Shown: piece by piece, positions 1-64,000 of the stretch | How the letters are laid out: each line of letters opens with the position of its first letter | Numbering within the stretch: position 1 is the first letter of the stretch | Assembly (NCBI GenBank): GCA_041690135.1 | Contig: JAWLHY010000011.1 | Location: forward strand, 192,001 to 256,000 | Origin: Armatimonadota bacterium | GTDB lineage: Bacteria; Armatimonadota; SYMT01 | DNA length: 64,000 bases | Direction of reading: 5' to 3' | Made by a program: the position numbers and the translations under genes | The notes under the pieces: generated by a model | The model's database searches: none | What the model was told of the DNA's origin: nothing | Seen by the model: only the letters and a program-made list of their open reading frames with translations

Positions 1-2
1 CC

Positions 3-485
3 GTCGGCGACCGGAATGGGCGGGTGCGGGTCACCATCGTCTCTTATCCGGCGGGGTATCCGGACTACCCGAGCTACCTGGCGGACCCGGACCGCCGGCG
101 CTTGTTCGAGGCTCTCGCCGGTAACGAACGCCGGGTAGACACCTGGTCTCTCGTGTCGGGTGAGGAGAAGCCCGAGGTGGCCTGTCCGGACTCTGCTTAT
201 CCCAATTCCGGAGGCCTCGTCATCAGCGGGGTAGTCGCCGAGACGGCGTGGATCGCGGTGCTGACGGATGGCGTGCATTCCTTCAGCCGGACCTGCTCGG
301 GAGGCGCCGCCACCGAGCGAATCCCCCTTCCGGAGGTGCTGGCGGAGCTGCTCGCTTTTCGAAGCTGGAGCGGTGTCTTCGTCCAGCGCCGGCTCCAGCG
401 GTTCTTAAAGGAGTGCGAAGCCCGGTCGTGGAGGCACGCGGATGATCTTTCCATGGGCGCCCTCGCGTTCGAGGAACGCGAATAG
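3..485 (+). CDS. PP2C-family (protein phosphatase 2C-like) protein, 5'-truncated by window edge
   Basis: Frame is open from the window start; PP2C C-terminal motifs IAVLTDGVHSF and HADDLSMG; lies directly upstream of a Ser/Thr kinase. Confidence 0.7.
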   Translation, partial: VGDRNGRVRVTIVSYPAGYPDYPSYLADPDRRRLFEALAGNERRVDTWSLVSGEEKPEVACPDSAYPNSGGLVISGVVAETAWIAVLTDGVHSFSRTCSGGAATERIPLPEVLAELLAFRSWSGVFVQRRLQRFLKECEARSWRHADDLSMGALAFEERE

Positions 486-507
486 CGGCGCGGCAGGGTA
501 CGGGGCC

Positions 508-2178
508 ATGGAGCTCTTTATCGTTGGTAAAGGCAAGCTCACGCTCGGCCAGCGAGAGTTCGTGGGGCAGGGCGGGGAAGGTGCGGTCTACGCTCGGGAC
601 GACCGGGCCTACAAGATCTACAGCGATCCGGCGAAGATGATCCCGCTCGCCAAGATCCGGGAGCTCAGCGCCCTATCGCTGCCCACCATGATCCGGCCCG
701 AGGAGGTGCTGCTCGACGCCCGCAACCGACCGGTGGGCTATGGCATGCGGCGGGTGCGGGACGCGCACGTTCTGTGCCAGGCGTTCAACCGGGCTTTCCG
801 GGACCGGCATGGGCTCACACCGGACCGGATGCTGGCCCTGGTCCGCGAACTTCAGTCCGGCGTGCAGCACGTCCACGCGCACGACTGCCTGATCGTCGAC
901 CTGAACGAAATGAACTTCCTGCTGGATGCCGCCTTCCGCGAGGTGCTGTTCATCGACGTCGATAGCTACCAGACGCCGGGGTTCCCGGCCACGGCCCTGA
1001 TGGACAGCATCCGCGACCGGCACGCCGACCGGTTCAGCCGCGAGACGGACTGGTTCTCCTTCGCCGTGATCAGTTTCCAGATGCTCGTGGGTATTCATCC
1101 CTACAAGGGAAAGCATCCGACCCTCACCACCCTCGACGCGCGGATGCTGGAAAACGTGAGCGTGTTCAACCCGCAGGTGGCGGTTCCGAAGGTCTGCTAC
1201 CCCTTCGACGTGATCCCGCAGGTCTACCGGGATTGGTACCAGGCGGTGTTCGAGCGCGGTCTCCGCCTGCCGCCCCCCACCGCTCCGCACGCGGTGATCA
1301 ACATGGCGTCGCAGGTCCGGACCGTGACCGGGGGCGACCGGCTACGCCTGTGGGAAGTGGCCCAGTTCCCCGCCGGCGTGGTCCTGCCCATCCTGCTCCT
1401 GGGGACCGATGCCGCCGTCACGACGGAGGGGGTTTACCTACGCGGGCGCCGGCACCTGCTGGGGAGCGACTTCCGGGTGGCTCTGACGCCGCGGATGGCA
1501 CACCTGATCGCCGGAAGGGTTGTGGACGGAACCCTGGAGCTGTACGACCTCTCGCAAGGCGCTCACCTCCTGGACCGGCTCCGCGCCGAGGCGCTGTCTG
1601 TCTGCGAGGGACGCTTCACCGTCAAGCAGGGGGACGGCCTGTGGGAGGTGGAGTTCCTCGAGCTGCCGGGCGGGGTCCGGGCCGCGCTCCGCCGCGTGGG
1701 CAACGCGATGGAGCAGGCAACGCACCTCTTCGACGGGGTGGCCCTCCAGAACATGCTCGGTGTTTGGTACGCCTCTCTGTTCTCGGGCCCCGGCGCCTGC
1801 CACACGGTACGTCTCCCCCAACTCGACGGCTGCCGCATCGTGGACGCGCGGTTCGAGCGCGGGGTCCTGATGGTCATCGCCGCCCAGGAAGGCCGCTACG
1901 ACCGTCACCTCTTCCGCTTCGATACGAGCTACGGAAGCTGCGACGAGCGGGTAGACCGCGATGTCTCCTATACCGGCCTGAACTTCGTGGTCCTGGACAG
2001 CGGCGTCTGCGTCCACCTCAACGAGCAGGAGGACCTGGAAGTCTTCTCCAGCCGGAAGGGGTCGTCCACCCTACAGGTCATTACGGACCCCGGCGTGGCC
2101 GGCGGTCGCCTCTTCAAGCAAGGCACTCAGGTTTTCCTGGCCCGCGATGACACCCTCTACTCTCTCGGAATGCGGTGA
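508..2178 (+). CDS. Ser/Thr protein kinase (YegI/TerY-P-associated type) with C-terminal beta-rich domain
   Basis: GQGGEGAVY Gly-loop, AYKIY, catalytic VDLNEMNFL, IDVDSYQ, TDWFSFAV; ATG at 508 follows the PP2C stop. Confidence 0.85.
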   Translation: MELFIVGKGKLTLGQREFVGQGGEGAVYARDDRAYKIYSDPAKMIPLAKIRELSALSLPTMIRPEEVLLDARNRPVGYGMRRVRDAHVLCQAFNRAFRDRHGLTPDRMLALVRELQSGVQHVHAHDCLIVDLNEMNFLLDAAFREVLFIDVDSYQTPGFPATALMDSIRDRHADRFSRETDWFSFAVISFQMLVGIHPYKGKHPTLTTLDARMLENVSVFNPQVAVPKVCYPFDVIPQVYRDWYQAVFERGLRLPPPTAPHAVINMASQVRTVTGGDRLRLWEVAQFPAGVVLPILLLGTDAAVTTEGVYLRGRRHLLGSDFRVALTPRMAHLIAGRVVDGTLELYDLSQGAHLLDRLRAEALSVCEGRFTVKQGDGLWEVEFLELPGGVRAALRRVGNAMEQATHLFDGVALQNMLGVWYASLFSGPGACHTVRLPQLDGCRIVDARFERGVLMVIAAQEGRYDRHLFRFDTSYGSCDERVDRDVSYTGLNFVVLDSGVCVHLNEQEDLEVFSSRKGSSTLQVITDPGVAGGRLFKQGTQVFLARDDTLYSLGMR

Positions 2179-2192
2179 CGGAACCGTATCAG

Positions 2193-2591
2193 TTACTCTG
2201 CATAGCAGAGAACGACGAGCCCGGGGAAATCAACACGCGCGAAATCGGGGTCATGTGTCAAAAGGGGTTTCGATAGAAGCACCGCAGTGGCGGCAATCCA
2301 GGCATCGCCGGCTTCCAGTCTGTATCCGGCCTTTCGCGAGTGCACCATTACTTCAGCCCACGCGGAAGCCAAATCGTCCGAGTAGGGGACCGTCACGCAG
2401 CGACTGATAAATGCTTCGAGATCGCTGCATCGCCGCGCACCCCATCCGGCATAAAGAGCTCCATAGCGAAGCTCAGCGACTGCCTGAAAGGGCAGGGCCG
2501 CCAGGCCGGCATAGTGGGGCTGATGGAGTGCGAGGCGCGTATCGCGGCGAATTGCGAAACTGGCTACGCTCGTATCAAGCACCGCATCCAT
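2193..2591 (-). CDS. PIN-domain (VapC-like) toxin
   Basis: VLDTSVAS, AELRYG, GDAWIAATA, LLTHDPDF; ATG at 2591 overlaps the upstream stop (TGATG). Confidence 0.88.
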   Translation of the reverse strand: MDAVLDTSVASFAIRRDTRLALHQPHYAGLAALPFQAVAELRYGALYAGWGARRCSDLEAFISRCVTVPYSDDLASAWAEVMVHSRKAGYRLEAGDAWIAATAVLLSKPLLTHDPDFARVDFPGLVVLCYAE

Positions 2592-2962
2592 CAGCGAAGC
2601 CACTCCGGATCGTCGCCTTCTGCCGCGATCTTCCTTCTGTCTTCGCGATTCCCGCGGATGATCTCGAACAGGTCTCGCTCATCCTCTTCGGGGCCACCGA
2701 TGCCCTCGGTTAGTGCCGTGAAGTCGGGGAAAGCCTTCACGTTCTGCTGGCGCGCAAGTCGTTGAAGCAAATCGTCTCCTCGGCCAGTGTCATTCGGGTT
2801 CGCACCAGCAGGGGCAGTCGACTCGATGCCGTTCTCGCTGGGCACCTCAGCCGCTCTGTTGATGAGGCGAGTTATCAGCAGCTTCTCTCCGGGTTCAAAG
2901 GCGGCTGGTTCATCCACCACCACCGCCGTACCATCGAAATGAGCCTTGATGGGCGAACTCAT
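2591..2962 (-). CDS. Putative antitoxin (DUF104/AF2212-like N-terminus)
   Basis: MSSPIKAHFDGTAVVVDEPAAFEPGEKLLI resembles DUF104 antitoxins; translationally coupled to the PIN gene. Confidence 0.65.
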   Translation of the reverse strand: MSSPIKAHFDGTAVVVDEPAAFEPGEKLLITRLINRAAEVPSENGIESTAPAGANPNDTGRGDDLLQRLARQQNVKAFPDFTALTEGIGGPEEDERDLFEIIRGNREDRRKIAAEGDDPEWLR

Positions 2963-3093
2963 CCGGCACCTCGCTTCCTCTACCGTCGGTTGCTGCGTAT
3001 ACCGCTCTCTGCGTTGCGTGACTGTTCCGTCCTTCACCCCGTCGCAAAGAGGAGACGACAGAGCGTAACACCAAGGTACCTCAGGGGAGAACC

Positions 3094-3741
3094 ATGGCGA
3101 TGAACCGGCTGCAGTTCAGCGAAGAAGAGTTGGGAGCCACGATCCAGCGGGCGCGGGAGATCGCGGAGCAGAGCCACACGCTCGCCGCCCCGTCGGGAGA
3201 CGTGGAAGCGTTCCTGAGCGCGGCCGAGGAAATGGGGATCCCCCGCGGCGCGAGCCTGCAAGCCCTGAAAGAGCGGGGCCTCATCGCCGAGCAGGCCTGG
3301 GAAGTGGGGCAGCAAGTCTTCGCGCCCTCCGCGGACGGCAACTGGTACGCCGCCACGGTGGCTTCCCTGGACTCCCACACGGCCACGGTGCGTTTTCTGG
3401 GCGGCGGTGAACGCACCTGTCCCCTCGCCGACCTCCGCCCGTTCTCGCTGGTCCCCGGCATGAGGCTCGAAGGCGACCTCAAGGACTGGGGCTGGTGGGG
3501 TATCGTCGTCGAGCGGTTCGACGAGACCAAGGGGAAGGTCCGCGTCACCCACGACGACTGGTTCGGCGGGAAGGAGACCCTACCGCTTCAGAAGCTCCGT
3601 CTCCCCGGAAAGAAGGTCAAGCCCGAAATTCAGAAGGGCACCCTCTCGGAGCGCTACCGCGCTGCCCTGATCCGCGCCTCGCTCCTGGCCGGCGGCGCCG
3701 GTTTGCTATTGGGCTTCGCTCTCAGTCAATTACTTCGCTAG
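3094..3741 (+). CDS. Membrane-anchored protein with tandem Tudor/SH3-like beta-barrels
   Basis: RBS GGGGAG; WEVGQQVFAPSADGNWYAATV..ATVRFLGG and a second unit GMRLEG...WGWWGIVVERFD..VRVTHDD; C-terminal hydrophobic helix. Confidence 0.6.
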   Translation: MAMNRLQFSEEELGATIQRAREIAEQSHTLAAPSGDVEAFLSAAEEMGIPRGASLQALKERGLIAEQAWEVGQQVFAPSADGNWYAATVASLDSHTATVRFLGGGERTCPLADLRPFSLVPGMRLEGDLKDWGWWGIVVERFDETKGKVRVTHDDWFGGKETLPLQKLRLPGKKVKPEIQKGTLSERYRAALIRASLLAGGAGLLLGFALSQLLR

Positions 3742-3744
3742 AGT

Positions 3745-4495
3745 GCCCCCGCCGGGCGCCCACGGAGGTTTACTCGCCGTGGGGGTGTGGACAGTGTGCC
3801 TTTCCAAAGCCCGACCTTTCAGGGTCGGCGCGGATCATGGGCACCCGGACCCGCCCAGGGCTGAACCCCTGGGCTCGGATACAACACGGTCCCCACCTCC
3901 GTGGGCACCTTCCCACGCTTACCGACCTCGACCAAATGCGGAAACTCACTCACGCGCACCTGTCTATCCCAGGAAACCCAACCGCCGTCCCGTGCCCCCA
4001 CCGGGCGCCTGCGTAGGTTTACGCCCGGGTACCCGCGCGCGGGTGTGGGGTGCAGGGGCCGTGCATTTGCAGAGCCTGGCCGTTCAGGGCCAGGGCGCAC
4101 CTTGCGCCACATTTCGCGCAGGGCTCAACCCCTGCGCTCCGGCACGGCGCCGTCCCCGCCTCCGCGGGCACGTCTCACGCTCTTGGGCTGCAATGCGGTC
4201 TTACTACTCACCCACGCGCACTTGCCTATCCAGGCAATTCAACCGCCGTCCTGCACCCCCACCGGGCGCCCACGAAGGTGGGCAGCGTGCCTTTCCAGAG
4301 CCCGGCCGTTCAGGGCCGGGGCGGATCACATGCACCCGGACCTGCGCAGGGTTCAACCCCTCCATACGGACGCGTGCGCTGCGCTCCGGCACGGCACGGT
4401 CCCCGCACCCCCTCGGGGCGCAAGCCTCCGCGGACACCTTCCTCCGCATCTACGCTTCGACCAAATCTGAACGGACCCCCACGCGCACCTGCCTT
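3745..4495. repeat. REP/REPIN-like array: three ~250-bp units, each an inverted pair of ~55-bp palindromic elements
   Basis: Repeated GCCCACGGAGGTGGG...AGCCCGGCCGTTCAGGGCCGGG and inverted CCCAGGGCTGAACCCCTGGGCT...CCCACCTCCGTGGGC; same family flanks the transposase at 17.3-18.6 kb. Confidence 0.85.
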
Positions 4496-4631
4496 ACTTT
4501 CCGTGTTTCTCCGCGTATTCCCATACGGGCGGGCTCGCGGGCCATCCAATCTTTCCCATCTGTGCCAACTGTGGACTCTTTCCTACGCATTCCGCGGCAT
4601 TCCGCGGCTTTCCGCGGCTTTCCGCGGGCAA

Positions 4632-5423
4632 CTACTGTCCCGCCAGGTTGGCGGGAAGCCGGAAGAGCATCACGTCCTCGCAAGGTTCGAAGCCGGCTTT
4701 CAGGGCCACCGCGACGGATGCGGCGTTGGCGGTGGCGCAACTCCAGGCGGGGGTGATGTCGCGCTCCAGGCACTGCCGGACCAGCCCCCGGGCAACCTCG
4801 GTGGCCAGGCCGCGGCCGCGGTAGTCGGCGTGCGTCTGGAGTTCGATCTCGGCCTCGCCGCCCCCAATCGCGCAGGCCGCGGCAAGGCTGACGGGACGCC
4901 CCTTGTGGACGGCCACGGCAGCGAAGCCGCGGGCGAGGAAGTGTTCCGGGCCGCCAAAGATCTCGAACAGCCAGCCGTCAAAGTCGCCCCAGCGTTCAAC
5001 GTGCCGCCGGTCGAGGGCTTCCAGGGTGATCCCCTCCGGCAGTTGGGGCGCTTCCCAGGTCTCCATCTTCTCCGGCCGGAACTCGAAGCCGGTGCGGGGA
5101 AGGCGGTCTTCCAGCAGCGGCAGCAGTGCATCCCGCCAGGCGGAGGTGGTGGCCACGAGGTTCCGCTTCCGGACCGGGTGCCGCGCGAGCGCTTCGGGCA
5201 GGAACCCGATGATCCGCTCCGAATCGGGAGCTCCGAACACGAAGAAGAAGCCGGATGAAGGGCAGACGAGCGCCGTGGCGGGCTGATCGAGGTCGTCGAC
5301 GTAGACGGCTCCCCGGTGGTGACCCTCGAGGACCGCGCGGGCCAGCGGGAGGTGGCTGCGGATCTCGCTCCGCCGCACGAGCGGCTCGATCTGGTGGAAC
5401 TGGTCGGCAGTGAGGCTGTTCAT
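4632..5423 (-). CDS. GNAT family N-acetyltransferase
   Basis: EIELQTHADYRGRGLAT acetyl-CoA motif; PAWSCATANAASVAVALKAGF. Confidence 0.88.
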   Translation of the reverse strand: MNSLTADQFHQIEPLVRRSEIRSHLPLARAVLEGHHRGAVYVDDLDQPATALVCPSSGFFFVFGAPDSERIIGFLPEALARHPVRKRNLVATTSAWRDALLPLLEDRLPRTGFEFRPEKMETWEAPQLPEGITLEALDRRHVERWGDFDGWLFEIFGGPEHFLARGFAAVAVHKGRPVSLAAACAIGGGEAEIELQTHADYRGRGLATEVARGLVRQCLERDITPAWSCATANAASVAVALKAGFEPCEDVMLFRLPANLAGQ

Positions 5424-5479
5424 AGCATAACCTTATTCGAGAAGGGTGCTCAGGCCTTCAGGCTTTCGGGCTTTCAGGC

Positions 5480-5545
5480 GGGAGGAGCGCGGACGTCTCA
5501 TCCGCCAGGGTTTCGATCACGGTCAAGGTCGCGACCGCGATCACG
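5480..5545 (-). repeat. REP-like element (GGCGGGCGAGACGCCCGC family) with hexamer tail, inverted relative to the 8180-8240 copy
   Basis: Reverse complement matches 8180-8240; further family copies near 8497, 46615 and 46858. Confidence 0.6.
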
Positions 5546-5583
5546 AGAGTGAGTTTGGGCTGGGGAAAGAGGCTGGAGGTGTC

Positions 5584-6975
5584 ATGAAACGATTCCTCGG
5601 AATCACCGTGCTGGCGGACTTTATCCAGAACGAAGGGGTGGAGGGGATCCTGCACAACCTCGTGGAGCGGGCGGGGGCGACGGCGGTGGCCACCAACCCG
5701 ACGGTGACGGCGCCGGGGGACGAGACGAACGGCTCGTGGCAGCCCCCGAAAGACGCGGGGGCCAGCGTGCGGCTGTTCGACCGGCCGCTGTGGGGGCAGC
5801 GGGAGTTGTGGGTCCGGAGCGCCCCCAGCTTCTGGCCGAACGAGCGGTACTACACGGACTCTCCTTACCGGCCGCGCCGCGCCAGCGACCTGACCGTATC
5901 CGAAGGGCCGATCGTGGGAGCGTTCGTCCAGGCGGCGCGGGCGCGTGGGCTCCAGGTCTACCTCCAGGTGGGAGCGGTCCAGCCTCCGGGGGAACTGCAT
6001 GAAGAGGATGTCCCCCGCCTCCCCTCCGGTCGGTTTCCCCGGCAGCGCATGGCCGAGACGGGCAGCCTGGCGAGCGAGGCGATCCGCGCCTACAACCGGG
6101 CCTACACGCGGGACCTGCTGGAACAGTACCCCGAGATCGACGGTCTCCGCGTGGACTGGCCCGAGTACCCTTGCTACAAGCTGGACGAGGCGTTCCAGGA
6201 CTTCGGAGACCCGGTAAAGCAGTGGGCGGAGGCGCGCGGGATCGACTTCGAAGGGATCCGGGCGGAGATCCTCCGCTTCTACGACTACCTCCACCGGGAG
6301 TTGAAGAACGAGGACCTGGAAGCCCTCGCCGCGCTGCCGCCGGGTACGCAGGCCGTGCAGCCGTTCCTGGAGCGGTACCCCGCCCTGGCGGAGTGGCTCC
6401 AACTCAAGGCCGCGCTCTCCCGCGACCTCCTCCGGGACTGGCGCGAGGCGCTCACCACGCACGGGGGAGCCGCCAAGGATCTCTCCGCCAACGCCTTCAT
6501 GCCGCCCTACAACACCTTTACCGGAATGGACTTCGCCGGGGCCGCCGAGCACTGCGACTCTATCTCGGCCAAGCTGTACACCATGCACTGGGGGCTGATG
6601 GTGAACTTCTGGGGCGGGGCGCTGCTCTGGAAGAACCGGCACCTGGACGAGTCCCTCCTGGTGCGGGCGCTAGTGAACCTGATGGACCTCTCCGACGGCC
6701 AGCCCGCCGCAAGCTTGAAGGAATACGAGTATCCCGACCCGGAGACACCGCACCCGATTCCGGACGGGCCGCAGCGACGGAAGATCGCGCAGGCCCGGGA
6801 AGCGGTCGGTGGACGGACCAAACTGTACGCGCTGGTCCACGGCTACGGCCCGCTGGACGACTTCCGGCGGCGCCTCCAACTGGCGGCGGACAGCCCCGTC
6901 GACGGCGTCTGGATCAACCGCTACGGCTACCTAAGCGACGAGAAGTTGGACGTCATCCGCGAAGTCTGGTGCTGA
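5584..6975 (+). CDS. Hypothetical protein, probable glycoside-hydrolase-like TIM barrel
   Basis: RBS GGAGG; long ORF with GC3-rich codons; YPEIDGLRVDWPEY resembles GHL10-like barrels. Confidence 0.6.
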   Translation: MKRFLGITVLADFIQNEGVEGILHNLVERAGATAVATNPTVTAPGDETNGSWQPPKDAGASVRLFDRPLWGQRELWVRSAPSFWPNERYYTDSPYRPRRASDLTVSEGPIVGAFVQAARARGLQVYLQVGAVQPPGELHEEDVPRLPSGRFPRQRMAETGSLASEAIRAYNRAYTRDLLEQYPEIDGLRVDWPEYPCYKLDEAFQDFGDPVKQWAEARGIDFEGIRAEILRFYDYLHRELKNEDLEALAALPPGTQAVQPFLERYPALAEWLQLKAALSRDLLRDWREALTTHGGAAKDLSANAFMPPYNTFTGMDFAGAAEHCDSISAKLYTMHWGLMVNFWGGALLWKNRHLDESLLVRALVNLMDLSDGQPAASLKEYEYPDPETPHPIPDGPQRRKIAQAREAVGGRTKLYALVHGYGPLDDFRRRLQLAADSPVDGVWINRYGYLSDEKLDVIREVWC

Positions 6976-7254
6976 ATGAGAGCGATTTCCGGCCTGACCC
7001 TGGGAGTGTACGGGGCGCTGGCCTGGTTCATCCTCGGCGGCCTCATCATGCAGATCCGGGGCGTCCTCGGCGAGGGGTTGGACGAAATGATGCAGTTGAT
7101 GATGACCTCGCCGCTCCCGGTGGTGATCGGGTTCATCGGCGGCTGGATGGGCGGGGAAATGGAAGAGGGGAACTATTGGAAGCCAATCTATGGCTGGACC
7201 CTCGCCCTGTTGACGGTCCTCGCCGTAATTGCCGGATTCGTGCTGCCCTGGTGA
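6976..7254 (+). CDS. Small integral membrane protein
   Basis: 92 aa, three hydrophobic segments, abuts the upstream stop. Confidence 0.7.
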   Translation: MRAISGLTLGVYGALAWFILGGLIMQIRGVLGEGLDEMMQLMMTSPLPVVIGFIGGWMGGEMEEGNYWKPIYGWTLALLTVLAVIAGFVLPW

Positions 7255-7290
7255 TTGGTGGGTCACCTGCGGTGACCCAAATGGGTAGTG

Positions 7291-8100
7291 CTACCGTCCG
7301 CCAGTGAAGTGCTCTTGATGGAACTTCAAAATCGCCGCGGCCAAGTCCCGCGCCAGCTGTTGCCGCTTCACCGAGTCGGTGCGCAGGTTCCGGCCCACCT
7401 CCACCTGGATCGCATCGATGCCGTCCGGTTGGTGTGAGCCGTAAGTCTTGATGATCGTCCCGCCCCAGTAGCTGGGCGACTCCTTGCCTTCGCCGGGCGG
7501 GTAGATGCGGTACCCGGTCCGGGCGAGCAGGCCGAAAAGGCTGTCCGGGCCGACCACCGCTTCACGCCCCGACCGCCGCACGAGAGCCTCCACCGTCCGG
7601 CCGTTCCGCGTGCCCCGGTGGATCACGTCCGGGTCCGTCTTCTGCCCGTGGAGGTCGAGCAGCAGCCCGCGCCCGAACCGCTTCCGGATCGAGGCGACTT
7701 CCTGGCGCAGTGCCCCATGATACGCTTCGTAAACCGGTTTGGCGGCCGGGCTCTCGTAGGCTTCCGCCGGCAGGCGGTTCGCATCCACGTAGCGGCGGTG
7801 GAACCGCGCCAGCACCAGCGAGGGCCGACTTTTGCCCTGGGTCTCCAGTTCCTTCAGCACACCCTCCGCCAACTCGGCAGTGAAGTCGTCCCGCAGGCGC
7901 ACTCCCTGCCGGCGCTCCGGCGCCCCCGGAACCGGTTCGCTCCCCCCGTGCGGCACGGAAAGTACCACCGGCAGCGTCCCCCGCTCCACCCGCACCAGGC
8001 TTGCCACGGTGGGTTGGGCCGCGGTGCTGCCCGCCAGGAGTGTGGACGCCAGGCCCGTCAGAATCAGTATCCCGAACCGGAACCAGCCGGAACTATCCAT
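7291..8100 (-). CDS. N-formylglutamate amidohydrolase family protein, secreted
   Basis: Signal peptide; SVPHGG, RRYVDANR, YEAYHGAL, LLDLHG, AIQVEV. Confidence 0.85.
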   Translation of the reverse strand: MDSSGWFRFGILILTGLASTLLAGSTAAQPTVASLVRVERGTLPVVLSVPHGGSEPVPGAPERRQGVRLRDDFTAELAEGVLKELETQGKSRPSLVLARFHRRYVDANRLPAEAYESPAAKPVYEAYHGALRQEVASIRKRFGRGLLLDLHGQKTDPDVIHRGTRNGRTVEALVRRSGREAVVGPDSLFGLLARTGYRIYPPGEGKESPSYWGGTIIKTYGSHQPDGIDAIQVEVGRNLRTDSVKRQQLARDLAAAILKFHQEHFTGGR

Positions 8101-8179
8101 GAACTCGATCCCCCGGTTGCGTTTCGGCCCGCGGGTGCGGGTCCCCTCCTCGCATCACCTGTTCCACGCACCTTCGCAG

Positions 8180-8240
8180 TCGTGATCGTGATCGTGATCG
8201 TGATCGAACCCCTGGCGGGCGAGACGCCCGCCCCACTTCC
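8180..8240 (+). repeat. (TCGTGA)n hexamer run plus REP-like GGCGGGCGAGACGCCCGCC palindrome
   Basis: Seen directly; a second palindrome copy lies at ~8497-8522. Confidence 0.7.
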
Positions 8241-8656
8241 GCCGCCTCTTCGCGATCCTCATCACGATCCAACTACCAGTATGCATTCCGGGTGCGAAGG
8301 CAAGATCCTGGTCGGGGACTGCGACCGCGACCCTACCTCCACCATTGCGGCTACCGAAGCGCATTTCGGGAACCGGGGCACCATCCTGGTCTGGGACGGT
8401 GTCCGCTCCGCCGGGTGTACAATGCCGAGCTCACCGGGCCCCATCACAGGTCCTTCCCCTTCGCCCTATTCGTTCAATTTGCGGATCACCCGATTACTGG
8501 CGGGCGAGACGCCCGCGCTCCTACCCTCCACAAAATCCCCCGCACCCTTTACCGTCACGTTCTCGTTGTCTATGATTAGAATGGCTTGTGAAAAATGGTG
8601 CAAGAGGCGAGCAGGCAGGAGCACGCCGCCGTGGAAGCACCGGAAGGGAGACCGTG

Positions 8657-10132
8657 ATGAGGCCCGAGAGAGGCACGCAGAAGCAGATCGAGAAGAACGC
8701 GCCGCCGCACCGCGTGGTGATCGTGGGCGGTGGGTTCGGGGGGCTGTACGCCGCCCAGCGCCTGGCCAAGGCGCCCGTGGAAGTGACCCTGGTGGACCGC
8801 CGTAATTTCCACCTGTTCCAGCCGCTGCTCTACCAGGTGGCAACGGGCGGCCTCTCTCCCGGTGACATCGCCTCGCCCCTGCGCGCCGTGCTGAACCGCC
8901 AGAAGAACACGCGGGTGCTGCAGGCGGAGGTGACCGATTTCGACCTGGAGCGCCGCCGGGTGCTGTTGAAGGACGGCGCGCTGCCGTACGACACGCTGAT
9001 CGTCGCGGCCGGGGCGCAGTCGCACTACTTCGGCCGGGAAGATTGGGCGGAGCAGGCCCCGGGCCTCAAGAGCGTGGAAGACGCGCTGGAGATCCGGCGC
9101 CGCGTGTTCCTCGCCTTCGAGGCCGCCGAACGGGAAGCCGACCCGGAAGCCCGCCGTGCCTGGCTGACCTTTGTGGTGGTCGGCGGAGGCCCAACCGGCG
9201 TGGAGCTGGCGGGAGCGGTCGCGGAGCTGGCGCACCACACCTTGAAGAATGACTTCCGCAACTTCGATCCCAGCGAGACCCGCATCATTCTCCTGGAGGG
9301 CTCCGATCGGGTGCTGCCTCCCTATCCGCAGGACCTGTCGCACAGCGCAGCGGAGGCCCTGCGCAAGCTGGGAGTCGAGGTTCGGACCGGGGTGCGCGTG
9401 ACCGAAATCGAAGGGCAGCAGGTGACCCTCCGGGCGGGCGAGCTCGTGGAAACGCTCGGCTCGCGGACCGTCCTCTGGGCGGCGGGGATGAAGGCCTCGC
9501 CCCTGGGTGCGGCGCTCGCGCAGAACCCCGGAGTGGAGCTGGACCGCGGCGGGCGCGTGATCGTAAACCCCGACCTGACGGTTCCGGGACATCCGGAAGT
9601 CTACGTCATCGGCGACCTCGCCAACTTCTCCCACCAGGGCGAGAAGCCGCTGCCCGGGGTGGCGCCCGTGGCGATCCAGCAGGGGCAGTTCGTGGCGGAG
9701 CGCCTCCGGTATGCGGGCACCGGCCGGGCCCCCAGCCGCTTCCAGTACTTCGATAAGGGCAGCATGGCGGTGATCGGCCGGAATGCGGCGGTGGCGCTGA
9801 TGGGACGACTGCGCCTGCGGGGCTTCGTGGCCTGGCTGGCGTGGATGTTCATCCACATCATGTATCTGGTCGAATTCGACAACCAGCTCCTGGTGCTTAC
9901 CCAGTGGTCTTGGAGCTACTTCACCAAGAACCGGGGCGCGCGGCTGATCACGCCGGAGAGCACGTTGGAGTTGGTGAAGCCCGAAGCCGCCGGGGCAACG
10001 CGGGCCGCCGCCGTGCCGGTCCCGGAAGCGCCTGCCGCGAACATGCCGGCAGTCGCGCGCGAGCGCGTACCGACGGCTACCATGGCCCACACGGCGACCC
10101 GGGAACCCCGGACCGCTGGCTCAGCGGCCTGA
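8657..10132 (+). CDS. ndh: Type II NADH dehydrogenase
   Basis: VVIVGGGFGG, FQPLLYQVATG, VVVGGGPTGVELAG, YVIGDLA, YFDKGSMAVIGR. Confidence 0.92.
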   Translation: MRPERGTQKQIEKNAPPHRVVIVGGGFGGLYAAQRLAKAPVEVTLVDRRNFHLFQPLLYQVATGGLSPGDIASPLRAVLNRQKNTRVLQAEVTDFDLERRRVLLKDGALPYDTLIVAAGAQSHYFGREDWAEQAPGLKSVEDALEIRRRVFLAFEAAEREADPEARRAWLTFVVVGGGPTGVELAGAVAELAHHTLKNDFRNFDPSETRIILLEGSDRVLPPYPQDLSHSAAEALRKLGVEVRTGVRVTEIEGQQVTLRAGELVETLGSRTVLWAAGMKASPLGAALAQNPGVELDRGGRVIVNPDLTVPGHPEVYVIGDLANFSHQGEKPLPGVAPVAIQQGQFVAERLRYAGTGRAPSRFQYFDKGSMAVIGRNAAVALMGRLRLRGFVAWLAWMFIHIMYLVEFDNQLLVLTQWSWSYFTKNRGARLITPESTLELVKPEAAGATRAAAVPVPEAPAANMPAVARERVPTATMAHTATREPRTAGSAA

Positions 10133-10306
10133 GTCCGGCGGCAGGAGGAGCAGCCGGTTGAAAAGTGAGCGGAACCCGCCGCGCACCTCCGGGTTGCGGC
10201 GGGGGTCCGGCGAACGCGGAGCGGACTCTGTCCTTAGAGTCCGCTCCAGGTCGGTTTCCGCCTGCTGTACGCTTTCGATCAGGCGGTCGAGCTCGTAGGT
10301 CTGCAT
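10121..10306 (-). CDS. Small hypothetical protein (61 aa), paralog of 12338-12535
   Basis: MQTYELDRLIESVQQAETDLERTL aligns with MDMHDLDRLMAIAEAADADLAENL. Confidence 0.5.
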   Translation of the reverse strand: MQTYELDRLIESVQQAETDLERTLRTESAPRSPDPRRNPEVRGGFRSLFNRLLLLPPDSGR

Positions 10307-10882
10307 CTGCTTGTTTCCCGCTCTCGTTGGGTTTGGCTTGAGTCCGGCCCACCAGCTCCCATCGTCCGGTGAGGGCCTGGTGGATTGTTCCACGAGGGGT
10401 GCGGGAGTTTGAACTGGATTTCTCCGGATTGGCTTTTGCGAGACCTGTATCAATCCACTGCGAGCAGGATTGAGTGGTCATTCCGGAAAGGTAGAGTGCA
10501 GCTTTCCAAGCCTGCTGCCGCAGGCATTGCGAGAACGGCCTGGGTACGGACCCGCCAGGGGTGAACCGGACTGTAGGGAATGCGACGCCGTTCCATTCCG
10601 AAGGTGATGAAGCCGATCCCGTTTTGCCAACTCGTGGCGGTCCTTTTCTCCCCGATGTAGAAGTAGGGAGTTGGTAGCCTTGCGGGTTGGCATTCCGTTG
10701 GTGGCCCGGAGTCCCACACGGCAGGACGGGGTACGTCCGCAGGACGTGGCAGGCATCGGAGAGCCTGCCCTGCGTCTACCGGTGCAAGGACAGAGCTCAT
10801 GCCGTTCGCCAGATGCCAATCCTGCCGCGACGCTGGGAGGGCGCGGATAAGCAGGGCATAGGTGGCAAGAGACCCAATAGTA

Positions 10883-12295
10883 TCACGAGGCCTCTAATCG
10901 CGCCTGATGCGTGATGGCGGTCCAGAGGAGCGCCGCCGCGGCCGTAGGACCGCACACGGCGAAGGCCAGGACGGCCCACTCGAACGGGGTGTGCGCCCGC
11001 TGGAGGTTGAAGGCGAGCACCTCCACCAGGGTGAGCAGGGCATCCCCACTGATCAACCCGGCAAGGATAATCGCCAGCCGCTGCCGCCACCAGAGGCACA
11101 GTGAGAACAGCCCCGCAAAAAGCAGGAGGTCGAAGACGGTCCACGCCCGCTGCACCCAGGGAGCCGGAAACCAGCGCGCCGGATCCGCGGACGCCAGGAG
11201 AAGGGTCCACGGCACCAGCAGCGCGGTGAGGGCCCGGATCCCGATATCCGGGGAGTGAACCAGCGACAGCAGCCCGAACCGGAGCAGGCCGCCCCGCGCA
11301 AAGGCCGTCAGCGTGTCGTATATGGTGAGCCACTCGCTCTGCCCGGAGGGGTAGGCCACGAAAATCGGCTCCCACCGGTGAGGCCGCAGCCGGGACTTGA
11401 AGGCGTGCAGCCCCTCGAAGTTGTAGAGTCGCGCCCCCAGGCGACGGGCGGCCCGCAGCCACCCGCTCACCCTTCCGGCGAGAGGAGCGAGACCCAGGGT
11501 CACGTAATCGCTCTCTTCCTCGGCGGCCGTCCGCATAGCGGCGTCGATCAGCAACTCGGCCGTTCCGTTCGGCGAGCGCGGCTCGCGGAGAAGGTCCTCC
11601 AGCAGCCAGCCGTTGCGGGCATAGACCGGAACCATCGCCAGGAAAGCAATTACCCGCCCCTGCTGCTCGGCCACGAAGAACCGGCGCTCCTCCGCGAAGG
11701 AGTAGGGATAAACCTGCACCAGGAACCCCATCGGCGGCAGGCGCCGGCTGCGGAGCCAGCGGTCGATGAGCCGTTCCAACTCCTGTCGCGGAGCGCTCTC
11801 CGCCTGGGCCAGCGCTTCCGGCCCAAGTCGGCGGACCGTTACACCCTTCGCCCGGGCGCGCCGGAGCTGTTCCCGCAGGCTGCGGCTCCCGCGGAGGGTA
11901 TCGTCCCACCCGGCGGGGTCCCAGATCGGCTGTTCCCCCACGAGGAGGGCCCGGGAGGCGGTCGCGCGCAGGAAGCGTCGTTCGGTGGCGAAGAAGCACG
12001 CCCGCCGCCCTGCGGACTGGGCCGCATTGATGAAACGTTCCGTCACCGCTCGGAGGTCTTCCGGCGCGGCGATGGGGGCGCCCGCCGCCACCCAGGCGCC
12101 GCCGGTGTCCGCATAGGCGACGCACGCCGCAGCTGCCGGATCGAACCAGTAGCGAAAACCGGGCTCCAGGCACTGGAACGAGGTGGCGTTCCAGCCGTAC
12201 CGCTTCAGCAGTACCAGGGCGCGCCGGCGCTCCTCATCCTGCGCGCGCGAGCCCACGGTGGCTCCGGAAGGCGGCGTCGTTGGGGCATCGGGCAT
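10883..12295 (-). CDS. DUF2156 / aminoacyl-phosphatidylglycerol synthase domain protein with C-terminal TM helices
   Basis: WVAAGAPI, PNGTAELLI, VTLGLAPL, YNFEGLHAFKSRL match the MprF/LysX synthase domain. Confidence 0.88.
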   Translation of the reverse strand: MPDAPTTPPSGATVGSRAQDEERRRALVLLKRYGWNATSFQCLEPGFRYWFDPAAAACVAYADTGGAWVAAGAPIAAPEDLRAVTERFINAAQSAGRRACFFATERRFLRATASRALLVGEQPIWDPAGWDDTLRGSRSLREQLRRARAKGVTVRRLGPEALAQAESAPRQELERLIDRWLRSRRLPPMGFLVQVYPYSFAEERRFFVAEQQGRVIAFLAMVPVYARNGWLLEDLLREPRSPNGTAELLIDAAMRTAAEEESDYVTLGLAPLAGRVSGWLRAARRLGARLYNFEGLHAFKSRLRPHRWEPIFVAYPSGQSEWLTIYDTLTAFARGGLLRFGLLSLVHSPDIGIRALTALLVPWTLLLASADPARWFPAPWVQRAWTVFDLLLFAGLFSLCLWWRQRLAIILAGLISGDALLTLVEVLAFNLQRAHTPFEWAVLAFAVCGPTAAAALLWTAITHQARLEAS

Positions 12296-12337
12296 ACCTG
12301 TAGTCTACCGCCCCACGACCGCCTCGCCAGGGGAAGA

Positions 12338-12535
12338 TTAGAAGTGGGTCCTGCCGGCGCGCCACGCCGCGAGGAGGGCCAGCGGGCGGAACACGCGCCG
12401 GAGACGTGTCTCCGGTGATCCGGCGGACGACGGTTCCGGCGCCGGAGACCGCCGCCCGGTGGTCAGGTTCTCGGCGAGGTCGGCGTCCGCCGCCTCGGCA
12501 ATCGCCATCAGCCGGTCCAGATCGTGCATGTCCAT
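12338..12535 (-). CDS. Small hypothetical protein, paralog of 10121-10306 (start uncertain, 12529-12547)
   Basis: Shared (E/D)LDRL...A(E/D)xDL motif, Pro/Ser linker and basic-hydrophobic tail. Confidence 0.5.
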   Translation of the reverse strand: MDMHDLDRLMAIAEAADADLAENLTTGRRSPAPEPSSAGSPETRLRRVFRPLALLAAWRAGRTHF

Positions 12536-12658
12536 CCGCTGCTTCATCCCCCGTGGCCGGGAGCCCGCCCTCCGGCCCGGCAGAAGAAGCATACCGGTTA
12601 GGAAGCGACCGCGGGGTCGGGAGGCTCACGGAAGGGGTGTGGGGCTTTTCACATCCAT

Positions 12659-15600
12659 TCATGCTGGGCGAAAAGTGCCGTCGCTCACCCGGAACCGGTG
12701 GGCGGTGGGGTCCATCCGGGCGAGGAGGGCGGCGTCCTCGGGGCGGCAGGTGAAGTACAGCACCTGGCAGCCCTGCGCCACGCGGGCGATGGTGGCGGCG
12801 GCGTGCTGGAGGCGCTCGTAGCCGTCGGCGTGGACCAGCACGTCGTCCATGATGATGGGCAGGGGCTCGGTGTTGGGGCTGGCGTTGTAGTCCTCGATGA
12901 AGGCGAAGCGGAGCGCGAGGTAGAGTTGCTCGGAGGTGCCGCGGCTCCAGGTGGGCAGGCCTTTGCGGGAGCCGTCCTGCTCTTCCAGCAGCAGCTCTTC
13001 CAGGCCGTTCGGCGCGACGATCCCGGCGTACCGGCCGCCGGTGAGGCTGCCCATGAAGGAGCCGGCGCGGCGGATGATCCCCGGCTGCCGCTCCTTTTCG
13101 AACCGCTGCCGGGTCGCCTCCAGCAGCGCGTGGGTGATCCGGTGGAGGGCCCACTCGTCCGCCAGGTCGCGCAGCTCCGCTTCCTTCGACCGCAGCTCGC
13201 GGAGCTTTCCGGTGAGGCGCTCGTCGCTGGCGAGCTGGGCCAGCTCGTGGCGGACCTCGGCCAGGCGGGCGGCGCCGCTCTCCACCCCGCTCCGGGCCGC
13301 TTCCCGCTCTGCCTCGGCCTGCTCGAGCTGGAGCAGCATCGTCTCCTGGTTCAGCGCGGACAGCTCGGCTTCCAGCGCCTCCCGCACGGGGCCGGGACCG
13401 GAATGCGACTCCAGCACCCGTTCCAGGCGCCGGATCTCCGTTTCCAGGCGCTGCCGCTCGGCATACTGCGAGGCGCGCACCCGGAACGCCTCTTCTTCCT
13501 CCACTTCCGCCGCTCGGAGGAGGGCCTGGAGGTCGTCCTCGACCTGCCGGAGCCGTCCCGCGAGCAACTCCAGCTCCTGCCGGGCTTCTTCTGCCTGATC
13601 GCCCAGCCGGGACCGCTCGATCGACAGCGCCGTGCTCCGGTCCAGGGCGTCCTGGAGGTCGCGCACGGAGGCGGGTAGCTCCGAAGGGCGCGGGGCGGGG
13701 CGGCCCACGCGTTGAAAGAGGGCGCTCACCCGCGCCTCGAACTGCTCCAACTGCTCGCGGGTCCGCCGCACGCGCGTCTCCAGAGCGTGGCACTCCCGGA
13801 AGCCGCCGCGGGCCTGGGTGATCTCGGCAAAGAGCCGCAGGGCCGTCTCCGGCGGAGTCCCGAGCGGGAGAGAGCGCGCCGCAAGCCACTGCTCCCACTC
13901 CGTGCGGCGAGATTGGAGCGCCTCCACGGCGGCCTCGTGGCGGCGGGCGGCCTCTTCCACGGCATCCCGGGCGGCCGACCACTCCTCGCGTCGGGCGGTT
14001 ACGACGGCCAGCCCCGCCTCATAGCGGGCGCGCAGTTCCCGGCCCGCCTGCAGTTCATGGACGAGCCCCCGCACGGCCGGGCGGTCCGGTAAGACCTGGC
14101 CGACGAACCGCTCCACCTCGGCCAGGCTCTGACGGGTCTCCTCAAGGCGACCTTGTGTCCCGGCGGCCTTGCTCCGGTGTTCCGCCAGCAGCTTGCCCAG
14201 GCGGTCCAGCTCCTGCCGCAACTCCGCGCGGACCGCCTCCGCCGCCCGCCCGTGGCGCTGGAGCAGGGCGAAGAGCCCGGCCCCGAGCAGCAGGAGAAGG
14301 AGGCCGCTGCCGGCCGCGACAGGAACGTTGTCCCGGAGGGCCCACGCCAGCAAGGCGGCGCAGGGAACCAGCACCAGCGCCCAGGTCGCGGGGATCGGGG
14401 CCTGCCACCCCTCCAGGCGGCCCTGGCTCTGCGCGCGGCTCTCCTCCAGTTCCCGTTCCCGTTCGGCGTCCCGTTCCAACAGGTCCAGGCCCCGCTGCAC
14501 CAACTCCAGGCGTTCCGCGGCCTCGTCGAGACGCCGGAGCCGTTCCGCGCCGTCCGGCAGGGCGGGAGGCTCCTGGGGAAACTCCCGCTGGAGGGCTTCC
14601 CGGGCAGCGGCGAGCAGGGCATCCCGACGGACCGCCTCCCGCTCCGCCGTCTCCTGGGCGGCACGGGTGGTCTGCACCGCTTCGACCGCGCGGGCGAGGG
14701 CGTTCTGGGCGGCGCGAATCTCGTCTTCGCGGGCGATCGAGAGGTCGAACCGGGACAGCGACTCCTCGGTCCAACCCGGACCGAGTTTCCGGAGCACCTC
14801 TTCCCCCTCCTGGGCTTTCCGGTCCCGCTCCAGTTCCAGCACGGGCAGTTCGCGCTGCCAGGCCTCGTACTCGCCCAGCAGCTCCGCCACCTCGCGCAGC
14901 TCGCCGCGGGCCTCCAGCAGCGGCTCGTCCACCGCACACGCCTCGCTTCGCTGGCGGAGGCTCTCGAGCTGCTGATGGAGAGCGGCCTTGCGCTCTTCCC
15001 GGGCACGACGGTCTTCTCGGAGCCGCTCCAGGCGAGTCAACCCCTCTTCGGGGAAGGAAGAGATGGCGGACAACTGCGCCAGGGCGGCGCGGTGCTCGGC
15101 CAGCTCGATCCACGCTTCCCACACGGCGGCGCAGGCACGGGCGTGGACCAGCCGGCGCTCCGCTTCGCGCTCCGCCGTATGCCGGTCCGCCAGCGCGGAT
15201 TCTAGCTCCGCGCGTTCCGCCTCCAGGCGGTTGTACAGCTCCAGCTCGCCCCGCAGGCGCTCGACCTCCTGGCGCAGACCGTCCCGCTCCCGCAGCGCCC
15301 CGTTCAGCCGCGGCAGGGAGGCCCGGGGGCGGAAGATAGCGTCCGCCCGGTTCGTGGTGGTATTCAGCGCCTTGAGCAGCGACCCCGCCCCCGTGCCGGT
15401 GGCCGCGGCGTAGATGCGGCTGCGGACCCCCTCCGCCTGCAGCGCGTCCAGCCCCACCATCTCCTGCAGGCTGAAGGCGAACACGTTGCTGAAGAGCTGC
15501 CGGTCCGAGCCCCGGAGCAGCAGCTCCAGGTTGACGCGGGTCGTCTCCCCGACCACCGTCACGTCGGCCGTGCCGGCGGCCCCGCCTGGCTTGCGTTCGA

Positions 15601-15850
15601 TGCGGAGCAGCCGGCCCTGCCGGTCGCGGGCCAGCGCCCACCCCCCGTGGGTGCCGCCCCGCAGCGGCTCGTACTTACGCGCGCCGCGGCCGGTCTGGAA
15701 GCCGAACAGGAGGGAGCGCAGGAACTCCACGGTGGTGGACTTCCCGGCCTCGTTCGGCCCCTCCAGGATGTTCAGTCCCGGCGAGAGCGGCCCCAGCTCG
15801 GCATCCGCGAAGATGCCGAACCCGGAAAGATGAAGGCGTTCGAAGATCAT
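12659..15850 (-). CDS. YhaN-like AAA_27/Rad50-type ATPase with long coiled coil and central TM hairpin
   Basis: MIFERLHLSGFGIF, GPNEAGKST, C-terminal SRGTSEQLYLALRFA and LPIIMDDVLV; ATG overlaps the upstream stop. Confidence 0.9.
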   Translation of the reverse strand: MIFERLHLSGFGIFADAELGPLSPGLNILEGPNEAGKSTTVEFLRSLLFGFQTGRGARKYEPLRGGTHGGWALARDRQGRLLRIERKPGGAAGTADVTVVGETTRVNLELLLRGSDRQLFSNVFAFSLQEMVGLDALQAEGVRSRIYAAATGTGAGSLLKALNTTTNRADAIFRPRASLPRLNGALRERDGLRQEVERLRGELELYNRLEAERAELESALADRHTAEREAERRLVHARACAAVWEAWIELAEHRAALAQLSAISSFPEEGLTRLERLREDRRAREERKAALHQQLESLRQRSEACAVDEPLLEARGELREVAELLGEYEAWQRELPVLELERDRKAQEGEEVLRKLGPGWTEESLSRFDLSIAREDEIRAAQNALARAVEAVQTTRAAQETAEREAVRRDALLAAAREALQREFPQEPPALPDGAERLRRLDEAAERLELVQRGLDLLERDAERERELEESRAQSQGRLEGWQAPIPATWALVLVPCAALLAWALRDNVPVAAGSGLLLLLLGAGLFALLQRHGRAAEAVRAELRQELDRLGKLLAEHRSKAAGTQGRLEETRQSLAEVERFVGQVLPDRPAVRGLVHELQAGRELRARYEAGLAVVTARREEWSAARDAVEEAARRHEAAVEALQSRRTEWEQWLAARSLPLGTPPETALRLFAEITQARGGFRECHALETRVRRTREQLEQFEARVSALFQRVGRPAPRPSELPASVRDLQDALDRSTALSIERSRLGDQAEEARQELELLAGRLRQVEDDLQALLRAAEVEEEEAFRVRASQYAERQRLETEIRRLERVLESHSGPGPVREALEAELSALNQETMLLQLEQAEAEREAARSGVESGAARLAEVRHELAQLASDERLTGKLRELRSKEAELRDLADEWALHRITHALLEATRQRFEKERQPGIIRRAGSFMGSLTGGRYAGIVAPNGLEELLLEEQDGSRKGLPTWSRGTSEQLYLALRFAFIEDYNASPNTEPLPIIMDDVLVHADGYERLQHAAATIARVAQGCQVLYFTCRPEDAALLARMDPTAHRFRVSDGTFRPA

Positions 15851-17196
15851 GCCGCGCCCTCCGGGGTCGTGGTCCGCGCGCGGGACCGCGAGGGACGTGG
15901 GGTTTCCACTGGGTCCGGTCCGGGAACACCGGCGTCCTCCGTGCCCAACAGGAGATCCGCTCCCAGCGACTCCGCCCGCTCGATCCAGGCGTCGAGTCGC
16001 TCCGCCGGGTCCGGCAGCACGTCCCGCAGTTCCCGGCGCCCGTACAGGTCTTCCAGGGCCTGCAGCAGGCTCGCGCGCTGTACGGCGTCGCTCCGCGCCT
16101 CCCGGCAGATCCGCAGGAAGTCGCCCAGGAGATCCTCGCCCTGGCGGCGCTGTTCCAGGTCGATGCCGGGACGGGTGTCCACGTCGAGACGGTCCAGCCA
16201 CACAAACGGCTCGCCCTGGACCTCTCGCTGGAACTCCCCGGCGAGGGCCTGGACGTGCTCCTCCCGCTGCAGCAGCCGGTGCAGGGGACCGCGACCGGTG
16301 AGCCGGACCCGCGCGATGACGGAGACCCCCTCCTCGGCCCGCGCTTTCTCCAGCCCGCCCGCGATCCGGTCGAGGAGGTCGTCCTCCGTGGCGAGCCCCT
16401 CGATGGAGAGAGTGAGCGTTCGCCACCGCACGTCGTCGGTCCGCACGAACTCCACGGTGGGCACCCGGTGACTGTCGACCGAAACCCGGCAGCAGCCGTG
16501 CGGGCGGCCGTCCTCCCGGGGGCTCAGCCCCTGGGGTGTGCCGGGGTAGACCACCGCCGGTTCCGCGGCCTGCAGCACCTGGAAACTGTGGACGTGCCCC
16601 AGCGCCCAGTAGTCCATCCCCACGGCGGCCAGGTCCGGCAGCGTGCAGGGCGCATAGCTCTCGTGCCCCGGCTGCACCCCCACCGTGCCGTGCAACAGAC
16701 CGATCCGGAACAGGCCCTCGTCCTCTTTGCGCGGCCGGTAATGCGGCAACAAGCTCTCCCGCACGTCGCGCTGTGGATAAGAAGTGCCGTAGACCGCCGC
16801 CACCTTCTCCCCCTGCCAGAAGAGAATCTGTGGTGCGGAGGGGCGGGCCGGAAAGACGTGGACGTTCTCCGGCCACTCCAGGCGCGCCTGCGTGCCGGAG
16901 AGATGGTCGTGGTTCCCATGAATTACGAGCGCCGGGATCTCCGCTGCATCCAGCCGACGCAGCCCGTCCCGGAACCGGAGCTGCGCCCGGAGGTTGCGGT
17001 CCGCCCCGTCGTAGACGTCGCCCGCGAACAGCACGAACGCCGCTCCGCTCTCCAGGGCCAGGTTCAGGATGTTATCGAACGCCCGGTACGTGGCGCGGTC
17101 GACCGCTTCGGCCACCTCCGGGCTGACGGACCGGAGCCCGCTGAACGGTCCGCCCAGGTGGAGATCCGCGGCGTGGATGAAAGTGAAGGGGGTCAT
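15847..17196 (-). CDS. YhaO/Mre11/SbcD-like DNA repair metallophosphoesterase
   Basis: FIHAADLHLG, FAGDVYD, IHGNHD, GLLHG, YWALGHVH, YPGTPQG. Confidence 0.92.
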   Translation of the reverse strand: MTPFTFIHAADLHLGGPFSGLRSVSPEVAEAVDRATYRAFDNILNLALESGAAFVLFAGDVYDGADRNLRAQLRFRDGLRRLDAAEIPALVIHGNHDHLSGTQARLEWPENVHVFPARPSAPQILFWQGEKVAAVYGTSYPQRDVRESLLPHYRPRKEDEGLFRIGLLHGTVGVQPGHESYAPCTLPDLAAVGMDYWALGHVHSFQVLQAAEPAVVYPGTPQGLSPREDGRPHGCCRVSVDSHRVPTVEFVRTDDVRWRTLTLSIEGLATEDDLLDRIAGGLEKARAEEGVSVIARVRLTGRGPLHRLLQREEHVQALAGEFQREVQGEPFVWLDRLDVDTRPGIDLEQRRQGEDLLGDFLRICREARSDAVQRASLLQALEDLYGRRELRDVLPDPAERLDAWIERAESLGADLLLGTEDAGVPGPDPVETPRPSRSRARTTTPEGAA

Positions 17197-17329
17197 GGGG
17201 TGTGGCGACTGATCCGCGAATTGAGCGAATGAGGCGAATTGGGGGCGGGAGCCGGCGGCCCGAGGCAGGGGGCCTTTCCTTGTGTCGGTTGGTCAGGAGG
17301 GAAACGGCAGGAGGCATGATCCGACACAC

Positions 17330-17545
17330 CGCCCCAGGGCTGAACCCTTGGGCTCCGGAAATGCACCATGCCCACCTCCGTGGGCACGTATCCCGCCTAT
17401 GGGCGGTGGCACGTTTCGAGTACTTGCGCACGCGCATCAGTCTGATCTTGTCTACCCGCCGCCGTAATGAGCGTCCGCCGTGCGCCCACGGAGGTGGGCA
17501 GCGTGCTTCTCCACATCCCGGCCGTTCAGGGCCGGGGCGGATCAC
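17330..17545. repeat. REP-like inverted pair downstream of the Y1 transposase
   Basis: CCCCAGGGCTGAACCCTTGGGCT...CCCACCTCCGTGGGC (17333-17385) and GCCCACGGAGGTGGG...CCCGGCCGTTCAGGGCCGGG (17484-17537). Confidence 0.85.
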
Positions 17546-17598
17546 GGGACGGGACGGATCACGGGCCAGCGCGGAGACAGGGGTCAGGCAACCGCATC

Positions 17599-18018
17599 CT
17601 AATCGACCTCGATCCGTTCCGCGGCCTCCCAGAGCGTGACCGCCCGGTGGTGTTCTTCCTGGTTCTCGATGTAGCGGATCACCCGACGGAGGTGACTGGG
17701 GCTCACCGTCAGGCTGCCATACCCGCCCTGCCACTTGAACCCTTCACCCACCTCCACGCGAGCCTTATTCAAAGCGCGGGACGAGGCGCCTTTGACGCCC
17801 TCCGCAAAATCGGCCACGCAGAGTGTCCGCGGAAGAGAGACCAACAGATGGACGTGATCGGCGATCCCACCCAGCGCATGAACCTCGCAGCGCAATTCCC
17901 GGCACTTACTCCGGATCAAGGCATAAGCGTGTCGCTGGATGGGGCCGGTCAACAACGGCTCCCGGTTCCAGGTCGCCCAAACGAAGTGGTAAAACAGCCT
18001 CCCGTAGCTCTGCGCCAT
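17599..18018 (-). mobile_element. tnpA: IS200/IS605-like HUH Y1 transposase, probably REP-associated (RAYT-like)
   Basis: YHFVWATWNR, HUH motif DHVHLL, KWQGGYG, catalytic YIENQEEHH; flanked by REP arrays on both sides; no tnpB. Confidence 0.9.
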
Positions 18019-18129
18019 AGCCTCTCCTTGCATCCGGCAAGTCTACAATGGTTGCCTCCTTCCCGTTCGGACAGGAGACGGGCTCCTCCTGCTACTGGAT
18101 ACCTGACATAGGGCGGGGCAATGGTCCGG

Positions 18130-18625
18130 CACACCGCCCCAGGGCTGAACCCCTGGGCTTTGGGACCGCACCGTCCCCGCACCCCCTCGGGGCGTAAACC
18201 TCCGCGGGCACGTTTTCCGCACACGCCTTGCTCAAAATCCACACGCTCGCTCACGCGCACCTGCCTATCCCAGGAATCCCATCCGCCGCCTTGAGCCTCC
18301 ACCGCGCGCCCACGGAGGCTTGCGCCCCGCGGGGGTGTGGGCAGCGTGCATTACCGGAGCCCGGCCGTTCAGGGCCGGGGCGGATCACGGGTACCCAACC
18401 CGCCCAGGGCTGAACCCCTGGGCTCCGGTACGGCACGGTCCCCGCCTCCGCGGGCACCTTCCCTCGCATCTGGGCCTCGACCACATCCGGAGGGTCTTCC
18501 ACGCGTGCCTGCGTATCCCGTGAATCCCAGCCGCTATAACGGGTACCGCCGGGCGCCTGCGCAGGCAGGGGCCGTGCTTCACCACAGCCCGGCCGTTCAG
18601 GGCCGGGGCGGATCACGGGCACCCG
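18130..18625. repeat. REP/REPIN-like array (four elements) upstream of the Y1 transposase
   Basis: Same element family as 3745-4495, in alternating orientation. Confidence 0.85.
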
Positions 18626-18756
18626 ACCCGTTCCGGGCCGGCGCGACGTGAACCGTGGCGGGTGGCTCCCGGGACGGGCTATACTACCCGCCGGGTCCCT
18701 CCCGCCCGCGACGGGAGAACCCGCCAACATCACCGACCGGAGTAGATCACCCCACC

Positions 18757-19245
18757 ATGAAGCTCTATTTCTTGCGCCACGGAATCGCCGAGGATGCCGT
18801 TCCCCCGATGCGGGACGCGGAGCGGAAGCTCACGGAAGAGGGAATCCGCGAGATGGAAGGGGTAGGCCGGGGCCTGCAGGCGCTGGGGCTCGACTTCGAC
18901 CAGATCCTCACCAGCCCCCTGGTGCGCGCGCGGGAAACGGCGGAGATCGCCGCGCGGGCTCTCGGCCGGGAGGACCGGCTCCGGGTGTGCCCGAATCTCG
19001 CCTCCGGAGCCCGGTTCGGGGATCTGCAGCGGGCGCTGGAGGACCTCCCCTCCCGCTCTCGCGTGCTGCTGGTGGGCCATGAGCCGGACCTGAGCACCCT
19101 CATCTCCGACCTGATCGGCGGGGGAGCGGTCCGGATGAAGAAGGCCTCGCTTGCCATGGTGGACGCCATGCACGTCGAACCCGATGCGGGCGAGCTCCGA
19201 TGGCTGCTCACGGCCGAGCAGCTCTGCCTGCTCGATAGCGAGTGA
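18757..19245 (+). CDS. sixA: Phosphohistidine phosphatase SixA
   Basis: LYFLRHGIAE, ILTSPLVRARETA, VLLVGHEPDL. Confidence 0.9.
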   Translation: MKLYFLRHGIAEDAVPPMRDAERKLTEEGIREMEGVGRGLQALGLDFDQILTSPLVRARETAEIAARALGREDRLRVCPNLASGARFGDLQRALEDLPSRSRVLLVGHEPDLSTLISDLIGGGAVRMKKASLAMVDAMHVEPDAGELRWLLTAEQLCLLDSE

Positions 19246-19435
19246 GCAGCCTCCACTGCTAAAGAAAATCCAAATAAACCGGCTTGAGATCACATCGTCA
19301 TAGGTTCTGGTCCGTTGGTAAGGTGGGGTTTGAACCTCGGGCATCTACCCCGAACCACAACCCGCCTTCCGCACTTCTCCCGGGCAGTGATGCCCCGTTA
19401 CTCCGTCTGCGACCAGACACCAGGGTTTTCGACGC

Positions 19436-20155
19436 ATGTTCAAGCGCTCGTCTCGAGGGTTCACCCTCATCGAACTTCTCGTAGTGATAGCGATCATCGC
19501 CATCCTCGCCGCTATCCTCTTCCCGGTTTTCGCCCGCGCCCGCGAGGCCGCCCGCGCCTCTTCTTGCGTGAACAACCTCAAGCAGATCAACCTCGCGGTG
19601 ATGCAGTACACCCAGGACTACGATGAGGTCCTGCCGATCATGAACGCCATCGCCAGCGCCCCTCCGGTGGCGGGTGAGAGCGGCTGGGTCAACGCGGTGG
19701 CCCCGTATATCAAGAACACCCAGGTCTTCAAGTGCCCCAGCGCCTCCGGGGCCCAGGCGACGGCAACCTGCACCTCTTTCCAGATGGGTGGCGTTTCCTA
19801 CACCGGCGTGGGGTGGGCGGTGCCGATTCTGGATTATGCCATCAACCAGAACCTGGCTGCCGGAGGGTCCCAGGCCACCGCGCTGGGGCTGGCGAGCATG
19901 GAGTATCCAGCAAATATCGTGATGAACCTGGAGACCAACCGGCTGCGCGGCTGTGCGGGCGGCGAGAACTGGAACGGCGACTTCATCGGGCTGCGGGGCG
20001 CCACGCCCGCCGCGCGGAACACCTGCCTCACCCGCCACAACGACGGCAGCAACTACGGCTTCGCCGACGGGCACGTGAAGTGGGCCAAGGCGGAAAGCAT
20101 CAAGCAGTCCTACGCCACACCCGGCACCGAGCCGTTCTGGTTCATCGCCCCGTAG
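19436..20155 (+). CDS. Prepilin-type N-methylation / DUF1559 protein with H-X9-DG motif
   Basis: [30 protein letters not shown]; [17 protein letters not shown]. Confidence 0.92.
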
Positions 20156-20183
20156 TCCCTCTTCTGTTTGCGAGATGGGACGC

Positions 20184-20214
20184 ACAGGCTGCCCCCTGGG
20201 GGCGGCCTGTTTTT
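20184..20214 (+). terminator. Intrinsic terminator
   Basis: ACAGGCTGCCCC-CTG-GGGGCGGCCTGT followed by TTTT. Confidence 0.7.
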
Positions 20215-20367
20215 GTGACGGCTCTTTTAGACCCGGAGGCGTCGAGGCTATAGAGCGTCGTCCCGGACTGCCGCTGAAACTGGAACACCCACTGTCGGGT
20301 GTCGGATCAGCCGGGCCAGAGTTCCGGGGTTGTGAAATCCGGACCGGAACTGCGGTCTCGAAGTGTC

Positions 20368-22752
<2,385 letters not shown>

Positions 22753-22768
22753 GACGGTTGATCCGCCC

Positions 22769-23134
22769 TCATTTAGAGGCGCCAGACTCCTGCCAGAGTG
22801 TCTTGACCCGCTCCACCGCGGAGCGGAACTCCTGGTAGGCCTCCGGGCTGGCGCCGATGAACTCCACGCCGCTCACTACCCAGGAAGCCAGCTCCGGCTG
22901 CCGCAGGTGGTAGTAGACGTGGCGACCCTCGCGACGTTCCTCCACAATCCGGTGTGCCCGCAGGACGGCAAGGTGCTGCGATACGCCGGACTGGGCGATC
23001 CCCAGGATCCCCTGCAGGGTCTGTACGTCCCGCTCTTCGCTCCCCAGCTCCTCGATGATCCGGATGCGGTGCGGGTGGGAGAGCACGCTGAAGAGACTCG
23101 CGAGCTCCTTGCTGACCAGTGCGCGTTCAGGCAT
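22769..23134 (-). CDS. ArsR/SmtB family transcriptional regulator (no Cys)
   Basis: [33 protein letters not shown]. Confidence 0.92.
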   Translation of the reverse strand: MPERALVSKELASLFSVLSHPHRIRIIEELGSEERDVQTLQGILGIAQSGVSQHLAVLRAHRIVEERREGRHVYYHLRQPELASWVVSGVEFIGASPEAYQEFRSAVERVKTLWQESGASK

Positions 23135-23161
23135 GAGATGAATGGGTATCGAATGGATTCA

Positions 23162-23183
23162 TATGCATATATCGGTATGCATA
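23162..23183. promoter_or_regulatory. Putative ArsR operator TATGCATA-N6-TATGCATA
   Basis: Two palindromic 8-mers 28 bp upstream of the ArsR start, AT-rich in a GC-rich background; related TGCATA-N5-TATGAG at 23441-23457 before tolC. Confidence 0.5.
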
Positions 23184-23459
23184 CTATACCACCGCTCTCC
23201 ACGGGCAGCAACTCGGGGTCCCACCCCGCACGGCGGGACCCCGAGTTGAAGAAAAAACCGTGCCGGCCGGCGTGCGCACGGACCAGGACGGCACGGAGGT
23301 GCCTCCAGGGCAACCGGGCCGGGATCTCCATCAGGTAACAGCCGCAACCCTGGCGCTTGCTTTCCCCACATAAACGCAACAAAACCATGTGGATTTCCGG
23401 ATCCGTTCCGCATATCTTAATAGCGTTACCTTCGAACATTTGCATATGTGGTATGAGAG

Positions 23460-25502
23460 ATGCGTATTCGTCCACTCCTGACCCTGATCTCGACCTTGCC
23501 GGTGGCGACCCTCCTGGCGGCCCCTCCGTTGTACGCGGATTCTCCCTTGCCGGTACGCCTGCAGATCGCCGGTATGGAGCTTCGGGGTGCCGCCCCCGCC
23601 CTTTTCGACGGCAAAGAGACGTATGCCCCGCTGGAGGTGCTGTCGGCGGTCGGCCTGGAAGTGGAGAAAACCCCGCGCAAGCAGGGCGCGGTCGTTGTGA
23701 CGGACCCGGACAGCGGTAAGCGCAGTGAGCTCCGCCTCACGAAACGGGCCGGAAAGTCGCTGCTGCCGCTCTCGGAAGTGGCCCGGTTGGTGGAAGGCGA
23801 CGTGGAGCGGCCGGCCCGGTTGGATAAGGACGGCACCCCGGTGCCGGCCAAGCCGGGCGACTGGGTCTACCTTCTGGCGCGGGTCCGGTCCGTGCAGGTG
23901 ACGGAAGGCACGGTACGGATCGACACCACCTTTCCGGTCCCGGTGCGGAACGCCCCCTTGGAGGATGAGACGGCGCTGCAGGTCACGGTGGAGTGCGTCG
24001 GCGCCGCGGTGCCGGAGAGCTTCTCTCCCGCCCCCCTTCCCCCGGACGAGCGGCGGGTGCGGGCGGTGGCCGTTTCCCAGGCCCGGGTGGACGTGGTGCG
24101 GGTCACCCTGGACCTGGCCGCTCCCCCCGCCGGAGCCTGCGCCGAGCCCGGGGAACCGGCCGGGGCGCAGGCCGAGCCGCTGCTGCTGGATGACGTCCTC
24201 CGGCAGGTGCAGGGGAACTACCCCAAGTTGAGCGCCGCCGATGCCGAGCGCCGTACGGCCGCGGCAAAGCTGCGCGAAAAGCAGGGGTTCTTCGACCCGG
24301 TCCTTACCGGCGGCAGCGAGTTCACCCGCTTTCCGGATAGCGACAAGCTGGGAGCGCTGAAGTCGTTTTCGGCTACCTTCGCGGGCGTCGAGTTCCTCAC
24401 CCCGTACGGGATCAAGGTGATTACGGGCGGACGCCGCCACGACGGCTCGGTGAAGTCGCCCCTCTCCCCCACGGGAAGCACCGGCGAGTACTTCGTGGGC
24501 GTGAAGCTCCCGCTGCTGGCCGGGGCGGGGATCAACGAGAAGTCCGCGGCGCTCCGGCAGAGCCGGCTGGGCGTGCCGCTGGCCGATAGTGAGTTCGACC
24601 TGACCCGGATCGAGGTACTGCTGAAGGCGGCGAACGTCTACTGGGACTGGGTGGCCGCCGGCCGCCGGGTGGACGTGGCCCGGAACCTGCTCGGGCTTGC
24701 CCGGGTCCGGGCGCAGGCGGTGCGGGAGCGTGCCGAGTTGGGCGACCTCCCCCTGATCGACGTGACCGAGGCCAACCAGGAGGTCCAGCGCCGCATCGAG
24801 GGCCTCCAGAAGTCGGAGCGGGAGTGGCAGAAGGAGACCTTCAAGCTCTCCGTGTTCCTCTGGAATGCCGACGGAACGCCGATGCCGCTGCCTACCCTGG
24901 CAAACCTGCCCCCCGCGACGCCGCCCGCCGGCGCGCTGGAGGATGAGCGGGTGGAAGACGGCCGCAGCCTGGCGCTCGAGCGGCGCCCGGAGCTGCAGGC
25001 CCTCACCCTGGCCCAGCGGTTCACCCGGGTGAGCCTCGACCTGGCCCGCAACCAGCGGCTGCCCGCGATCGACCTGTCCCTGGCGCCCGGCGTGGATACC
25101 GGGTTCGGCGGGGCGGGCGGGACGCTCAAAGCCGGCGTATCGGTGGGGCTGCCGCTGCGACAGCGGACCGCCGAGGGCCGCATCCAGGAGGCGCGGCTGA
25201 AGCTGGAAAAGCTGGAGTTGGACCAGCAGTTGGAACGCCAGCGGATCGTTACGGAGGTGGCGGATGCCGCCTCGGCCGTCCGGCAGGCCTATCAGCGTTA
25301 CGTGGCCGCCGCGGAAGAGCTGTCCCTGGCCCGCAGGCTGGAACAGGGCGAGCGCGACCGGTTCGACCTGGGCGACAGCACCCTGTTCCTCGTGAACCAG
25401 CGCGAGCGGGCGACCGCCGAGGCGGCCGTCAAAGTGATTACCATCCAGGCGGAGTACGAGCAGGCCCTGGCCCTGTTCCGGGCCGTTACCGCGCAGATCT
25501 AG
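23460..25502 (+). CDS. TolC-family outer membrane factor with ~240-aa N-terminal extension (AMIN-like)
   Basis: Signal peptide; OEP repeats ([30 protein letters not shown]); N-terminal [21 protein letters not shown] is AMIN-like. Confidence 0.85.
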
Positions 25503-25509
25503 GCTCTCC

Positions 25510-27396
25510 ATGCACACCCACCACGCTTCTCATTCTTCCGCTCATCCCTCCCCGCACGCTTCACACGGCGGGGACCATGCCCACCCCACGCCCCAGCAAC
25601 GCCTGCGCCGGATGCTGTGGGAAGACCGCAGCGATCTCGCGGTGCTCTTCGCCTACATCATGGTGACGGGGATCTTCGTGCTCGCCGTGCCGCTCGCGGC
25701 GCAGGCGCTGGTGAACACCATCGCGGCCGGGTTCTCGCTCCAGCCGTTGATCGTGCTGACCCTGCTCGTGCTGGGAGGCCTGCTCTTCGCGGGGGTGCTC
25801 CGCCTGCTACAGCTTTCCATCGTGGAAACGCTCCAGCAGAGGGTGTTCGCTCGCGTGGCGCTCCAGTTGGCGAACCGCCTGCCGCGGGTCCGACAGCAGG
25901 CCCTTTCGGAAGGCTACGCTCCGGAGCTGGTCAACCGCTTCTTCGACGTGCTGACTATCCAGAAGACCTTCTCCAAGCTGCTGCTCGACGGCGTGGCGGC
26001 CGCCCTGCAGGCTACGGTCGGGTTGATCCTGGTGGCGTTCTACAACCCGCTGCTCCTGGGGTTCGCCCTCTTCATCCTCGCCTCGTTCTTCTTCATCAGC
26101 GTGGGTCTCGGGTTCGGCGGTCTCCGCACAAGCATCCACGAGTCGATCCAGAAGTACCGCGTCGCGGACTGGCTGGAAGAGCTGGCGCGGTGCCATGCCA
26201 GCTTCAAGATGCACGCCGGGGGCAGCTTCCTCACCGACCGCGCGGATGCCCTGGTGATGGACTATATCGCCGCCCGCCGCTCCCACTTCGTGGTCGTGTT
26301 CCGGCAGGCGGTCGGCAACTACTTCTTCCAGGCGGTCGCCAGCGCCGGCACGCTGGGGATCGGCGGCTGGCTGGTGATCAACCGCCAGCTCACCCTGGGG
26401 CAACTCGTCGCGGCGGAGCTGGTGGTGGTGTCGGTTCTCTCCGCCATGGACAAGCTGATCAAGCAGGCCGAGCAGGTCTACGACCTCCTGACCGCCCTGG
26501 ACAAAGTGGGGCACGTGACCGACCTTCCCCTGGAGCGCGAAGACGGAGCTCCGCTTCCGGCCGGCACCGCGGGGGCCCGCGTGCTCTGTCGGGGCGTCCG
26601 GTTCTCCTACCGCCCGGGCGCGGAGGTGCTCGCCGGCCTGGACCTGCAGCTTCAGCCCGGGGAACGGGTGAGCCTGGTGGGGATCAGCGGCGCCGGGAAG
26701 AGCACCCTGGCCGCGCTGCTCTGCGGGCTGGAAGAGCCCAGCCACGGCGCCGTGGAGATCAACGGGATGGAGGTCCGCTCCGCGACCCTCCCCTCCCTGC
26801 GCCGCGTGGTGAGCCTGGTGAGCGACGACCAGGAGATCTTCTCCGGCACCCTGGAAGAGAACGTGCGCGTCGGTCGGGCCCACGTGTCCCACGAAGACAT
26901 GCGCTGGGCCCTGGAAATCGCGCAGCTGACGGACGAGCTGTCGCTGCTCCCCTACGGCACGAAAACCCGGCTGGTGAGCGGCGGCAACAATCTCTCCCAC
27001 GGCCAGGCCCAGCGGCTGCTGATCGCCCGCGCCATCGTCGACCGTCCCCAATTGCTGATCCTCGACGAAGCGTTCACCGGCATCGACGAGCGGACCAAGC
27101 TGGAGATCCTGGATGCGCTGTACGCGCCGGAGCACCAGTGGACCCTGATCGACATCTCCCACGATGCGGAGGTGGTGATGCGCTCCAGCACGGTTCACGT
27201 CCTGAGCCAGGGCCGCATCGTGGAGTCCGGCCCTCCCGAGGCGCTGGTGACCCGCGCCGGGTCCGCGTTCGCCTCCCTCTTCCCGGACCTCGCGGCGCAG
27301 ATCCAACGCGGCCGCGCCCCGGGCTCACCGGAACCGGCTGCCTCCCGATCTAACACCTTGCCGGAGGGGGCGGGCGTCGTGGTGGAAATGGCATGA
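25510..27396 (+). CDS. Type I secretion-type ABC transporter (TMD+NBD) with His-rich N-terminus
   Basis: [29 protein letters not shown]; [15 protein letters not shown]; [12 protein letters not shown]. Confidence 0.9.
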
Positions 27397-27700
27397 GGAC
27401 CGATCGTGCATCGCTGTTGGAGCGGGGGCCGCATGATGGGTACTCACTCATAAACGTCCCCGTGGAGAGCCAGGACGTGCCTAAGGGGATAAGGGAAGTA
27501 TCGGAACAATTCTTGACCGCTCGGCGCGAACCTGCTTCTCCACCCAGCTCAATGAGGCTTGCCGGAGTGACGGCGCTTGCGCGGCCGTGTACTGGGAAAC
27601 CGTACCTGCTCAGTTACTTGCACACACCCTTAGCCTTCCTCGGCATGAACGTGGTCGCGTCGATACCGAACAGGACTCGCCACCAAGTCTTGGGCGTGGG

Positions 27701-27952
27701 CTCCCCCCTCTCTGTGTCGGAGAGGGGGCCGGGGGGTGAGGTTACCATGCTCACCGTACTTGCCAGCGAAGATGCACTCCCGAAATGCGCTCCCCCTGGT
27801 TATCCACCCCGTCCTACACACGGGCTCCCCCTCTCCCGCAGCGTGGGAGAGGGGCTAGGGGTGAGGGCTCTCTGGTCACCCCTCTCTACGTCGGAGCCGG
27901 GTCCCGAAGGCTTTCGAGAGGGGGTACCCCGTACGGGGTGGCGGGGGATGAG
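27701..27952 (+). repeat. Three CCCCTCTC..GAGAGGGG..GGG(T/A)GAGG REP-like elements
   Basis: Copies at ~27701, 27825 and 27879; same family at ~30762, 35339 and 37952. Confidence 0.75.
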
Positions 27953-28128
27953 GTTACCGAGGGTACCGGATCCGGCAATGGTGACGCTCATAAGGCCCGC
28001 GCAGGTCTACGCCCGGGCCGGACACACTTCGGGTGGCGCGCGCGGATGTGGGGTGCGGGGACGGTGCTGTTGCAGAGCCCCAAGGTTTAGCTCGGGGATC
28101 CTTTGCGGGTTGGATAGGGGACCGATGA

Positions 28129-30219
28129 ATGACAGTTGCTGAAAGATCGCTGGGTGATCAGACGCTTCCCTCGGGCGGGAGCTCGAAGCTGCCGGTTTCG
28201 CTGCAATCGGTCGCGCCTCGGGCGTGGGCGGGGCGGGTGGTGGTGATGTTGCTGGTCCTGGTGGTGCTGGTGGCGTCGTGCCTCATTTTCGTCCCCTGGC
28301 AGCAGTCCGTCACGGGGAACGGGCGGATCATCGTCTACTCCGCGATGGAGCGCCCGCAGAACGTGGACGCGCCTATCCCCGGACGATTGGTCCGCTGGCA
28401 CATCCAGGAAGGACAGGTCGTCCGGGCCGGGGAGACGCTCGCCGAGATCTCCGACCTGGACTCCAAGTTCCTGGACCCGGAACAGGCGCGGCGGCTCCAG
28501 GATCAGCGGGCGGCGCTGGTGATCCGCCGGGAGGCGGCCCAGGCCCGCGCGGCGGCGCTGGAGAGCCAGCTTCAGTTCCTGGATCGCTCCCGGAACGTGG
28601 CCATCCCCACCGCGGGAGAGCGGGCCATGCAGGCCCAGGAGCGCCTGGGGGCCGCCCGCGAAGCGCTGACGGCGTCCAAACAGAGCTATACGGCCTCGCG
28701 AGAGGTCTCCCTGCCCTCGGCCCGGGAGAAGGCTCTGCAGGCCGAAGAGCGAGAACGGGCCGCGCAAGAGACTTTGACGGCAGCTATCCAGAGCCTGAAG
28801 GCCGCCGAGGAAGTCGGGCTGCCCACCTCGCGCGAGAAAGCCTCCCAGGCAAAGGAACGGGAACGCGCCGCGGAGGAAGCCCTGATCGCGGCCCAGCAGA
28901 ACCTCAGGGCCGCGCAGGAGGTCGCCATCCCCTCCGCCCGGGAGAAGCTGCAACAGGCAGTGGAGAAGAAGCGGGCGGCGGAGCAGGCGGTTCAGGCCGC
29001 CCGGCAGGTCCTGGTGGCATCGGGGCTGAACCGCGAGCGGATCCGCGAGCTGTTCAAGAAGACGCTGCGCTCCCGCCGCGACGATGAGCTGGCGGAAGTG
29101 GACCTGGTACGCGCCCGGACCGACGTGGAGCGGGCCCAGGCCGCGCTGTCCGTCGCGGAGCGCGACGTGCGGGTCGCCGAGCTAGACCAGGAGAAGGCGC
29201 AGGTGGATGCCCAGCGCGCCCGGACCGAGGTCGAGCGCGCGAAGGCGGCGGTGGATATCGCCCGGCGCGACACCACCGTGGGCGGCTTCGACCTGACCAA
29301 GGCGCAGGTGGACATCGAGCGGGCGCGGACCGAAGTCGAGCGCGCCCGGGCCGCCCTGGATATCGCCCGGCGGGACGTGAAGGTGGCCCGGCTGGAAGCC
29401 AACCGCGCCGAGCTGGACGTGGTCCGCGCCCGCACCGAGGTCGAGCGTTCCCGGGCCGGCGTGGACATCGCGCGGCGGGACACCTCCGTCGGCGACCTGG
29501 ACCGGACGAAGGTGGAGGCCGACACCGCGGCGACCCTCAGCAGCGTGCAGGCCTCCCTCGCCTCGGCCCGGGAGACGATCGCCTCCATCACCAGCGACAT
29601 CCTCAAGGTGGAAGTCGAGCTGCAGAACGTGCGACAGCGCATGGACCAGCGGTACATCCGCGCTCCCCGCGACGGTCGCGTCGTCCGCCTGATGCGGGTC
29701 GGGGCCGGCGAGGCCGTGAAGTCCGGCGACACCCTCGCGGTGCTGGCGCCGGAGACCGCCGACCAGGCGGTGGAGCTGTACCTCTCCGACAACGATGCTC
29801 CCCTGGTGGACGTCGGGCGCCCCGTCCGGCTGCAGTTCGCCGGCTGGCCCGCGCTGCAGTTCTCCGGCTGGCCTTCCGTGGCGGTGGGGACGTTCGCGGG
29901 ACGGGTCACGGTGATCGACGCCATCGACGACGGCACCAGCCGGTACCGGGTGATCGTGAAGCCGGACGAGGAGCTCATCCGGCAGGGCAAGGAAGAGCCG
30001 TGGCCGAACCCGCGGCAGTTGCGCCCCGGCGCCGAAGTGACCGGGTGGGTGATGCTGGAAACGGTCTCCCTTGGCTTCGAGCTGTGGCGCCAGTTCAACG
30101 CCTTCCCGCCGACCATCGAGCGCGATCCGTCCGACAAACCGGACGCTTACGGCAAGAGCACCTCGGAGGGCAAGGGGGACGGCAAGGGCGGCGAGATCAA
30201 GCGGAAGGCGGGCAAATGA
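28129..30219 (+). CDS. HlyD-family periplasmic adaptor with a greatly extended, repeat-built alpha-hairpin
   Basis: TM anchor + [10 protein letters not shown], lipoyl halves APIPGRL..EGQVV and [38 protein letters not shown]. Confidence 0.9.
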
Positions 30220-30617
30220 GGCCAGAGCATTCTCCTGAAGCCCCGGCCCTGCCGGAAGACGCGCTGGTCGCGCGGGAGTTGGGCCACCTGCTGGGCATCC
30301 TCTCCCACCCCGGCCGCATCCGCATCATCGAGGAGCTGCGGGCCGAGGAGCGAGATGTGAATCACCTGCAGGAAGTGCTCCACGTGAGCCACTCCCGCGT
30401 CTCGCAGCACCTGAGCGCGCTCCGGGCGCACCGCCTGGTGATTGAGCGGCGCGAGGGGCGCCACGTGTACTACCGGCTCCGGCAGCCGGAGATTGCGGCC
30501 TGGCTGTTGGGCGGCCTGCACTTCATCGAGGGAGAGCGGGAAGCGCTGGAAGAGTTCCACGCGGCGGCGGAACGGGTGCGGGCCATCTGGCCCGAGTCCG
30601 CGTCGTCGCGCGGGTGA
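30216..30617 (+). CDS. ArsR/SmtB family regulator, paralog of 22769-23134
   Basis: ATGA overlap with the adaptor stop; [30 protein letters not shown]. Confidence 0.9.
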
Positions 30618-30949
30618 GGATGAAAGGGCGTGTGCGTTGGCCTGTTGCGGGTGGTGACCTGGGCAACCTCACCCCCAGCTCCGTGGGCGTTCACCTACGG
30701 CGAGACGACGATGGCTGCCGCTCCTTTCATAAAAAGGAGCTGCTCCGTCTTGAGCACGGGATCCCCCTCTCCCGCCGCGGTGGGAGAGGGGCAGGGGTGA
30801 GGGCCGTCTTGGCGACTGGTAACTGCTACTTAATCGTCAACCCACGCAACTGCACATCTGAAAAGAGCCGGACCGAACCCAAACGGTTAACATCGGCGGG
30901 CTCATCACTAACAGTCCGTACAGTAACGGATGATCGACAAGGAAAACAA

Positions 30950-31558
30950 ATGAAAGAGGCTTCGACCCATTCAGGTGCTCCCGGTGTGGAGAACCAGCAA
31001 CTGGCCGGCATCGACACGGCGCCGCAGCACGCGGCATCCCAGGCCGGGCCCGCCGGGCCACCGCGCGTGGGGGTGATCATGGGCTCCCGTTCGGACTGGG
31101 AGACCATGCGGCACGCCGCGGACACCCTGCGGGAACTCGGCGTGCCGTTCGAGGCGCGGGTCGTCTCCGCCCACCGCACGCCGGACCTGCTTTTCGAGTA
31201 CGCCGCCTCCGCGGAGGCGCGCGGCCTGGAGGTGCTCATCGCCGGGGCCGGCGGAGCGGCGCACCTCCCCGGCATGGCGGCGGCCAAAACGCTGCTGCCG
31301 GTGCTGGGCGTGCCGGTGGAGTCCCACGCGCTGAAGGGAATGGACTCGCTCCTCTCCATCGCGCAGATGCCGGCGGGCATCCCCGTGGGCACCCTCGCCA
31401 TCGGCAGAGCGGGCGCGGTGAACGCCGCCCTCCTGGCGGCGGCGATGCTCGCAAACAAGTACCCCGAGGTGCGTGCCGCCCTCGCCGGGTTCCGGGAACG
31501 ACAGACGCAGGCCGTGCTGGCGACCGCGCAATTGCCGGTTGAAGAGGGGGTTCAGTGA
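30950..31558 (+). CDS. purE: N5-carboxyaminoimidazole ribonucleotide mutase
   Basis: [38 protein letters not shown]; start approximate. Confidence 0.96.
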
Positions 31559-32658
31559 TGAGTGGTTTGCGGGTTGGGATCATCGGCGGAGGGCAGTTGG
31601 GCCGGATGCTCGCGCTGGCCGGCTATCCCCTGGGCATGCAGTTCCGGTTCCTCTCCTCCAGCCCCGACGCCCCCGCGGGACAGGTGGGGGAGCTCGTGGT
31701 CGGCGGTTTCGGGGACCGGAAGGCGGTGGACCGTTTTGTCGCAGGACTGGACCTGGTCACCTATGAAACGGAAAACACCCCCGTGGAGTTCGTGCGCGAA
31801 CTGGCCACCCGGGTGCCGGTCTACCCCGGGCTGCGCGCCCTCACCATCGCGCAGGACCGCCTCCCGGAAAAGCAATTCTTCGCGCGGCTGGGAGTGCCGA
31901 CGCCGCTCTTCGCCCCGGTTTCCAACCGCGCCACCCTGGAAACGGCCTTGAGCCACGTGGGGCTTCCCGCCCTGCTGAAGACCCGGCGCATGGGCTACGA
32001 CGGCCGGGGCCAGTTCCGGATCCGGACGCGAGAGGAGGCCGAAGCCGCCCTCGAACAGCTCCAGGGCGAGCCCGGTCTGCTCGAGCAGCACGTCCCGTTC
32101 GAACGAGAGCTCTCGCTGCTGGCGGTGCGGGGCCGCACCGGGGAGACGGCCTTCTATCCGCTGGTGGAGAACCACCACGAACAGGGAATCCTGCGGACCT
32201 CCCTCGCCCCCGCCCCCGGTGTCACGCGCGACCTCCGGCTCCAGGCGGAGGGGCACGTCCGCCGGATGCTCCACGACCTCGACTACGTGGGCGTCCTGGC
32301 GGTGGAGTTCTTCCTGGTGAACGGCACCCTCGTCGCCAACGAGATGGCGCCGCGCGTCCACAACTCCGGCCACTGGACGGAGGAAGGCGCCGAAACGAGC
32401 CAGTTCGAGAACCACCTGCGCGCCATCGCCGGTCTCCCGCTCGGCTCCACGCGCCCGGTGGGGCACTCCGCCATGCTCAACCTGATCGGCACGGTCCCCG
32501 AGCCGGACCGCATCCTGGCGGAACCGGGCGCGCACCTCCACCTCTACGGCAAACAGGGCCGCCCGGCGCGCAAGCTGGGGCACATCACCCTGCGGGCCTC
32601 CCGCCGCGAGATCCTGGAGCAGCGCGTGTCCCGCGTCCGCGCCGCCCTGGGCGGGTGA
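31555..32658 (+). CDS. purK: N5-CAIR synthase
   Basis: [35 protein letters not shown]. Confidence 0.96.
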
Positions 32659-33314
32659 AGACAAATTGCCCGGGTGCGGAGACGGAGCGGGAGTTCTGAA
32701 GTACCAGTGGGCCACCTGGCATGCACGTCCCGATGGTCAACACCCGCTCTGGGCCATGGATCTTCCAGAGGACATTGCTTCTGGTGAACGGAGTAGCCTT
32801 TGTCCTCGCACCGGGAGAAGTAGGGCGGATCGCTCCGTCACCGCCGGGCCTTGGACCTGTACCCGTCGTGCCGTGTGGGACTCCACCCACACCTGCCAAT
32901 GCGGGCAGGGGGGTGCGAACTCCCAGACGCAGAGCGCGCAGAGAACAAGCCCCGGCGCATGCGTCGGGTACCCACAAAGTGGGTGATGGGAAGGGCGGCA
33001 GAACTCGGCTTCCACTCCCGGAGGTGGCGCCGCCCCTCCCGGGTTACGAACTGCGGCTCTGGGGGCGCCTATCCCGCAGGTAGCTCTCCATCGCCCGCCA
33101 GAGCCGGCTGCGGCTGATCTCCGCCTGCCGCTCCTCTCGTGGGGTGACGCTCGGGTGGATTGCTTTTTCCGGACAGGAGGGATGTCCGGAAGCAATTGCT
33201 TTTTGCGACCGGAGGCAACTGCTCTAATTCCCATTTCCGGCTCCCCACAGTGGCAAAAGGGGAGCCGAAGAGACTAGGCAGCAAGGAGGATTTGTGGCTA
33301 GAGTGCGGAAATTA

Positions 33315-33387
33315 CGCCCCCGGCGTGAATCGAACACGCGACCAATTGCTTAGAAGGCAACTGCTCTATCCGCTGAGCTACGGGGGC
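33315..33387 (-). tRNA. tRNA-Arg(UCU), CCA not encoded
   Basis: GCCCCCGTAGCTCAGCGGATAGAGCAGTTGCCTTCTAAGCAATTGGTCGCGTGTTCGATTCACGCCGGGGGCG forms a cloverleaf; anticodon loop CT-TCT-AA. Confidence 0.95.
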
Positions 33388-33564
33388 CTATAGGGTGCCT
33401 CGGGCAACATTCCGTGCCGGGCCCGAAAACTCTCTCTGAAGGATAGCCCTACCGCCGGAAACCGTCAAGCCGCCCGGGCACCTTCTGTGCCGGTGGCCGT
33501 GACCGCGAGTCCCTGTCGGGACCACCCCGCCCGCAGTCCCCCGGATGGGAAGGCCGGACTCGCG

Positions 33565-33594
33565 AAAAGGGCCTCACGGACTCCCGTGAGGCCC
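33565..33594 (-). terminator. Intrinsic terminator of the 33630-34154 gene
   Basis: GGGCCTCACGG/CCGTGAGGCCC stem with a T-run on the minus strand. Confidence 0.7.
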
Positions 33595-33629
33595 AGAGCC
33601 AATCGTTTCTGTTCCGAATGCGCTACCTG

Positions 33630-34154
33630 TTAGCGTTTGCGGCGGTTGTTGGGCTTATCGTCCCGCTTGTTGCGAGCCCCGTCTCCGTCCCGGTCGCGGT
33701 CCCGGCTGTTGCGGATACCGTCTCGATCCAGGTCCCGGCTGCCCTTGGATGGAATGTTGGGGCGCTTGTCCTTCTGATTTCGCCGTCCGTCGCCATCGCG
33801 GTCCCGGTCGAGGCTGTTGCGGATGCCGTCTCGATCCAGGTCCCGGCTTCCCCGCGACGGAATGCTGGGATACTTGTCCTTCTGGTTACGCAGACCATCG
33901 CCGTCCCGGTCTCGATCCCGGCGATTGGGAATCCCGTCCCGATCCAGGTCCCAGCGCCGCTGTCCCCGGGTGTTGTACCAGAAGCCGTTGCGGAACTTCA
34001 GGCGTTGACCCCGGATGGTATACCACTGCCCGTTGCGGTACTGCACTCGACGGGACGGCGCCGCCTCCGCCGAAGAGGGAGCGACCATCACCGCACCGGC
34101 AATGAGGGCCGCGAGACCGAATATCTTAAAACTGCGCGTGAAACGCTGTGTCAT
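33630..34154 (-). CDS. Secreted basic protein with three thrombospondin type-3-like DxDxDG repeats
   Basis: Signal peptide ending AEA; 36-aa repeats DLDRDGIxNxxDRDRDGDG..NQKDK.P. Confidence 0.8.
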   Translation of the reverse strand: MTQRFTRSFKIFGLAALIAGAVMVAPSSAEAAPSRRVQYRNGQWYTIRGQRLKFRNGFWYNTRGQRRWDLDRDGIPNRRDRDRDGDGLRNQKDKYPSIPSRGSRDLDRDGIRNSLDRDRDGDGRRNQKDKRPNIPSKGSRDLDRDGIRNSRDRDRDGDGARNKRDDKPNNRRKR

Positions 34155-34452
34155 CTTCCTCTACCCTTATGAACGCACGCACTCTTGTGTTTTGGACGGC
34201 GGCAATTTCGTCGTCCGTCCTGGCAAGGTCCGTCTTCCGGCCTTCCTGGCAACCTTCCCCTGTGGGGGCCGTCGCTTGAAGGCAGGTGCCCTGCCAACGG
34301 TAAGACCTCTTCGCGCTCCTATACGTTCCCTGATCTTCCGAACCTCACGCATCCGGACTTAGTTCGAGAGGTATAGGAGAGGGCGGTAGCCCTGGACTCA
34401 TCCTATCGTTTACAATCCGGGAGAACTGCGACTTCTCCCGTCCCATGCGCCG

Positions 34453-35205
34453 ATGCCTACCCTCCTCGAACCTCTTTCACTGAACGCCTGGCCCGCCCTC
34501 GAAACGGAGGACCGCGATGGCTGGCGACTCTGCTTCGCCCACGGGTTCAGCCGCCGGGTGAACTCCGTCCAGCCGTTCTCCGCGCCTTCCGGCGAGTTGG
34601 AGGAGCGCCTCCGCTACTGCGAGAGATGGTATGCCGCGCGGGGTCGACCCACGTACTTCAAGCTGACCGTCGCCGCGCAGCCGTCGGACCTCGACGACTT
34701 CCTTGCCCGGCGCGGCTACGTCCGCGAGGCCCCGACCAGCGTCCAGACCCGAGAACTGGGCGAGGAGCCGCAGCCGGATCTCCCCGCCGGATACCAGTTC
34801 GCTGCGGGGAGTCGCGTGGATGCGGCCTGGGTGGAGCGGTACATGACGATGAACGGTTACGACCTCCGGCACCACCCCACGGCCGTCGCGATCATGCGCC
34901 GCATCCAGGCGCCCTGCCGCTACCTCTCGGTGCTGCGGGGGAATGAAACGGTGGCCGTGGGGCTGGCCGTCGCCGAGGCGGGATGGGTCGGCCTCTTCGA
35001 TATCGTCACGAGCCCCGAGTGCCGCGGCCAGGGTCTGGGCACCCAGGTCGTCCGGGAACTCCTCCGCTGGGGCCGGGAACACGGCGCCCGGCAGGCCTAC
35101 CTCCAGGTCATGCAGAACAACCTCCCCGCCCAACGCCTCTACGCCCGCCTCGGCTTCACCCCACGCTACGAGTACTGGTACCGCCGCGGCCCCCACCCCC
35201 GCTAG
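34453..35205 (+). CDS. GNAT family N-acetyltransferase
   Basis: NAWPALE, GFSRRVNS, VTSPECRGQGLG, AYLQVMQNNLPAQRLYARLGF. Confidence 0.9.
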   Translation: MPTLLEPLSLNAWPALETEDRDGWRLCFAHGFSRRVNSVQPFSAPSGELEERLRYCERWYAARGRPTYFKLTVAAQPSDLDDFLARRGYVREAPTSVQTRELGEEPQPDLPAGYQFAAGSRVDAAWVERYMTMNGYDLRHHPTAVAIMRRIQAPCRYLSVLRGNETVAVGLAVAEAGWVGLFDIVTSPECRGQGLGTQVVRELLRWGREHGARQAYLQVMQNNLPAQRLYARLGFTPRYEYWYRRGPHPR

Positions 35206-35619
35206 GCTAAAGGAGGGTCCCCGCCCAAGAACCACGAACCGAACAACGATGTGCCTGGGGCGATCCACACAGCGAGAAAGCCGCGAGCCCAACGCTGGGA
35301 TACGACCTATGCGCCGCCATCGTGGGTACGAACCGATAGCCCCTTCTCTGCGTCGGAGCCGGGCACCCTTTGGGTGGCGGGTACCCGCGGAGTGGGTGGC
35401 GGGATGAGGTCCTCTGCAAAACCGCATTCACTCTGCTATACCCCTCAGTCGCAGAAACTGTGATGGGCATAATTCAGTACAGGTTGGCTCCAGTCCAGAT
35501 GAGTGTAAACCTTTCGTGTCTTTCGTTCTTTCGCGATTTCGTGTTAGCCCGCGCAGCGCCCGCACCCGTTTCGCATCACCACCAACCGTGAGCTGACCCA
35601 TCCCAACTCAAGCCCCAAA

Positions 35620-35800
35620 CCTTCACGCATGACGCATTACGTCCCCACGTCCGAGGCAAAATCTCTGCCCGCGCAACCGCCTCGCACGTAAGCTTCACGA
35701 ATCACGAATTACGGATCACGCTACCACGTCCGAGGCACAATTCCTGCTCCCGCAGCCGCCTCGCACGTAAGCTTCACGTTTCACGTTTCACGTTTCACGC
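35620..35800. repeat. Two ~55-bp direct repeats interleaved with heptamer runs (TTTCACG)n/(ATTACGC)n
   Basis: CCACGTCCGAGGCA...GCCTCGCACGTAAGCTTCACG at ~35646 and ~35724. Confidence 0.75.
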
Positions 35801-35806
35801 AACCCA

Positions 35807-37036
35807 ATGAAGCCGATCACCTATCTCCTGCCCCTTGCCCTTCTCCTCGTCGCGAGCCAGCCCCTGGCTTCCGCCCAGACCCCGTCCGCGGCGAAGCAAG
35901 ACCGCTGGGCGGCCATCGACCGCGCGGCCGAGGAGACCATCGCCTCCGGGAACGCCCCCGGGGTCGTCCTGGTGGTCGGCCACCGCGGAAAGATCGTCTA
36001 CCGGAAGGCGTTCGGGAACCGCAGTCTCCGCCCCGAGGCCCGGCCGATGACTGTCGATACCGTGTTCGATCTCGCCTCGCTCACCAAGGTCGTGGCCACC
36101 ACCAGTGCCGTGATGGCCCTGATGGAAGAGGGGAAGCTCCGGCCGGGAGATCCCGTCGTACGTTACTGGCCGGAGTTCGGCCAGGCCGGCAAGGAGAAGG
36201 TCACCATCCGGCAGCTCCTCACGCACACCTCCGGCCTCGGCGCCTACATCAACTTCTACCGGCGCTACGCCGACCCCACTCGCCCCGGCGTGCAGGACCA
36301 GCGCGAGAAGGTGCTCCAGGCCATCGCGGAGGTGGCCCCCACCTACCCGGCCGATACGAAGCAGGTCTACAGCGACCTGGGGTTCATCACCCTGGGGGAG
36401 ATCGTCCGGCGTGTCAGCGGGGAGCCCCTGGAAGAGTACGTGCGCCGGCGCATCTTCCTGCCGCTCGGCATGCGGGAGACGACCTATAATCCCCAGGGCC
36501 GGCTCAAAGAGCGGGCCGCCCCCACCACCCAGCGGGTGAACGGTTTCCTGCAGGGAGAGGTCCACGATGAGAATGCCGCCTGCTGCGCCGGGGTGGCTGG
36601 TCACGCGGGGCTCTTCAGCACCGCCGCCGACCTGAGCCGCTTTGCGCGGATGCTGCTAAGCAGCGATAACGGCGACCGCCGCCGCTACCCGCTTAGCCCG
36701 GCCACGGTACGCACGATGACCTCCCCGCAAACCCCGCCGGGGATCCGCCTGCGCGGCTTCGGGTGGGATATCGATTCGACCTATTCCCACGTCCGGGGCG
36801 ACCTGCTGCCCCGGGGCAGCTTTGGTCACACCGGCTTCACCGGGACGTATATCTGGGTGGACCCGTACAGCCAAAGTTTCATCATCGGCCTCTCCAACCG
36901 GGTGCATCCGGAGGGCAAAGGCAACGTATTACGACTCTGGTCCCAGGTGGCGAACATCGTCGCCGGAGAGGTGCGGCCTTACGCGCTCCCTCCTCGCGGC
37001 GCGGTTGCCGACATTCCTATGGGTGGAGCAAAATAG
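35807..37036 (+). CDS. Secreted serine hydrolase (beta-lactamase-related)
   Basis: Signal peptide; FDLASLTK (SxxK), LLTHTSG, YSDLGF, FGHTGFTG. Confidence 0.9.
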   Translation: MKPITYLLPLALLLVASQPLASAQTPSAAKQDRWAAIDRAAEETIASGNAPGVVLVVGHRGKIVYRKAFGNRSLRPEARPMTVDTVFDLASLTKVVATTSAVMALMEEGKLRPGDPVVRYWPEFGQAGKEKVTIRQLLTHTSGLGAYINFYRRYADPTRPGVQDQREKVLQAIAEVAPTYPADTKQVYSDLGFITLGEIVRRVSGEPLEEYVRRRIFLPLGMRETTYNPQGRLKERAAPTTQRVNGFLQGEVHDENAACCAGVAGHAGLFSTAADLSRFARMLLSSDNGDRRRYPLSPATVRTMTSPQTPPGIRLRGFGWDIDSTYSHVRGDLLPRGSFGHTGFTGTYIWVDPYSQSFIIGLSNRVHPEGKGNVLRLWSQVANIVAGEVRPYALPPRGAVADIPMGGAK

Positions 37037-37074
37037 GGCGGGACCCGGTCCCTTTCAGTTTCAAGGAGTATTGC

Positions 37075-37749
37075 ATGCGTAACCGATGGCACCTGGCAGC
37101 CCCCATGCTGGCGAGCTTGATGCTGCTTTCCGGCCCCGTAGCGGCGCAGTTCGGGACGGCTCCCGTCAACCCGTTCCCGGAAGACTCGCGGGGTAACCGC
37201 GGGTTCCAGATCAAGCGCAAGACCGTCCAGGGTTCGGTGAAGTCCACGGATGGCGAGAAGAAGCTGCTGGTCCTCAATGTCGGCGACGAGAAGGAGCCGA
37301 AGGAACTCCGGGTCGTGGTGGGCCCCTGCCGGATCTTCGCGGGCCCCGGCAGCGCCACCCTGGCCGACTTCAAGCCGGGCGACAAGCTGAAGGTCTATGG
37401 CGAGACCACCGTCCATGGCAACCTGCGGGCCATGGATATCTGGGCGCCGAAGGAGCGGATGTCGATCGCCCCGCCGGAAAAGCCGAAGAAGATCAAGCTC
37501 ACGCCGGAGCAGAAGAAGGCCAAGCGGGAAGCGGCCAAGGCCAAGCGCGCTGCGGATGAAGCCAAGCGCAAGGAAGAGGAAGCCGCCGCGAAGGCGAAGC
37601 GTGCTGAGGAGAAGGCCGCCATCAAGGCCCGGAAGGAAGCCCAGGAAGCCGCCCGCAAGGCCCGGAAGGCCAAGGCCGCCGAGGAAAAAGCCGCCGAGGA
37701 AAAGGCCGCCGAGGAAAAGGCCGAAGAAGAGAAGAGCGAGCAGCAGTAG
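37075..37749 (+). CDS. Secreted hypothetical protein, OB-fold-like domain with K/A/E-rich tail
   Basis: RBS AAGGAG, signal peptide, ATLADFKPGDKLKVYG, EEKAA repeats. Confidence 0.75.
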   Translation: MRNRWHLAAPMLASLMLLSGPVAAQFGTAPVNPFPEDSRGNRGFQIKRKTVQGSVKSTDGEKKLLVLNVGDEKEPKELRVVVGPCRIFAGPGSATLADFKPGDKLKVYGETTVHGNLRAMDIWAPKERMSIAPPEKPKKIKLTPEQKKAKREAAKAKRAADEAKRKEEEAAAKAKRAEEKAAIKARKEAQEAARKARKAKAAEEKAAEEKAAEEKAEEEKSEQQ

Positions 37750-38409
37750 CGTCGCGTTCCTGACCTTCTCCTCTCCCAGGAAGTCGGAAGCCGTAACGGC
37801 ACCGCTCGTGCGGCACTGCAGCCGGTCTGGAGCGCCACCGATAAGCGTCGGCTCTACATACGGCACAGGCGGCGCGTCATGCAATTGACGGAACACTACC
37901 GTGTGTCGGGGCCTCTGACGAGCCAACCGCCGCACTGTTCCCCACCGATAGCCCCCTTCTCTGCGTCGGAGAAGGGGGTGGGGGGATGAGGTTGCTGTGG
38001 TAGTGCGTGGAAGGTTCCGCATCCATACTCACTCTGGGCAGACGCTCATATGCGTAAGCGAGATTCATCCCCTGGAGTAGCGCGGGCGAGGTCACACCCC
38101 CTGAACGAGCACCTGCCTGTTTCGCCTTCTCACCTCCATGGAACCCGTTCTGGCCTGTATGGCATCTGCCCCCATCCTTCGCGAGCAGATGCGAAAAGGG
38201 CAGAAGGGTATTCGCTTTCGGAAATAGAACCTTACCTGGGTTCGGAGCGCAACCCTGCCTGCCCGGCACCGTTTGCGGTGTTCCGGGGAGTGGGGAAGGC
38301 GGTCCTGCCGCGAACCTACACGCTTTACGTTTCACGCTGGCCCCACACGAGAGCCGCGCTGAAGCCAGCCGGCAGACGGTTTTTACGACAACCAAAGGAG
38401 ATGCCGATC

Positions 38410-39351
38410 ATGACGCGAAATGCGCTCATCTGGAGTGCAGCGGGAATCCTGACGGTGGGGGTGATTTCCTCCGCCTCGGCCCGCCCGAACTACCTGCAGG
38501 TGTTCAAGGGGCACTACAAGACGACCGAGGGCAAGCCGAAGCTCAACGCGGCTAACTGCGCCCTCTGTCACATCGGCCCCGCCAACCAGGGCAAGTGGAA
38601 CGCCTACGGCGAAGCCATGCGCCAGGCACTGGGCGCCAAGGGCGTTCAGGACCGCGCCAAGGTGGTCGCCTCCCTGGAGGCGGCCGGCAAGAAGCAGAAT
38701 GCCACGGCCAAGCAGACGTTCGCCGCCCTCATCGCGAAAGACACCTTCCCGGCGGCGGCCCAGGCCGGCGGTGGCGCCAGCCCGGCGGGTGGGGGTGCTC
38801 GCCCGGTGGCCCAGGCTGGTCGGCCCGGCCCCGCGCCCGTGGCCGGCGATTGGGAAGCCGTGTTCAACGGCGTCGACATGTCCGGCTGGACCAAGATGAA
38901 CGCCGGCAACTGGACGGTCGAGAACGGCCTGCTCAAGTACACCGGCGGCGGCAACGGCTGGCTGCGCACCAACAAGCAGTGGAAGGACTACTCCGCCGTG
39001 ATCGTGTGGCGGTTCGTCGAGCCGGGTCCCAACGACTCGGGTATCTTCCTCCGCGCCGGCCTGGAAGGCAACCCCTGGCCGCGCTCGCCACAGTTGAACA
39101 TGGGTCCTGGCCAGAACCTGGGCAGCATTGGCGGCACGCAGGGTTCCACGGCCCGCGCCGACCTGGTTAAGCCCACCGACTGGAACACCTATCAGGTGAC
39201 GGTGAACGACGGCGTCGCCACCCTCGCCATCAACGGCCAGAAGGCCTGGGATCGGGCGACGGGGATCGCGGACCAGCCGGGTCATCTGGGGATTCAGGCC
39301 GAAGGCCGCAAGATCGAAATCCAGGGCTTCTGGGTACGACCTCTCCGGTAG
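38410..39351 (+). CDS. Secreted c-type cytochrome-like domain fused to DUF1080 (3-keto-disaccharide hydrolase-like) domain
   Basis: RBS AAGGAG; signal peptide; NCALCHIG; Gly/Ala/Pro linker; WEAVFNGVDMSGW, NDSGIFLR, DWNTYQV, GHLGIQAEG. Confidence 0.8.
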   Translation: MTRNALIWSAAGILTVGVISSASARPNYLQVFKGHYKTTEGKPKLNAANCALCHIGPANQGKWNAYGEAMRQALGAKGVQDRAKVVASLEAAGKKQNATAKQTFAALIAKDTFPAAAQAGGGASPAGGGARPVAQAGRPGPAPVAGDWEAVFNGVDMSGWTKMNAGNWTVENGLLKYTGGGNGWLRTNKQWKDYSAVIVWRFVEPGPNDSGIFLRAGLEGNPWPRSPQLNMGPGQNLGSIGGTQGSTARADLVKPTDWNTYQVTVNDGVATLAINGQKAWDRATGIADQPGHLGIQAEGRKIEIQGFWVRPLR

Positions 39352-39453
39352 GGCCACCTTTCAAGGTAGCAGACCGGAACAGTGCGGATCGCCCTGCCCC
39401 CTGGGTAGGGCGATTTCGCGTACTGCGTGGGATCGTGGAGGACGATAGTAGGG

Positions 39454-40044
39454 ATGCGTCGAGAAAAACGGACCGGAACGCGAGGGAAACCGGCGGGCGG
39501 TGAGAAGAAGCCGGCCCAGAGCCCTCAAGAGCGAGCAGAGGCCATGATCGCGCGGCTCGAGGCGCGGGAGACGCACCTGGTTACGGCGGCGGAGGAACTG
39601 GACCGCCTCCAGGGCACGTTGGAGCGACTGGGTAGCCTGGAAGGTCTCCGCGAGCGGGTGGCCGAGTTGTGCGATGCCTGGTCCGACGTGAGCCTCCGGG
39701 GGGACACCGGCCAGGCCTGGCTGACACTGGTCGGCGCCTTCGATCTCAAAGAGCACGACTCCCGGGTAGTCGCCCTGGCGGAAGAGATGGGCGCACCGGT
39801 CGCCCTCCGCGCCCAGGCCTGCCGCGTGCTGGCCCGGCTCGGCGGCGAAGAGGCGGTGCTAAGTCTCGCCCGGGTCCTCCAATCTCGCTCCGACGCCCAG
39901 GTCCGGGTGGCCGCGGCGGAAGGCCTGGCGAGCCTCCGCGATCCCAGTGTGCGCCCGCTTCTGGAAAGCCTCCTGGAAGAAGACCTGCCTCGCCCCGTGT
40001 GGAGCGCCGTCAGCGAAACCGTGGATCGCCTCCCCAGAGGATGA
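39454..40044 (+). CDS. HEAT repeat protein
   Basis: LRAQACRVLARLGGEEAV, VRVAAAEGLASLRDP. Confidence 0.75.
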   Translation: MRREKRTGTRGKPAGGEKKPAQSPQERAEAMIARLEARETHLVTAAEELDRLQGTLERLGSLEGLRERVAELCDAWSDVSLRGDTGQAWLTLVGAFDLKEHDSRVVALAEEMGAPVALRAQACRVLARLGGEEAVLSLARVLQSRSDAQVRVAAAEGLASLRDPSVRPLLESLLEEDLPRPVWSAVSETVDRLPRG

Positions 40045-40325
40045 GGATAAGGACACGGATAAGGATAAAGAGGGCGGGACCCGCTTGCCCGACCGCTGAA
40101 TGCCCGACCGTCTGAATGAGGTTGTTGGTAAACTCGATCGCGGGCAGCATATTGATCGGCTGCAGTTGGACTGCAGCCGATCCCGGAGAACTTACCAACA
40201 ACACCCGAACACCCGAACATTTACCCCCCACAGGGGGGCCCGACCACCTGAACACCAAACACCCTCCTGCCCCAAGCGGTTCGAATTACGCATTACGCAA
40301 TACGCATTACGTCCCCAACGCCCGA

Positions 40326-41597
40326 ATGCCTGAACACCTCACACCCGACCTCATCCTCGCCGGCCACCTGATCGACGGGACCGGCGCTCCTCCGCGCGAG
40401 CGGCAGGGGTTGCTGCTGCGGAACGGCGCCATCGAGGCGGTGATTCCGCAGGCGGATCTCACCCCGACCCAGCGGCAGGGCCGGTCCGTGCTGGATCTGG
40501 GGGACGCCACGGTGCTTCCGGGCCTCATCGACACGCACTGCCACGTTACCTTCAACGCGGGGCCAAACCACGATGTCGTCCGCCGCGGGGTCGTCGAGGA
40601 GAGCGATGCCCGCCTGGCGCTGCGGGCCATGGCCAATGCCCAGGCGCACCTCGCCCGGGGCGTGACCACGCTGCGCGACGTGGGCGGGCGCGGGTTCCTG
40701 ACCCTGGCCGTGCGGGACGCCGTGCGGGAGGGACTGGTGCTCGGTCCGCGCATGCAGGTCTCCGGCCCGGCGATCAGCACCACGCGCGGCCACCTCAACT
40801 ACCTGGGTGCGATCGCGAACAACGCCGAAGAAATGCGGCGGATGGCGACCGAAATCCTGGATGCCGGCGCCGACCTCGTCAAGCTCTGCGCCACCGGCGG
40901 GATCATGACCGCCGAGTCCGACCCGATCGGCTCCCAGTACACCACCGAGGAACTACGGGCGGCGGTCGAAGTCGCCGAGAGCCGCGACACACGGGTGGCC
41001 GCGCACGTGCTCGCCTCGGAGGCGCTGGTCCGGTGCGTCGAGGCCGGCGTCCACAGCATCGAGCACTGCATGTGGCAGGAAACCCCGGGCGCGTACCGGT
41101 TTCAGCCGGAAGTCGCGGCGGTGATGCGGGAGAAGGGCATCTTCGCGGGCCTCACCTTCGCGGGCCTGGGGCAGGCTCGTTACCTGGAGCAGAAGCTCGG
41201 GAAAGCGCCCCGGGAAGATATGGGCGTCTGGCGAGGCCGCATGGAGAGCCGCTACGCCGCGGAGCGGGAGATGGTGGCGTCCGGGGTCCGCTACGTGCTC
41301 CACAGCGACGCGGGCGTGCGCGAGACCCCCTTCGGCGCCTTCTGGCTCACCCTCGCCACCGCCTGTTTCGAGTTGCACCTCTCCCCGCTCCAGGCGATCG
41401 CCGCGACGACTTCCACGGCCGCCGCGCTGCTCGGCTGGGAAGACCGCGTGGGCACGCTGGCGCCGGGCAGGCGGGCGGACCTCCTGGTCGTGGAGCGGAA
41501 CGCCGCACAGGTGATCGAAGCACTCTCCGAACCCCGGATGGTCCTGCTCGACGGCCGCATCGTGGCCGAGAACGGCGTGCTGTACACGGAAAAGTGA
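40326..41597 (+). CDS. Amidohydrolase family protein (Xaa-Pro dipeptidase-like)
   Basis: VLPGLIDTHCH, GVTTLRDVGG, VKLCATGG, VAAH, SIEH, GTLAPGRRADLLV. Confidence 0.9.
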   Translation: MPEHLTPDLILAGHLIDGTGAPPRERQGLLLRNGAIEAVIPQADLTPTQRQGRSVLDLGDATVLPGLIDTHCHVTFNAGPNHDVVRRGVVEESDARLALRAMANAQAHLARGVTTLRDVGGRGFLTLAVRDAVREGLVLGPRMQVSGPAISTTRGHLNYLGAIANNAEEMRRMATEILDAGADLVKLCATGGIMTAESDPIGSQYTTEELRAAVEVAESRDTRVAAHVLASEALVRCVEAGVHSIEHCMWQETPGAYRFQPEVAAVMREKGIFAGLTFAGLGQARYLEQKLGKAPREDMGVWRGRMESRYAAEREMVASGVRYVLHSDAGVRETPFGAFWLTLATACFELHLSPLQAIAATTSTAAALLGWEDRVGTLAPGRRADLLVVERNAAQVIEALSEPRMVLLDGRIVAENGVLYTEK

Positions 41598-41609
41598 AAG
41601 GCAGTCCCC

Positions 41610-42749
41610 ATGAAGATCACGAAGGTTGAAGCGGTCGGTCTCTCCACGCGCTCCGAGCGCAACGTCGCGGACGGCACCCAGGATGCGCTCTTGATCCTGG
41701 TCCACACCGATGCGGGTCTTACGGGCGTGGGGGAGGCGGATACGTCTCCGCAGATCGGGCGCGCCGTGCTCGAAGCTCCCGTTTCCACCGACAAGTGCCA
41801 GGGGCTGGCGGCACAGTTCGTGGGCGAAGACCCCTTCGATCGCGAGGCGCTGTGGAAGAAGTGCTACTACCGCTCCTACAAGTACGGGCGGATGGGCGTG
41901 GCGATCAACGTGTTGAGCGCCATCGACATGGCGCTCTGGGATATCATCGGCAAGGCGACCGGGCGTCCCCTCTACCAGTTGTTGGGGGGCGCGGTCCGGA
42001 AGTCGGTGCACGCCTACTCCAGCGTCCTCTTTCCGGAATCGACGGAAGACATGCCGGAGGCCCTGGCGGACGTACGGCGCAAGGCGACCTCGGCCCGCGA
42101 GAACGGCTTCACCGCCATCAAGTACGGGTGGGGCGGCTTCGGCTACGACAAGCCCAAGGACGTGGCGATGGTGGCGGCGGCCCGCGAGGTGATTGGCGAC
42201 GACATCGCGCTGATGATCGACGTGGGGATGCGTTGGGATGCCCAGACGGCCATCGAATGGATCGAGGCGCTCCGCCCGCTCAATCCCTACTGGTTCGAGG
42301 AGCCCTGCTACGCCGACGAGTACGAGACCTACGGGGCCATCGCGGACGCCCATCCCTGGACTCGCATCGTCGGCGGCGAGCAGGAGTACAACCGCTGGGG
42401 TTTCCGTCGCCTGATGGAAGTGGGCAAGGTCAAGGGGATCCAGCCCGACCTGGCGCGGAACGGCGGCATTACGGAGACCCTGAAGGTCGCCGCGATTGCC
42501 CAGGAACGCGGCGTGCCCATCTACCTCCACGGCTGGAGCACCAACGTGCTGGTGGCCGCCAATCTGCATTTCATCGCCGCCACCCCCAACTGCCAGTGGC
42601 TGGAGTACAACACCGGCGACTCGCCCCTCCGCTGGGAATTAACGTACGAGCAGTTTCCCCTTCGCGATGGTGCGGTGAGCGTGCCGGAAGGCCCGGGTCT
42701 GGGGATTACGTTGAACTGGGATGCGGTAGAAAAGTACCGGACCTTCTAG
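41610..42749 (+). CDS. Mandelate racemase/muconate lactonizing enzyme family protein
   Basis: SAIDMALWDIIGK, LMID, WFEEP, GGEQ, QPDLARNGGIT, GPGLG. Confidence 0.92.
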   Translation: MKITKVEAVGLSTRSERNVADGTQDALLILVHTDAGLTGVGEADTSPQIGRAVLEAPVSTDKCQGLAAQFVGEDPFDREALWKKCYYRSYKYGRMGVAINVLSAIDMALWDIIGKATGRPLYQLLGGAVRKSVHAYSSVLFPESTEDMPEALADVRRKATSARENGFTAIKYGWGGFGYDKPKDVAMVAAAREVIGDDIALMIDVGMRWDAQTAIEWIEALRPLNPYWFEEPCYADEYETYGAIADAHPWTRIVGGEQEYNRWGFRRLMEVGKVKGIQPDLARNGGITETLKVAAIAQERGVPIYLHGWSTNVLVAANLHFIAATPNCQWLEYNTGDSPLRWELTYEQFPLRDGAVSVPEGPGLGITLNWDAVEKYRTF

Positions 42750-42857
42750 TAGCCTCAATCGGTTCGTCGGGGCGACGGAAAAGGATTATAATGGTCAGAG
42801 GCTCCTGCCGGACCCTCGGTCGCTCTTACGGCTGACGGTGGCCTGCGATTTGGTGTT

Positions 42858-43205
42858 ATGTACGCGATCAATTTTTATACCCAGCTCTACGAAGACATGC
42901 TGATGCGGGGGCGCAAGACCGCCACGATCCGCCTCGGCGACAAGACCGACAAGTACAAGGCGGGCGAACTCGCCTGGATCACGGTCGGTCAACGGTTCGG
43001 ACGCCGCCGTAAGCTCTTCACGGCCATCATCGACGCCGTGACGGTCAAGCCTATTTCGGAGCTCACGCCCCGCGAGATCGATCGTGAGAACCCGGAGATG
43101 CGCACGCAGGAAGAGCTCGCCCGGTTTCTGAGCATGATCTACGACCGCCCGGTCACGACGGATCACCTGATAACCGTGGTCCACTTCTCGCCGGTCAGCG
43201 AGTAG
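42858..43205 (+). CDS. ASCH domain protein
   Basis: GRKTATIRLG (GxKxxTxR-like). Confidence 0.8.
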   Translation: MYAINFYTQLYEDMLMRGRKTATIRLGDKTDKYKAGELAWITVGQRFGRRRKLFTAIIDAVTVKPISELTPREIDRENPEMRTQEELARFLSMIYDRPVTTDHLITVVHFSPVSE

Positions 43206-43244
43206 AATTCGTCCGGCGCCGGCTACGGCGCGCGGCATCACGCG

Positions 43245-43283
43245 ACAGGGGGCTCCGACACTGCGTCGGAGCCCCCTGTGTTC
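43245..43283 (+). terminator. Hairpin / probable terminator
   Basis: ACAGGGGGCTCCGAC / GTCGGAGCCCCCTGT 15-bp perfect stem. Confidence 0.65.
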
Positions 43284-43498
43284 TATCTGGACCGCGGGGA
43301 TCGCCCGCGGAGTAACCCGGCCCCCGATACGGCGCTGCGGTACCGGCCGGTGGGTGTGGGGTTAAGTTGTCTATGAAGTTTTCGAAGAGGCGTGGGTTTC
43401 AAGTTGTGGGCAGCGCCGGGGTGTAGCATCCAGTGCTAAGGATGTCCCGGGTCCCCGCCTGGTTCCCACGCTTTTTCACCGCCTGCCTGTGAAAGAGC

Positions 43499-44122
43499 TC
43501 ACCCCGGGCTTTCTCTCTGGAGAAAGCGGAGCACCGCATAAATGGCCCGGGCCGTCTCCTCCACTTCCAGGCAGCGCCCTCTCTCCTCCACCTGTTCCAC
43601 TTGTGCCGGCAGGCACGGCACGTGCAGGAACCCGACCCGGGTGCGGCTACCCGCGGCGGTTACCCGTCGCAGCGAGTGGTAGAGGGCGTGGTTGCAAAGA
43701 TAGATTCCTGCGTGGTTGGACACCACGCAGGGAATCCCTTCAGCCCGGACAGCGGCGGCCAGGGCGTCCACTGGGAGCGTGGAGACGTAGGCGATCTCGC
43801 CCGCCGGGTCGATCCACTCCTGCGAATCCTTTCCGTCTTCGCCGTAGCGCACGTTGACCGCGATCCGCTCGACCCGCACTTCCCCGGCGCCTGTGGCCTG
43901 GCCGGTGTGGAGGATCACCTCGGGGCCGTCCGGAGCGCCGGGAGCGACGGCCGCCAGGGCCGCTTCGACGGCCGCCACGTCGGGGCCGTATTCCACCGGC
44001 AGAACAGCGAACCGCAGGTCGAACTCCGCTCCCCATCGCTCCAGAAACAGACGACATCCCTCCAGGCTGGCGTTCAGGCCCGTGCCGTCGAACGGCTCGA
44101 AGGCGGTGAGGAGAACCCGCAT
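43499..44122 (-). CDS. pcp: Pyroglutamyl-peptidase I
   Basis: VLLTAFEPFDG, VERIAVN, SNHAGIYLCN, GFLHVP. Confidence 0.92.
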   Translation of the reverse strand: MRVLLTAFEPFDGTGLNASLEGCRLFLERWGAEFDLRFAVLPVEYGPDVAAVEAALAAVAPGAPDGPEVILHTGQATGAGEVRVERIAVNVRYGEDGKDSQEWIDPAGEIAYVSTLPVDALAAAVRAEGIPCVVSNHAGIYLCNHALYHSLRRVTAAGSRTRVGFLHVPCLPAQVEQVEERGRCLEVEETARAIYAVLRFLQRESPG

Positions 44123-44125
44123 AGG

Positions 44126-44602
44126 TTATCGGACCAGCGTCTTGTCGAACTTCTCCACCAGGCTGGCGGGCACGGCGTCCCGGTTGCGCCCGGTGAATAC
44201 CACCGTGCATTCGTCCTCGAGCAGGCGCTCGCGTGATTCCGTCAACCACCCGGCCAGGCGCGATTCAAACTCTACGTCTTCGCGCCGCGCTGCATGGGTG
44301 AGCGCCTTGTCGATCTTGTCCAGATAGATCACCATCGAGCGTTCGCTCTCGCACAGGCGCAGCAAGTTCTCCAACTGCCGCTGCGGATCGTCGTGGTCGA
44401 ACAGTTCCATCAGGTTGGCCAGCACCACGTTCCGGCCCAGCCGGTGGGCCAGGCGACCGACGGCGGCGGCCTTGCCGCTTCCGGCCGGGGCCATGATGAG
44501 GACCGACGCATCGGTTGCGCCGATTGTCAGGAGCCACTCGTCCAGGCCCGCGATATCCACGGACCCTTCCATCTCTTCCGCTCGCAGGTTGCGAAAACGC
44601 AT
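44126..44602 (-). CDS. Short, degenerate AAA+-like P-loop protein
   Basis: RBS AAGGAG; APAGSGKA Walker A, VIYLDKID Walker B-like, FTGRN. Confidence 0.65.
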   Translation of the reverse strand: MRFRNLRAEEMEGSVDIAGLDEWLLTIGATDASVLIMAPAGSGKAAAVGRLAHRLGRNVVLANLMELFDHDDPQRQLENLLRLCESERSMVIYLDKIDKALTHAARREDVEFESRLAGWLTESRERLLEDECTVVFTGRNRDAVPASLVEKFDKTLVR

Positions 44603-45275
44603 CGTTTACTCCTTGGCTGTGGGGGTACTGGGCGGAGCGCCCATCGACTTATCATTCCCGCTCCCACCCGGGTCATACACCCAATGCTTCTTCGCATGGG
44701 GATGCGACCTCACCCACCTCCTCCGTTCCACAGAGCGGGCAACCACCCCTGCCCTTTCCCGGTAATTCAACCGCCATCCGCAAATCGGATTGTAGACCAG
44801 AGTCCGAATGGACGATGAACCCAGTCGCGTTCGACGACCACTATTCTGACGGCACTCGGTCGGAGTTCATGGTGCCGGTCTGAAGGGCGAGCCATTCCCC
44901 CATACTCCCTTTTCTCCGTTCGGACCGTCACGCATGGCCAATCGTGAAGTTCATAGGAACGCAATCCCATCACCCGAGGTCTCCTCAGCATTCTTCCAAT
45001 TGGGGGGATAGCAACCGCGGAGCGCAAATATCCGTCTATCACATAACCCCCGCGTCGGCCAGGGCGCGGAGAGGCCGCCGCCAGGGACGACCGAAGGAGC
45101 GGTCGCACAGGCGGGCACTTTGGCAGGCGAAATTACGTTGTACAAGAGTAGAAGGCGCGGAGGACGGTCCGGCCTGATGCCGGACTCCATCTGTCGAAGC
45201 GCGCGATGGGGATTCTCGTCCCCTGCCCGGCTTCCCAGGCCCGCGCAGAGCCGGTACGACCGGTAAGGAACGAAA

Positions 45276-46235
45276 ATGGGCAAAGGCATTCCGGTCATCG
45301 ATAAGCTGCTCCGCCGCACTCGCGGCGACTCGCGGGTCGAGCAGGGCCTGAACGGCGCCCTCTCGGGAAGCGAGGATGAGTTCGCCGGTACGAGCAGCGA
45401 AGCGGATGGATGTTACACGCGCGACAACTATTCGGTAGGCCTGGCATACCCCACGCATCGGCGGCTGCTCACCGCCCGGGAAGAGGTGATCCTGGCCGTG
45501 CGAGCCAAGTCCGGGGATACTGCCGCCCGGCAAGCGATGATGGAGGCGAACATTCGCCTGGTCATGAGCATCGCCCGCCGCTACACCTGCAAGAGCCTGA
45601 CGTTCGAAGACCTGGTGCAGGAGGGGATCCTCGGTCTGCTGGAGGCGATCAACAAGTTCGACACCACCCGGGGGCTCCGCTTCAGCACCTACGCCACCTA
45701 CTGGATCCGCCAGGCCATCGTGCGGGCGATCGAGAAGCAGGACCGGTTGATCCGCCTGCCGGTCTACGGGTGCGACGCCGTACGCAAAGTGGAGCGAGCG
45801 GAACGGGCGCTCTCCGAGACGCTCGGTAGACCGCCCACACCGGAGGAAGTTGCCCGCGAGACCGGTTTGCCGGTGCGCCTGGTCAAAAACATCGCCCAGT
45901 ATGGGCAGGACCCGCTTTCCCTGGATGCCATGGTGGGCGACAGCGACGACACGCTGTTTGCCGACCTGGTGGTCGATGCCGACGCCGCGGACCCGGCCGA
46001 TACCGCCCTGGGCGCCATGGACCGCGAGGCGCTGATGGAGCAGGTCCGTTACCTGGAGCCGCGCGAGCAAATGGTGATCGAGCGCCGCTTCGGCCTCTCC
46101 GACGGCAAAGTGCACACGCTTAAGGAGATCGCCGACCAGCTCAAGATGTCGCGCGAGGGCGTCCGCCACGTCCAGCTTCGCGCCCTCCGCAAGCTCAAAG
46201 ATGGCCTGGGCCGCGCCGGCGTGATGCCGGCGTAG
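45276..46235 (+). CDS. Sigma-70 family alternative sigma factor (RpoD/RpoS-like, group 2)
   Basis: NIRLVMSIARRY, DLVQEG, RFSTYATYWIRQAI, RLIRLPV, SREGVRHVQ. Confidence 0.92.
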   Translation: MGKGIPVIDKLLRRTRGDSRVEQGLNGALSGSEDEFAGTSSEADGCYTRDNYSVGLAYPTHRRLLTAREEVILAVRAKSGDTAARQAMMEANIRLVMSIARRYTCKSLTFEDLVQEGILGLLEAINKFDTTRGLRFSTYATYWIRQAIVRAIEKQDRLIRLPVYGCDAVRKVERAERALSETLGRPPTPEEVARETGLPVRLVKNIAQYGQDPLSLDAMVGDSDDTLFADLVVDADAADPADTALGAMDREALMEQVRYLEPREQMVIERRFGLSDGKVHTLKEIADQLKMSREGVRHVQLRALRKLKDGLGRAGVMPA

Positions 46236-46255
46236 GTTGAAGTCCGGCCTTGACT

Positions 46256-46288
46256 GTCAGGAAACCACTGCCGCGGTGGTTTCCTGAC
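46256..46288 (+). terminator. Hairpin after the sigma gene
   Basis: GTCAGGAAACCAC / GTGGTTTCCTGAC 13-bp stem. Confidence 0.55.
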
Positions 46289-47061
46289 GGCCCCTGAGCC
46301 CTCTTGGCGCTGTAGTCGTAACGTTGTCCGGTCCCCCTCGCGACCACCGACTCCGAACCCCGGACTGGCGTCCGGACTCCCCTCTGGGACTCCTGCGGGT
46401 TCGGAATCTCACGCACGCCACTCGTTCCGTGGTAATCGCCAGAGTGTTCGCACTCCTCCTTAGCGCGGGAGAGGAGTCCGGACGCTAGTCCGGTACTCTT
46501 TGCGACCACTGATTCCGAACCCCGGACTGCCATCCGGACTTCCCTCTCGGACATTTCCCCAACCGTTACCAACGAGGGGATCACGAGCTTGGATTTTGTT
46601 CCTCATCGGCTACCCTGGCGGGCGAGACGCCCGCCCCACTCCACCCCTCCACCCTCACACCTCACCCTTCGCGCCTCACCACCCTGGGCACAGGGGTCCG
46701 GAGTTGGCCGGCTCCAGTTTCCTGGTGGCTACGGTTTTGCACGCACTCATCTCATACAGGACAGGGCAATCAGAGCCGATGCCCCTACAATCCGGTTCTC
46801 CTTAACGGGTGCTGATCGTGGCGTCTACGCCCACGCCCCCTACTCCCCACGCTCCCTCTGGCGGGCGAGACGCCCGCCCCACTCACCACTCCGGCCCACC
46901 ACTCCACCACTCACCACTCGACCACTTCCCCGGCCGGACGCAGGAAGTCTCCCGGTCGCGGACGAAACACCGGTCGGACACGCCGGCCCCCGCTGCACCG
47001 CCCGCCCCTCGCATGAGCGGGCATCCTGCGCTGCCGGCGAACCTCGAGAGGAGATTTCCTG

Positions 47062-47790
47062 ATGCAGAACCCGGGATACGATGATACGCCCTTCCTGCCG
47101 CACGCCCCCTACCGCGTTCATGATGGCGACCGTCCCGCCCCGCGCGTGGTGGGCACGGGGGAGTGGATCGGCCAACCGCCTTCGGATGCGGTGATGCTGT
47201 TCGACGGCTCGGACCTTTCCGGCTGGCTGAACAAGCACGGCGAGCCCGCGCAGTGGAAGGTGGAGCACGGCTACATGGAGGTGGTGGCGGGGACCGGCGA
47301 CATCCACACCCGCGCGGAATTCGGCGACTGCCAGCTTCACCTGGAGTGGGCCTCGCCCTGGGAAGTCCACGGCGACAGCCAGGGCCGGGGGAACAGCGGC
47401 GTATTCCTGATGGGCCGCTACGAGATCCAGGTGTTGGACTGCTACGAGAACCCCACCTACGCGGACGGAACCACGGGCGCGATCTACGGCCAGTACCCGC
47501 CGCTGGTGAATGCCTGCCGCCGGCCGGGCGAGTGGCAGAGCTACGACATCATCTGGGAGGCCCCTCGCTTCGAGGGCGAGCAGCTCGTCCGCCCCGCTTA
47601 CGTGACGGTACTTCTCAACGGCATCGTGCTGCACCACCGCGCCGAGCTGATCGGTGCCACGGGCCATAAGAATGTCGGCCAGTACGCGCCCCATCCCCCG
47701 GTCGGCCCCCTCAAGCTGCAGGACCACGGTAACCCGGTGCGCTTCAAGAACATCTGGTACCGCCCGCTCACCAGCTACGACCAGCAGTAG
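47062..47790 (+). CDS. DUF1080 (3-keto-disaccharide hydrolase-like) protein
   Basis: PPSDAVMLFDG, QLHLEW, GNSGVFLMGRYEIQVLD, GEWQSYDI, LQDHGNPVRFKNIW. Confidence 0.9.
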   Translation: MQNPGYDDTPFLPHAPYRVHDGDRPAPRVVGTGEWIGQPPSDAVMLFDGSDLSGWLNKHGEPAQWKVEHGYMEVVAGTGDIHTRAEFGDCQLHLEWASPWEVHGDSQGRGNSGVFLMGRYEIQVLDCYENPTYADGTTGAIYGQYPPLVNACRRPGEWQSYDIIWEAPRFEGEQLVRPAYVTVLLNGIVLHHRAELIGATGHKNVGQYAPHPPVGPLKLQDHGNPVRFKNIWYRPLTSYDQQ

Positions 47791-47997
47791 GGCGCCTGGT
47801 TATAGCGTACGTCCTCGCCTCCCGGAACGTGGCTGGGAGCGCCGCCGGCGCGAATCGAAACGGCGGGCCGGTAGATCTGGTTCTCCGCTCCGCCGTTTCA
47901 GTCGCCTCTGGGTCACTTGTAGCGCGAGTTCCGAGCGCCGGCGGAATGCCGGTCCGCTGGGCAAGTGGCCCACAAGAATCTCGGTCTCCCGGTCGGC

Positions 47998-48552
47998 TCA
48001 GCCCGAACGTGCGTCTTGCCGTATCGCGGCTCGTTTTCGGTCAAACCAGGTGACGAAACCAGCGGAGATCCAGCCCGTAAGAGGACCCAATGTGCCGGTG
48101 AGAAGAAGGAGGGGCGGATAGTAGAGGCCGAACAGGGCGCCCACGCCCAGACCTATCAAAGCGGCTACCGGCTTTCTCATCGCCTCGCTGCCCAGCGCGG
48201 GATCGACCGCAGCCATGAGCAGCCCCCCGAGCAGCCCCGGCACGGCTCCGTACGGCACGCCCAGCAGAGCGAACGCGCCGATGCCGATCACGTCCAGATC
48301 GGCGCCGGGTTGGGTGAACGCGAGGATCAGCGCCAGACCGAGACCCACCACGGTGCCGGCGCCTGCCCCAGCGGCCGTGCCCACTGCGGCCCAGAGCAGC
48401 AGATCGGATCGGAACGGTCGCTCCCGCTCTGTTCGCGGACTGCCGGCGATCCGGTGTTCCGGCGGCGGTGTAGACCCGAGCGGCTGCCGGCAGTCCACGC
48501 ACTGCGCGAACCCGGGCGCATGCTCTCTACCGCATACGGGACAGAACGGCAT
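47998..48552 (-). CDS. Membrane protein with N-terminal zinc ribbon
   Basis: MPFCPVCGREH..FAQCVDC followed by four hydrophobic segments. Confidence 0.7.
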   Translation of the reverse strand: MPFCPVCGREHAPGFAQCVDCRQPLGSTPPPEHRIAGSPRTERERPFRSDLLLWAAVGTAAGAGAGTVVGLGLALILAFTQPGADLDVIGIGAFALLGVPYGAVPGLLGGLLMAAVDPALGSEAMRKPVAALIGLGVGALFGLYYPPLLLLTGTLGPLTGWISAGFVTWFDRKRAAIRQDARSG

Positions 48553-48836
48553 GGTCGGCTCCATTCGTTGTGGGTCTAACGGCAGACACGCTGTCCACTC
48601 CATTATGGTGACCCTTGCGAGGGTTCTTGCGCGTGTCACTCGAGGCCCGGGTGTGAAGTTTTTCACTTCACACTTCCCAACCCCGGATGGAACGATCCCT
48701 TCAGAAGATGGAGAGGGGAGCGCTACTCCGCCGCCCCCCAGATAACCCGGCGCTGTGGACTCCGTCCGGCGGCGCGCGACGCACAGGGCTTACGGCCAGG
48801 AACGGAACCGCTTTCTACGCACGGAGGAGAAGAACC

Positions 48837-49187
48837 ATGTCCCGATCCCACACCCGCCGCGGCTTCACGCTCGTCGAGATCATGATCGTGGTGCTGATCA
48901 TCGGCATCCTGCTCGCCATTGCCGTCCCGAACTTCATCAAAGCCCGCGAGAGCAGCCGCGCCAAGAGCTGCATCTCCAATCTGAAGTCGATCCAGGGCGC
49001 TAAGGAGCAGTGGGCGATGGACCACAAGAAAGTCGCGGGTGACACCGCCGGCTTCTCCGACCTGGTCGGTACGGACAAGTACATCAAGAGCACCCCCGAG
49101 TGCCCCAGCAGCGGCACCTACACCATCAACGGGTTGGGTACCGCCCCGGAGTGCTCGCGGTTCGACGACGGTCACAGCATTCCGTAA
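48837..49187 (+). CDS. Type IV pilin / T2SS pseudopilin-like protein
   Basis: RBS GGAGGA; RRGFTLVEIMIVV class III signal; C-terminal Cys pair. Confidence 0.9.
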   Translation: MSRSHTRRGFTLVEIMIVVLIIGILLAIAVPNFIKARESSRAKSCISNLKSIQGAKEQWAMDHKKVAGDTAGFSDLVGTDKYIKSTPECPSSGTYTINGLGTAPECSRFDDGHSIP

Positions 49188-49355
49188 TCCTTTGCGGAGT
49201 GATTTCCCTCACGTCCGCCGCTGGGGAACCCCGGTGATCCCGCCAATAGAGAGGCGTGGACACCGGGGTTGACCGCGCTGGAGACGCGCCACGACGGGCA
49301 CGGCGAGCCGGCCTTCTCCGGGTATCCTGATAACGAGACAGGAAATGAGGAGAAG

Positions 49356-49715
49356 ATGAACGAAGCCTGGAAGCAAAGCGGCCGCCGGGGGTTTACCCTC
49401 GTGGAGATCATGATCGTGGTGCTGATCATCGGCATCCTGCTCTCGATCGCCGTCCCCAACTACATCAAAGCGCGTGAGAGCTCCCGGGCCAAAAGTTGCA
49501 TCGCCAACCTGAAGACCATCGACGCCGCCAAGGAGCAGTGGTCGATGGAGAACAAGAAGGTCGCGGGCGACACCGCCGGCTTCTCCGACCTGGTGGGCAC
49601 GGACAAGTACATCAAGAGCACTCCGGAGTGTCCCAGTGGCGGCACCTACACTATTGCCGGCCTCGGCACGGACCCCTCCTGCTCCCGCAGCACCGACGGC
49701 CACACCATGCCGTAG
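49356..49715 (+). CDS. Type IV pilin-like protein, tandem paralog
   Basis: RBS GAGGAG; RRGFTLVEIMIVV; near-identical to the upstream pilin. Confidence 0.9.
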   Translation: MNEAWKQSGRRGFTLVEIMIVVLIIGILLSIAVPNYIKARESSRAKSCIANLKTIDAAKEQWSMENKKVAGDTAGFSDLVGTDKYIKSTPECPSGGTYTIAGLGTDPSCSRSTDGHTMP

Positions 49716-50026
49716 CCTCGCGGATTAGGAGTTCCGATTAGGACGAGGAACAGGATGGGTCTGGGGCAAGTGGGATGCTCCAATGTTGCCCCACCTCAGC
49801 CAAACCGCACCCCTTTGGGAAATACCTCCGGTTGCTCCGCCATGCATCGGAGGGTAAGTCCATCCATCACCATGGCAGGGGCCCGCGCCAGAAGCTATCC
49901 GGGGATTCAACGGCGCCCGATCGCGCTGTTCCTTTCTTAACGCTCGCGTAACAGCATCGCAATGTACGGCGTCTAAACTCCATATACGTAGGCTGCCACA
50001 CGCTTATTGTTGGGGAGGATGCCACC

Positions 50027-50893
50027 ATGTACACCAGGCGCTGGGTCCGGTTGCGGGGGTTCACCCTGATCGAGCTGCTCGTAGTGATTGCCATTATCGC
50101 TATTCTTGCAGCGATACTCTTCCCGGTCTTTGCACAGGCCCGAGATGCGGCCCGGAAGGCGACGTGCGTCAGTAATCTCAAGCAGATCGGGCTGGCCCTG
50201 AACATGTATGTCCAGGACTACGATGAGACCATCGGGGCCACTACCTACGGCGACTCCTGCCGCGCGAGCGGTGCTCCGGGGGCGGCGCGCTCCGATGCCA
50301 ACTACGTGGGGATGCCCGGCTGGCCGGTCGCGTTGCAACCCTACGCGAAGAACCTCGGGTTCCTCTCCTGCCCGTCGGACCCGCATAAGGGCGGCTTCGC
50401 AAAGACCGGCTCCTACTGCTACGAGGCGCAGATGGTGCAGGGGAACCTGCCGGGGGCCTATACCGGGATCAGCGCCAACAACGCGGACATGCGGAAGGTG
50501 CTGCCGCTCTCCTACAGCGCCAACTACTTCCTGAGCAACACTCAGGCCACCCCATACCGGCCGGCGGCGCCGGACATCCCCGGCGGCGTGGCACTGGCCG
50601 CCATTGCCCGGCCGGCGGAGGTGTTCTTCGTCACCGAGAACGGCACGGACCCGGCCGCCGGGTACGCCGCCTACTACATCACCCCCGGCTACGGCAATTC
50701 CGCCAGCCCCACCAACCGTTGGGCGATGGGAATGCGCCACCAGGAAGGTCGCGTGTGGGTGTTCGTGGACGGCCATGCCAAGTGGTCGAAGGACATCCCC
50801 TACCTCAAGTCCCCCGGCGTGGCGAAGACGCAGGCGGAGTTGATCGCGGAATACGCCGCGCGGGGTATCCTCACTGACCCCTTCACCCCGTAG
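50027..50893 (+). CDS. Prepilin-type DUF1559 / H-X9-DG protein
   Basis: [30 protein letters not shown]; [17 protein letters not shown]. Confidence 0.92.
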
Positions 50894-50944
50894 CTGGGTA
50901 CGGCAAGAGGCCGGCCATCTCCCCTTTTCCCACTCACAGGATTG

Positions 50945-50984
50945 CACCAGCAGCCACCCCCGGTCGGCCGGGTGGCTGCTGGTG
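50945..50984 (+). terminator. Hairpin / probable terminator
   Basis: CACCAGCAGCCACCC / GGGTGGCTGCTGGTG stem. Confidence 0.55.
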
Positions 50985-51175
50985 TGTACGGTACCCACAG
51001 GCCTCCGGGGTAGTTCCCTTACCGGAGCACGCGAGTGCACATGTTTGCTCAACCCCGGTACGATACTCATGGGCCAGATAGTAGACTTCCGGGACCAGGG
51101 TATCAAGATCAGATAGGGGAGTGAGTGGGCGGCCGGCGGCGGACGATCGTGCATGTGGCCAGCAAGGAGACGGTG

Positions 51176-54100
51176 ATGGAGATTCTGGAGCGCACGCAGG
51201 GGGGAACGGATTCGCTGGAAACGCGGACCCGCGACATCGGGCGGAAGCTGCTGGCGGAGGCACGGGAGCGGAAGAGCCACTTCTGGGCGCGGGAGCGCTG
51301 GGAAGAGGGTCTGCTGCGCAAGCTTATGGTGAACGAGCGGTTCCGCGTGCAGGCGCTGCGGTTCGTGGACGTGCTGCCCGCGCTCCGGGACGACGATGAG
51401 CTGGTCCGCCACCTGCGGGAGTACTTCGGCGACGACGAGCTGCCCCTCCCGGGGGCGGCGCGCTGGGGCATCGAGCGCGCGCAGGGCGGGGTGGCCGCGC
51501 ACCTGGTGGCGGCGGCGGTGCGGACCGCCATGCACGGGCTGGCGACCCGCTTCATCGGCGGCGCGGATGTGAAAGACGCCTCCCACTCGGTAGAGGAGCT
51601 GCGCCGCGACGGGATGGCCTTCACCCTCGACCTTCTGGGTGAGGCGACCGTCAGCGAGGCAGAGTCCGCGGAGTACCACGCGAAGTACCTGCGCCTGCTG
51701 GACGAGTTCGCCCCCCGCGTGGCGAAGTGGAAACCCAACCCCCTGCTGGACACGGTGAACGGTCGCCCCGCCCCGCGCCTGAACCTCTCCGTCAAGGTCT
51801 CCGCCATGTACTCGCAGCTCAGCCCGGTGGACCCGGAGGGCAGCGCGAACGCCGTGAAGGAGAAGCTGCGGCCGATCCTGCGGAGCGCCAGGGAGAAGGG
51901 CGCCTTCATCTGCCTCGACATGGAGCAGTACGACCTGAAGGAGATCGTGCTCCGTGTGTTCCGCGAGATCCTGATGGAGCCGGAGTTCCGCGACTGGCCG
52001 GACGCGGGCCTTGCCATGCAGGCCTACCTCCGCGAGACAGAAGGGGATCTCCACGAGCTGATCGCCTGGGTCAAGCGCCGCGGCACCCCCGTCACGGTGC
52101 GGCTGGTCCGGGGCGCCTACTGGGATTACGAAACGGTCATCGCGCGGCAGCACGGCTGGCCGGTGCCCGTGTGGACCGAAAAGTGGGAGACCGACCGCAG
52201 CTACGAGCGCTGCCTCCGCTTGCTGCTGGAGAACCACCCCCACATCGAAACGGCCGCCGCCACGCACAACGTCCGCAGCCTGGCGCTGGCCATGGCCCTG
52301 GCCGAGGAGTACGGCCTGGCGCCGGACCAGTTCGAGCTGCAGATGCTGTACGGCATGGCCGATCCCCTCAAGGACGCCGTGGCCCGCATGGGCCGCCGCC
52401 TCCGGGTGTACGTGCCGTTCGGGGAGCTGATCCCCGGCATGGCGTACCTGGTCCGCCGCCTCCTGGAGAACACCGCCAGCCAGTCCTTCCTCCGCATGGG
52501 CTTCGCCGAAGACGTCCCCGCGGAAGTACTCCTGGCTGCGCCGGGGTTGGAGGTTGGGGGACGGGGGGCGGAAGCTGGGAATCGGACCGAGGGCTCGGAT
52601 AGGGATGGAGACGGCCGGAGGTCGCCGGTACCGGGGCTTCAGCCGGTGGTGGCGGGTAGCGGGCAATTGACAATTGACAATGGTCAATTGTCAATTGTCA
52701 ATTCCCGGAGCCTTCCTCGCTTCCAGAACGAGCCCGTCCGCAGGTTCACCTCGCCGCTGGAGCGCGACCGCTTCGCGGCGGCGATCGAGCGGGTGCGGGG
52801 CGAGATGGGCCGCGAATACCCCCTCTGGATCCACGGGCGCGACCTGTGGACGAAGGAATGGCTCGAGTCGACCAATCCCGCCCGCCCGTCGGAGGTGGTG
52901 GGCAGGGTCGCCTCAGCGAACGAGAAGGACGCCGAAGCGGCGGTGATTTCGGCCGTGGCCGCCTTCGCCGAGTGGCGGGAGCGGCCGGTCCGCGAGCGGG
53001 CGGACTACCTGTTGCGGGCGGCGGCGCGGATGCGGGAGCGGCGGGACGAGCTGAGCGCCTGGGAGATCTTCGAGGCCGGCAAGACCTGGCGCGAAGCGGA
53101 CGCCGATATCACGGAGGCGATCGACTTCCTGGAGTACTACGCGCGCGAGGCCGTGCGGCTCTACCAGGTGCTGCCCCTCAACGCGCCCGGCGAGCGGAAC
53201 GACTTCTTCTACCAGCCGCGCGGGGTGTACGCGGTGATCCCGCCGTGGAACTTCCCGCTGGCCATCCTCACCGGGATGCTCTCCGCGGCCGTGGTAACGG
53301 GGAACACCGCCGTCCTCAAGCCCGCGACCCAAACGCCCGTGATCGCCGCCAAGCTGATCGAGATCCTGCGGGAGATCGGCCTACCCGCGGGGGTGGTGAA
53401 CTTCGTACCGGGGCCGGGCGCCGAGATCGGGGAGTACCTGGTCCGGCACGCGCAGGTCCACGGGATCGCCTTCACCGGCTCGCGGGCAGTGGGCACGCGC
53501 ATCTGCCGGGTGGCCGCGGAGATCCAGCCGGGGCAGGAGCACCTGAAGCGGGTCATCGCGGAGCTGGGCGGCAAGAATGCCGTGATCATCGACAGCGACG
53601 CGGACCTGGACGACGCCGTAATGGGAACCCTGGCCTCCGCGTTCGGCTTCCAGGGGCAAAAGTGCAGCGCCGCCTCGCGGGTGATCACCGTGGGCGACGT
53701 CCACGAACATTTCGTCCGGCGCCTGGTGGAGGCCGCGCGCAGCGTAACGATCGGGATGCCGGAAGACCCCGCCTACTTCATGGGCCCGGTCATCGACGCC
53801 CGTGCCTGCGAGAACATCCGCAAGGCCATCGAAGCCGGGAAGAGCGTGGCCACCCTGGCCCTGGAGACGGACGTCTCGCACCTGGGCGCCGGCTACTTCA
53901 TCGGCCCCACAATCTTTACGGATGTGCCGCCCGACAGCGCCCTGGCCCAGGAAGAGATCTTCGGCCCGGTTACGGCGATCATGCAGGCCCGCGACTTCGA
54001 CCATGCCCTGGAGCTGGCCAACGGCACCAGCTACGCGCTGACCGGCGGGGTCTACTCCCGCAGCCCCGAACACCTGGACCAGGCCCGCGCCCGGTTCAAC

Positions 54101-54313
54101 GTCGGCAACCTGTATCTGAACCGGAAGATCACTGGCGCCATCGTCGGCCGGCAGCCGTTCGGCGGGTTCAAGATGAGCGGCATCGGCAGCAAGGCCGGCG
54201 GCCCGGACTACCTCCTGCAGTTCCTGGAGCCGCGCACCATCACCGAGAACACCATCCGCCGCGGCTTCGCCCCCGAGTTCGATCAACTCTCGGCCGAACT
54301 CGGCGGCCTGTGA
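51176..54313 (+). CDS. putA: Bifunctional proline dehydrogenase / P5C dehydrogenase
   Basis: DLLGEA, DMEQ, RLVRGAYWD, ATHN, YLVRRLLEN; PPWNFP, FTGS, ELGGKN, GQKCSA, EEIFGP, QPFGG. Confidence 0.95.
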   Translation: MEILERTQGGTDSLETRTRDIGRKLLAEARERKSHFWARERWEEGLLRKLMVNERFRVQALRFVDVLPALRDDDELVRHLREYFGDDELPLPGAARWGIERAQGGVAAHLVAAAVRTAMHGLATRFIGGADVKDASHSVEELRRDGMAFTLDLLGEATVSEAESAEYHAKYLRLLDEFAPRVAKWKPNPLLDTVNGRPAPRLNLSVKVSAMYSQLSPVDPEGSANAVKEKLRPILRSAREKGAFICLDMEQYDLKEIVLRVFREILMEPEFRDWPDAGLAMQAYLRETEGDLHELIAWVKRRGTPVTVRLVRGAYWDYETVIARQHGWPVPVWTEKWETDRSYERCLRLLLENHPHIETAAATHNVRSLALAMALAEEYGLAPDQFELQMLYGMADPLKDAVARMGRRLRVYVPFGELIPGMAYLVRRLLENTASQSFLRMGFAEDVPAEVLLAAPGLEVGGRGAEAGNRTEGSDRDGDGRRSPVPGLQPVVAGSGQLTIDNGQLSIVNSRSLPRFQNEPVRRFTSPLERDRFAAAIERVRGEMGREYPLWIHGRDLWTKEWLESTNPARPSEVVGRVASANEKDAEAAVISAVAAFAEWRERPVRERADYLLRAAARMRERRDELSAWEIFEAGKTWREADADITEAIDFLEYYAREAVRLYQVLPLNAPGERNDFFYQPRGVYAVIPPWNFPLAILTGMLSAAVVTGNTAVLKPATQTPVIAAKLIEILREIGLPAGVVNFVPGPGAEIGEYLVRHAQVHGIAFTGSRAVGTRICRVAAEIQPGQEHLKRVIAELGGKNAVIIDSDADLDDAVMGTLASAFGFQGQKCSAASRVITVGDVHEHFVRRLVEAARSVTIGMPEDPAYFMGPVIDARACENIRKAIEAGKSVATLALETDVSHLGAGYFIGPTIFTDVPPDSALAQEEIFGPVTAIMQARDFDHALELANGTSYALTGGVYSRSPEHLDQARARFNVGNLYLNRKITGAIVGRQPFGGFKMSGIGSKAGGPDYLLQFLEPRTITENTIRRGFAPEFDQLSAELGGL

Positions 54314-54703
54314 AGGAACTTACTCACCGCAGAGACGCAGAGTGCGCAGAGGTGGCGCAGAGGGAGAAAAGAGGAATGAGCGAAGAGCCGGCAAGATGGA
54401 GGAGGCGGTAAGGAGAAGGCTTAACAGGTAAACTGGTGTGAGCCAGGCTGTGGTTGCTCTTCTTACTCTACCTCCGGTAATCCGGCATCCATGAATGCCC
54501 AAACGTTCACCCCCATCGGATCTGTCTGATCCTGACCGATCCGACCGAACGCCTAATGCCTGACCGCCTGAATGCCCGATCGCCTGACCACCCGAACACC
54601 GGCCCGCCCGAAGGCCCGAACACCCGACCCCTATTACGCATTACGCTATACGGATTACTGACCCATGCCCGCCGTCTCCGGTGACCGTTTCTCCAGTCAG
54701 AAC

Positions 54704-54997
54704 ATGTCCGACTGCGCCTTCTGCCCGCCGGAAGGACGCCGGTTCCGCACCACCCGCACCTGCAACGAGTGCGGGCGCCCCCTCTGCTTGATCTGCCGGC
54801 CCGCCGTGCCGAAGGCGCCGTTCCTCTGCCCGGAGTGCGGCGGTGGGCCGCGGGAGGACGCCATCCACCAGCCGGGCGCCGCCATCGAGCGGATCCGCGC
54901 GGCGGGGAACGCGGCCCCCTACTGGCTCACCGTGATCGAGCGCCGGCTCCAGGCCACCTCTCCCGCGGTGGTCGAAACGGAGATCGTACCGGAGTAG
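54704..54997 (+). CDS. Small Cys-rich zinc-finger protein
   Basis: CAFC, CNEC, CLIC, CPEC. Confidence 0.7.
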   Translation: MSDCAFCPPEGRRFRTTRTCNECGRPLCLICRPAVPKAPFLCPECGGGPREDAIHQPGAAIERIRAAGNAAPYWLTVIERRLQATSPAVVETEIVPE

Positions 54998-55155
54998 GTC
55001 CTACCAACTGCACTTGGCTCGGCACGACTAAAAGAGCGGAGCACCAATACCAGTCGGCGCAGGCGGGTGCCCGGGTACCCACTTGTGGGTGTGGCGTTCG
55101 CGCCTTTTCAGCCTGCGACTTTGAGTCGCCTGTTTGAAGTCGGCGCGAATCCCGG

Positions 55156-55374
55156 CTACTGCGTACAGTAGCGGGCGCGGTAGGATGCCAGCCCCTCGCG
55201 GTAGGCATAGACCATGCCGACGGCGCGGGTTTCGCCGGAGCGGACCTGGCTTTCCGCCCGGCGCAGCATGTGGCGGAGCAGGCCCTCCCCATAGTCGGTG
55301 CGGCCGTCTTCCGCCGCATCGGTGGCCAGCCACAGGATTTCGAGTACGCGGTCCAGCTCCTCGTCGGTTCGCAC
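55156..55374 (-). CDS. Small helical hypothetical protein (GTG start inferred)
   Basis: VRTDEELDRVLEILW...YREGLASYRARY is coding-like; weak RBS. Confidence 0.5.
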   Translation of the reverse strand: MRTDEELDRVLEILWLATDAAEDGRTDYGEGLLRHMLRRAESQVRSGETRAVGMVYAYREGLASYRARYCTQ

Positions 55375-55495
55375 GGCGGGCTCTCTCGGAATTCTGGACC
55401 GGGCGTTACACAGCAGGATGTGGCCCGGCACACGTTGGCCTACTCCAACTAAGACGCGCCTCCCTGCGGGTTGTTTAACTGATTTACGGGCAGGC

Positions 55496-56644
55496 TCACT
55501 CCGCCGGTGCGAGGTAGAGATCGTCCCGAAGCCGGAAGCTGACCTGTTTCCCGCCCGGCAGCCAGCGGAGGTCCCGCGGTCCGTGGCTCTCATCGGTCCA
55601 GCTCGCCCCGGCCGGTTCCCCCTTCTTACCGGAGGTGGAACCCACCTGAACCATCGTCTCGCCCCGCAGGCCGCTGGTCCAGAGCTCGAAGCGGGGAGGT
55701 GGTCCGGCGCTGGGCGCGCGGGGTTCCAGGATCCAGGCCAGCCGGTCGCCCGCCGGGGAGAGCGCGCACTCCACCACCCGGGAAGGGTCGGGCAGCCGGA
55801 GCGGGTAGCGGTCGAGTTGCCCCTGCTCGTCGGAGAGGTCTACCTGGGTGAGCGACACCGCCTCCACTTCCGGGGTCTCCCGCGCTTCGGCTGCGCTGCC
55901 GTGGCGGACCAGCAGCTTCTCTTCCGGGGTGAATCCGAGGGCGAAGCCGTCTTCCAGCGCCGGGGTCTCCACCGTGCGGTCGGCCTGGGGGCTGCGGAGG
56001 TCGTGGAGGTGGACTCGCCGCAGGTAGAAAAGACCCTCGCGGAGGTCGGTCTCCACCTCCGCCCACCGCTGCCCGTCCCGCAGCCACACGGCCTGGTTCC
56101 GGAGCGGGCTCGGCTGTCGCCACCGGCCGGTGGCTTCCCCTTCCAGGGTGGCCGCGTGCCAGAAGAGACGACCACCAAACCAGAGGAGCGACCGCCCCTC
56201 CGGGGAGAGCGCGGCGACGGGGGCCTCGTAGGTAAGCTCCGCTCCCGGCCGGCCGGCAACCGTCACCTGGGTCCGGTGGCCGCGCAGCAGCCCGCCGAAC
56301 GCCTCGTTGAAGCTCCGCAGCGGTTGTTCCTTGCCGGATTGGGTGTTCAGCACGGTGAGGCGGAAATGAGCCGGCGCTTTCGGGGCGGGGCGCAGCAGCA
56401 CAGCCTCCCGCTCCGACCGCCAGAAGTACGTCGCGTTCTCCCCGTCCGGCAGTTGTCCCACGTGCCGGACCACCCTCAGCAGGTCGGCGTCCGAGCGTCG
56501 CGGCTCGGCCGGCGGTGGCGGCGCGGCGGCCGGGGTGGCCGGCGGGGTGGTAACCCGCGGCGCCGGCCGGATCACCCAACTGGCTACCGAGATCCCCAAC
56601 AGGACCACTCCCAGCGCGATCCAGCCCCCGTTCCCGTGCTTCAT
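55496..56644 (-). CDS. Membrane-anchored TolB/WD40-like beta-propeller protein
   Basis: N-terminal TM, Pro-rich linker, ALSPEGRSL, ALSPAGDRLAW, RWLPGGKQVSF. Confidence 0.7.
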   Translation of the reverse strand: MKHGNGGWIALGVVLLGISVASWVIRPAPRVTTPPATPAAAPPPPAEPRRSDADLLRVVRHVGQLPDGENATYFWRSEREAVLLRPAPKAPAHFRLTVLNTQSGKEQPLRSFNEAFGGLLRGHRTQVTVAGRPGAELTYEAPVAALSPEGRSLLWFGGRLFWHAATLEGEATGRWRQPSPLRNQAVWLRDGQRWAEVETDLREGLFYLRRVHLHDLRSPQADRTVETPALEDGFALGFTPEEKLLVRHGSAAEARETPEVEAVSLTQVDLSDEQGQLDRYPLRLPDPSRVVECALSPAGDRLAWILEPRAPSAGPPPRFELWTSGLRGETMVQVGSTSGKKGEPAGASWTDESHGPRDLRWLPGGKQVSFRLRDDLYLAPAE

Positions 56645-56872
56645 GCTTGCACCCCTCTCCCGTTCCTCTCCCCGAGTAGGATGCGAAGCGGGGGCGCCCG
56701 GTAGTTCCGTCCTTCACCGTGGAAGACTCACCGCAAAGGACGCAGAGGAGCGCGGCGCATGCGCCCGTATGGGAGGATCGCAAAGAAGAAAAGGAAAGTA
56801 GGGTGGAGAAGGATTCAGTTCCCGGCAGGAGTGACTCCCATGGAGTAAGGATCTGTCTGCGGAGCACAAGAT

Positions 56873-57460
56873 ATGCGGACCATGAAGCTGGGTGAAGCAC
56901 TGGAGAAGTTCCGAAAGGAGAAAGCCGCCGGGCGGAAGTCGCTGCCACAGGCGTTGGCGGAGCTGAGTGATGCCGATGCCGAAACCCGGCGCTGGGGCGT
57001 CCTGGCTCTCCGTCGGATAGGGGGTAAGGAGGCCGTACAGGCCCTGATCGGCGCCCTGGAAGATCCCGATCCGTGGGTACGGTCGAGCGCCGCACTTTCT
57101 CTGGGAATCCTGGAGGACCCGACCGCGTTCGAGCCGCTGTTGCGACACTATCGCAGCGACCCCTCGGGAGAGGTCCGTGCGATGTGCGGTCCTTACCTGG
57201 AACAGTACTCGGACCCGAGGGTAATCCCGGCGCATTTGGACGCCCTGCGCGACCCGGAGTGGAAAGTCGTGCAGGGTGCGATCATCGCCCTGGAAGCACT
57301 GAATGTGCGAGAAGCGGTTCCCAGTCTCTGTACGTTACTCGATCATCCGACGGCGAGCGTGCGCCGGGCGGCCTGCGAGGCTCTGCTCACCTTTGGAGTA
57401 CGCGATCCGCGGATCGTGAGCACCCAGGAAGCCCTGAACGCCGATCCCGAAACGACGTAG
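56873..57460 (+). CDS. HEAT repeat protein
   Basis: LIGALEDPDPWVRSSAALSLG and similar repeats. Confidence 0.85.
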   Translation: MRTMKLGEALEKFRKEKAAGRKSLPQALAELSDADAETRRWGVLALRRIGGKEAVQALIGALEDPDPWVRSSAALSLGILEDPTAFEPLLRHYRSDPSGEVRAMCGPYLEQYSDPRVIPAHLDALRDPEWKVVQGAIIALEALNVREAVPSLCTLLDHPTASVRRAACEALLTFGVRDPRIVSTQEALNADPETT

Positions 57461-57628
57461 CGCGAGGTGTTTGGGTCGGCGTTCGGCGGACTGCTCCTGT
57501 CCGAACTGGGTGAGGGTCCACCCCCGGCCGCGACCCGGAGTTCAGGACCTGCTCGCTCCGCCCCACGGCAAGCCGTCTGCGGAGACGCCGGAGTAGCGCC
57601 AGTTCATGCCTCTTTCAGGAGGAACCCG

Positions 57629-58675
57629 ATGTCGTACCTTTGCAACGCACGCTGGGTGATGACGATCTCCCGGCCGGGACCGGACGGAGGCCTTTCCGAG
57701 TACGTCGTGCGGTTTTGGCTACGGGCGGAGCCGTTCGCCCTGGCGACGATCCACAGTAACGGGAAGCGCACCTTAACGGATGCGCGCGGGACCCTTTATC
57801 TGCTTCCCGAGGCCGATCACTGCACCCTCTTGCCGGCGCCTCCGGGCGCGACCTTCCCACCGGCGGGAAATGAGCACGGCTTCCAGCCCTGGGGACCGCT
57901 GACCCCGGACGATCTCGAGCCGGGCGTGCGGTCCGCGGACGGTTTCGATTGGCAGCGAGACTGGGACGTCCTGGACGGCCGGAAGGTCATCCGCGGTCGC
58001 CTGGAACAGGTCACCGATACCGAACGATATGAAACCACCCTGTGGCTGGACCCGGTAACGGGGGTGATTCTGCGTGCCGAGCAGCGGGAAACCGACCCGG
58101 CCACGGGAGAACTCGTGTCGCGGAGAGTCGACTCGGACTACACCTACGGCGTGGAACTGCCGGAGGAGGTGTTCGCACTACCTCCGCCCGGTGTGCCGGT
58201 GGTCGTCCACGATAGCGACGTCACCCAGCGCCTGCCCCCTGCGGAACGAGATGAGATCGACCGGATCATTGCCCGGTGCGACGAGGGCTGGCGGAGGGGT
58301 GACCCCCGCCGATTCCGGGAAGCATGGACTTTCACCCGGGCCGGTCACCTGCGAAACCTGCCGGACCGCAGCCGATGGCTGGAGGCCGCGCGCGCCATGG
58401 CCGGGAGGCTGCAGCGGTGGGAGAGCCGGATCGTCTCTATCCGAGAATCAACCATGGTTCCCCTGCACTCCACCCAAAACCGGTTCCAGATGCTCCCTGC
58501 GGGTGCAAAGGGCGCACTGCACGTGAAAACCACCATCCAGTTCGAGTGGACGTCCGGCGTCAGCGGGAAAGTGGAGGCCACTTACTTTCTACTGAAACGG
58601 CCCAACGGCTACCGGATCGTCCACTGGTATTTCTTGCTGGAGCATGAGGGCGAGGCCGCCTCCCCATCGGAGTGA
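57629..58675 (+). CDS. Hypothetical protein (LolA-like plus NTF2-like domains, tentative)
   Basis: RBS AGGAGG; TLWLDPVTGVILR...ELPEEVFALPPP; C-terminal GYRIVHWYF. Confidence 0.6.
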   Translation: MSYLCNARWVMTISRPGPDGGLSEYVVRFWLRAEPFALATIHSNGKRTLTDARGTLYLLPEADHCTLLPAPPGATFPPAGNEHGFQPWGPLTPDDLEPGVRSADGFDWQRDWDVLDGRKVIRGRLEQVTDTERYETTLWLDPVTGVILRAEQRETDPATGELVSRRVDSDYTYGVELPEEVFALPPPGVPVVVHDSDVTQRLPPAERDEIDRIIARCDEGWRRGDPRRFREAWTFTRAGHLRNLPDRSRWLEAARAMAGRLQRWESRIVSIRESTMVPLHSTQNRFQMLPAGAKGALHVKTTIQFEWTSGVSGKVEATYFLLKRPNGYRIVHWYFLLEHEGEAASPSE

Positions 58676-59125
58676 GAGGTTGGGAATGTTATCCGACGCG
58701 ACAAGAGAGCGTGTCGACCGCCTCGTGAACGAGGTGCAGGGGGTGGTCGAGCGCGTGGCCGCGCCAGGGCAGGTGCAGCTCTACCAACTCCGGAAAGCCG
58801 GTGTGCCGGAGGTGTTGTTTACGCCGGTGGTCGGAAGCCTGTCCGGCCCAGGCCCTGGCTAAGCAGAGCATGCACGGTGCCCGTTCCGTCACCCGACCCT
58901 TCCAATTCTCCTCCACGACTTCCCTCTCCCCTCCACTGTACGGGCCGCCACGTGTGAAACGCCAGTTTACACGTCCGTTAAGTCTTTGTTTCAGGTTCAC
59001 CGGCGCCTCAACTCCCGCCGTCTCGCAGCTATAGAGGGCATTGGAAGCGGGGAATGTTCGGCTTCGGCTCCCGCTTGCAGTCCTACGCTATCCGAAGCCG
59101 GCAGAGAAGAACGGTGTTGAGACTC

Positions 59126-59311
59126 ATGATTTCCGCTCGAAGGCTGCAGTGCCTCGGCGTTCTGGCCGGCCTGGCCGCCCTCACCCTGGTGGGGTGTGCC
59201 GAGAAGACGGCCGACCTCTCCGCCACGGGCCATAGCGCCGTCCCGGTGAACGCCCCCGCCGACGCCAACGCGGCGGCAGCGGGCGGCAGCGGCATGCCGC
59301 AGCCCCGCTAG
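59126..59311 (+). CDS. Small lipoprotein
   Basis: Basic N-terminus, hydrophobic core, lipobox LVGC. Confidence 0.6.
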   Translation: MISARRLQCLGVLAGLAALTLVGCAEKTADLSATGHSAVPVNAPADANAAAAGGSGMPQPR

Positions 59312-59359
59312 GGCCGGGTTCCGCCGGATCGTCCGTTCGCAACAAGAAGGGTGTCCTTT

Positions 59360-60010
59360 ATGATGCTACATCACACCAACCGGCCCCGGACACGGCGGGG
59401 CTTCACGCTGATTGAACTGCTCGTCGTCATAGCCATCATCGCCATCCTGGCCGCCATCCTCTTCCCGGTCTTCGCCCGCGCCCGCGAGGCCGCCCGCGCC
59501 ACCAGTTGCAAGTCGAACCTGAAACAAATCGGGATTGCGACCCAGCTCTACGCCCAGGACTACGACGAGCGGGTCGTCTCCGCCTTCATCTACTACTCCC
59601 CCTCCGACAACCTGGTCTGGTGGCCGGATCTCATCCGCCCTTACGCCAAGAACGAGCAACTCACGCTCTGCCCCAGCGCGCCCAATCCGCAGAATTACTG
59701 CACGAACTGGCGCCGGCCCGCTGGGATGGTCCCGCCTTCGGTTTGCTTCAATTACACCTTCCCCGACTGGTTCAACGGACGTGCGATGGCCGAGCTTCCG
59801 GTCCCGGCCGACACCATCCAGGGGGTTGACTCCAACAGCCACGAGTACTGGAGCTACGAGCAGACGGATGCCCCGATGAACCGCAGCACCTACACCCCGC
59901 GGACAGCCAAGCGCCACAGCGAGATGATGAACGTGCTCTACCATGATGGCCACGTGAAGGCGGTGAAACAGACCCGCCTCGGGGAGTGGACCATCGCCGA
60001 AGGCGACTAA
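59360..60010 (+). CDS. Prepilin-type DUF1559 / H-X9-DG protein
   Basis: [31 protein letters not shown]; [16 protein letters not shown]. Confidence 0.92.
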
Positions 60011-60055
60011 AAAGCCGCAACTCCCGGACAAAAGGAAGGGCGAAGAAGGAAAGAG

Positions 60056-60090
60056 GAAAGGGCGAAGGGATCACTTCCCTTCGCCCTTTC
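60056..60090 (+). terminator. Hairpin after the DUF1559 gene
   Basis: GAAAGGGCGAAGGGA / TCCCTTCGCCCTTTC stem. Confidence 0.55.
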
Positions 60091-60406
60091 TCCTATTGTC
60101 CGTCCGGAAGACCTGGAAGTTTCTCCCCTGGCACGTGAGTAATCAAGAACTTTTCCGATAGAAGAGTTCTTGATATTAGATGATAAATGCTCAAATCAAG
60201 TCCATAAGGAGCTGGAAAGGGGACGAATCTCCCCCCGTTCTGCATTTTTGCGGATGAAAGTCCCTCCACATCTGTTTCCGGGCGGGTATCTTGTTTTAGA
60301 TCACATCGTGTGGCAATCCGAGCCACGGATCCCCCCGCCTTGGCTGACCAGACATGCCGTCACCAGAGAGGGTACGCCTTTACCGGAAGATGCAGATGGA
60401 GGTCAG

Positions 60407-61186
60407 ATGGCGGAAGGACGAGAGGCAGTTTCGACTTCTCAAGAGCAGCTATGGCTGGAGTTCGTGCGTACCCGCGACTCCTCTCTGCGCGAAGTCCTCA
60501 TCAACCATCACCGGCGACTGGCGTATGCGCTGGCCCATCGTTTCCGGGGTCGTGGAGTGCCTCTCGAAGACCTGGTTCAGGTCGCCCTCCTTGGCCTGGT
60601 GCGCGCAGTGGATCGTTTCGACCCACACCTTTCTCCCCACTTTAGCAGTTTCGCGGTTCCGACGATCGTCGGGGAGCTCCGGCGCCATTTCCGGGACTGT
60701 TCCGGTAGCGTCCGCGTCCCCTGGCATGTGCAAGCGCAGGTTCGGTCTCTACACCGGGTAACCGAAGAGTTACTTTCGGTTATGGGGCGCCACCCTACGA
60801 CCTCGGAGATTGCCGTGGCACTCTCCATCTCGGATGATCAGGTTCTGGACCTCATCGCCCTGCGAGAACTGGCCCATCCGCTCCCGGAACACGACCCTCA
60901 TTTCGAGCAGCACCCGTCCCCCAGCTTGGAGGAGCTGGCGGGCCAGGTGGACCTTCGGCTGGCCGGGGTGGAGACGCGGGTCGCGGTGGCGCAGGCCCTT
61001 ACCGGCCTTCCCGTGCAACTCCGTCGCATTATCCGCCTGCGGTATCTGGAAGCGAGGAGTCAGCGTGAAGTCGCCGCGTTGCTGGGCATCTCGCAGATGC
61101 ACGTTTCCCGGCTGGAGAAAGAGGCCCTTACCTGCCTGAGGAATGAACTGGAGGTCCATTCTCCCCGCTCTCCTCCGCGGCCCTGA
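60407..61186 (+). CDS. SigB/SigF/SigG-family sigma factor
   Basis: RBS GGAGG; EDLVQVALLGLVRAVDRFDP, FAVPTIVGELRRHFRD, GISQMHVSRL. Confidence 0.9.
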   Translation: MAEGREAVSTSQEQLWLEFVRTRDSSLREVLINHHRRLAYALAHRFRGRGVPLEDLVQVALLGLVRAVDRFDPHLSPHFSSFAVPTIVGELRRHFRDCSGSVRVPWHVQAQVRSLHRVTEELLSVMGRHPTTSEIAVALSISDDQVLDLIALRELAHPLPEHDPHFEQHPSPSLEELAGQVDLRLAGVETRVAVAQALTGLPVQLRRIIRLRYLEARSQREVAALLGISQMHVSRLEKEALTCLRNELEVHSPRSPPRP

Positions 61187-61291
61187 AACGACGGGGCTCC
61201 ATGGAACTGGAGGGGTCGGGGAATGCGACACCTCCCCACTTTGACGTTGATGACAGCGCACTCGGCAGTCGCAGACCCGTTCACGAATGGA

Positions 61292-61338
61292 CCTGCTCAG
61301 GAGGGGGCCTGCTCAGGAGGGGACCTGCTCAGGAGTGG
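61292..61338 (+). repeat. Three 16-bp tandem repeats CCTGCTCAGGAGGGG(G/A)
   Basis: Seen directly; overlaps the STAS gene stop. Confidence 0.75.
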
Positions 61339-61694
61339 GAAGGTGCGGAGAGTGCCAGGAGCGCGTGGATGGCGGCATCTCGGCTGGCGTGGAGCGGCAG
61401 AAGGTCCTTCCAGCGGAGAATCTCCAGGGGCCGTTCCACCCGCCAATTGCCGTGGGTGACGATGGCCAGGGGTCGGTGGACGGCGGCCATGCTGCGGCCG
61501 CACCGGAGGAGGAAGCGAGCGCCCCGCCCGTCCATGAACGTGACTTCCTGGAGATTGAGCAAGACCGCGGGAGGCTCGGATGCGAGTGTAGCGGACCAGC
61601 GGGCCTGTGCATCGGCCTCGGTGCAGGCGTCAAGGTCTCCGCTGATGATGAACTCGATGCACTCCTGGGTGGTGTAGGTCTCCACTAGCAGCAT
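61329..61694 (-). CDS. STAS-domain anti-sigma-factor antagonist
   Basis: ISGDLDA, LLNLQEVTFMDGRG. Confidence 0.8.
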   Translation of the reverse strand: MLLVETYTTQECIEFIISGDLDACTEADAQARWSATLASEPPAVLLNLQEVTFMDGRGARFLLRCGRSMAAVHRPLAIVTHGNWRVERPLEILRWKDLLPLHASRDAAIHALLALSAPSHS

Positions 61695-61890
61695 AACGTG
61701 TATTTCCCTGGAGACGAAGCAGGCCCTTAAGAGGCGTGGGCCCTCTGCGAGGAACCTGCGGAGCTTGCCCTAGAATTGCTCCAAGAGAACGTATTGAAAC
61801 ATAAAGATCGAGCCTCTTTGGTAGATCGGCAGGTTAGGGCTCTCCCAAACGTCGGGTGTACTTCCGTGTCAAACAGAGTCGCACCGGTGC

Positions 61891-61916
61891 GTTTGCTTTT
61901 GGGAGGGATTGGGTAA
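61891..61916 (+). promoter_or_regulatory. SigB-type promoter GTTT-N16-GGGTAA
   Basis: Matches the SigB consensus spacing, ~200 bp upstream of a SigB-like gene. Confidence 0.55.
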
Positions 61917-62115
61917 ACCTCACACACCTGGCAGCCACCAGCAACCCGCCCGTTCGCTCTCCCGACGCAAACGGCGGGCCTTTTGCCCTGCTTCCCGGAC
62001 GGCTCTCTGCCCTTCCATGTCCGGATATGTTCGGATATGTCCGGAAGCGAAGGAGGCGGCCGACCCAGGCCCGCGGCATCTCGGCCGCCCGACAGCAGCG
62101 AGTTAGAGACAAGCC

Positions 62116-62964
62116 ATGAGCGACCCCACTCCTACCCCTACGCCCGCGCCCGTCACCACCACCGTTCAGCCGACGTCCGACGCCCCGGCGACTCCCGCCG
62201 GAAGTAGGGGAAGAGATCCCGCTCTGGATCCCGACAGCGCCCATGCCCTCTTGCTGGAGTACACGCGGACCCGCGACGTGGAGATCCGCAATCAACTGGT
62301 GCTCCGTTACAGCCGGCTGGTCCACTACCTCGCCAGCCGGTTTTCCGCGAACGGGATCACCGGTCGCGACGACCTGATCCAGGTCGGTTACATGGGCCTG
62401 ATCTCCGCTATCGAGCGCTACGATCCGGAAGCGGGCGGCGGGTTCACCACGTTCGCCATGGTCACCATCCGCGGCGTGATCCAGCACTTCCTCCGCGATC
62501 ACACCTGGGGCCTCAAAGCACCGCGCCGCCTGCGGGAGTTGGCGACCCGCCTCCGCCGCCTGCGGGACGAGCTGGAGCAGAGCCTGGGCCGCCCGCCCTC
62601 GGTGGCGGAAATGGCCGAGGCGGCCGGCGTGACTCGCGAGAAGCTGCTGGAAGCCATGGAAGTCGATCAGCTCTACCAGCCCACCTCCCTGGACGCTTAC
62701 CGCAACGAGGACAGCGGCGACGGCCGGGTGGCGCTGCGCGACTCGATCGGCGGCGAGGACCCGGGCTTCAATGGGGTGGAAGAGAAGGAACTGGTCCGCT
62801 GGGCCCTGGGTACCCTGGACGAGCGCGAGCGCGCCATCATCTACCAGCGGTTCTACGGCGAAGCTTCCCAGGCGGAAGTAGCTGGCGACCTGGGAATCTC
62901 CCAGATGCACGTCTCCCGCCTGGAACGCAAGGCCCTTTCGCGGCTAAGGGCTCTACTGAGCTAA
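62116..62964 (+). CDS. SigB/SigF/SigG-family sigma factor
   Basis: DDLIQVGYMGLISAIERYDP, FLRDHTWGLKAPRRL, GISQMHVSRL. Confidence 0.92.
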   Translation: MSDPTPTPTPAPVTTTVQPTSDAPATPAGSRGRDPALDPDSAHALLLEYTRTRDVEIRNQLVLRYSRLVHYLASRFSANGITGRDDLIQVGYMGLISAIERYDPEAGGGFTTFAMVTIRGVIQHFLRDHTWGLKAPRRLRELATRLRRLRDELEQSLGRPPSVAEMAEAAGVTREKLLEAMEVDQLYQPTSLDAYRNEDSGDGRVALRDSIGGEDPGFNGVEEKELVRWALGTLDERERAIIYQRFYGEASQAEVAGDLGISQMHVSRLERKALSRLRALLS

Positions 62965-62988
62965 CCGGAAGGAATGGGGGAAGCGAAG

Positions 62989-63037
62989 AAAGGGGGAATG
63001 GGAGCGTCTTGTAACCGGGACGCTCCCATTCCCCCTT
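62989..63037. terminator. Hairpin between convergent genes
   Basis: AAGGGGGAATGGGAGCGTC / GACGCTCCCATTCCCCCTT stem. Confidence 0.6.
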
Positions 63038-63092
63038 TCGTCCATTCTCCGCTTCCACCTGTCCGAGGTAGCCGGACGAGGTTAACACACCT

Positions 63093-64000
63093 TCAGGTGG
63101 CCACCAGCGTTTCCTTGCTCGAGCGGGCGGGGCTGTAGAAACACTTCTCACCCTTCCCGGCGGCGCACTCGCGGGCGAACCGGATCAGGTGGTACGACAC
63201 CATCCCCACGTGGATGACCGCTTCGATGTCGAGGCTGCGCAGGCGGGGGGCGGCCATCTTCCAGAAGATCCGGCGGTAGTCCGACTTGGCCCCCGCCATC
63301 CAGAGCAAGCGAGCCAGGATCCCGAGGCCCCGTCGGACCATTTCCGAGTCGACCTTGCGCATCTCGGCGGGAATCTTCTTCCGGTTGGGGTACGTCTCCC
63401 GGAGTTGATGTTCAAAGCGGGCGTAGAGGCGTTCGGGCGTGTACGCCTCCGTCACGCACTTCTGCCACATGCTCACCACGGTTTCGTAGGGCAGCAGGAA
63501 CTCCACGTTGGACTCGCGGTCCATCCCATCCAGCAGCCGGCCTTCCGTCTCAAGCCGTCGCCAGAGCGGCGTTTTGGGCAGGGCGTGCAGGATGTTGATG
63601 GTGAGCATCGGGATCGCGGACTCTTCGATGAACTCCAGGATCCGGTCGCCCGTGGTCGGTGTATCGGTGTCGAGGCCGATGATGATGCCGGACACGACCT
63701 CCATCCCGTAGCTGTTGATCTTCCGCACGCTTTCCACGATCGGGTGGCGCAGGTTCTGCTTCTTCTGGATCGCCTGGAGAGCGTGCTCTTCGGGGGTTTC
63801 GATCCCGCAGAAGACGGTTCCGAAATAGGCCTCCCGCATCAATTCCAGCACTTCGTCGCATTCGGAGATGTTCAGGGTCGCCTCGCACGCGAACTGGAGC
63901 GGGTAACCGTTCCGCTGCTGCCACGCAACCAGCTCCTTCAGCAGCGCGAGGGCCGCCTTCCGGTTGCCGATGAAGTTGTCGTCCACGAAGTAGACCGCGC
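63093..64000 (-). CDS. hpnP: B12-dependent radical SAM methyltransferase, HpnP-like (hopanoid C-2 methylase); 5' part outside window
   Basis: YFVDDNFIGNRKAA, ACEATLNI, VFCGIETP, NSYGMEVVSGIIIGLDTD, LTINILHALPKTPLW, RESNVEFLLPY, DYRRIFWK; recalled as characteristic of HpnP. Confidence 0.7.
   Translation of the reverse strand, partial: AVYFVDDNFIGNRKAALALLKELVAWQQRNGYPLQFACEATLNISECDEVLELMREAYFGTVFCGIETPEEHALQAIQKKQNLRHPIVESVRKINSYGMEVVSGIIIGLDTDTPTTGDRILEFIEESAIPMLTINILHALPKTPLWRRLETEGRLLDGMDRESNVEFLLPYETVVSMWQKCVTEAYTPERLYARFEHQLRETYPNRKKIPAEMRKVDSEMVRRGLGILARLLWMAGAKSDYRRIFWKMAAPRLRSLDIEAVIHVGMVSYHLIRFARECAAGKGEKCFYSPARSSKETLVAT

What the first reader, a model, noticed from the sequence alone, without database searches (positions are those of the whole stretch)
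22769..30617. Candidate long-reach type I secretion/efflux system bracketed by twin ArsR regulators
Seen: arsR(-) | AMIN-like-TolC, His-rich ABC, giant HlyD, arsR(+). All three transport parts carry unusual extensions, and no RTX or bacteriocin cargo gene is in the locus. Known: ABC-HlyD-TolC tripartite exporters exist in many diderms. Inference: a variant adapted to a wide periplasm or thick wall (peptidoglycan-binding TolC plus telescoped adaptor) with an unknown substrate and dedicated dual repression. This is the best candidate here for an undescribed system.
Basis: partly seen in the sequence, partly recalled or inferred. Interest (0 to 1): 0.75.

Follow-up and report, generated by a model that had tools for sequence, protein, structure and literature searches.

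The report
Telescoping exporter tied to CO2-uptake regulon
A three-part bacterial export pump whose connecting tube grows in fixed steps of about 5 nm, probably to cross an unusually wide cell envelope, and whose repressor in related bacteria also marks the genes for CO2/bicarbonate uptake.

Summary
The genes are as described: arsR(-), tolC, ABC, hlyD, arsR(+). They belong to a widespread, uncharacterised ABC-HlyD-TolC family with no linked cargo gene; the host is probably Armatimonadota.

1. The adaptor hairpin is quantised. Of 120 homologues, 95 have 179, 250, 321 or 392 residues. Both arms lengthen in lockstep (+36/+35) around an invariant TolC-binding RLS tip. This copy would be about 28 nm long. 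Sphingomonads have 78; Bacteroidota, Acidobacteriota and Melainabacteria 179; Armatimonadota 250 and probably 392. One Armatimonadota isolate has a 55 nm periplasm.
2. The TolC extension is an amidase-derived module with an AMIN fold, found in 14 other TolCs. A long adaptor does not always come with it.
3. A 20-bp palindrome learned from other genomes gives its two best hits in 64 kb just before tolC and arsR1. In Obscuribacterales it also precedes dabBA and carbonic anhydrase genes, and a Sphingobium plasmid carries dabBA-ABC-hlyD-tolC in one row.

The His-rich ABC tail is a normal trait of the clade. The substrate is not shown. Best guess: small-molecule efflux switched on by bicarbonate shortage. 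Verdict: new variant of a known kind.

The parts
22769..23134 (-). arsR1: Cys-free ArsR/SmtB repressor with the family's Met-Pro N-terminus
   Evidence: NF033788 85.3 bits, cut-off 55; family conservation
23161..23180 (.). Predicted operator before arsR1 (10.3 bits, second-best hit in the window)
   Evidence: reached in 0.54% of 5000 spacer resamplings
23428..23447 (.). Predicted operator just before the tolC start (16.8 bits, best hit in 64 kb; third-best is 3.7)
   Evidence: 0 of 5000 spacer resamplings reach it
23460..23534 (+). TolC signal peptide (approximate), placing the N-module in the periplasm
   Evidence: hydrophobic stretch at residues 6-24; cleavage site judged by eye
23535..24116 (+). 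Amidase-derived N-module of TolC: copper-amine-oxidase-N-like part (about 23535-23858) plus AMIN domain (about 23862-24116)
   Evidence: boundaries set by eye from the model
24189..25502 (+). TolC-family outer-membrane channel core, of normal length for the family
   Evidence: PF02321 E 1e-40; core length does not change with adaptor class
25510..27396 (+). HlyB/PCAT-like ABC exporter without C39 domain; His-rich tail 25510-25599; intact Walker A, LSHGQ signature, DE Walker B and H-loop
27397..28128 (.). Lineage-specific insertion of REP-like repeats; not a gene
28129..30219 (+). HlyD-type adaptor, 696 aa, N-terminal membrane helix (residues 37-55), 392-residue hairpin
28597..29028 (+). Four 36-aa repeats on the outgoing arm (44-67% aa identity), each with a Pro
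29038..29073 (+). RLS tip motif R304-L308-S315 (TolC-binding), invariant in 46 aligned homologues
   Evidence: motif defined in PMC3391258
29119..29538 (+). Four 35-aa repeats on the returning arm (37-57% aa identity)
30216..30617 (+). arsR2: second member of the same ArsR family, overlapping the hlyD stop, lacking the Met-Pro N-terminus; not a sister duplicate of arsR1
30950..32658 (+). purE-purK (PurK uses bicarbonate), directly downstream; possibly part of the same functional context
   Evidence: beside the pump in 6 other loci

Best explanation
An ATP-driven tripartite exporter (ABC, HlyD-type adaptor, TolC) of a widespread, uncharacterised family, rebuilt to cross a wide periplasm. Shown from sequence: the adaptor hairpin gains modules of 36 + 35 residues, one on each arm, around a fixed TolC-binding tip, while TolC itself keeps its length; this copy has three extra modules. 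Inferred (about 0.8): the arms pair as one straight antiparallel hairpin of about 28 nm, giving a conduit of roughly 45 nm with TolC. The AMIN module borrowed from a cell-wall amidase probably holds TolC at the peptidoglycan (about 0.6). ArsR1 represses its own promoter and the tolC promoter through the 20-bp palindrome (site shown computationally, binding inferred, about 0.8). Function (inferred, about 0.5): the pump belongs to a CO2/bicarbonate-shortage response, because the same repressor family and operator mark dabBA and carbonic anhydrase genes in relatives. My committed guess for the substrate (about 0.35) is a small molecule that builds up when bicarbonate-dependent carboxylations stall, sensed by ArsR1 (perhaps at its conserved N-terminal Pro) and vented by the pump, rather than a protein.
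For: Length ladder 179 (53), 250 (32), 321 (1), 392 (9) among 120 homologues. Arms 79/88, 115/123, 151/158, 187/193 in 93 of those 95. RLS invariant. 12 of the 25 best inter-arm covariation pairs near the tip lie in the antiparallel band that holds 14% of pairs. Length follows lineage: 78 in 12 of 12 sphingomonad plasmids, 179 in 5 of 5 Bacteroidota plasmids, 250 in 6 of 6 loci titled Armatimonadota. Periplasm 55.5 nm in F. sacchari. N-module: 41 of 54 scanned relatives are Amidase_3 proteins and 5 are TolC fusions; AMIN fold. Operator: top two hits in the window; before the ABC gene in 27 of 32 ArsR loci against 2 of 45 others; at 14 bits or more before the first dab-operon gene in 14 of 16 testable loci against 6 of 297 control upstream regions. 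dabA/dabB within 10 kb in 17 of 38 Melainabacteria-type loci. dabB-dabA-ABC-hlyD-tolC plus CA and DUF2490 on Sphingobium pHAL16. purK beside the pump at three separate places on the ABC tree. No RTX repeats in 97 loci (1.69 Mb) and no conserved small ORF near the pump.
Against: No dab or carbonic anhydrase gene among the window's ORFs scanned. No dab or CA match in the 42 non-Melainabacteria genome loci, and in only 1 of 17 plasmid loci, so the carbon link rests mainly on one order plus one plasmid. The 115 flanking proteins from other lineages show no common theme. The closest curated models are protein or peptide exporters. The periplasm was measured in one distant Armatimonadota isolate, not this organism, whose phylum is inferred; the two closest genome loci are titled Actinomycetota. 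Covariation at the hairpin base was weak, and the whole adaptor was not folded. L008 has the long adaptor without the AMIN module. The REP insertion may uncouple hlyD from the tolC promoter. The operator is AT-rich in a 67% GC window, which helps it stand out; the spacer resampling controls this only in part.
Confidence: 0.5

Rival explanations
1. An orphan type I protein secretion system: the long conduit is real, but the cargo is a protein or peptide encoded elsewhere (surface protein, adhesin or extracellular enzyme), possibly still under the CO2-linked ArsR.
For: Best ABC models are NHLP, LssB and HlyB exporters at 203-222 bits. The best PDB match of the adaptor profile is a 478-aa membrane fusion protein, 8dck, with E. 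coli HlyD and LipC further down. Intact ATPase motifs. The Persicobacter ABC has an extra N-terminal region of about 150 aa.
Against: All scores are far below the curated cut-offs. No RTX protein or conserved small ORF in 97 loci, although T1SS cargo is usually linked (recalled). Invariant polar residues in the membrane domain across phyla suggest one conserved substrate.
Confidence: 0.28
2. A zinc/nickel homeostasis module: the ArsR senses metal through its N-terminal amine and His residues, the His-rich ABC tail binds metal, and DabA and beta-CA are co-regulated because they are zinc enzymes.
For: ArsR/SmtB family. His-rich ABC tails in most of the clade. DabA binds zinc (10.1101/476713 abstract). 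Pro2 is conserved in 95%; N-terminal amine metal binding occurs in NmtR and RcnR (recalled).
Against: No Cys in 133 of 166 and no DxH alpha-5 site visible in the alignment. Metal-specific ArsR models score far below cut-off. Metal transporters lie near only a few loci. His tails are mostly absent in sphingomonad and Bacteroidota members.
Confidence: 0.12
3. A generic housekeeping exporter (lipid, glycolipid or envelope component). The link to dab genes is a local arrangement in Obscuribacterales and does not apply here; the repeat expansion is tolerated drift.
For: No common neighbour in Blastocatellia, Bacteroidota or most sphingomonad loci. Only 2 of 42 non-Melainabacteria genome loci have the ArsR. 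Length class changes several times on the tree (12 changes, minimum 9).
Against: Drift would not keep two separate gene segments growing in exact lockstep in 93 proteins. The operator learned elsewhere lands on this locus's two promoters. dabBA is in line with the pump in an unrelated phylum.
Confidence: 0.1

Closest known systems
Type I secretion systems HlyBD-TolC, PrtDEF, LssBDE
   Same: ABC exporter with membrane and ATPase domains, membrane-anchored adaptor with lipoyl halves and RLS tip, TolC channel.
   Different: Scores far below the TIGR01846, TIGR03375, TIGR01842, TIGR01843 and TIGR01844 cut-offs; no C39/CLD domain; no RTX cargo; hairpin built of countable modules; TolC fused to an AMIN module.
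NHLP/PCAT bacteriocin exporters (TIGR03796, TIGR03797)
   Same: Best-scoring ABC models (222 and 221 bits); bacteriocin transporters are the best bacterial PDB hits listed.
   Different: Cut-offs 853 and 709 not reached; one ABC gene only; no peptidase domain; no precursor or modifying enzymes nearby.
AmiC-type amidases and PilQ (AMIN domain proteins)
   Same: Residues 135-219 of TolC fold like the AMIN domain of AmiC (Z 8.9, rmsd 2.3 A, 82 residues) and of PilQ (Z 6.8-7.5); sequence relatives are amidases.
   Different: Fused to an outer-membrane efflux channel; the RxxxE motif (recalled) reads RxxxD here and in most fused copies; peptidoglycan binding not tested.
ArsR/SmtB repressors (BigR, SdpR, PagR, CmtR)
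   Same: NF033788 passed; palindromic operator overlapping the promoters.
   Different: No named subfamily reached; Cys-free, Met-Pro start, invariant C-terminal Trp residues; predicted regulon of CO2-uptake genes.
DAB (DabAB/MpsAB) inorganic carbon pumps
   Same: Encoded next to this exporter and behind the same operator in Obscuribacterales; in one gene row with it on Sphingobium pHAL16.
   Different: Not found in this window; no tripartite exporter or ArsR partner found in print.

Membership tests
Tripartite ABC-adaptor-OMF exporter (general) | ABC membrane + ATPase domains, adaptor with lipoyl-flanked hairpin, TolC/OEP channel in one locus | tested here: met
   trio together in 74 of 84 loci, the other 10 show two of the three
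Tripartite ABC-adaptor-OMF exporter (general) | Catalytically intact NBD (Walker A, signature, Walker B Glu, H-loop) | tested here: met
Tripartite ABC-adaptor-OMF exporter (general) | RLS TolC-binding motif at the hairpin tip | tested here: met
   R304-L308-S315 invariant, at the hairpin midpoint
RTX-type T1SS (HlyB/LssB/PrtD) | Curated family score for ABC, adaptor and OMF | tested here: not met
   202.8/725.55, 210.7/693.1, 156.9/510.15; adaptor 76.8/208.65; OMF 33/225.15
RTX-type T1SS (HlyB/LssB/PrtD) | Linked RTX cargo gene | tested here: not met
   none in the window or in 97 loci; unlinked cargo could not be tested
RTX-type T1SS (HlyB/LssB/PrtD) | One-step secretion of a protein | not testable with these tools
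   needs secretome data
NHLP/PCAT bacteriocin exporter | C39 peptidase domain and linked precursor peptide | tested here: not met
   no C39 match; no conserved small ORF within 1.2 kb of the pump
AMIN domain | Pfam PF11741 match in the window protein | tested here: inconclusive
   no match in the query; homologous region matches in relatives P0163 and P0173
AMIN domain | AMIN fold | tested here: met
   top four VIA-align rows are AmiC and PilQ domains; Foldseek gave no hit at E 0.001, AmiC at E 0.24, prob 0.99
AMIN domain | Peptidoglycan binding | not testable with these tools
   needs a binding assay
ArsR/SmtB family | NF033788 / HTH_5 above cut-off | tested here: met
Metal- or sulfide-sensing ArsR subfamilies (CmtR, BigR, SmtB-type) | Sensor Cys pair or alpha-5 site, subfamily score | tested here: not met
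   no Cys in either window protein; BigR 56.6/155, CmtR 34.2/150
CO2/bicarbonate-shortage regulon | Shared operator with dab and CA genes | tested here: met
   met in Obscuribacterales; for this organism only the two sites in the window could be checked
CO2/bicarbonate-shortage regulon | CO2-dependent expression or phenotype | not testable with these tools
   needs culture work

The most novel reading that the evidence does not exclude
This family is an unrecognised outer-membrane-spanning arm of bacterial inorganic-carbon homeostasis, controlled by a new Cys-free ArsR class that reads CO2 directly (for example as a carbamate on its conserved N-terminal Pro, with arsR2 as a signal-blind partner). 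Its adaptor is a genetic ruler: module number (78, then 179 + 71n residues) reads out periplasm width in about 5 nm steps and lets envelope width be predicted for uncultured phyla from sequence alone.
Probability: 0.22. Interest if true: 0.88.

Novelty: new variant of a known kind. Interest (0 to 1): 0.68.

Why it matters
If the adaptor is a modular ruler, it gives a sequence-readable measure of envelope width and a natural kit for testing how tripartite pumps match periplasm size: add or remove one 36 + 35 module and measure function. The AMIN-TolC fusion suggests a way to anchor efflux channels in deep-branching diderms. The operator and gene-neighbour evidence gives a testable function to an exporter family present in at least five phyla, and a candidate regulator for DAB carbon pumps in heterotrophs.

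Tried and rejected
Single-sequence fold of the TolC extension: pLDDT 45.5, Foldseek uninformative; replaced by an alignment-based fold. The 249-aa gap ORF as cargo or second ABC: rejected. RTX or small-peptide cargo: none found. Obligate coupling of AMIN-TolC with the 392 adaptor: rejected by L008; the N-module profile hit no ORF in the 84 loci then translated. arsR1/arsR2 as a recent duplication: they fall in separate subclades (quick tree). ArsR search of plasmids: only distant ArsRs, best-ranked rows 32-42% identical. DabA search of plasmids: 126 records, none of the 60 listed was a pump-family record, so most DABs lack this pump. Sigma-70 promoter scan: 0 sites. Rfam: only a tRNA. Covariation at the hairpin base: weak, 10 of 25 top pairs near the expected band and noisy diagonals. 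Cluster membership and taxon labels for the nine closest adaptors could not be looked up. Metagenome and viral contig collections stayed unchecked. A recalled lead (an ArsR near the B. subtilis dab operon) found no support in the passages read.
Full report
OBSERVATION. tolC and the ABC gene are 7 nt apart, and arsR2 overlaps the hlyD stop codon. Pieces of this gap match repeats elsewhere in the window, the equivalent distance is 1006 nt here against at most 418 in 80 other loci, and its ORF has non-coding GC3 and no Pfam match. I read it as a REP-like insertion. None of the transport proteins reaches a curated T1SS or bacteriocin-exporter cut-off.

FAMILY AND HOST. By record title these are 38 Melainabacteria-type, 26 Acidobacteriota, 6 Armatimonadota and 10 others. 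Plasmid records add sphingomonads and Bacteroidota; I fetched 17 of the 21 family records. The host's phylum is inferred. Its ABC groups with Armatimonadota rows (SH-aLRT 96, quick tree); a fused TolC and an ArsR at 71% identity are labelled Armatimonadota. The two closest genome loci, L007 and L008, are titled Actinomycetota, which I suspect is a mislabel but could not check.

THE ADAPTOR. The stretch between the lipoyl halves is quantised among 120 homologues: 179 (53), 250 (32), 321 (1), 392 (9, query included); the other 25 measure 156-264. Around the RLS tip the arms measure 79/88, 115/123, 151/158 and 187/193 residues in 93 of those 95; two had ambiguous tip matches. Each step therefore adds 36 residues to one arm and 35 to the other, in separate parts of the gene. 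R304, L308 and S315 are invariant in 46 aligned sequences and match the TolC-binding motif of PMC3391258 (passages read). Near the tip, 12 of the 25 strongest inter-arm covariation pairs fall in the antiparallel band that holds 14% of pairs; at the base the signal was weak. At 1.5 A per residue the arms are about 12, 18, 23 and 28 nm. With TolC and the adaptor's small domains (about 16 nm, recalled) this copy would span about 45 nm. TolC cores do not lengthen with adaptor class. Length follows lineage: 78 in 12 of 12 sphingomonad and 179 in 5 of 5 Bacteroidota plasmid loci; 250 in 6 of 6 Armatimonadota-titled loci; 179-180 in every measurable Acidobacteriota and Melainabacteria locus. The class changes several times on a tree of the repeat-free parts (12 changes, minimum 9). 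Fervidibacter sacchari (Armatimonadota) has a 55.5 nm periplasm (PMC11535203, passages). That is one distant isolate, and the whole adaptor was not folded, so the ruler reading remains an inference.

THE TolC EXTENSION. Residues 26-222 have 61 relatives among 50%-identity representatives. Five are TolC fusions; of 54 scanned, 41 are Amidase_3 proteins, many with AMIN. Folded with that alignment the module reaches pLDDT 94.5, and its second half matches the AMIN domains of AmiC (Z 8.9) and PilQ (Z 6.8-7.5); Foldseek alone gave nothing at E 0.001. Fifteen of 44 TolC sequences examined carry the module, query included. Four of the eight other 392-class adaptors share their longest-contig length with a fused TolC, three of them also with a close ArsR; this co-location is inferred from those numbers, not read from DNA. 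L008 has a 392 adaptor with a plain 458-aa TolC, so the pairing is common but not required.

THE ABC. ATPase motifs are intact, and the membrane domain has invariant polar residues across phyla (N142-R143, Q151-K152, S212, K215, W221; 82 sequences). The His tail is typical of the clade (median 3 in 30 residues; 9 here) and mostly absent in sphingomonads and Bacteroidota. No ORF with two RTX repeats occurs in 97 loci, and no small ORF other than pieces of arsR recurs near the pump in more than four loci. The 115 flanking proteins from non-Obscuribacterales loci share no theme.

THE REGULATORS. This ArsR family lies beside the pump in 33 of 80 genome loci: 31 Melainabacteria-type and 2 Blastocatellia. 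In 166 sequences Pro2 is 95% conserved, follows Met directly in 142, and 133 have no Cys; arsR2 lacks the Met-Pro start and is not arsR1's sister. A palindrome ATATGCAAAT-ATTTGCATAT was learned from 46 arsR-upstream regions of other genomes. In the window its two best hits are 23428 (16.8 bits, just before tolC) and 23161 (10.3, before arsR1); the next scores 3.7. Resampled spacers reach 16.8 in 0 of 5000 trials and 10.3 in 0.54%. The site precedes the ABC gene in 27 of 32 ArsR loci and 2 of 45 others.

THE CARBON LINK. dabA or dabB lies within 10 kb in 17 of 38 Melainabacteria-type loci. The operator scores 14 bits or more before the first dab-operon gene in 14 of 16 testable loci; L028 has it before an arsR that heads the operon and L025 lacks it; controls were 6 of 297. 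Where a divergent arsR shares the spacer the training site is included; five loci without one (L043, L044, L047, L075, L078) score 22.5-23.8 fully held out. Separately placed carbonic anhydrase genes carry it in L019, L063 and L064, but not in four other Melainabacteria loci. Independently, Sphingobium plasmid pHAL16 reads dabB-dabA-ABC-hlyD-tolC-lysR, with DUF2490 and a carbonic anhydrase nearby. DUF2490 follows the 392 adaptor in L007. purE-purK follows arsR2 here and purK lies beside the pump in 6 other loci, at three places on the ABC tree; PurK uses bicarbonate (10.64898/2026.09.08.750065, passages). DABs pump inorganic carbon, bind zinc and occur in heterotrophs (10.1101/476713, abstract and passages). 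Against: no dab or CA among the window's scanned ORFs, in the 42 other genome loci, or in 16 of 17 plasmid loci, and most plasmid DABs lack the pump.

MECHANISM. Most likely an ATP-driven exporter whose adaptor has been telescoped to cross a wide periplasm, held at the wall by a borrowed AMIN module, and de-repressed by ArsR1 when bicarbonate runs short. I guess a small-molecule substrate; a protein cargo encoded elsewhere is the main rival, metal homeostasis a lesser one.

LITERATURE. Searches (listings and abstract starts only) returned nothing on this family, on stepwise adaptor lengthening, or on an ArsR for DAB pumps. Term searches within two reviews (PMC4446572; PMC8277102, of which the first 300,000 of 747,818 characters are held) found no 'hairpin length' or 'AMIN domain' passage. 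The library lacks most subscription papers and I read no supplements, so absence from print is not proven.

VERDICT. Real; a new variant of a known kind, with two testable ideas (periplasm ruler, CO2-linked regulon). Interest 0.68.

Noticed in passing
window 17599-18033(-) and flanks 17329-18616: IS200/Y1-type transposase flanked by REP-like inverted repeats; the same repeat family recurs at 3745-4494 and 28050-28100. Looks like a REP-associated transposase (label recalled).
   Followed up: partly
window 33630-34154(-): 174-aa protein with a probable signal peptide and three 36-aa repeats rich in DxDxDG (weak TSP_3 match); possible calcium-binding secreted protein.
   Followed up: no
window 33315-33387(-): tRNA-Arg(TCT).
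   Followed up: no
window 19436-20155, 50027-50893, 59351-60010, 48687-49715: Three DUF1559 prepilin-type genes and a tandem pair of N-methylation pilin-like genes.
   Followed up: no
window 45276-46235, 60170-61186, 61329-61694, 62116-62964: Three alternative sigma-70 factors and a STAS protein.
   Followed up: no
L063:13931-14902 and 9 other Obscuribacterales loci: A shortened MurF-like gene heads the dab operon behind the same operator; its role is unexplained.
   Followed up: partly
L061:1078-5336: arsR, beta-carbonic anhydrase and SulP, then genes that look like accB/accC (judged by eye), directly upstream of the pump, with the operator before arsR.
   Followed up: partly
L001:7122-8030, L090:7117-8022, L087:8161-9069: In three sphingomonad plasmids an OxyR-like LysR flanks the pump in place of ArsR (48-75% identity among them).
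   Followed up: partly
L007, L008, L075 and several loci titled Heliomicrobium or Clostridia: Record titles conflict with gene content or tree position (TolC systems in 'Actinomycetota'; 'Heliomicrobium' rows inside Blastocatellia), suggesting mislabelled assemblies.
   Followed up: no
L060:6489-7937: tolC points away from ABC-hlyD in this Chthonomonadaceae locus; in L008, L080, L082, L083 and the window it comes first, elsewhere last.
   Followed up: no

Follow-up and report, generated by a model that had tools for sequence, protein, structure and literature searches.

An HlyD-family adaptor with a predicted hairpin of four nested module pairs in an ABC exporter cassette of an Armatimonadota bacterium

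The window analysed here, a stretch of 64,000 nucleotides from an Armatimonadota bacterium (GenBank assembly GCA_041690135.1, contig JAWLHY010000011.1, positions 192,001 to 256,000 of the forward strand), contains a cassette in which the gene for a TolC-like outer-membrane factor (OMF) is followed by an ABC exporter gene and then by the gene of an HlyD-family adaptor (Table 1). The sequence matches strongly support a predicted three-part exporter consisting of an ABC pump, an adaptor, and a TolC-like duct, with the third gene supplying the adaptor component. The window also encodes three DUF1559/prepilin-type proteins. These first suggested a Planctomycetota origin, which was dropped: the best named relative of PutA belongs to an Armatimonadota MAG (75% identity), the nearest Atlas cluster consists mostly of Armatimonadota, and Planctomycetota loci have the one-unit adaptor only, whereas the four two-unit loci described below are all from Armatimonadota.

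Table 1. Features of the exporter locus, with positions given in the window
Feature	Position	Strand	Basis or remark
ArsR-family regulator, divergent from the cassette	22769..23134	-	Pfam HTH_20/HTH_5; 60% identity to the downstream ArsR
TolC-like outer-membrane factor, 680 aa	23460..25502	+	Pfam OEP, two stretches, E = 1e-40
OMF extra N-terminal region, ~240 aa	23460-24179	+	Precedes a core of ordinary length, ~440 aa
ABC exporter (permease and ATPase fused), 628 aa, His-rich N-terminus	25510..27396	+	Pfam ABC_tran, E = 2e-29
Spacer between ABC exporter and adaptor, 732 bp, with GC-rich palindromic REP-like elements	27397..28128	.	No notable Rfam, promoter or terminator hits
HlyD-family periplasmic adaptor (membrane fusion protein), 696 aa	28129..30219	+	Pfam, NCBIfam, profile and fold matches
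Single N-terminal transmembrane anchor, aa 34-55	28228..28293	+	Hydropathy; AlphaFold2 helix 32-54
Lipoyl (barrel-sandwich) domain, N-terminal half, aa 78-107	28360..28449	+	Pfam Biotin_lipoyl_2, E = 3.8e-9
Ascending helix, base segment, aa 113-156	28465..28596	+	Helical in both AlphaFold2 models
Ascending repeats U1-U4, 36 aa (108 nt) each	28597..29028	+	One skip residue, at the V-x-(I/L)-P start, on top of five heptads
Hairpin tip, RxxxLxxxxxxS (RLS) motif, R304/L308/S315	29038..29073	+	Sequence motif; AlphaFold2 loop 311-315
Descending repeats D1-D4, 35 aa (105 nt) each	29110..29529	+	Exactly five heptads each
Descending helix, base segment, aa 468-499	29530..29625	+	Helical in both AlphaFold2 models
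Lipoyl domain C-terminal half and beta-barrel, aa 500-660	29626..30108	+	Pfam HlyD_3, E = 9.5e-15
Second ArsR-family regulator, 3' of the adaptor gene	30249..30617	+	Pfam HTH_5

Residues 1-240 of the OMF had no Pfam match, and a sequence identical to the entire OMF was also present in the protein collection. The core span lay within -9 to +15 aa of the cores of 60 relatives, including those of four loci whose adaptors carry two repeat units per arm (hereafter two-unit loci) and whose OMFs have just 20-64 ORF residues ahead of the core. We considered whether the OMF had lengthened along with the adaptor and ruled this out, as the additional 240 aa form an N-terminal region and the TolC core is of normal length. 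The ABC exporter scored 24 bits against Pfam ABC_membrane, under the cut-off of 28, and its top NCBIfam matches were to NHLP-bacteriocin, LssB, and HlyB-type exporters, each scoring under its own cut-off. No peptidase (C39 or C39-like) domain was found in the exporter with Pfam at E values up to 0.1, nor was there a nearby RTX-type substrate with a C-terminal signal, the other mark of type I secretion that was looked for. Searches of the spacer for Rfam families, promoters, and terminators returned none of note. Among 80 related loci kept from a scan of genome contigs, the ABC and adaptor ORFs mostly overlap or sit a few bases apart; all 80 contain the adaptor, 74 the ABC gene, 67 the OMF, and 14 an ArsR-like ORF, with no conserved neighbours in the 80 beyond these four kinds of gene.

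The best 19-aa hydropathy window of the adaptor begins at residue 37 with a score of 3.44, the runner-up elsewhere scoring 1.08, and it is strongly supported that a single helix anchors the protein in the inner membrane. Its lipoyl domain is split, with the Biotin_lipoyl_2 match (78-107) and the HlyD_3 match (510-574) lying on either side of residues 113-499. Two AlphaFold2 models were built, one from a 104-sequence (deep) alignment and one from ten four-repeat proteins, and the deep-alignment model places beta strands on both sides of the hairpin helices, those at 509-647 with high pLDDT. The profile of the adaptor family is collinear from end to end with E. coli HlyD (8dck, E = 2e-18) and also matches EmrA (4tko, E = 3.5e-16), and a fold search with the first model returned EmrA, EmrAB-TolC, MacA, and AcrA as top matches. 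The adaptor scored 28.5 bits against Pfam HlyD_D23 (cut-off 30), and its 76.8 bits against NCBIfam TIGR01843, the type I secretion HlyD subfamily, missed the curated cut-off of 208.65. Going by these sequence matches, the adaptor is a member of the wider HlyD superfamily, in a subfamily apart from TIGR01843.

The original prediction, made from the DNA and its translations, described a periplasmic adaptor with four 36-aa repeats ascending to an RLS tip and four 35-aa repeats descending from it; the Pfam domains and the profile match to E. coli HlyD uphold the first part, and the coordinates of the repeats proved exact. The up units begin at residues 157, 193, 229, and 265 (nt 28597, 28705, 28813, and 28921) and share 44-67% aa and 54-65% nt identity pairwise, and the down units begin at residues 328, 363, 398, and 433 (nt 29110, 29215, 29320, and 29425) and share 46-66% aa and 62-76% nt identity. 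Tandem Repeats Finder called a 105-bp array (29215-29501, 2.7 copies, 70% matches) and missed the 108-bp array. The best diagonals in a self-comparison of the protein fell at offsets of 35, 70, 36, 105, 72, and 108 with scores of 103, 95, 88, 81, 75, and 53, respectively; 200 shuffles of residues 113-499 gave a best diagonal with a mean of 38.2 (sd 4.1, max 54) against the real 103. At the tip, R304 and L308 do not vary among the 104 aligned sequences, at least 90% of which also have S315, and in 220 of 247 relatives the position of the motif is unchanged; that the conserved RLS tip has been kept at the far end of the hairpin is strongly supported.

A heptad register runs through both arms. 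On the descending side, residues 315 + 7k are small for k = 0 to 20, which amounts to 21 unbroken heptads from the tip S315 to G455; within the down units, 19 of 20 residues in the register frame are small, against at most 5 of 20 in any other frame. On the ascending side, the residues at positions 6, 13, 20, 27, and 34 of the units are small in 20 out of 20 cases, with a step of 8 residues between units, and the up units measure 36 aa to the 35 of the down units because the ascending arm, though in the same register, gains one residue in each repeat. The register extends across the ten four-unit proteins (small in 200/210 down positions and 195/200 up positions, over a background of 0.27), all ten of which have a proline at position 4 of all four up units. 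We read the small residue, mostly alanine, at every seventh position as a sign of tight, alacoil-like packing.

The model from the ten four-unit proteins predicts uninterrupted helices at 119-310 (192 aa) and 316-506 (191 aa), connected through a loop of 5 residues, with pLDDT of 86-95 per 10-residue block across residues 121-490, and so bears out the length of about 190 aa that had been proposed for each arm. A fold search with this model returned EmrA as the best match, followed by chemoreceptor hairpins, the arms of SMC, MukB, and Rad50, dynein stalks, and HlyD, all of them with long antiparallel coiled coils. Covariation among relatives points the same way: in a mean-field direct coupling analysis (DCA) of 157 one-unit hairpins, 24 of the top 60 pairs lay on one antidiagonal that holds 9.8% of all pairs, while the control placed 0 of 60 there in all eight runs, and in the one-unit relatives the bases of the two arms are coupled to each other. 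Nested pairing of units scored better in 33 of 42 two-unit proteins; the coupling test was weak for the four-unit proteins, where nested pairing ranked 2, 3, 3, 5, 7, 9, 10, 11, 17, and 17 among 24 arrangements. Heptad indels in relatives occur at the same height in both arms.

From sequence and models, the prediction that the repeats make up both arms of a single long antiparallel hairpin is supported, and it is strongly supported that the split lipoyl domain carries this predicted coiled coil of ~190 residues per arm and that the hairpin comprises four nested module pairs, U1:D4, U2:D3, U3:D2, and U4:D1. The alternative that the repeats fold as a side domain found no backing in the heptad register, the monomer model, or the covariation, all of which agree on an extended hairpin. 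Calculated from helix length, the hairpin would be ~29 nm long, compared with ~13 nm for relatives with one unit, an increase of ~5.3 nm per module pair; its ~387 residues would make it about twice as long as the longest solved adaptor hairpin. We also considered four breaks in the helices, one at each Pro/Gly joint, and rejected them, as both models are helical at the Pro/Gly joints and the glycine sits within the small-residue core register.

Arm lengths among the relatives form a series, with (up, down) values of (77,68), (113,103), (149,138), and (185,173) for one to four unit pairs. The original prediction had read the repeats as a modular, balanced extension and had asked whether the counts in the two arms co-vary across homologs, which they do: over 247 proteins the arms change together with r = 0.997, the up arm exceeds the down arm by 5-12 residues in 245 of 247 (two exceptions), and length changes either by 36/35-aa module pairs (1, 2, 3, or 4) or by matched indels of 7, 14, or 21 residues. 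Units in the ten four-unit proteins are positionally orthologous, although overall identity is just 58-89%. Compared as a possible trace of a block duplication from 2+2 to 4+4, the units gave a mixed pattern, with D2 nearest to D4 and U2 nearest to U3. On the family tree the number of units changed several times, the two-unit forms having at least two origins and the four-unit forms fitting a single one. The 247 proteins included neither recent unit copies nor unbalanced n+1/n intermediates. When only the repeat region was scored, a search returned nothing above 4+4 units, and relatives of 645-1202 aa, considered as candidates for five or more units, instead have N-terminal extensions and hairpins of one unit or shorter. 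No four-unit locus was among the 80 loci kept; all four two-unit loci belong to Armatimonadota, and the five Planctomycetota loci that were scored all have one unit. Two-unit forms thus occur within Armatimonadota, as four-unit forms probably do. Heptad indels balanced between the arms of adaptor hairpins have been published before; neither a quantised one-to-four series of 35/36-residue modules nor a hairpin this long was found in the literature searched.

Tripartite pumps must cross the entire periplasm, and Armatimonadota is a phylum of diderm Terrabacteria. Homology with HlyD, MacA, and EmrA suggests that the adaptor would assemble as six copies into a sealed alpha-helical tube, the tips of which would dock on an OMF of ordinary length. 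Since the OMF core span is constant, it would be the adaptor alone that varies, carrying every length change of the assembly. The most likely purpose would be to bridge a wider gap between the inner and outer membranes in this Armatimonadota lineage, the adaptor acting as a spacer fitted to the envelope rather than as a ruler that sets its width. We lean, by a little, towards this explanation as a whole, namely a nested-module hairpin adaptor that works in an ABC exporter and most likely bridges a wider envelope. Balanced arms are needed for any antiparallel hairpin to fold, and balance alone is therefore no evidence of the ruler for envelope width that the original prediction had put forward. 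A stronger version, in which the number of module pairs (one to four, at ~5.3 nm each) reports the distance between the inner and outer membranes of the host, seems doubtful to us, and the one-unit arms of the five scored Planctomycetota loci hint against a link between length and width; the occurrence of two-unit and, probably, four-unit forms within the one phylum Armatimonadota also weighs against the envelope explanation. Were the stronger version true, genomes could reveal the envelope width of uncultured diderm Terrabacteria, trans-envelope ducts would adapt to envelope architecture through quantised, two-sided gain of modules, and the skip residue at the start of each module would double as a built-in flexible joint.

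Several other explanations bear on the reach and the purpose of the hairpin. The adaptor might bend at a mid-length hinge or elbow, formed by the start of U3 and the Gly-Gly of D2, and its reach would then be adjustable or fall short of 29 nm. Both arms are broken at equal height in the deep-alignment model (224-235 and 385-399, pLDDT < 50, pTM 0.47), the window adaptor has a glycine at or beside the unit joint in both arms at these sites, and the elbowed coiled coil of MukB was among the fold matches. The breaks fall, however, where the 104-sequence alignment is only ~10% occupied, and the ten-protein model is helical through both sites with pLDDT of 91-94; G385 need not break the helix because it sits in the small-residue core register, glycine occupies this down-unit position of D2 in just five of the ten four-unit proteins, and the MukB match is of the kind that Foldseek returns for long antiparallel coiled coils in general. 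We regard a hinge as distinctly unlikely.

The hairpin may, alternatively, be extended and serve something other than envelope width: it might reach an OMF that an additional N-terminal domain keeps away from the inner membrane, cross a thick layer of wall, or enclose a long substrate in a longer sealed chamber. This is unlikely in our estimation, though less so than a hinge. The window OMF does carry its ~240 aa N-terminal region where the two-unit loci have 20-64 ORF residues, and no substrate gene is conserved nearby in the 80 related loci; the same N-terminal region gave a weak Atlas lead to the wall-associated Cu_amine_oxidN1/AMIN families, but its score of 0.86 falls under the reliability line of the tool itself. 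Least probable to our minds, and very unlikely, is that the module number is near-neutral, arising by slippage or unequal recombination with only the balance of the arms under constraint and a flexible periplasm that tolerates any length. The repeated changes in unit number, the multiple origins of two-unit forms, and the additional matched indels of 7, 14, and 21 residues would be expected of such a process; against it, the units are old, having diverged to 44-67% aa identity inside one protein, their positions are orthologous over ten proteins that are themselves only 58-89% identical, recent copies and n+1/n intermediates are missing from the 247 proteins, and a single origin suffices for the four-unit forms.

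To our knowledge, the adjustment of pumps to differing envelope widths has hardly been studied outside Proteobacteria. The adaptor family offers a natural series of one to four module pairs on a constant scaffold with a constant outer-membrane partner, and the question of how envelopes are spanned is therefore open to test. The five-heptad module, with its alanine at every seventh position and its single skip, is in addition a clean design, provided by nature, for building antiparallel coiled-coil rods to a set length.

Among known trans-envelope systems, the MCE tunnels (LetB, PqiB) also derive their length from a variable count of repeated modules, in their case stacked MCE rings that carry lipid cargo; the likeness lies in modular length and is by analogy only, the folds being unrelated. 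Long periplasmic coiled coils are likewise found in Lpp and SlpA/OmpM, the lengths of which vary by lineage and relate to envelope spacing; these proteins form parallel trimers and link the outer membrane with the wall, whereas the window adaptor is an antiparallel hairpin in a predicted transport duct. Lpp+21 is covered in PMC8824477, OmpM has been treated in Armatimonadetes (bioRxiv 10.1101/2021.05.31.446380), and diderm Terrabacteria are described in PMC9388160 as having wide, variable periplasms with coiled-coil spacers, such as the SlpA stalk of ~28 nm within a 121-nm periplasm.

The window adaptor resembles E. coli HlyD (8dck, 5c21/5c22) in its N-terminal anchor, split lipoyl domain, long alpha-helical domain, and beta-barrel, as well as, going by the neighbouring genes, in its ABC exporter and TolC-type partners. 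HlyD also bears a tip motif of the RLS/RLT type, for which the RxxxLxxxxxxS/T motif was defined in PMC3391258. Unlike HlyD, which at 478 aa is the size of the one-unit relatives, the window adaptor has a further three module pairs, or ~213 extra residues, misses the TIGR01843 cut-off, and stands at a locus where neither an RTX-type substrate nor a C39-like domain was found. The best fold match of both models, Aquifex aeolicus EmrA (4tko), similarly lacks a membrane-proximal domain and carries a two-stranded antiparallel coiled coil. Its hairpin is reported in PMC4158417 as 'exceptionally long', measuring 127 A with its 168 residues; each helix contains 11 heptads, and the single discontinuity is a heptad break of 4 residues in the N-terminal helix and 3 in the C-terminal helix. 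EmrA works with an MFS pump, in contrast to the ABC pump, the ~387 hairpin residues, and the four regular modules of the window adaptor, while the 36/35 modules share its asymmetry, the N-terminal helix being the longer by one residue. Symmons et al. (2015, PMC4446572) set out a general rule for periplasmic adaptor hairpins, in line with which the present family shows matched indels of 7, 14, and 21 residues.

The adaptor of the window (P0001) has the domain order of its family, with Biotin_lipoyl_2 (residues 78-107) and HlyD_3 (residues 510-574; both Pfam) forming the two halves of a lipoyl/barrel-sandwich domain, and the ~390 residues between them were without a Pfam domain match. The top NCBIfam model, the type I secretion HlyD subfamily, scored below threshold (76.8 against a cut-off of 208.65 bits), and a single hydrophobic helix (residues 34-55) anchors the N-terminus. 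Four ascending ("up") units of 36 aa begin at residues 157, 193, 229, and 265, and four descending ("down") units of 35 aa at residues 328, 363, 398, and 433; these starts fall exactly on nucleotides 28597, 28705, 28813, and 28921 and nucleotides 29110, 29215, 29320, and 29425, as the original prediction had them. The six top diagonals of a self-comparison had offsets of 35, 70, 36, 105, 72, and 108, the highest scoring 103 against a mean of 38.2 (sd 4.1, max 54) in 200 shuffles, and Tandem Repeats Finder detected only the 105-bp array, missing the 108-bp array. Protein identity between units is just 44-67% in the up set and 46-66% in the down set, and DNA identity 54-76%, which marks the units as old rather than recent copies. 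The two sets are separated by R304-x3-L308-x6-S315. Across 104 aligned relatives, R304 and L308 never vary and S315 hardly does, and 220 of 247 relatives have the motif in this position; by sequence, the predicted RLS tip is thus borne out. In PMC3391258, the RLS motif is defined as the tip by which MacA, AcrA, and HlyD bind TolC.

Both arms keep a heptad register of small residues. Starting at the tip serine and moving in steps of seven (residues 315+7k, k = 0 to 20), every residue is small (Ser, 17 Ala, 2 Gly, Ser), giving 21 unbroken heptads through all four down units, where this frame holds small residues in 19 of 20 cases vs no more than 5 of 20 for any of the six other frames. In the up units, all 20 residues at positions 6, 13, 20, 27, and 34 are small, and position 6 of each following unit comes 8 residues after position 34, so that an up unit consists of five heptads plus one skip residue, located at the V-x-(I/L)-P start; this accounts for the 36 vs 35 aa unit lengths. 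The register is retained in all ten four-unit proteins (P0001-P0009 and P0121; 200/210 down, 195/200 up, over a background of 27% small residues) and is weaker yet clear in the remaining family (77-100% vs the same 27%). Small residues recurring with a seven-residue period are the hallmark of the tightly packed antiparallel "alacoil". The alacoil concept is mentioned in bioRxiv 10.1101/503698.

AlphaFold2, run on the alignment of the ten four-unit proteins, predicted two unbroken helices, 119-310 and 316-506, with a five-residue loop between them; in residues 121-490, each block of ten had a pLDDT of 86-95. The alignment was shallow, and the beta domains were modelled poorly. From the 104-sequence alignment, the beta domains were confident and each arm had one low-confidence break, at equal height (224-235 and 385-399), where that alignment is only ~10% occupied. 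The best solved-structure match of both models was EmrA, and the four-unit model also matched chemoreceptor hairpins, SMC/MukB/Rad50 arms, dynein stalks, and HlyD. The four-unit model supports an extended, continuous hairpin rather than a side domain, with ~190 residues per arm, in agreement with the arm length first proposed. Computed from helix length, the hairpin would span ~29 nm (192 residues at ~1.5 Å per residue, the rise taken from the 127 Å given for an 84-residue EmrA helix in PMC4158417), and each module would add ~5.3 nm.

Arm lengths were measured by anchoring three conserved blocks (the tip and the N and C lipoyl halves) on each of 275 collected proteins; all three were located in 254, seven of which were out of order (fragments) and were dropped, leaving 247.

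Arm lengths (residues) among the 247 usable proteins; counts include close relatives and a few same-cluster members and are not independent events
Up	Down	Proteins
26	18	10
56	47	3
63	54	4
65	57	6
70	61	2
72	64	80
72	65	1
72	67	1
73	64	1
77	68	77
78	40	1
82	64	1
86	78	5
113	103	42
120	110	1
134	124	1
149	138	1
185	173	10

Up and down lengths vary together across homologs as anticipated (Pearson r = 0.997), the up arm being 5-12 residues longer in 245 of 247 proteins. The series 77/68, 113/103, 149/138, and 185/173 advances by exact 36/35 increments, the remaining classes are separated by matched 7, 14, or 21 residues, and repeat-specific HMMs returned matched counts of 4+4 (P0001-P0009), 3+3 (P0010), 2+2, and 1+1. 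Lengthening both arms takes two separate duplications, and no unbalanced n+1/n intermediate was present among the 247 proteins, which argues for selection on arm balance. The two outliers were P0256, whose tip match is weak, and P0153, an Elusimicrobiota-type form with a Gly-rich stretch in the up arm, which we take for a loop, also found at two Elusimicrobiota loci (L029, L030). These three forms (L029, L030, P0153) are the only clearly unbalanced relatives, and their 78/40 arms show that an unbalanced form can persist. More than four units were found neither in 5.8 billion clusters, for which the whole protein and the isolated repeat region each served as query, nor among the 150 best-scoring of 1.84 billion representatives. 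Proteins of 645-1202 aa (P0107, P0160, P0164, P0168, P0173, P0181, P0234, P0241, and others) were ruled out as longer-hairpin forms; their extra length is an N-terminal extension of 250-860 residues before the lipoyl domain, and their hairpins are ordinary one-unit or shorter ones.

Covariation and matched indels support in-register pairing of the arms. With an effective number of 136, mean-field DCA of 157 one-unit hairpins put 24 of its top 60 long-range couplings on one antidiagonal band holding 9.8% of all pairs, against 0 of 60 in each of eight runs in which descending halves were dealt to other proteins. Coupling also links the Pro at up-unit position 4 to the Leu at down-unit position 25, which places the unit starts of both arms opposite each other, and heptad indels between relatives lie at matching height in both arms (e.g., P0070 vs P0043, P0110 vs P0104). 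Of 42 two-unit proteins, which are related and not independent trials, 33 scored better with nested pairing (U_i:D_(n+1-i)) than with same-index pairing when couplings learned on one-unit proteins were applied; in the ten four-unit proteins, a weak test, nested pairing ranked 2, 3, 3, 5, 7, 9, 10, 11, 17, and 17 of 24 pairings.

The four-unit state is old, since units at the same position are 55-74% identical across the ten proteins vs 40-57% between different positions, while the proteins themselves are only 58-89% identical. In a tree built from the non-hairpin columns of 99 proteins, a class-wise sub-sample of the 247 (quick LG+G4 method), four-unit rows clustered with thirteen two-unit rows (SH-aLRT 86); the tree is compatible with a single origin of the four-unit state and requires at least two origins of the two-unit state. 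Among 70 scorable loci of 80 fetched from the genome collection, arm lengths were (72,64) in 39, (77,68) in 24, (113,103) in 3, (78,40) in 2, and (120,110) and (65,57) in 1 each, and the four-unit form occurred in 0/70. All four two-unit loci are from Armatimonadota and share the gene order OMF-ABC-adaptor with the window (OMF, TolC-like outer-membrane factor). The best named relative of the window's PutA is an Armatimonadota MAG protein (75% identity), and the nearest Atlas cluster is mostly Armatimonadota. The 64 kb also encode three prepilin-type N-methylation/DUF1559 proteins, one with an H-X9-DG C-terminal motif; such proteins are typical of Planctomycetota and some other phyla. Since they would suit a Planctomycetota host as well, placement of the window in Armatimonadota is probable rather than certain. 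Five fetched loci (L002, L003, L008, L011, L021) are MAG records labelled Heliomicrobium or Heliobacteriaceae (Bacillota); the first four contain ABC, adaptor, and outer-membrane-factor genes, and the short L021 only a partial adaptor gene. Such a label would not lead one to expect an outer-membrane factor, so these records may be misbinned or misnamed.

Features of the window
Feature	Position	Strand	Remarks
Metallophosphoesterase gene, then very long ORF	12659-17196	-	
IS200-like Y1 transposase gene	17599-18033	-	
DUF1559 protein	19436-20155		
ArsR-family regulator	22769-23134	-	one flank of cassette
TolC-like outer-membrane factor	23460-25502	+	Pfam OEP; upstream of adaptor
OMF N-terminal region	23460-24179		
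ABC exporter	25510-27396	+	directly upstream of adaptor
His-rich ABC start	25510-25590		
ABC-adaptor spacer	27397-28128		
Adaptor ORF	28129-30219	+	696 aa; contains repeats
ArsR-family regulator	30249-30617	+	other flank of cassette
REP-like copy	30755-30804		just 3' of cassette
tRNA-Arg(TCT) gene	33315-33387	-	
DUF1559 protein	50027-50893		
DUF1559 protein	59351-60010		

The two ArsR-family regulators that bracket the cassette are 60% identical to each other, and the ABC exporter has 9 His among its first 25 residues; together these hint at a metal-related signal or cargo. Across the 80 relatives' loci, the neighbours were an OMF (67/80), an ABC gene (74/80), the adaptor (80/80), and ArsR (14/80), with no other conserved neighbour and no nameable substrate gene. 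Unlike in most relatives, in which the ABC and adaptor genes overlap or sit a few bases apart, a 732-bp spacer separates them here; it contains GC-rich palindromic REP-like elements (a CCCCTCTCCC/GGGAGAGGGG stem, then GGGGTGAGG), and a similar copy follows the cassette. Elsewhere, the metallophosphoesterase and very long ORF might, as a guess, be an SbcD/SbcC-like pair, a name that no tool assigns.

The length change is confined to the adaptor, the OMF partner being constant: its core span is within -9 to +15 residues of 60 relatives, including the four two-unit loci. The window OMF has an extra N-terminal ~240 aa (a signal peptide and about 215 aa) without a Pfam match, where the four two-unit loci have only 20-64 ORF residues before the core; a weak Atlas lead (0.86) pointed to Cu_amine_oxidN1/AMIN-like wall-associated domains. 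By homology, a hexameric tube would dock on the OMF by its RLS tips. The extra ~16 nm over one-unit relatives may bridge a wider envelope. According to PMC9388160, the periplasm of diderm Terrabacteria is wide and variable, and their coiled-coil tethers differ in length between lineages, with a SlpA stalk of ~28 nm within a 121-nm periplasm; bioRxiv 10.1101/2021.05.31.446380 reports OmpM in Armatimonadetes, and in E. coli lengthened Lpp affects envelope-spanning machines, which are sensitive to it (PMC8824477). One-unit arms in 5/5 scored Planctomycetota loci count against a simple link of arm length to envelope width.

A full-text literature search (few subscription journals, supplements excluded) returned neither a described series of quantised 35/36-residue modules nor a published hairpin of close to 390 residues. 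Matched heptad indels in adaptor hairpins have been published (Symmons et al. 2015, PMC4446572). In PMC4158417, hairpins measure 58 Å in AcrA, 47 Å in MexA, 67 Å in MacA, and 27 Å in CusB, and that of EmrA, at 168 residues and 127 Å, is termed exceptionally long.
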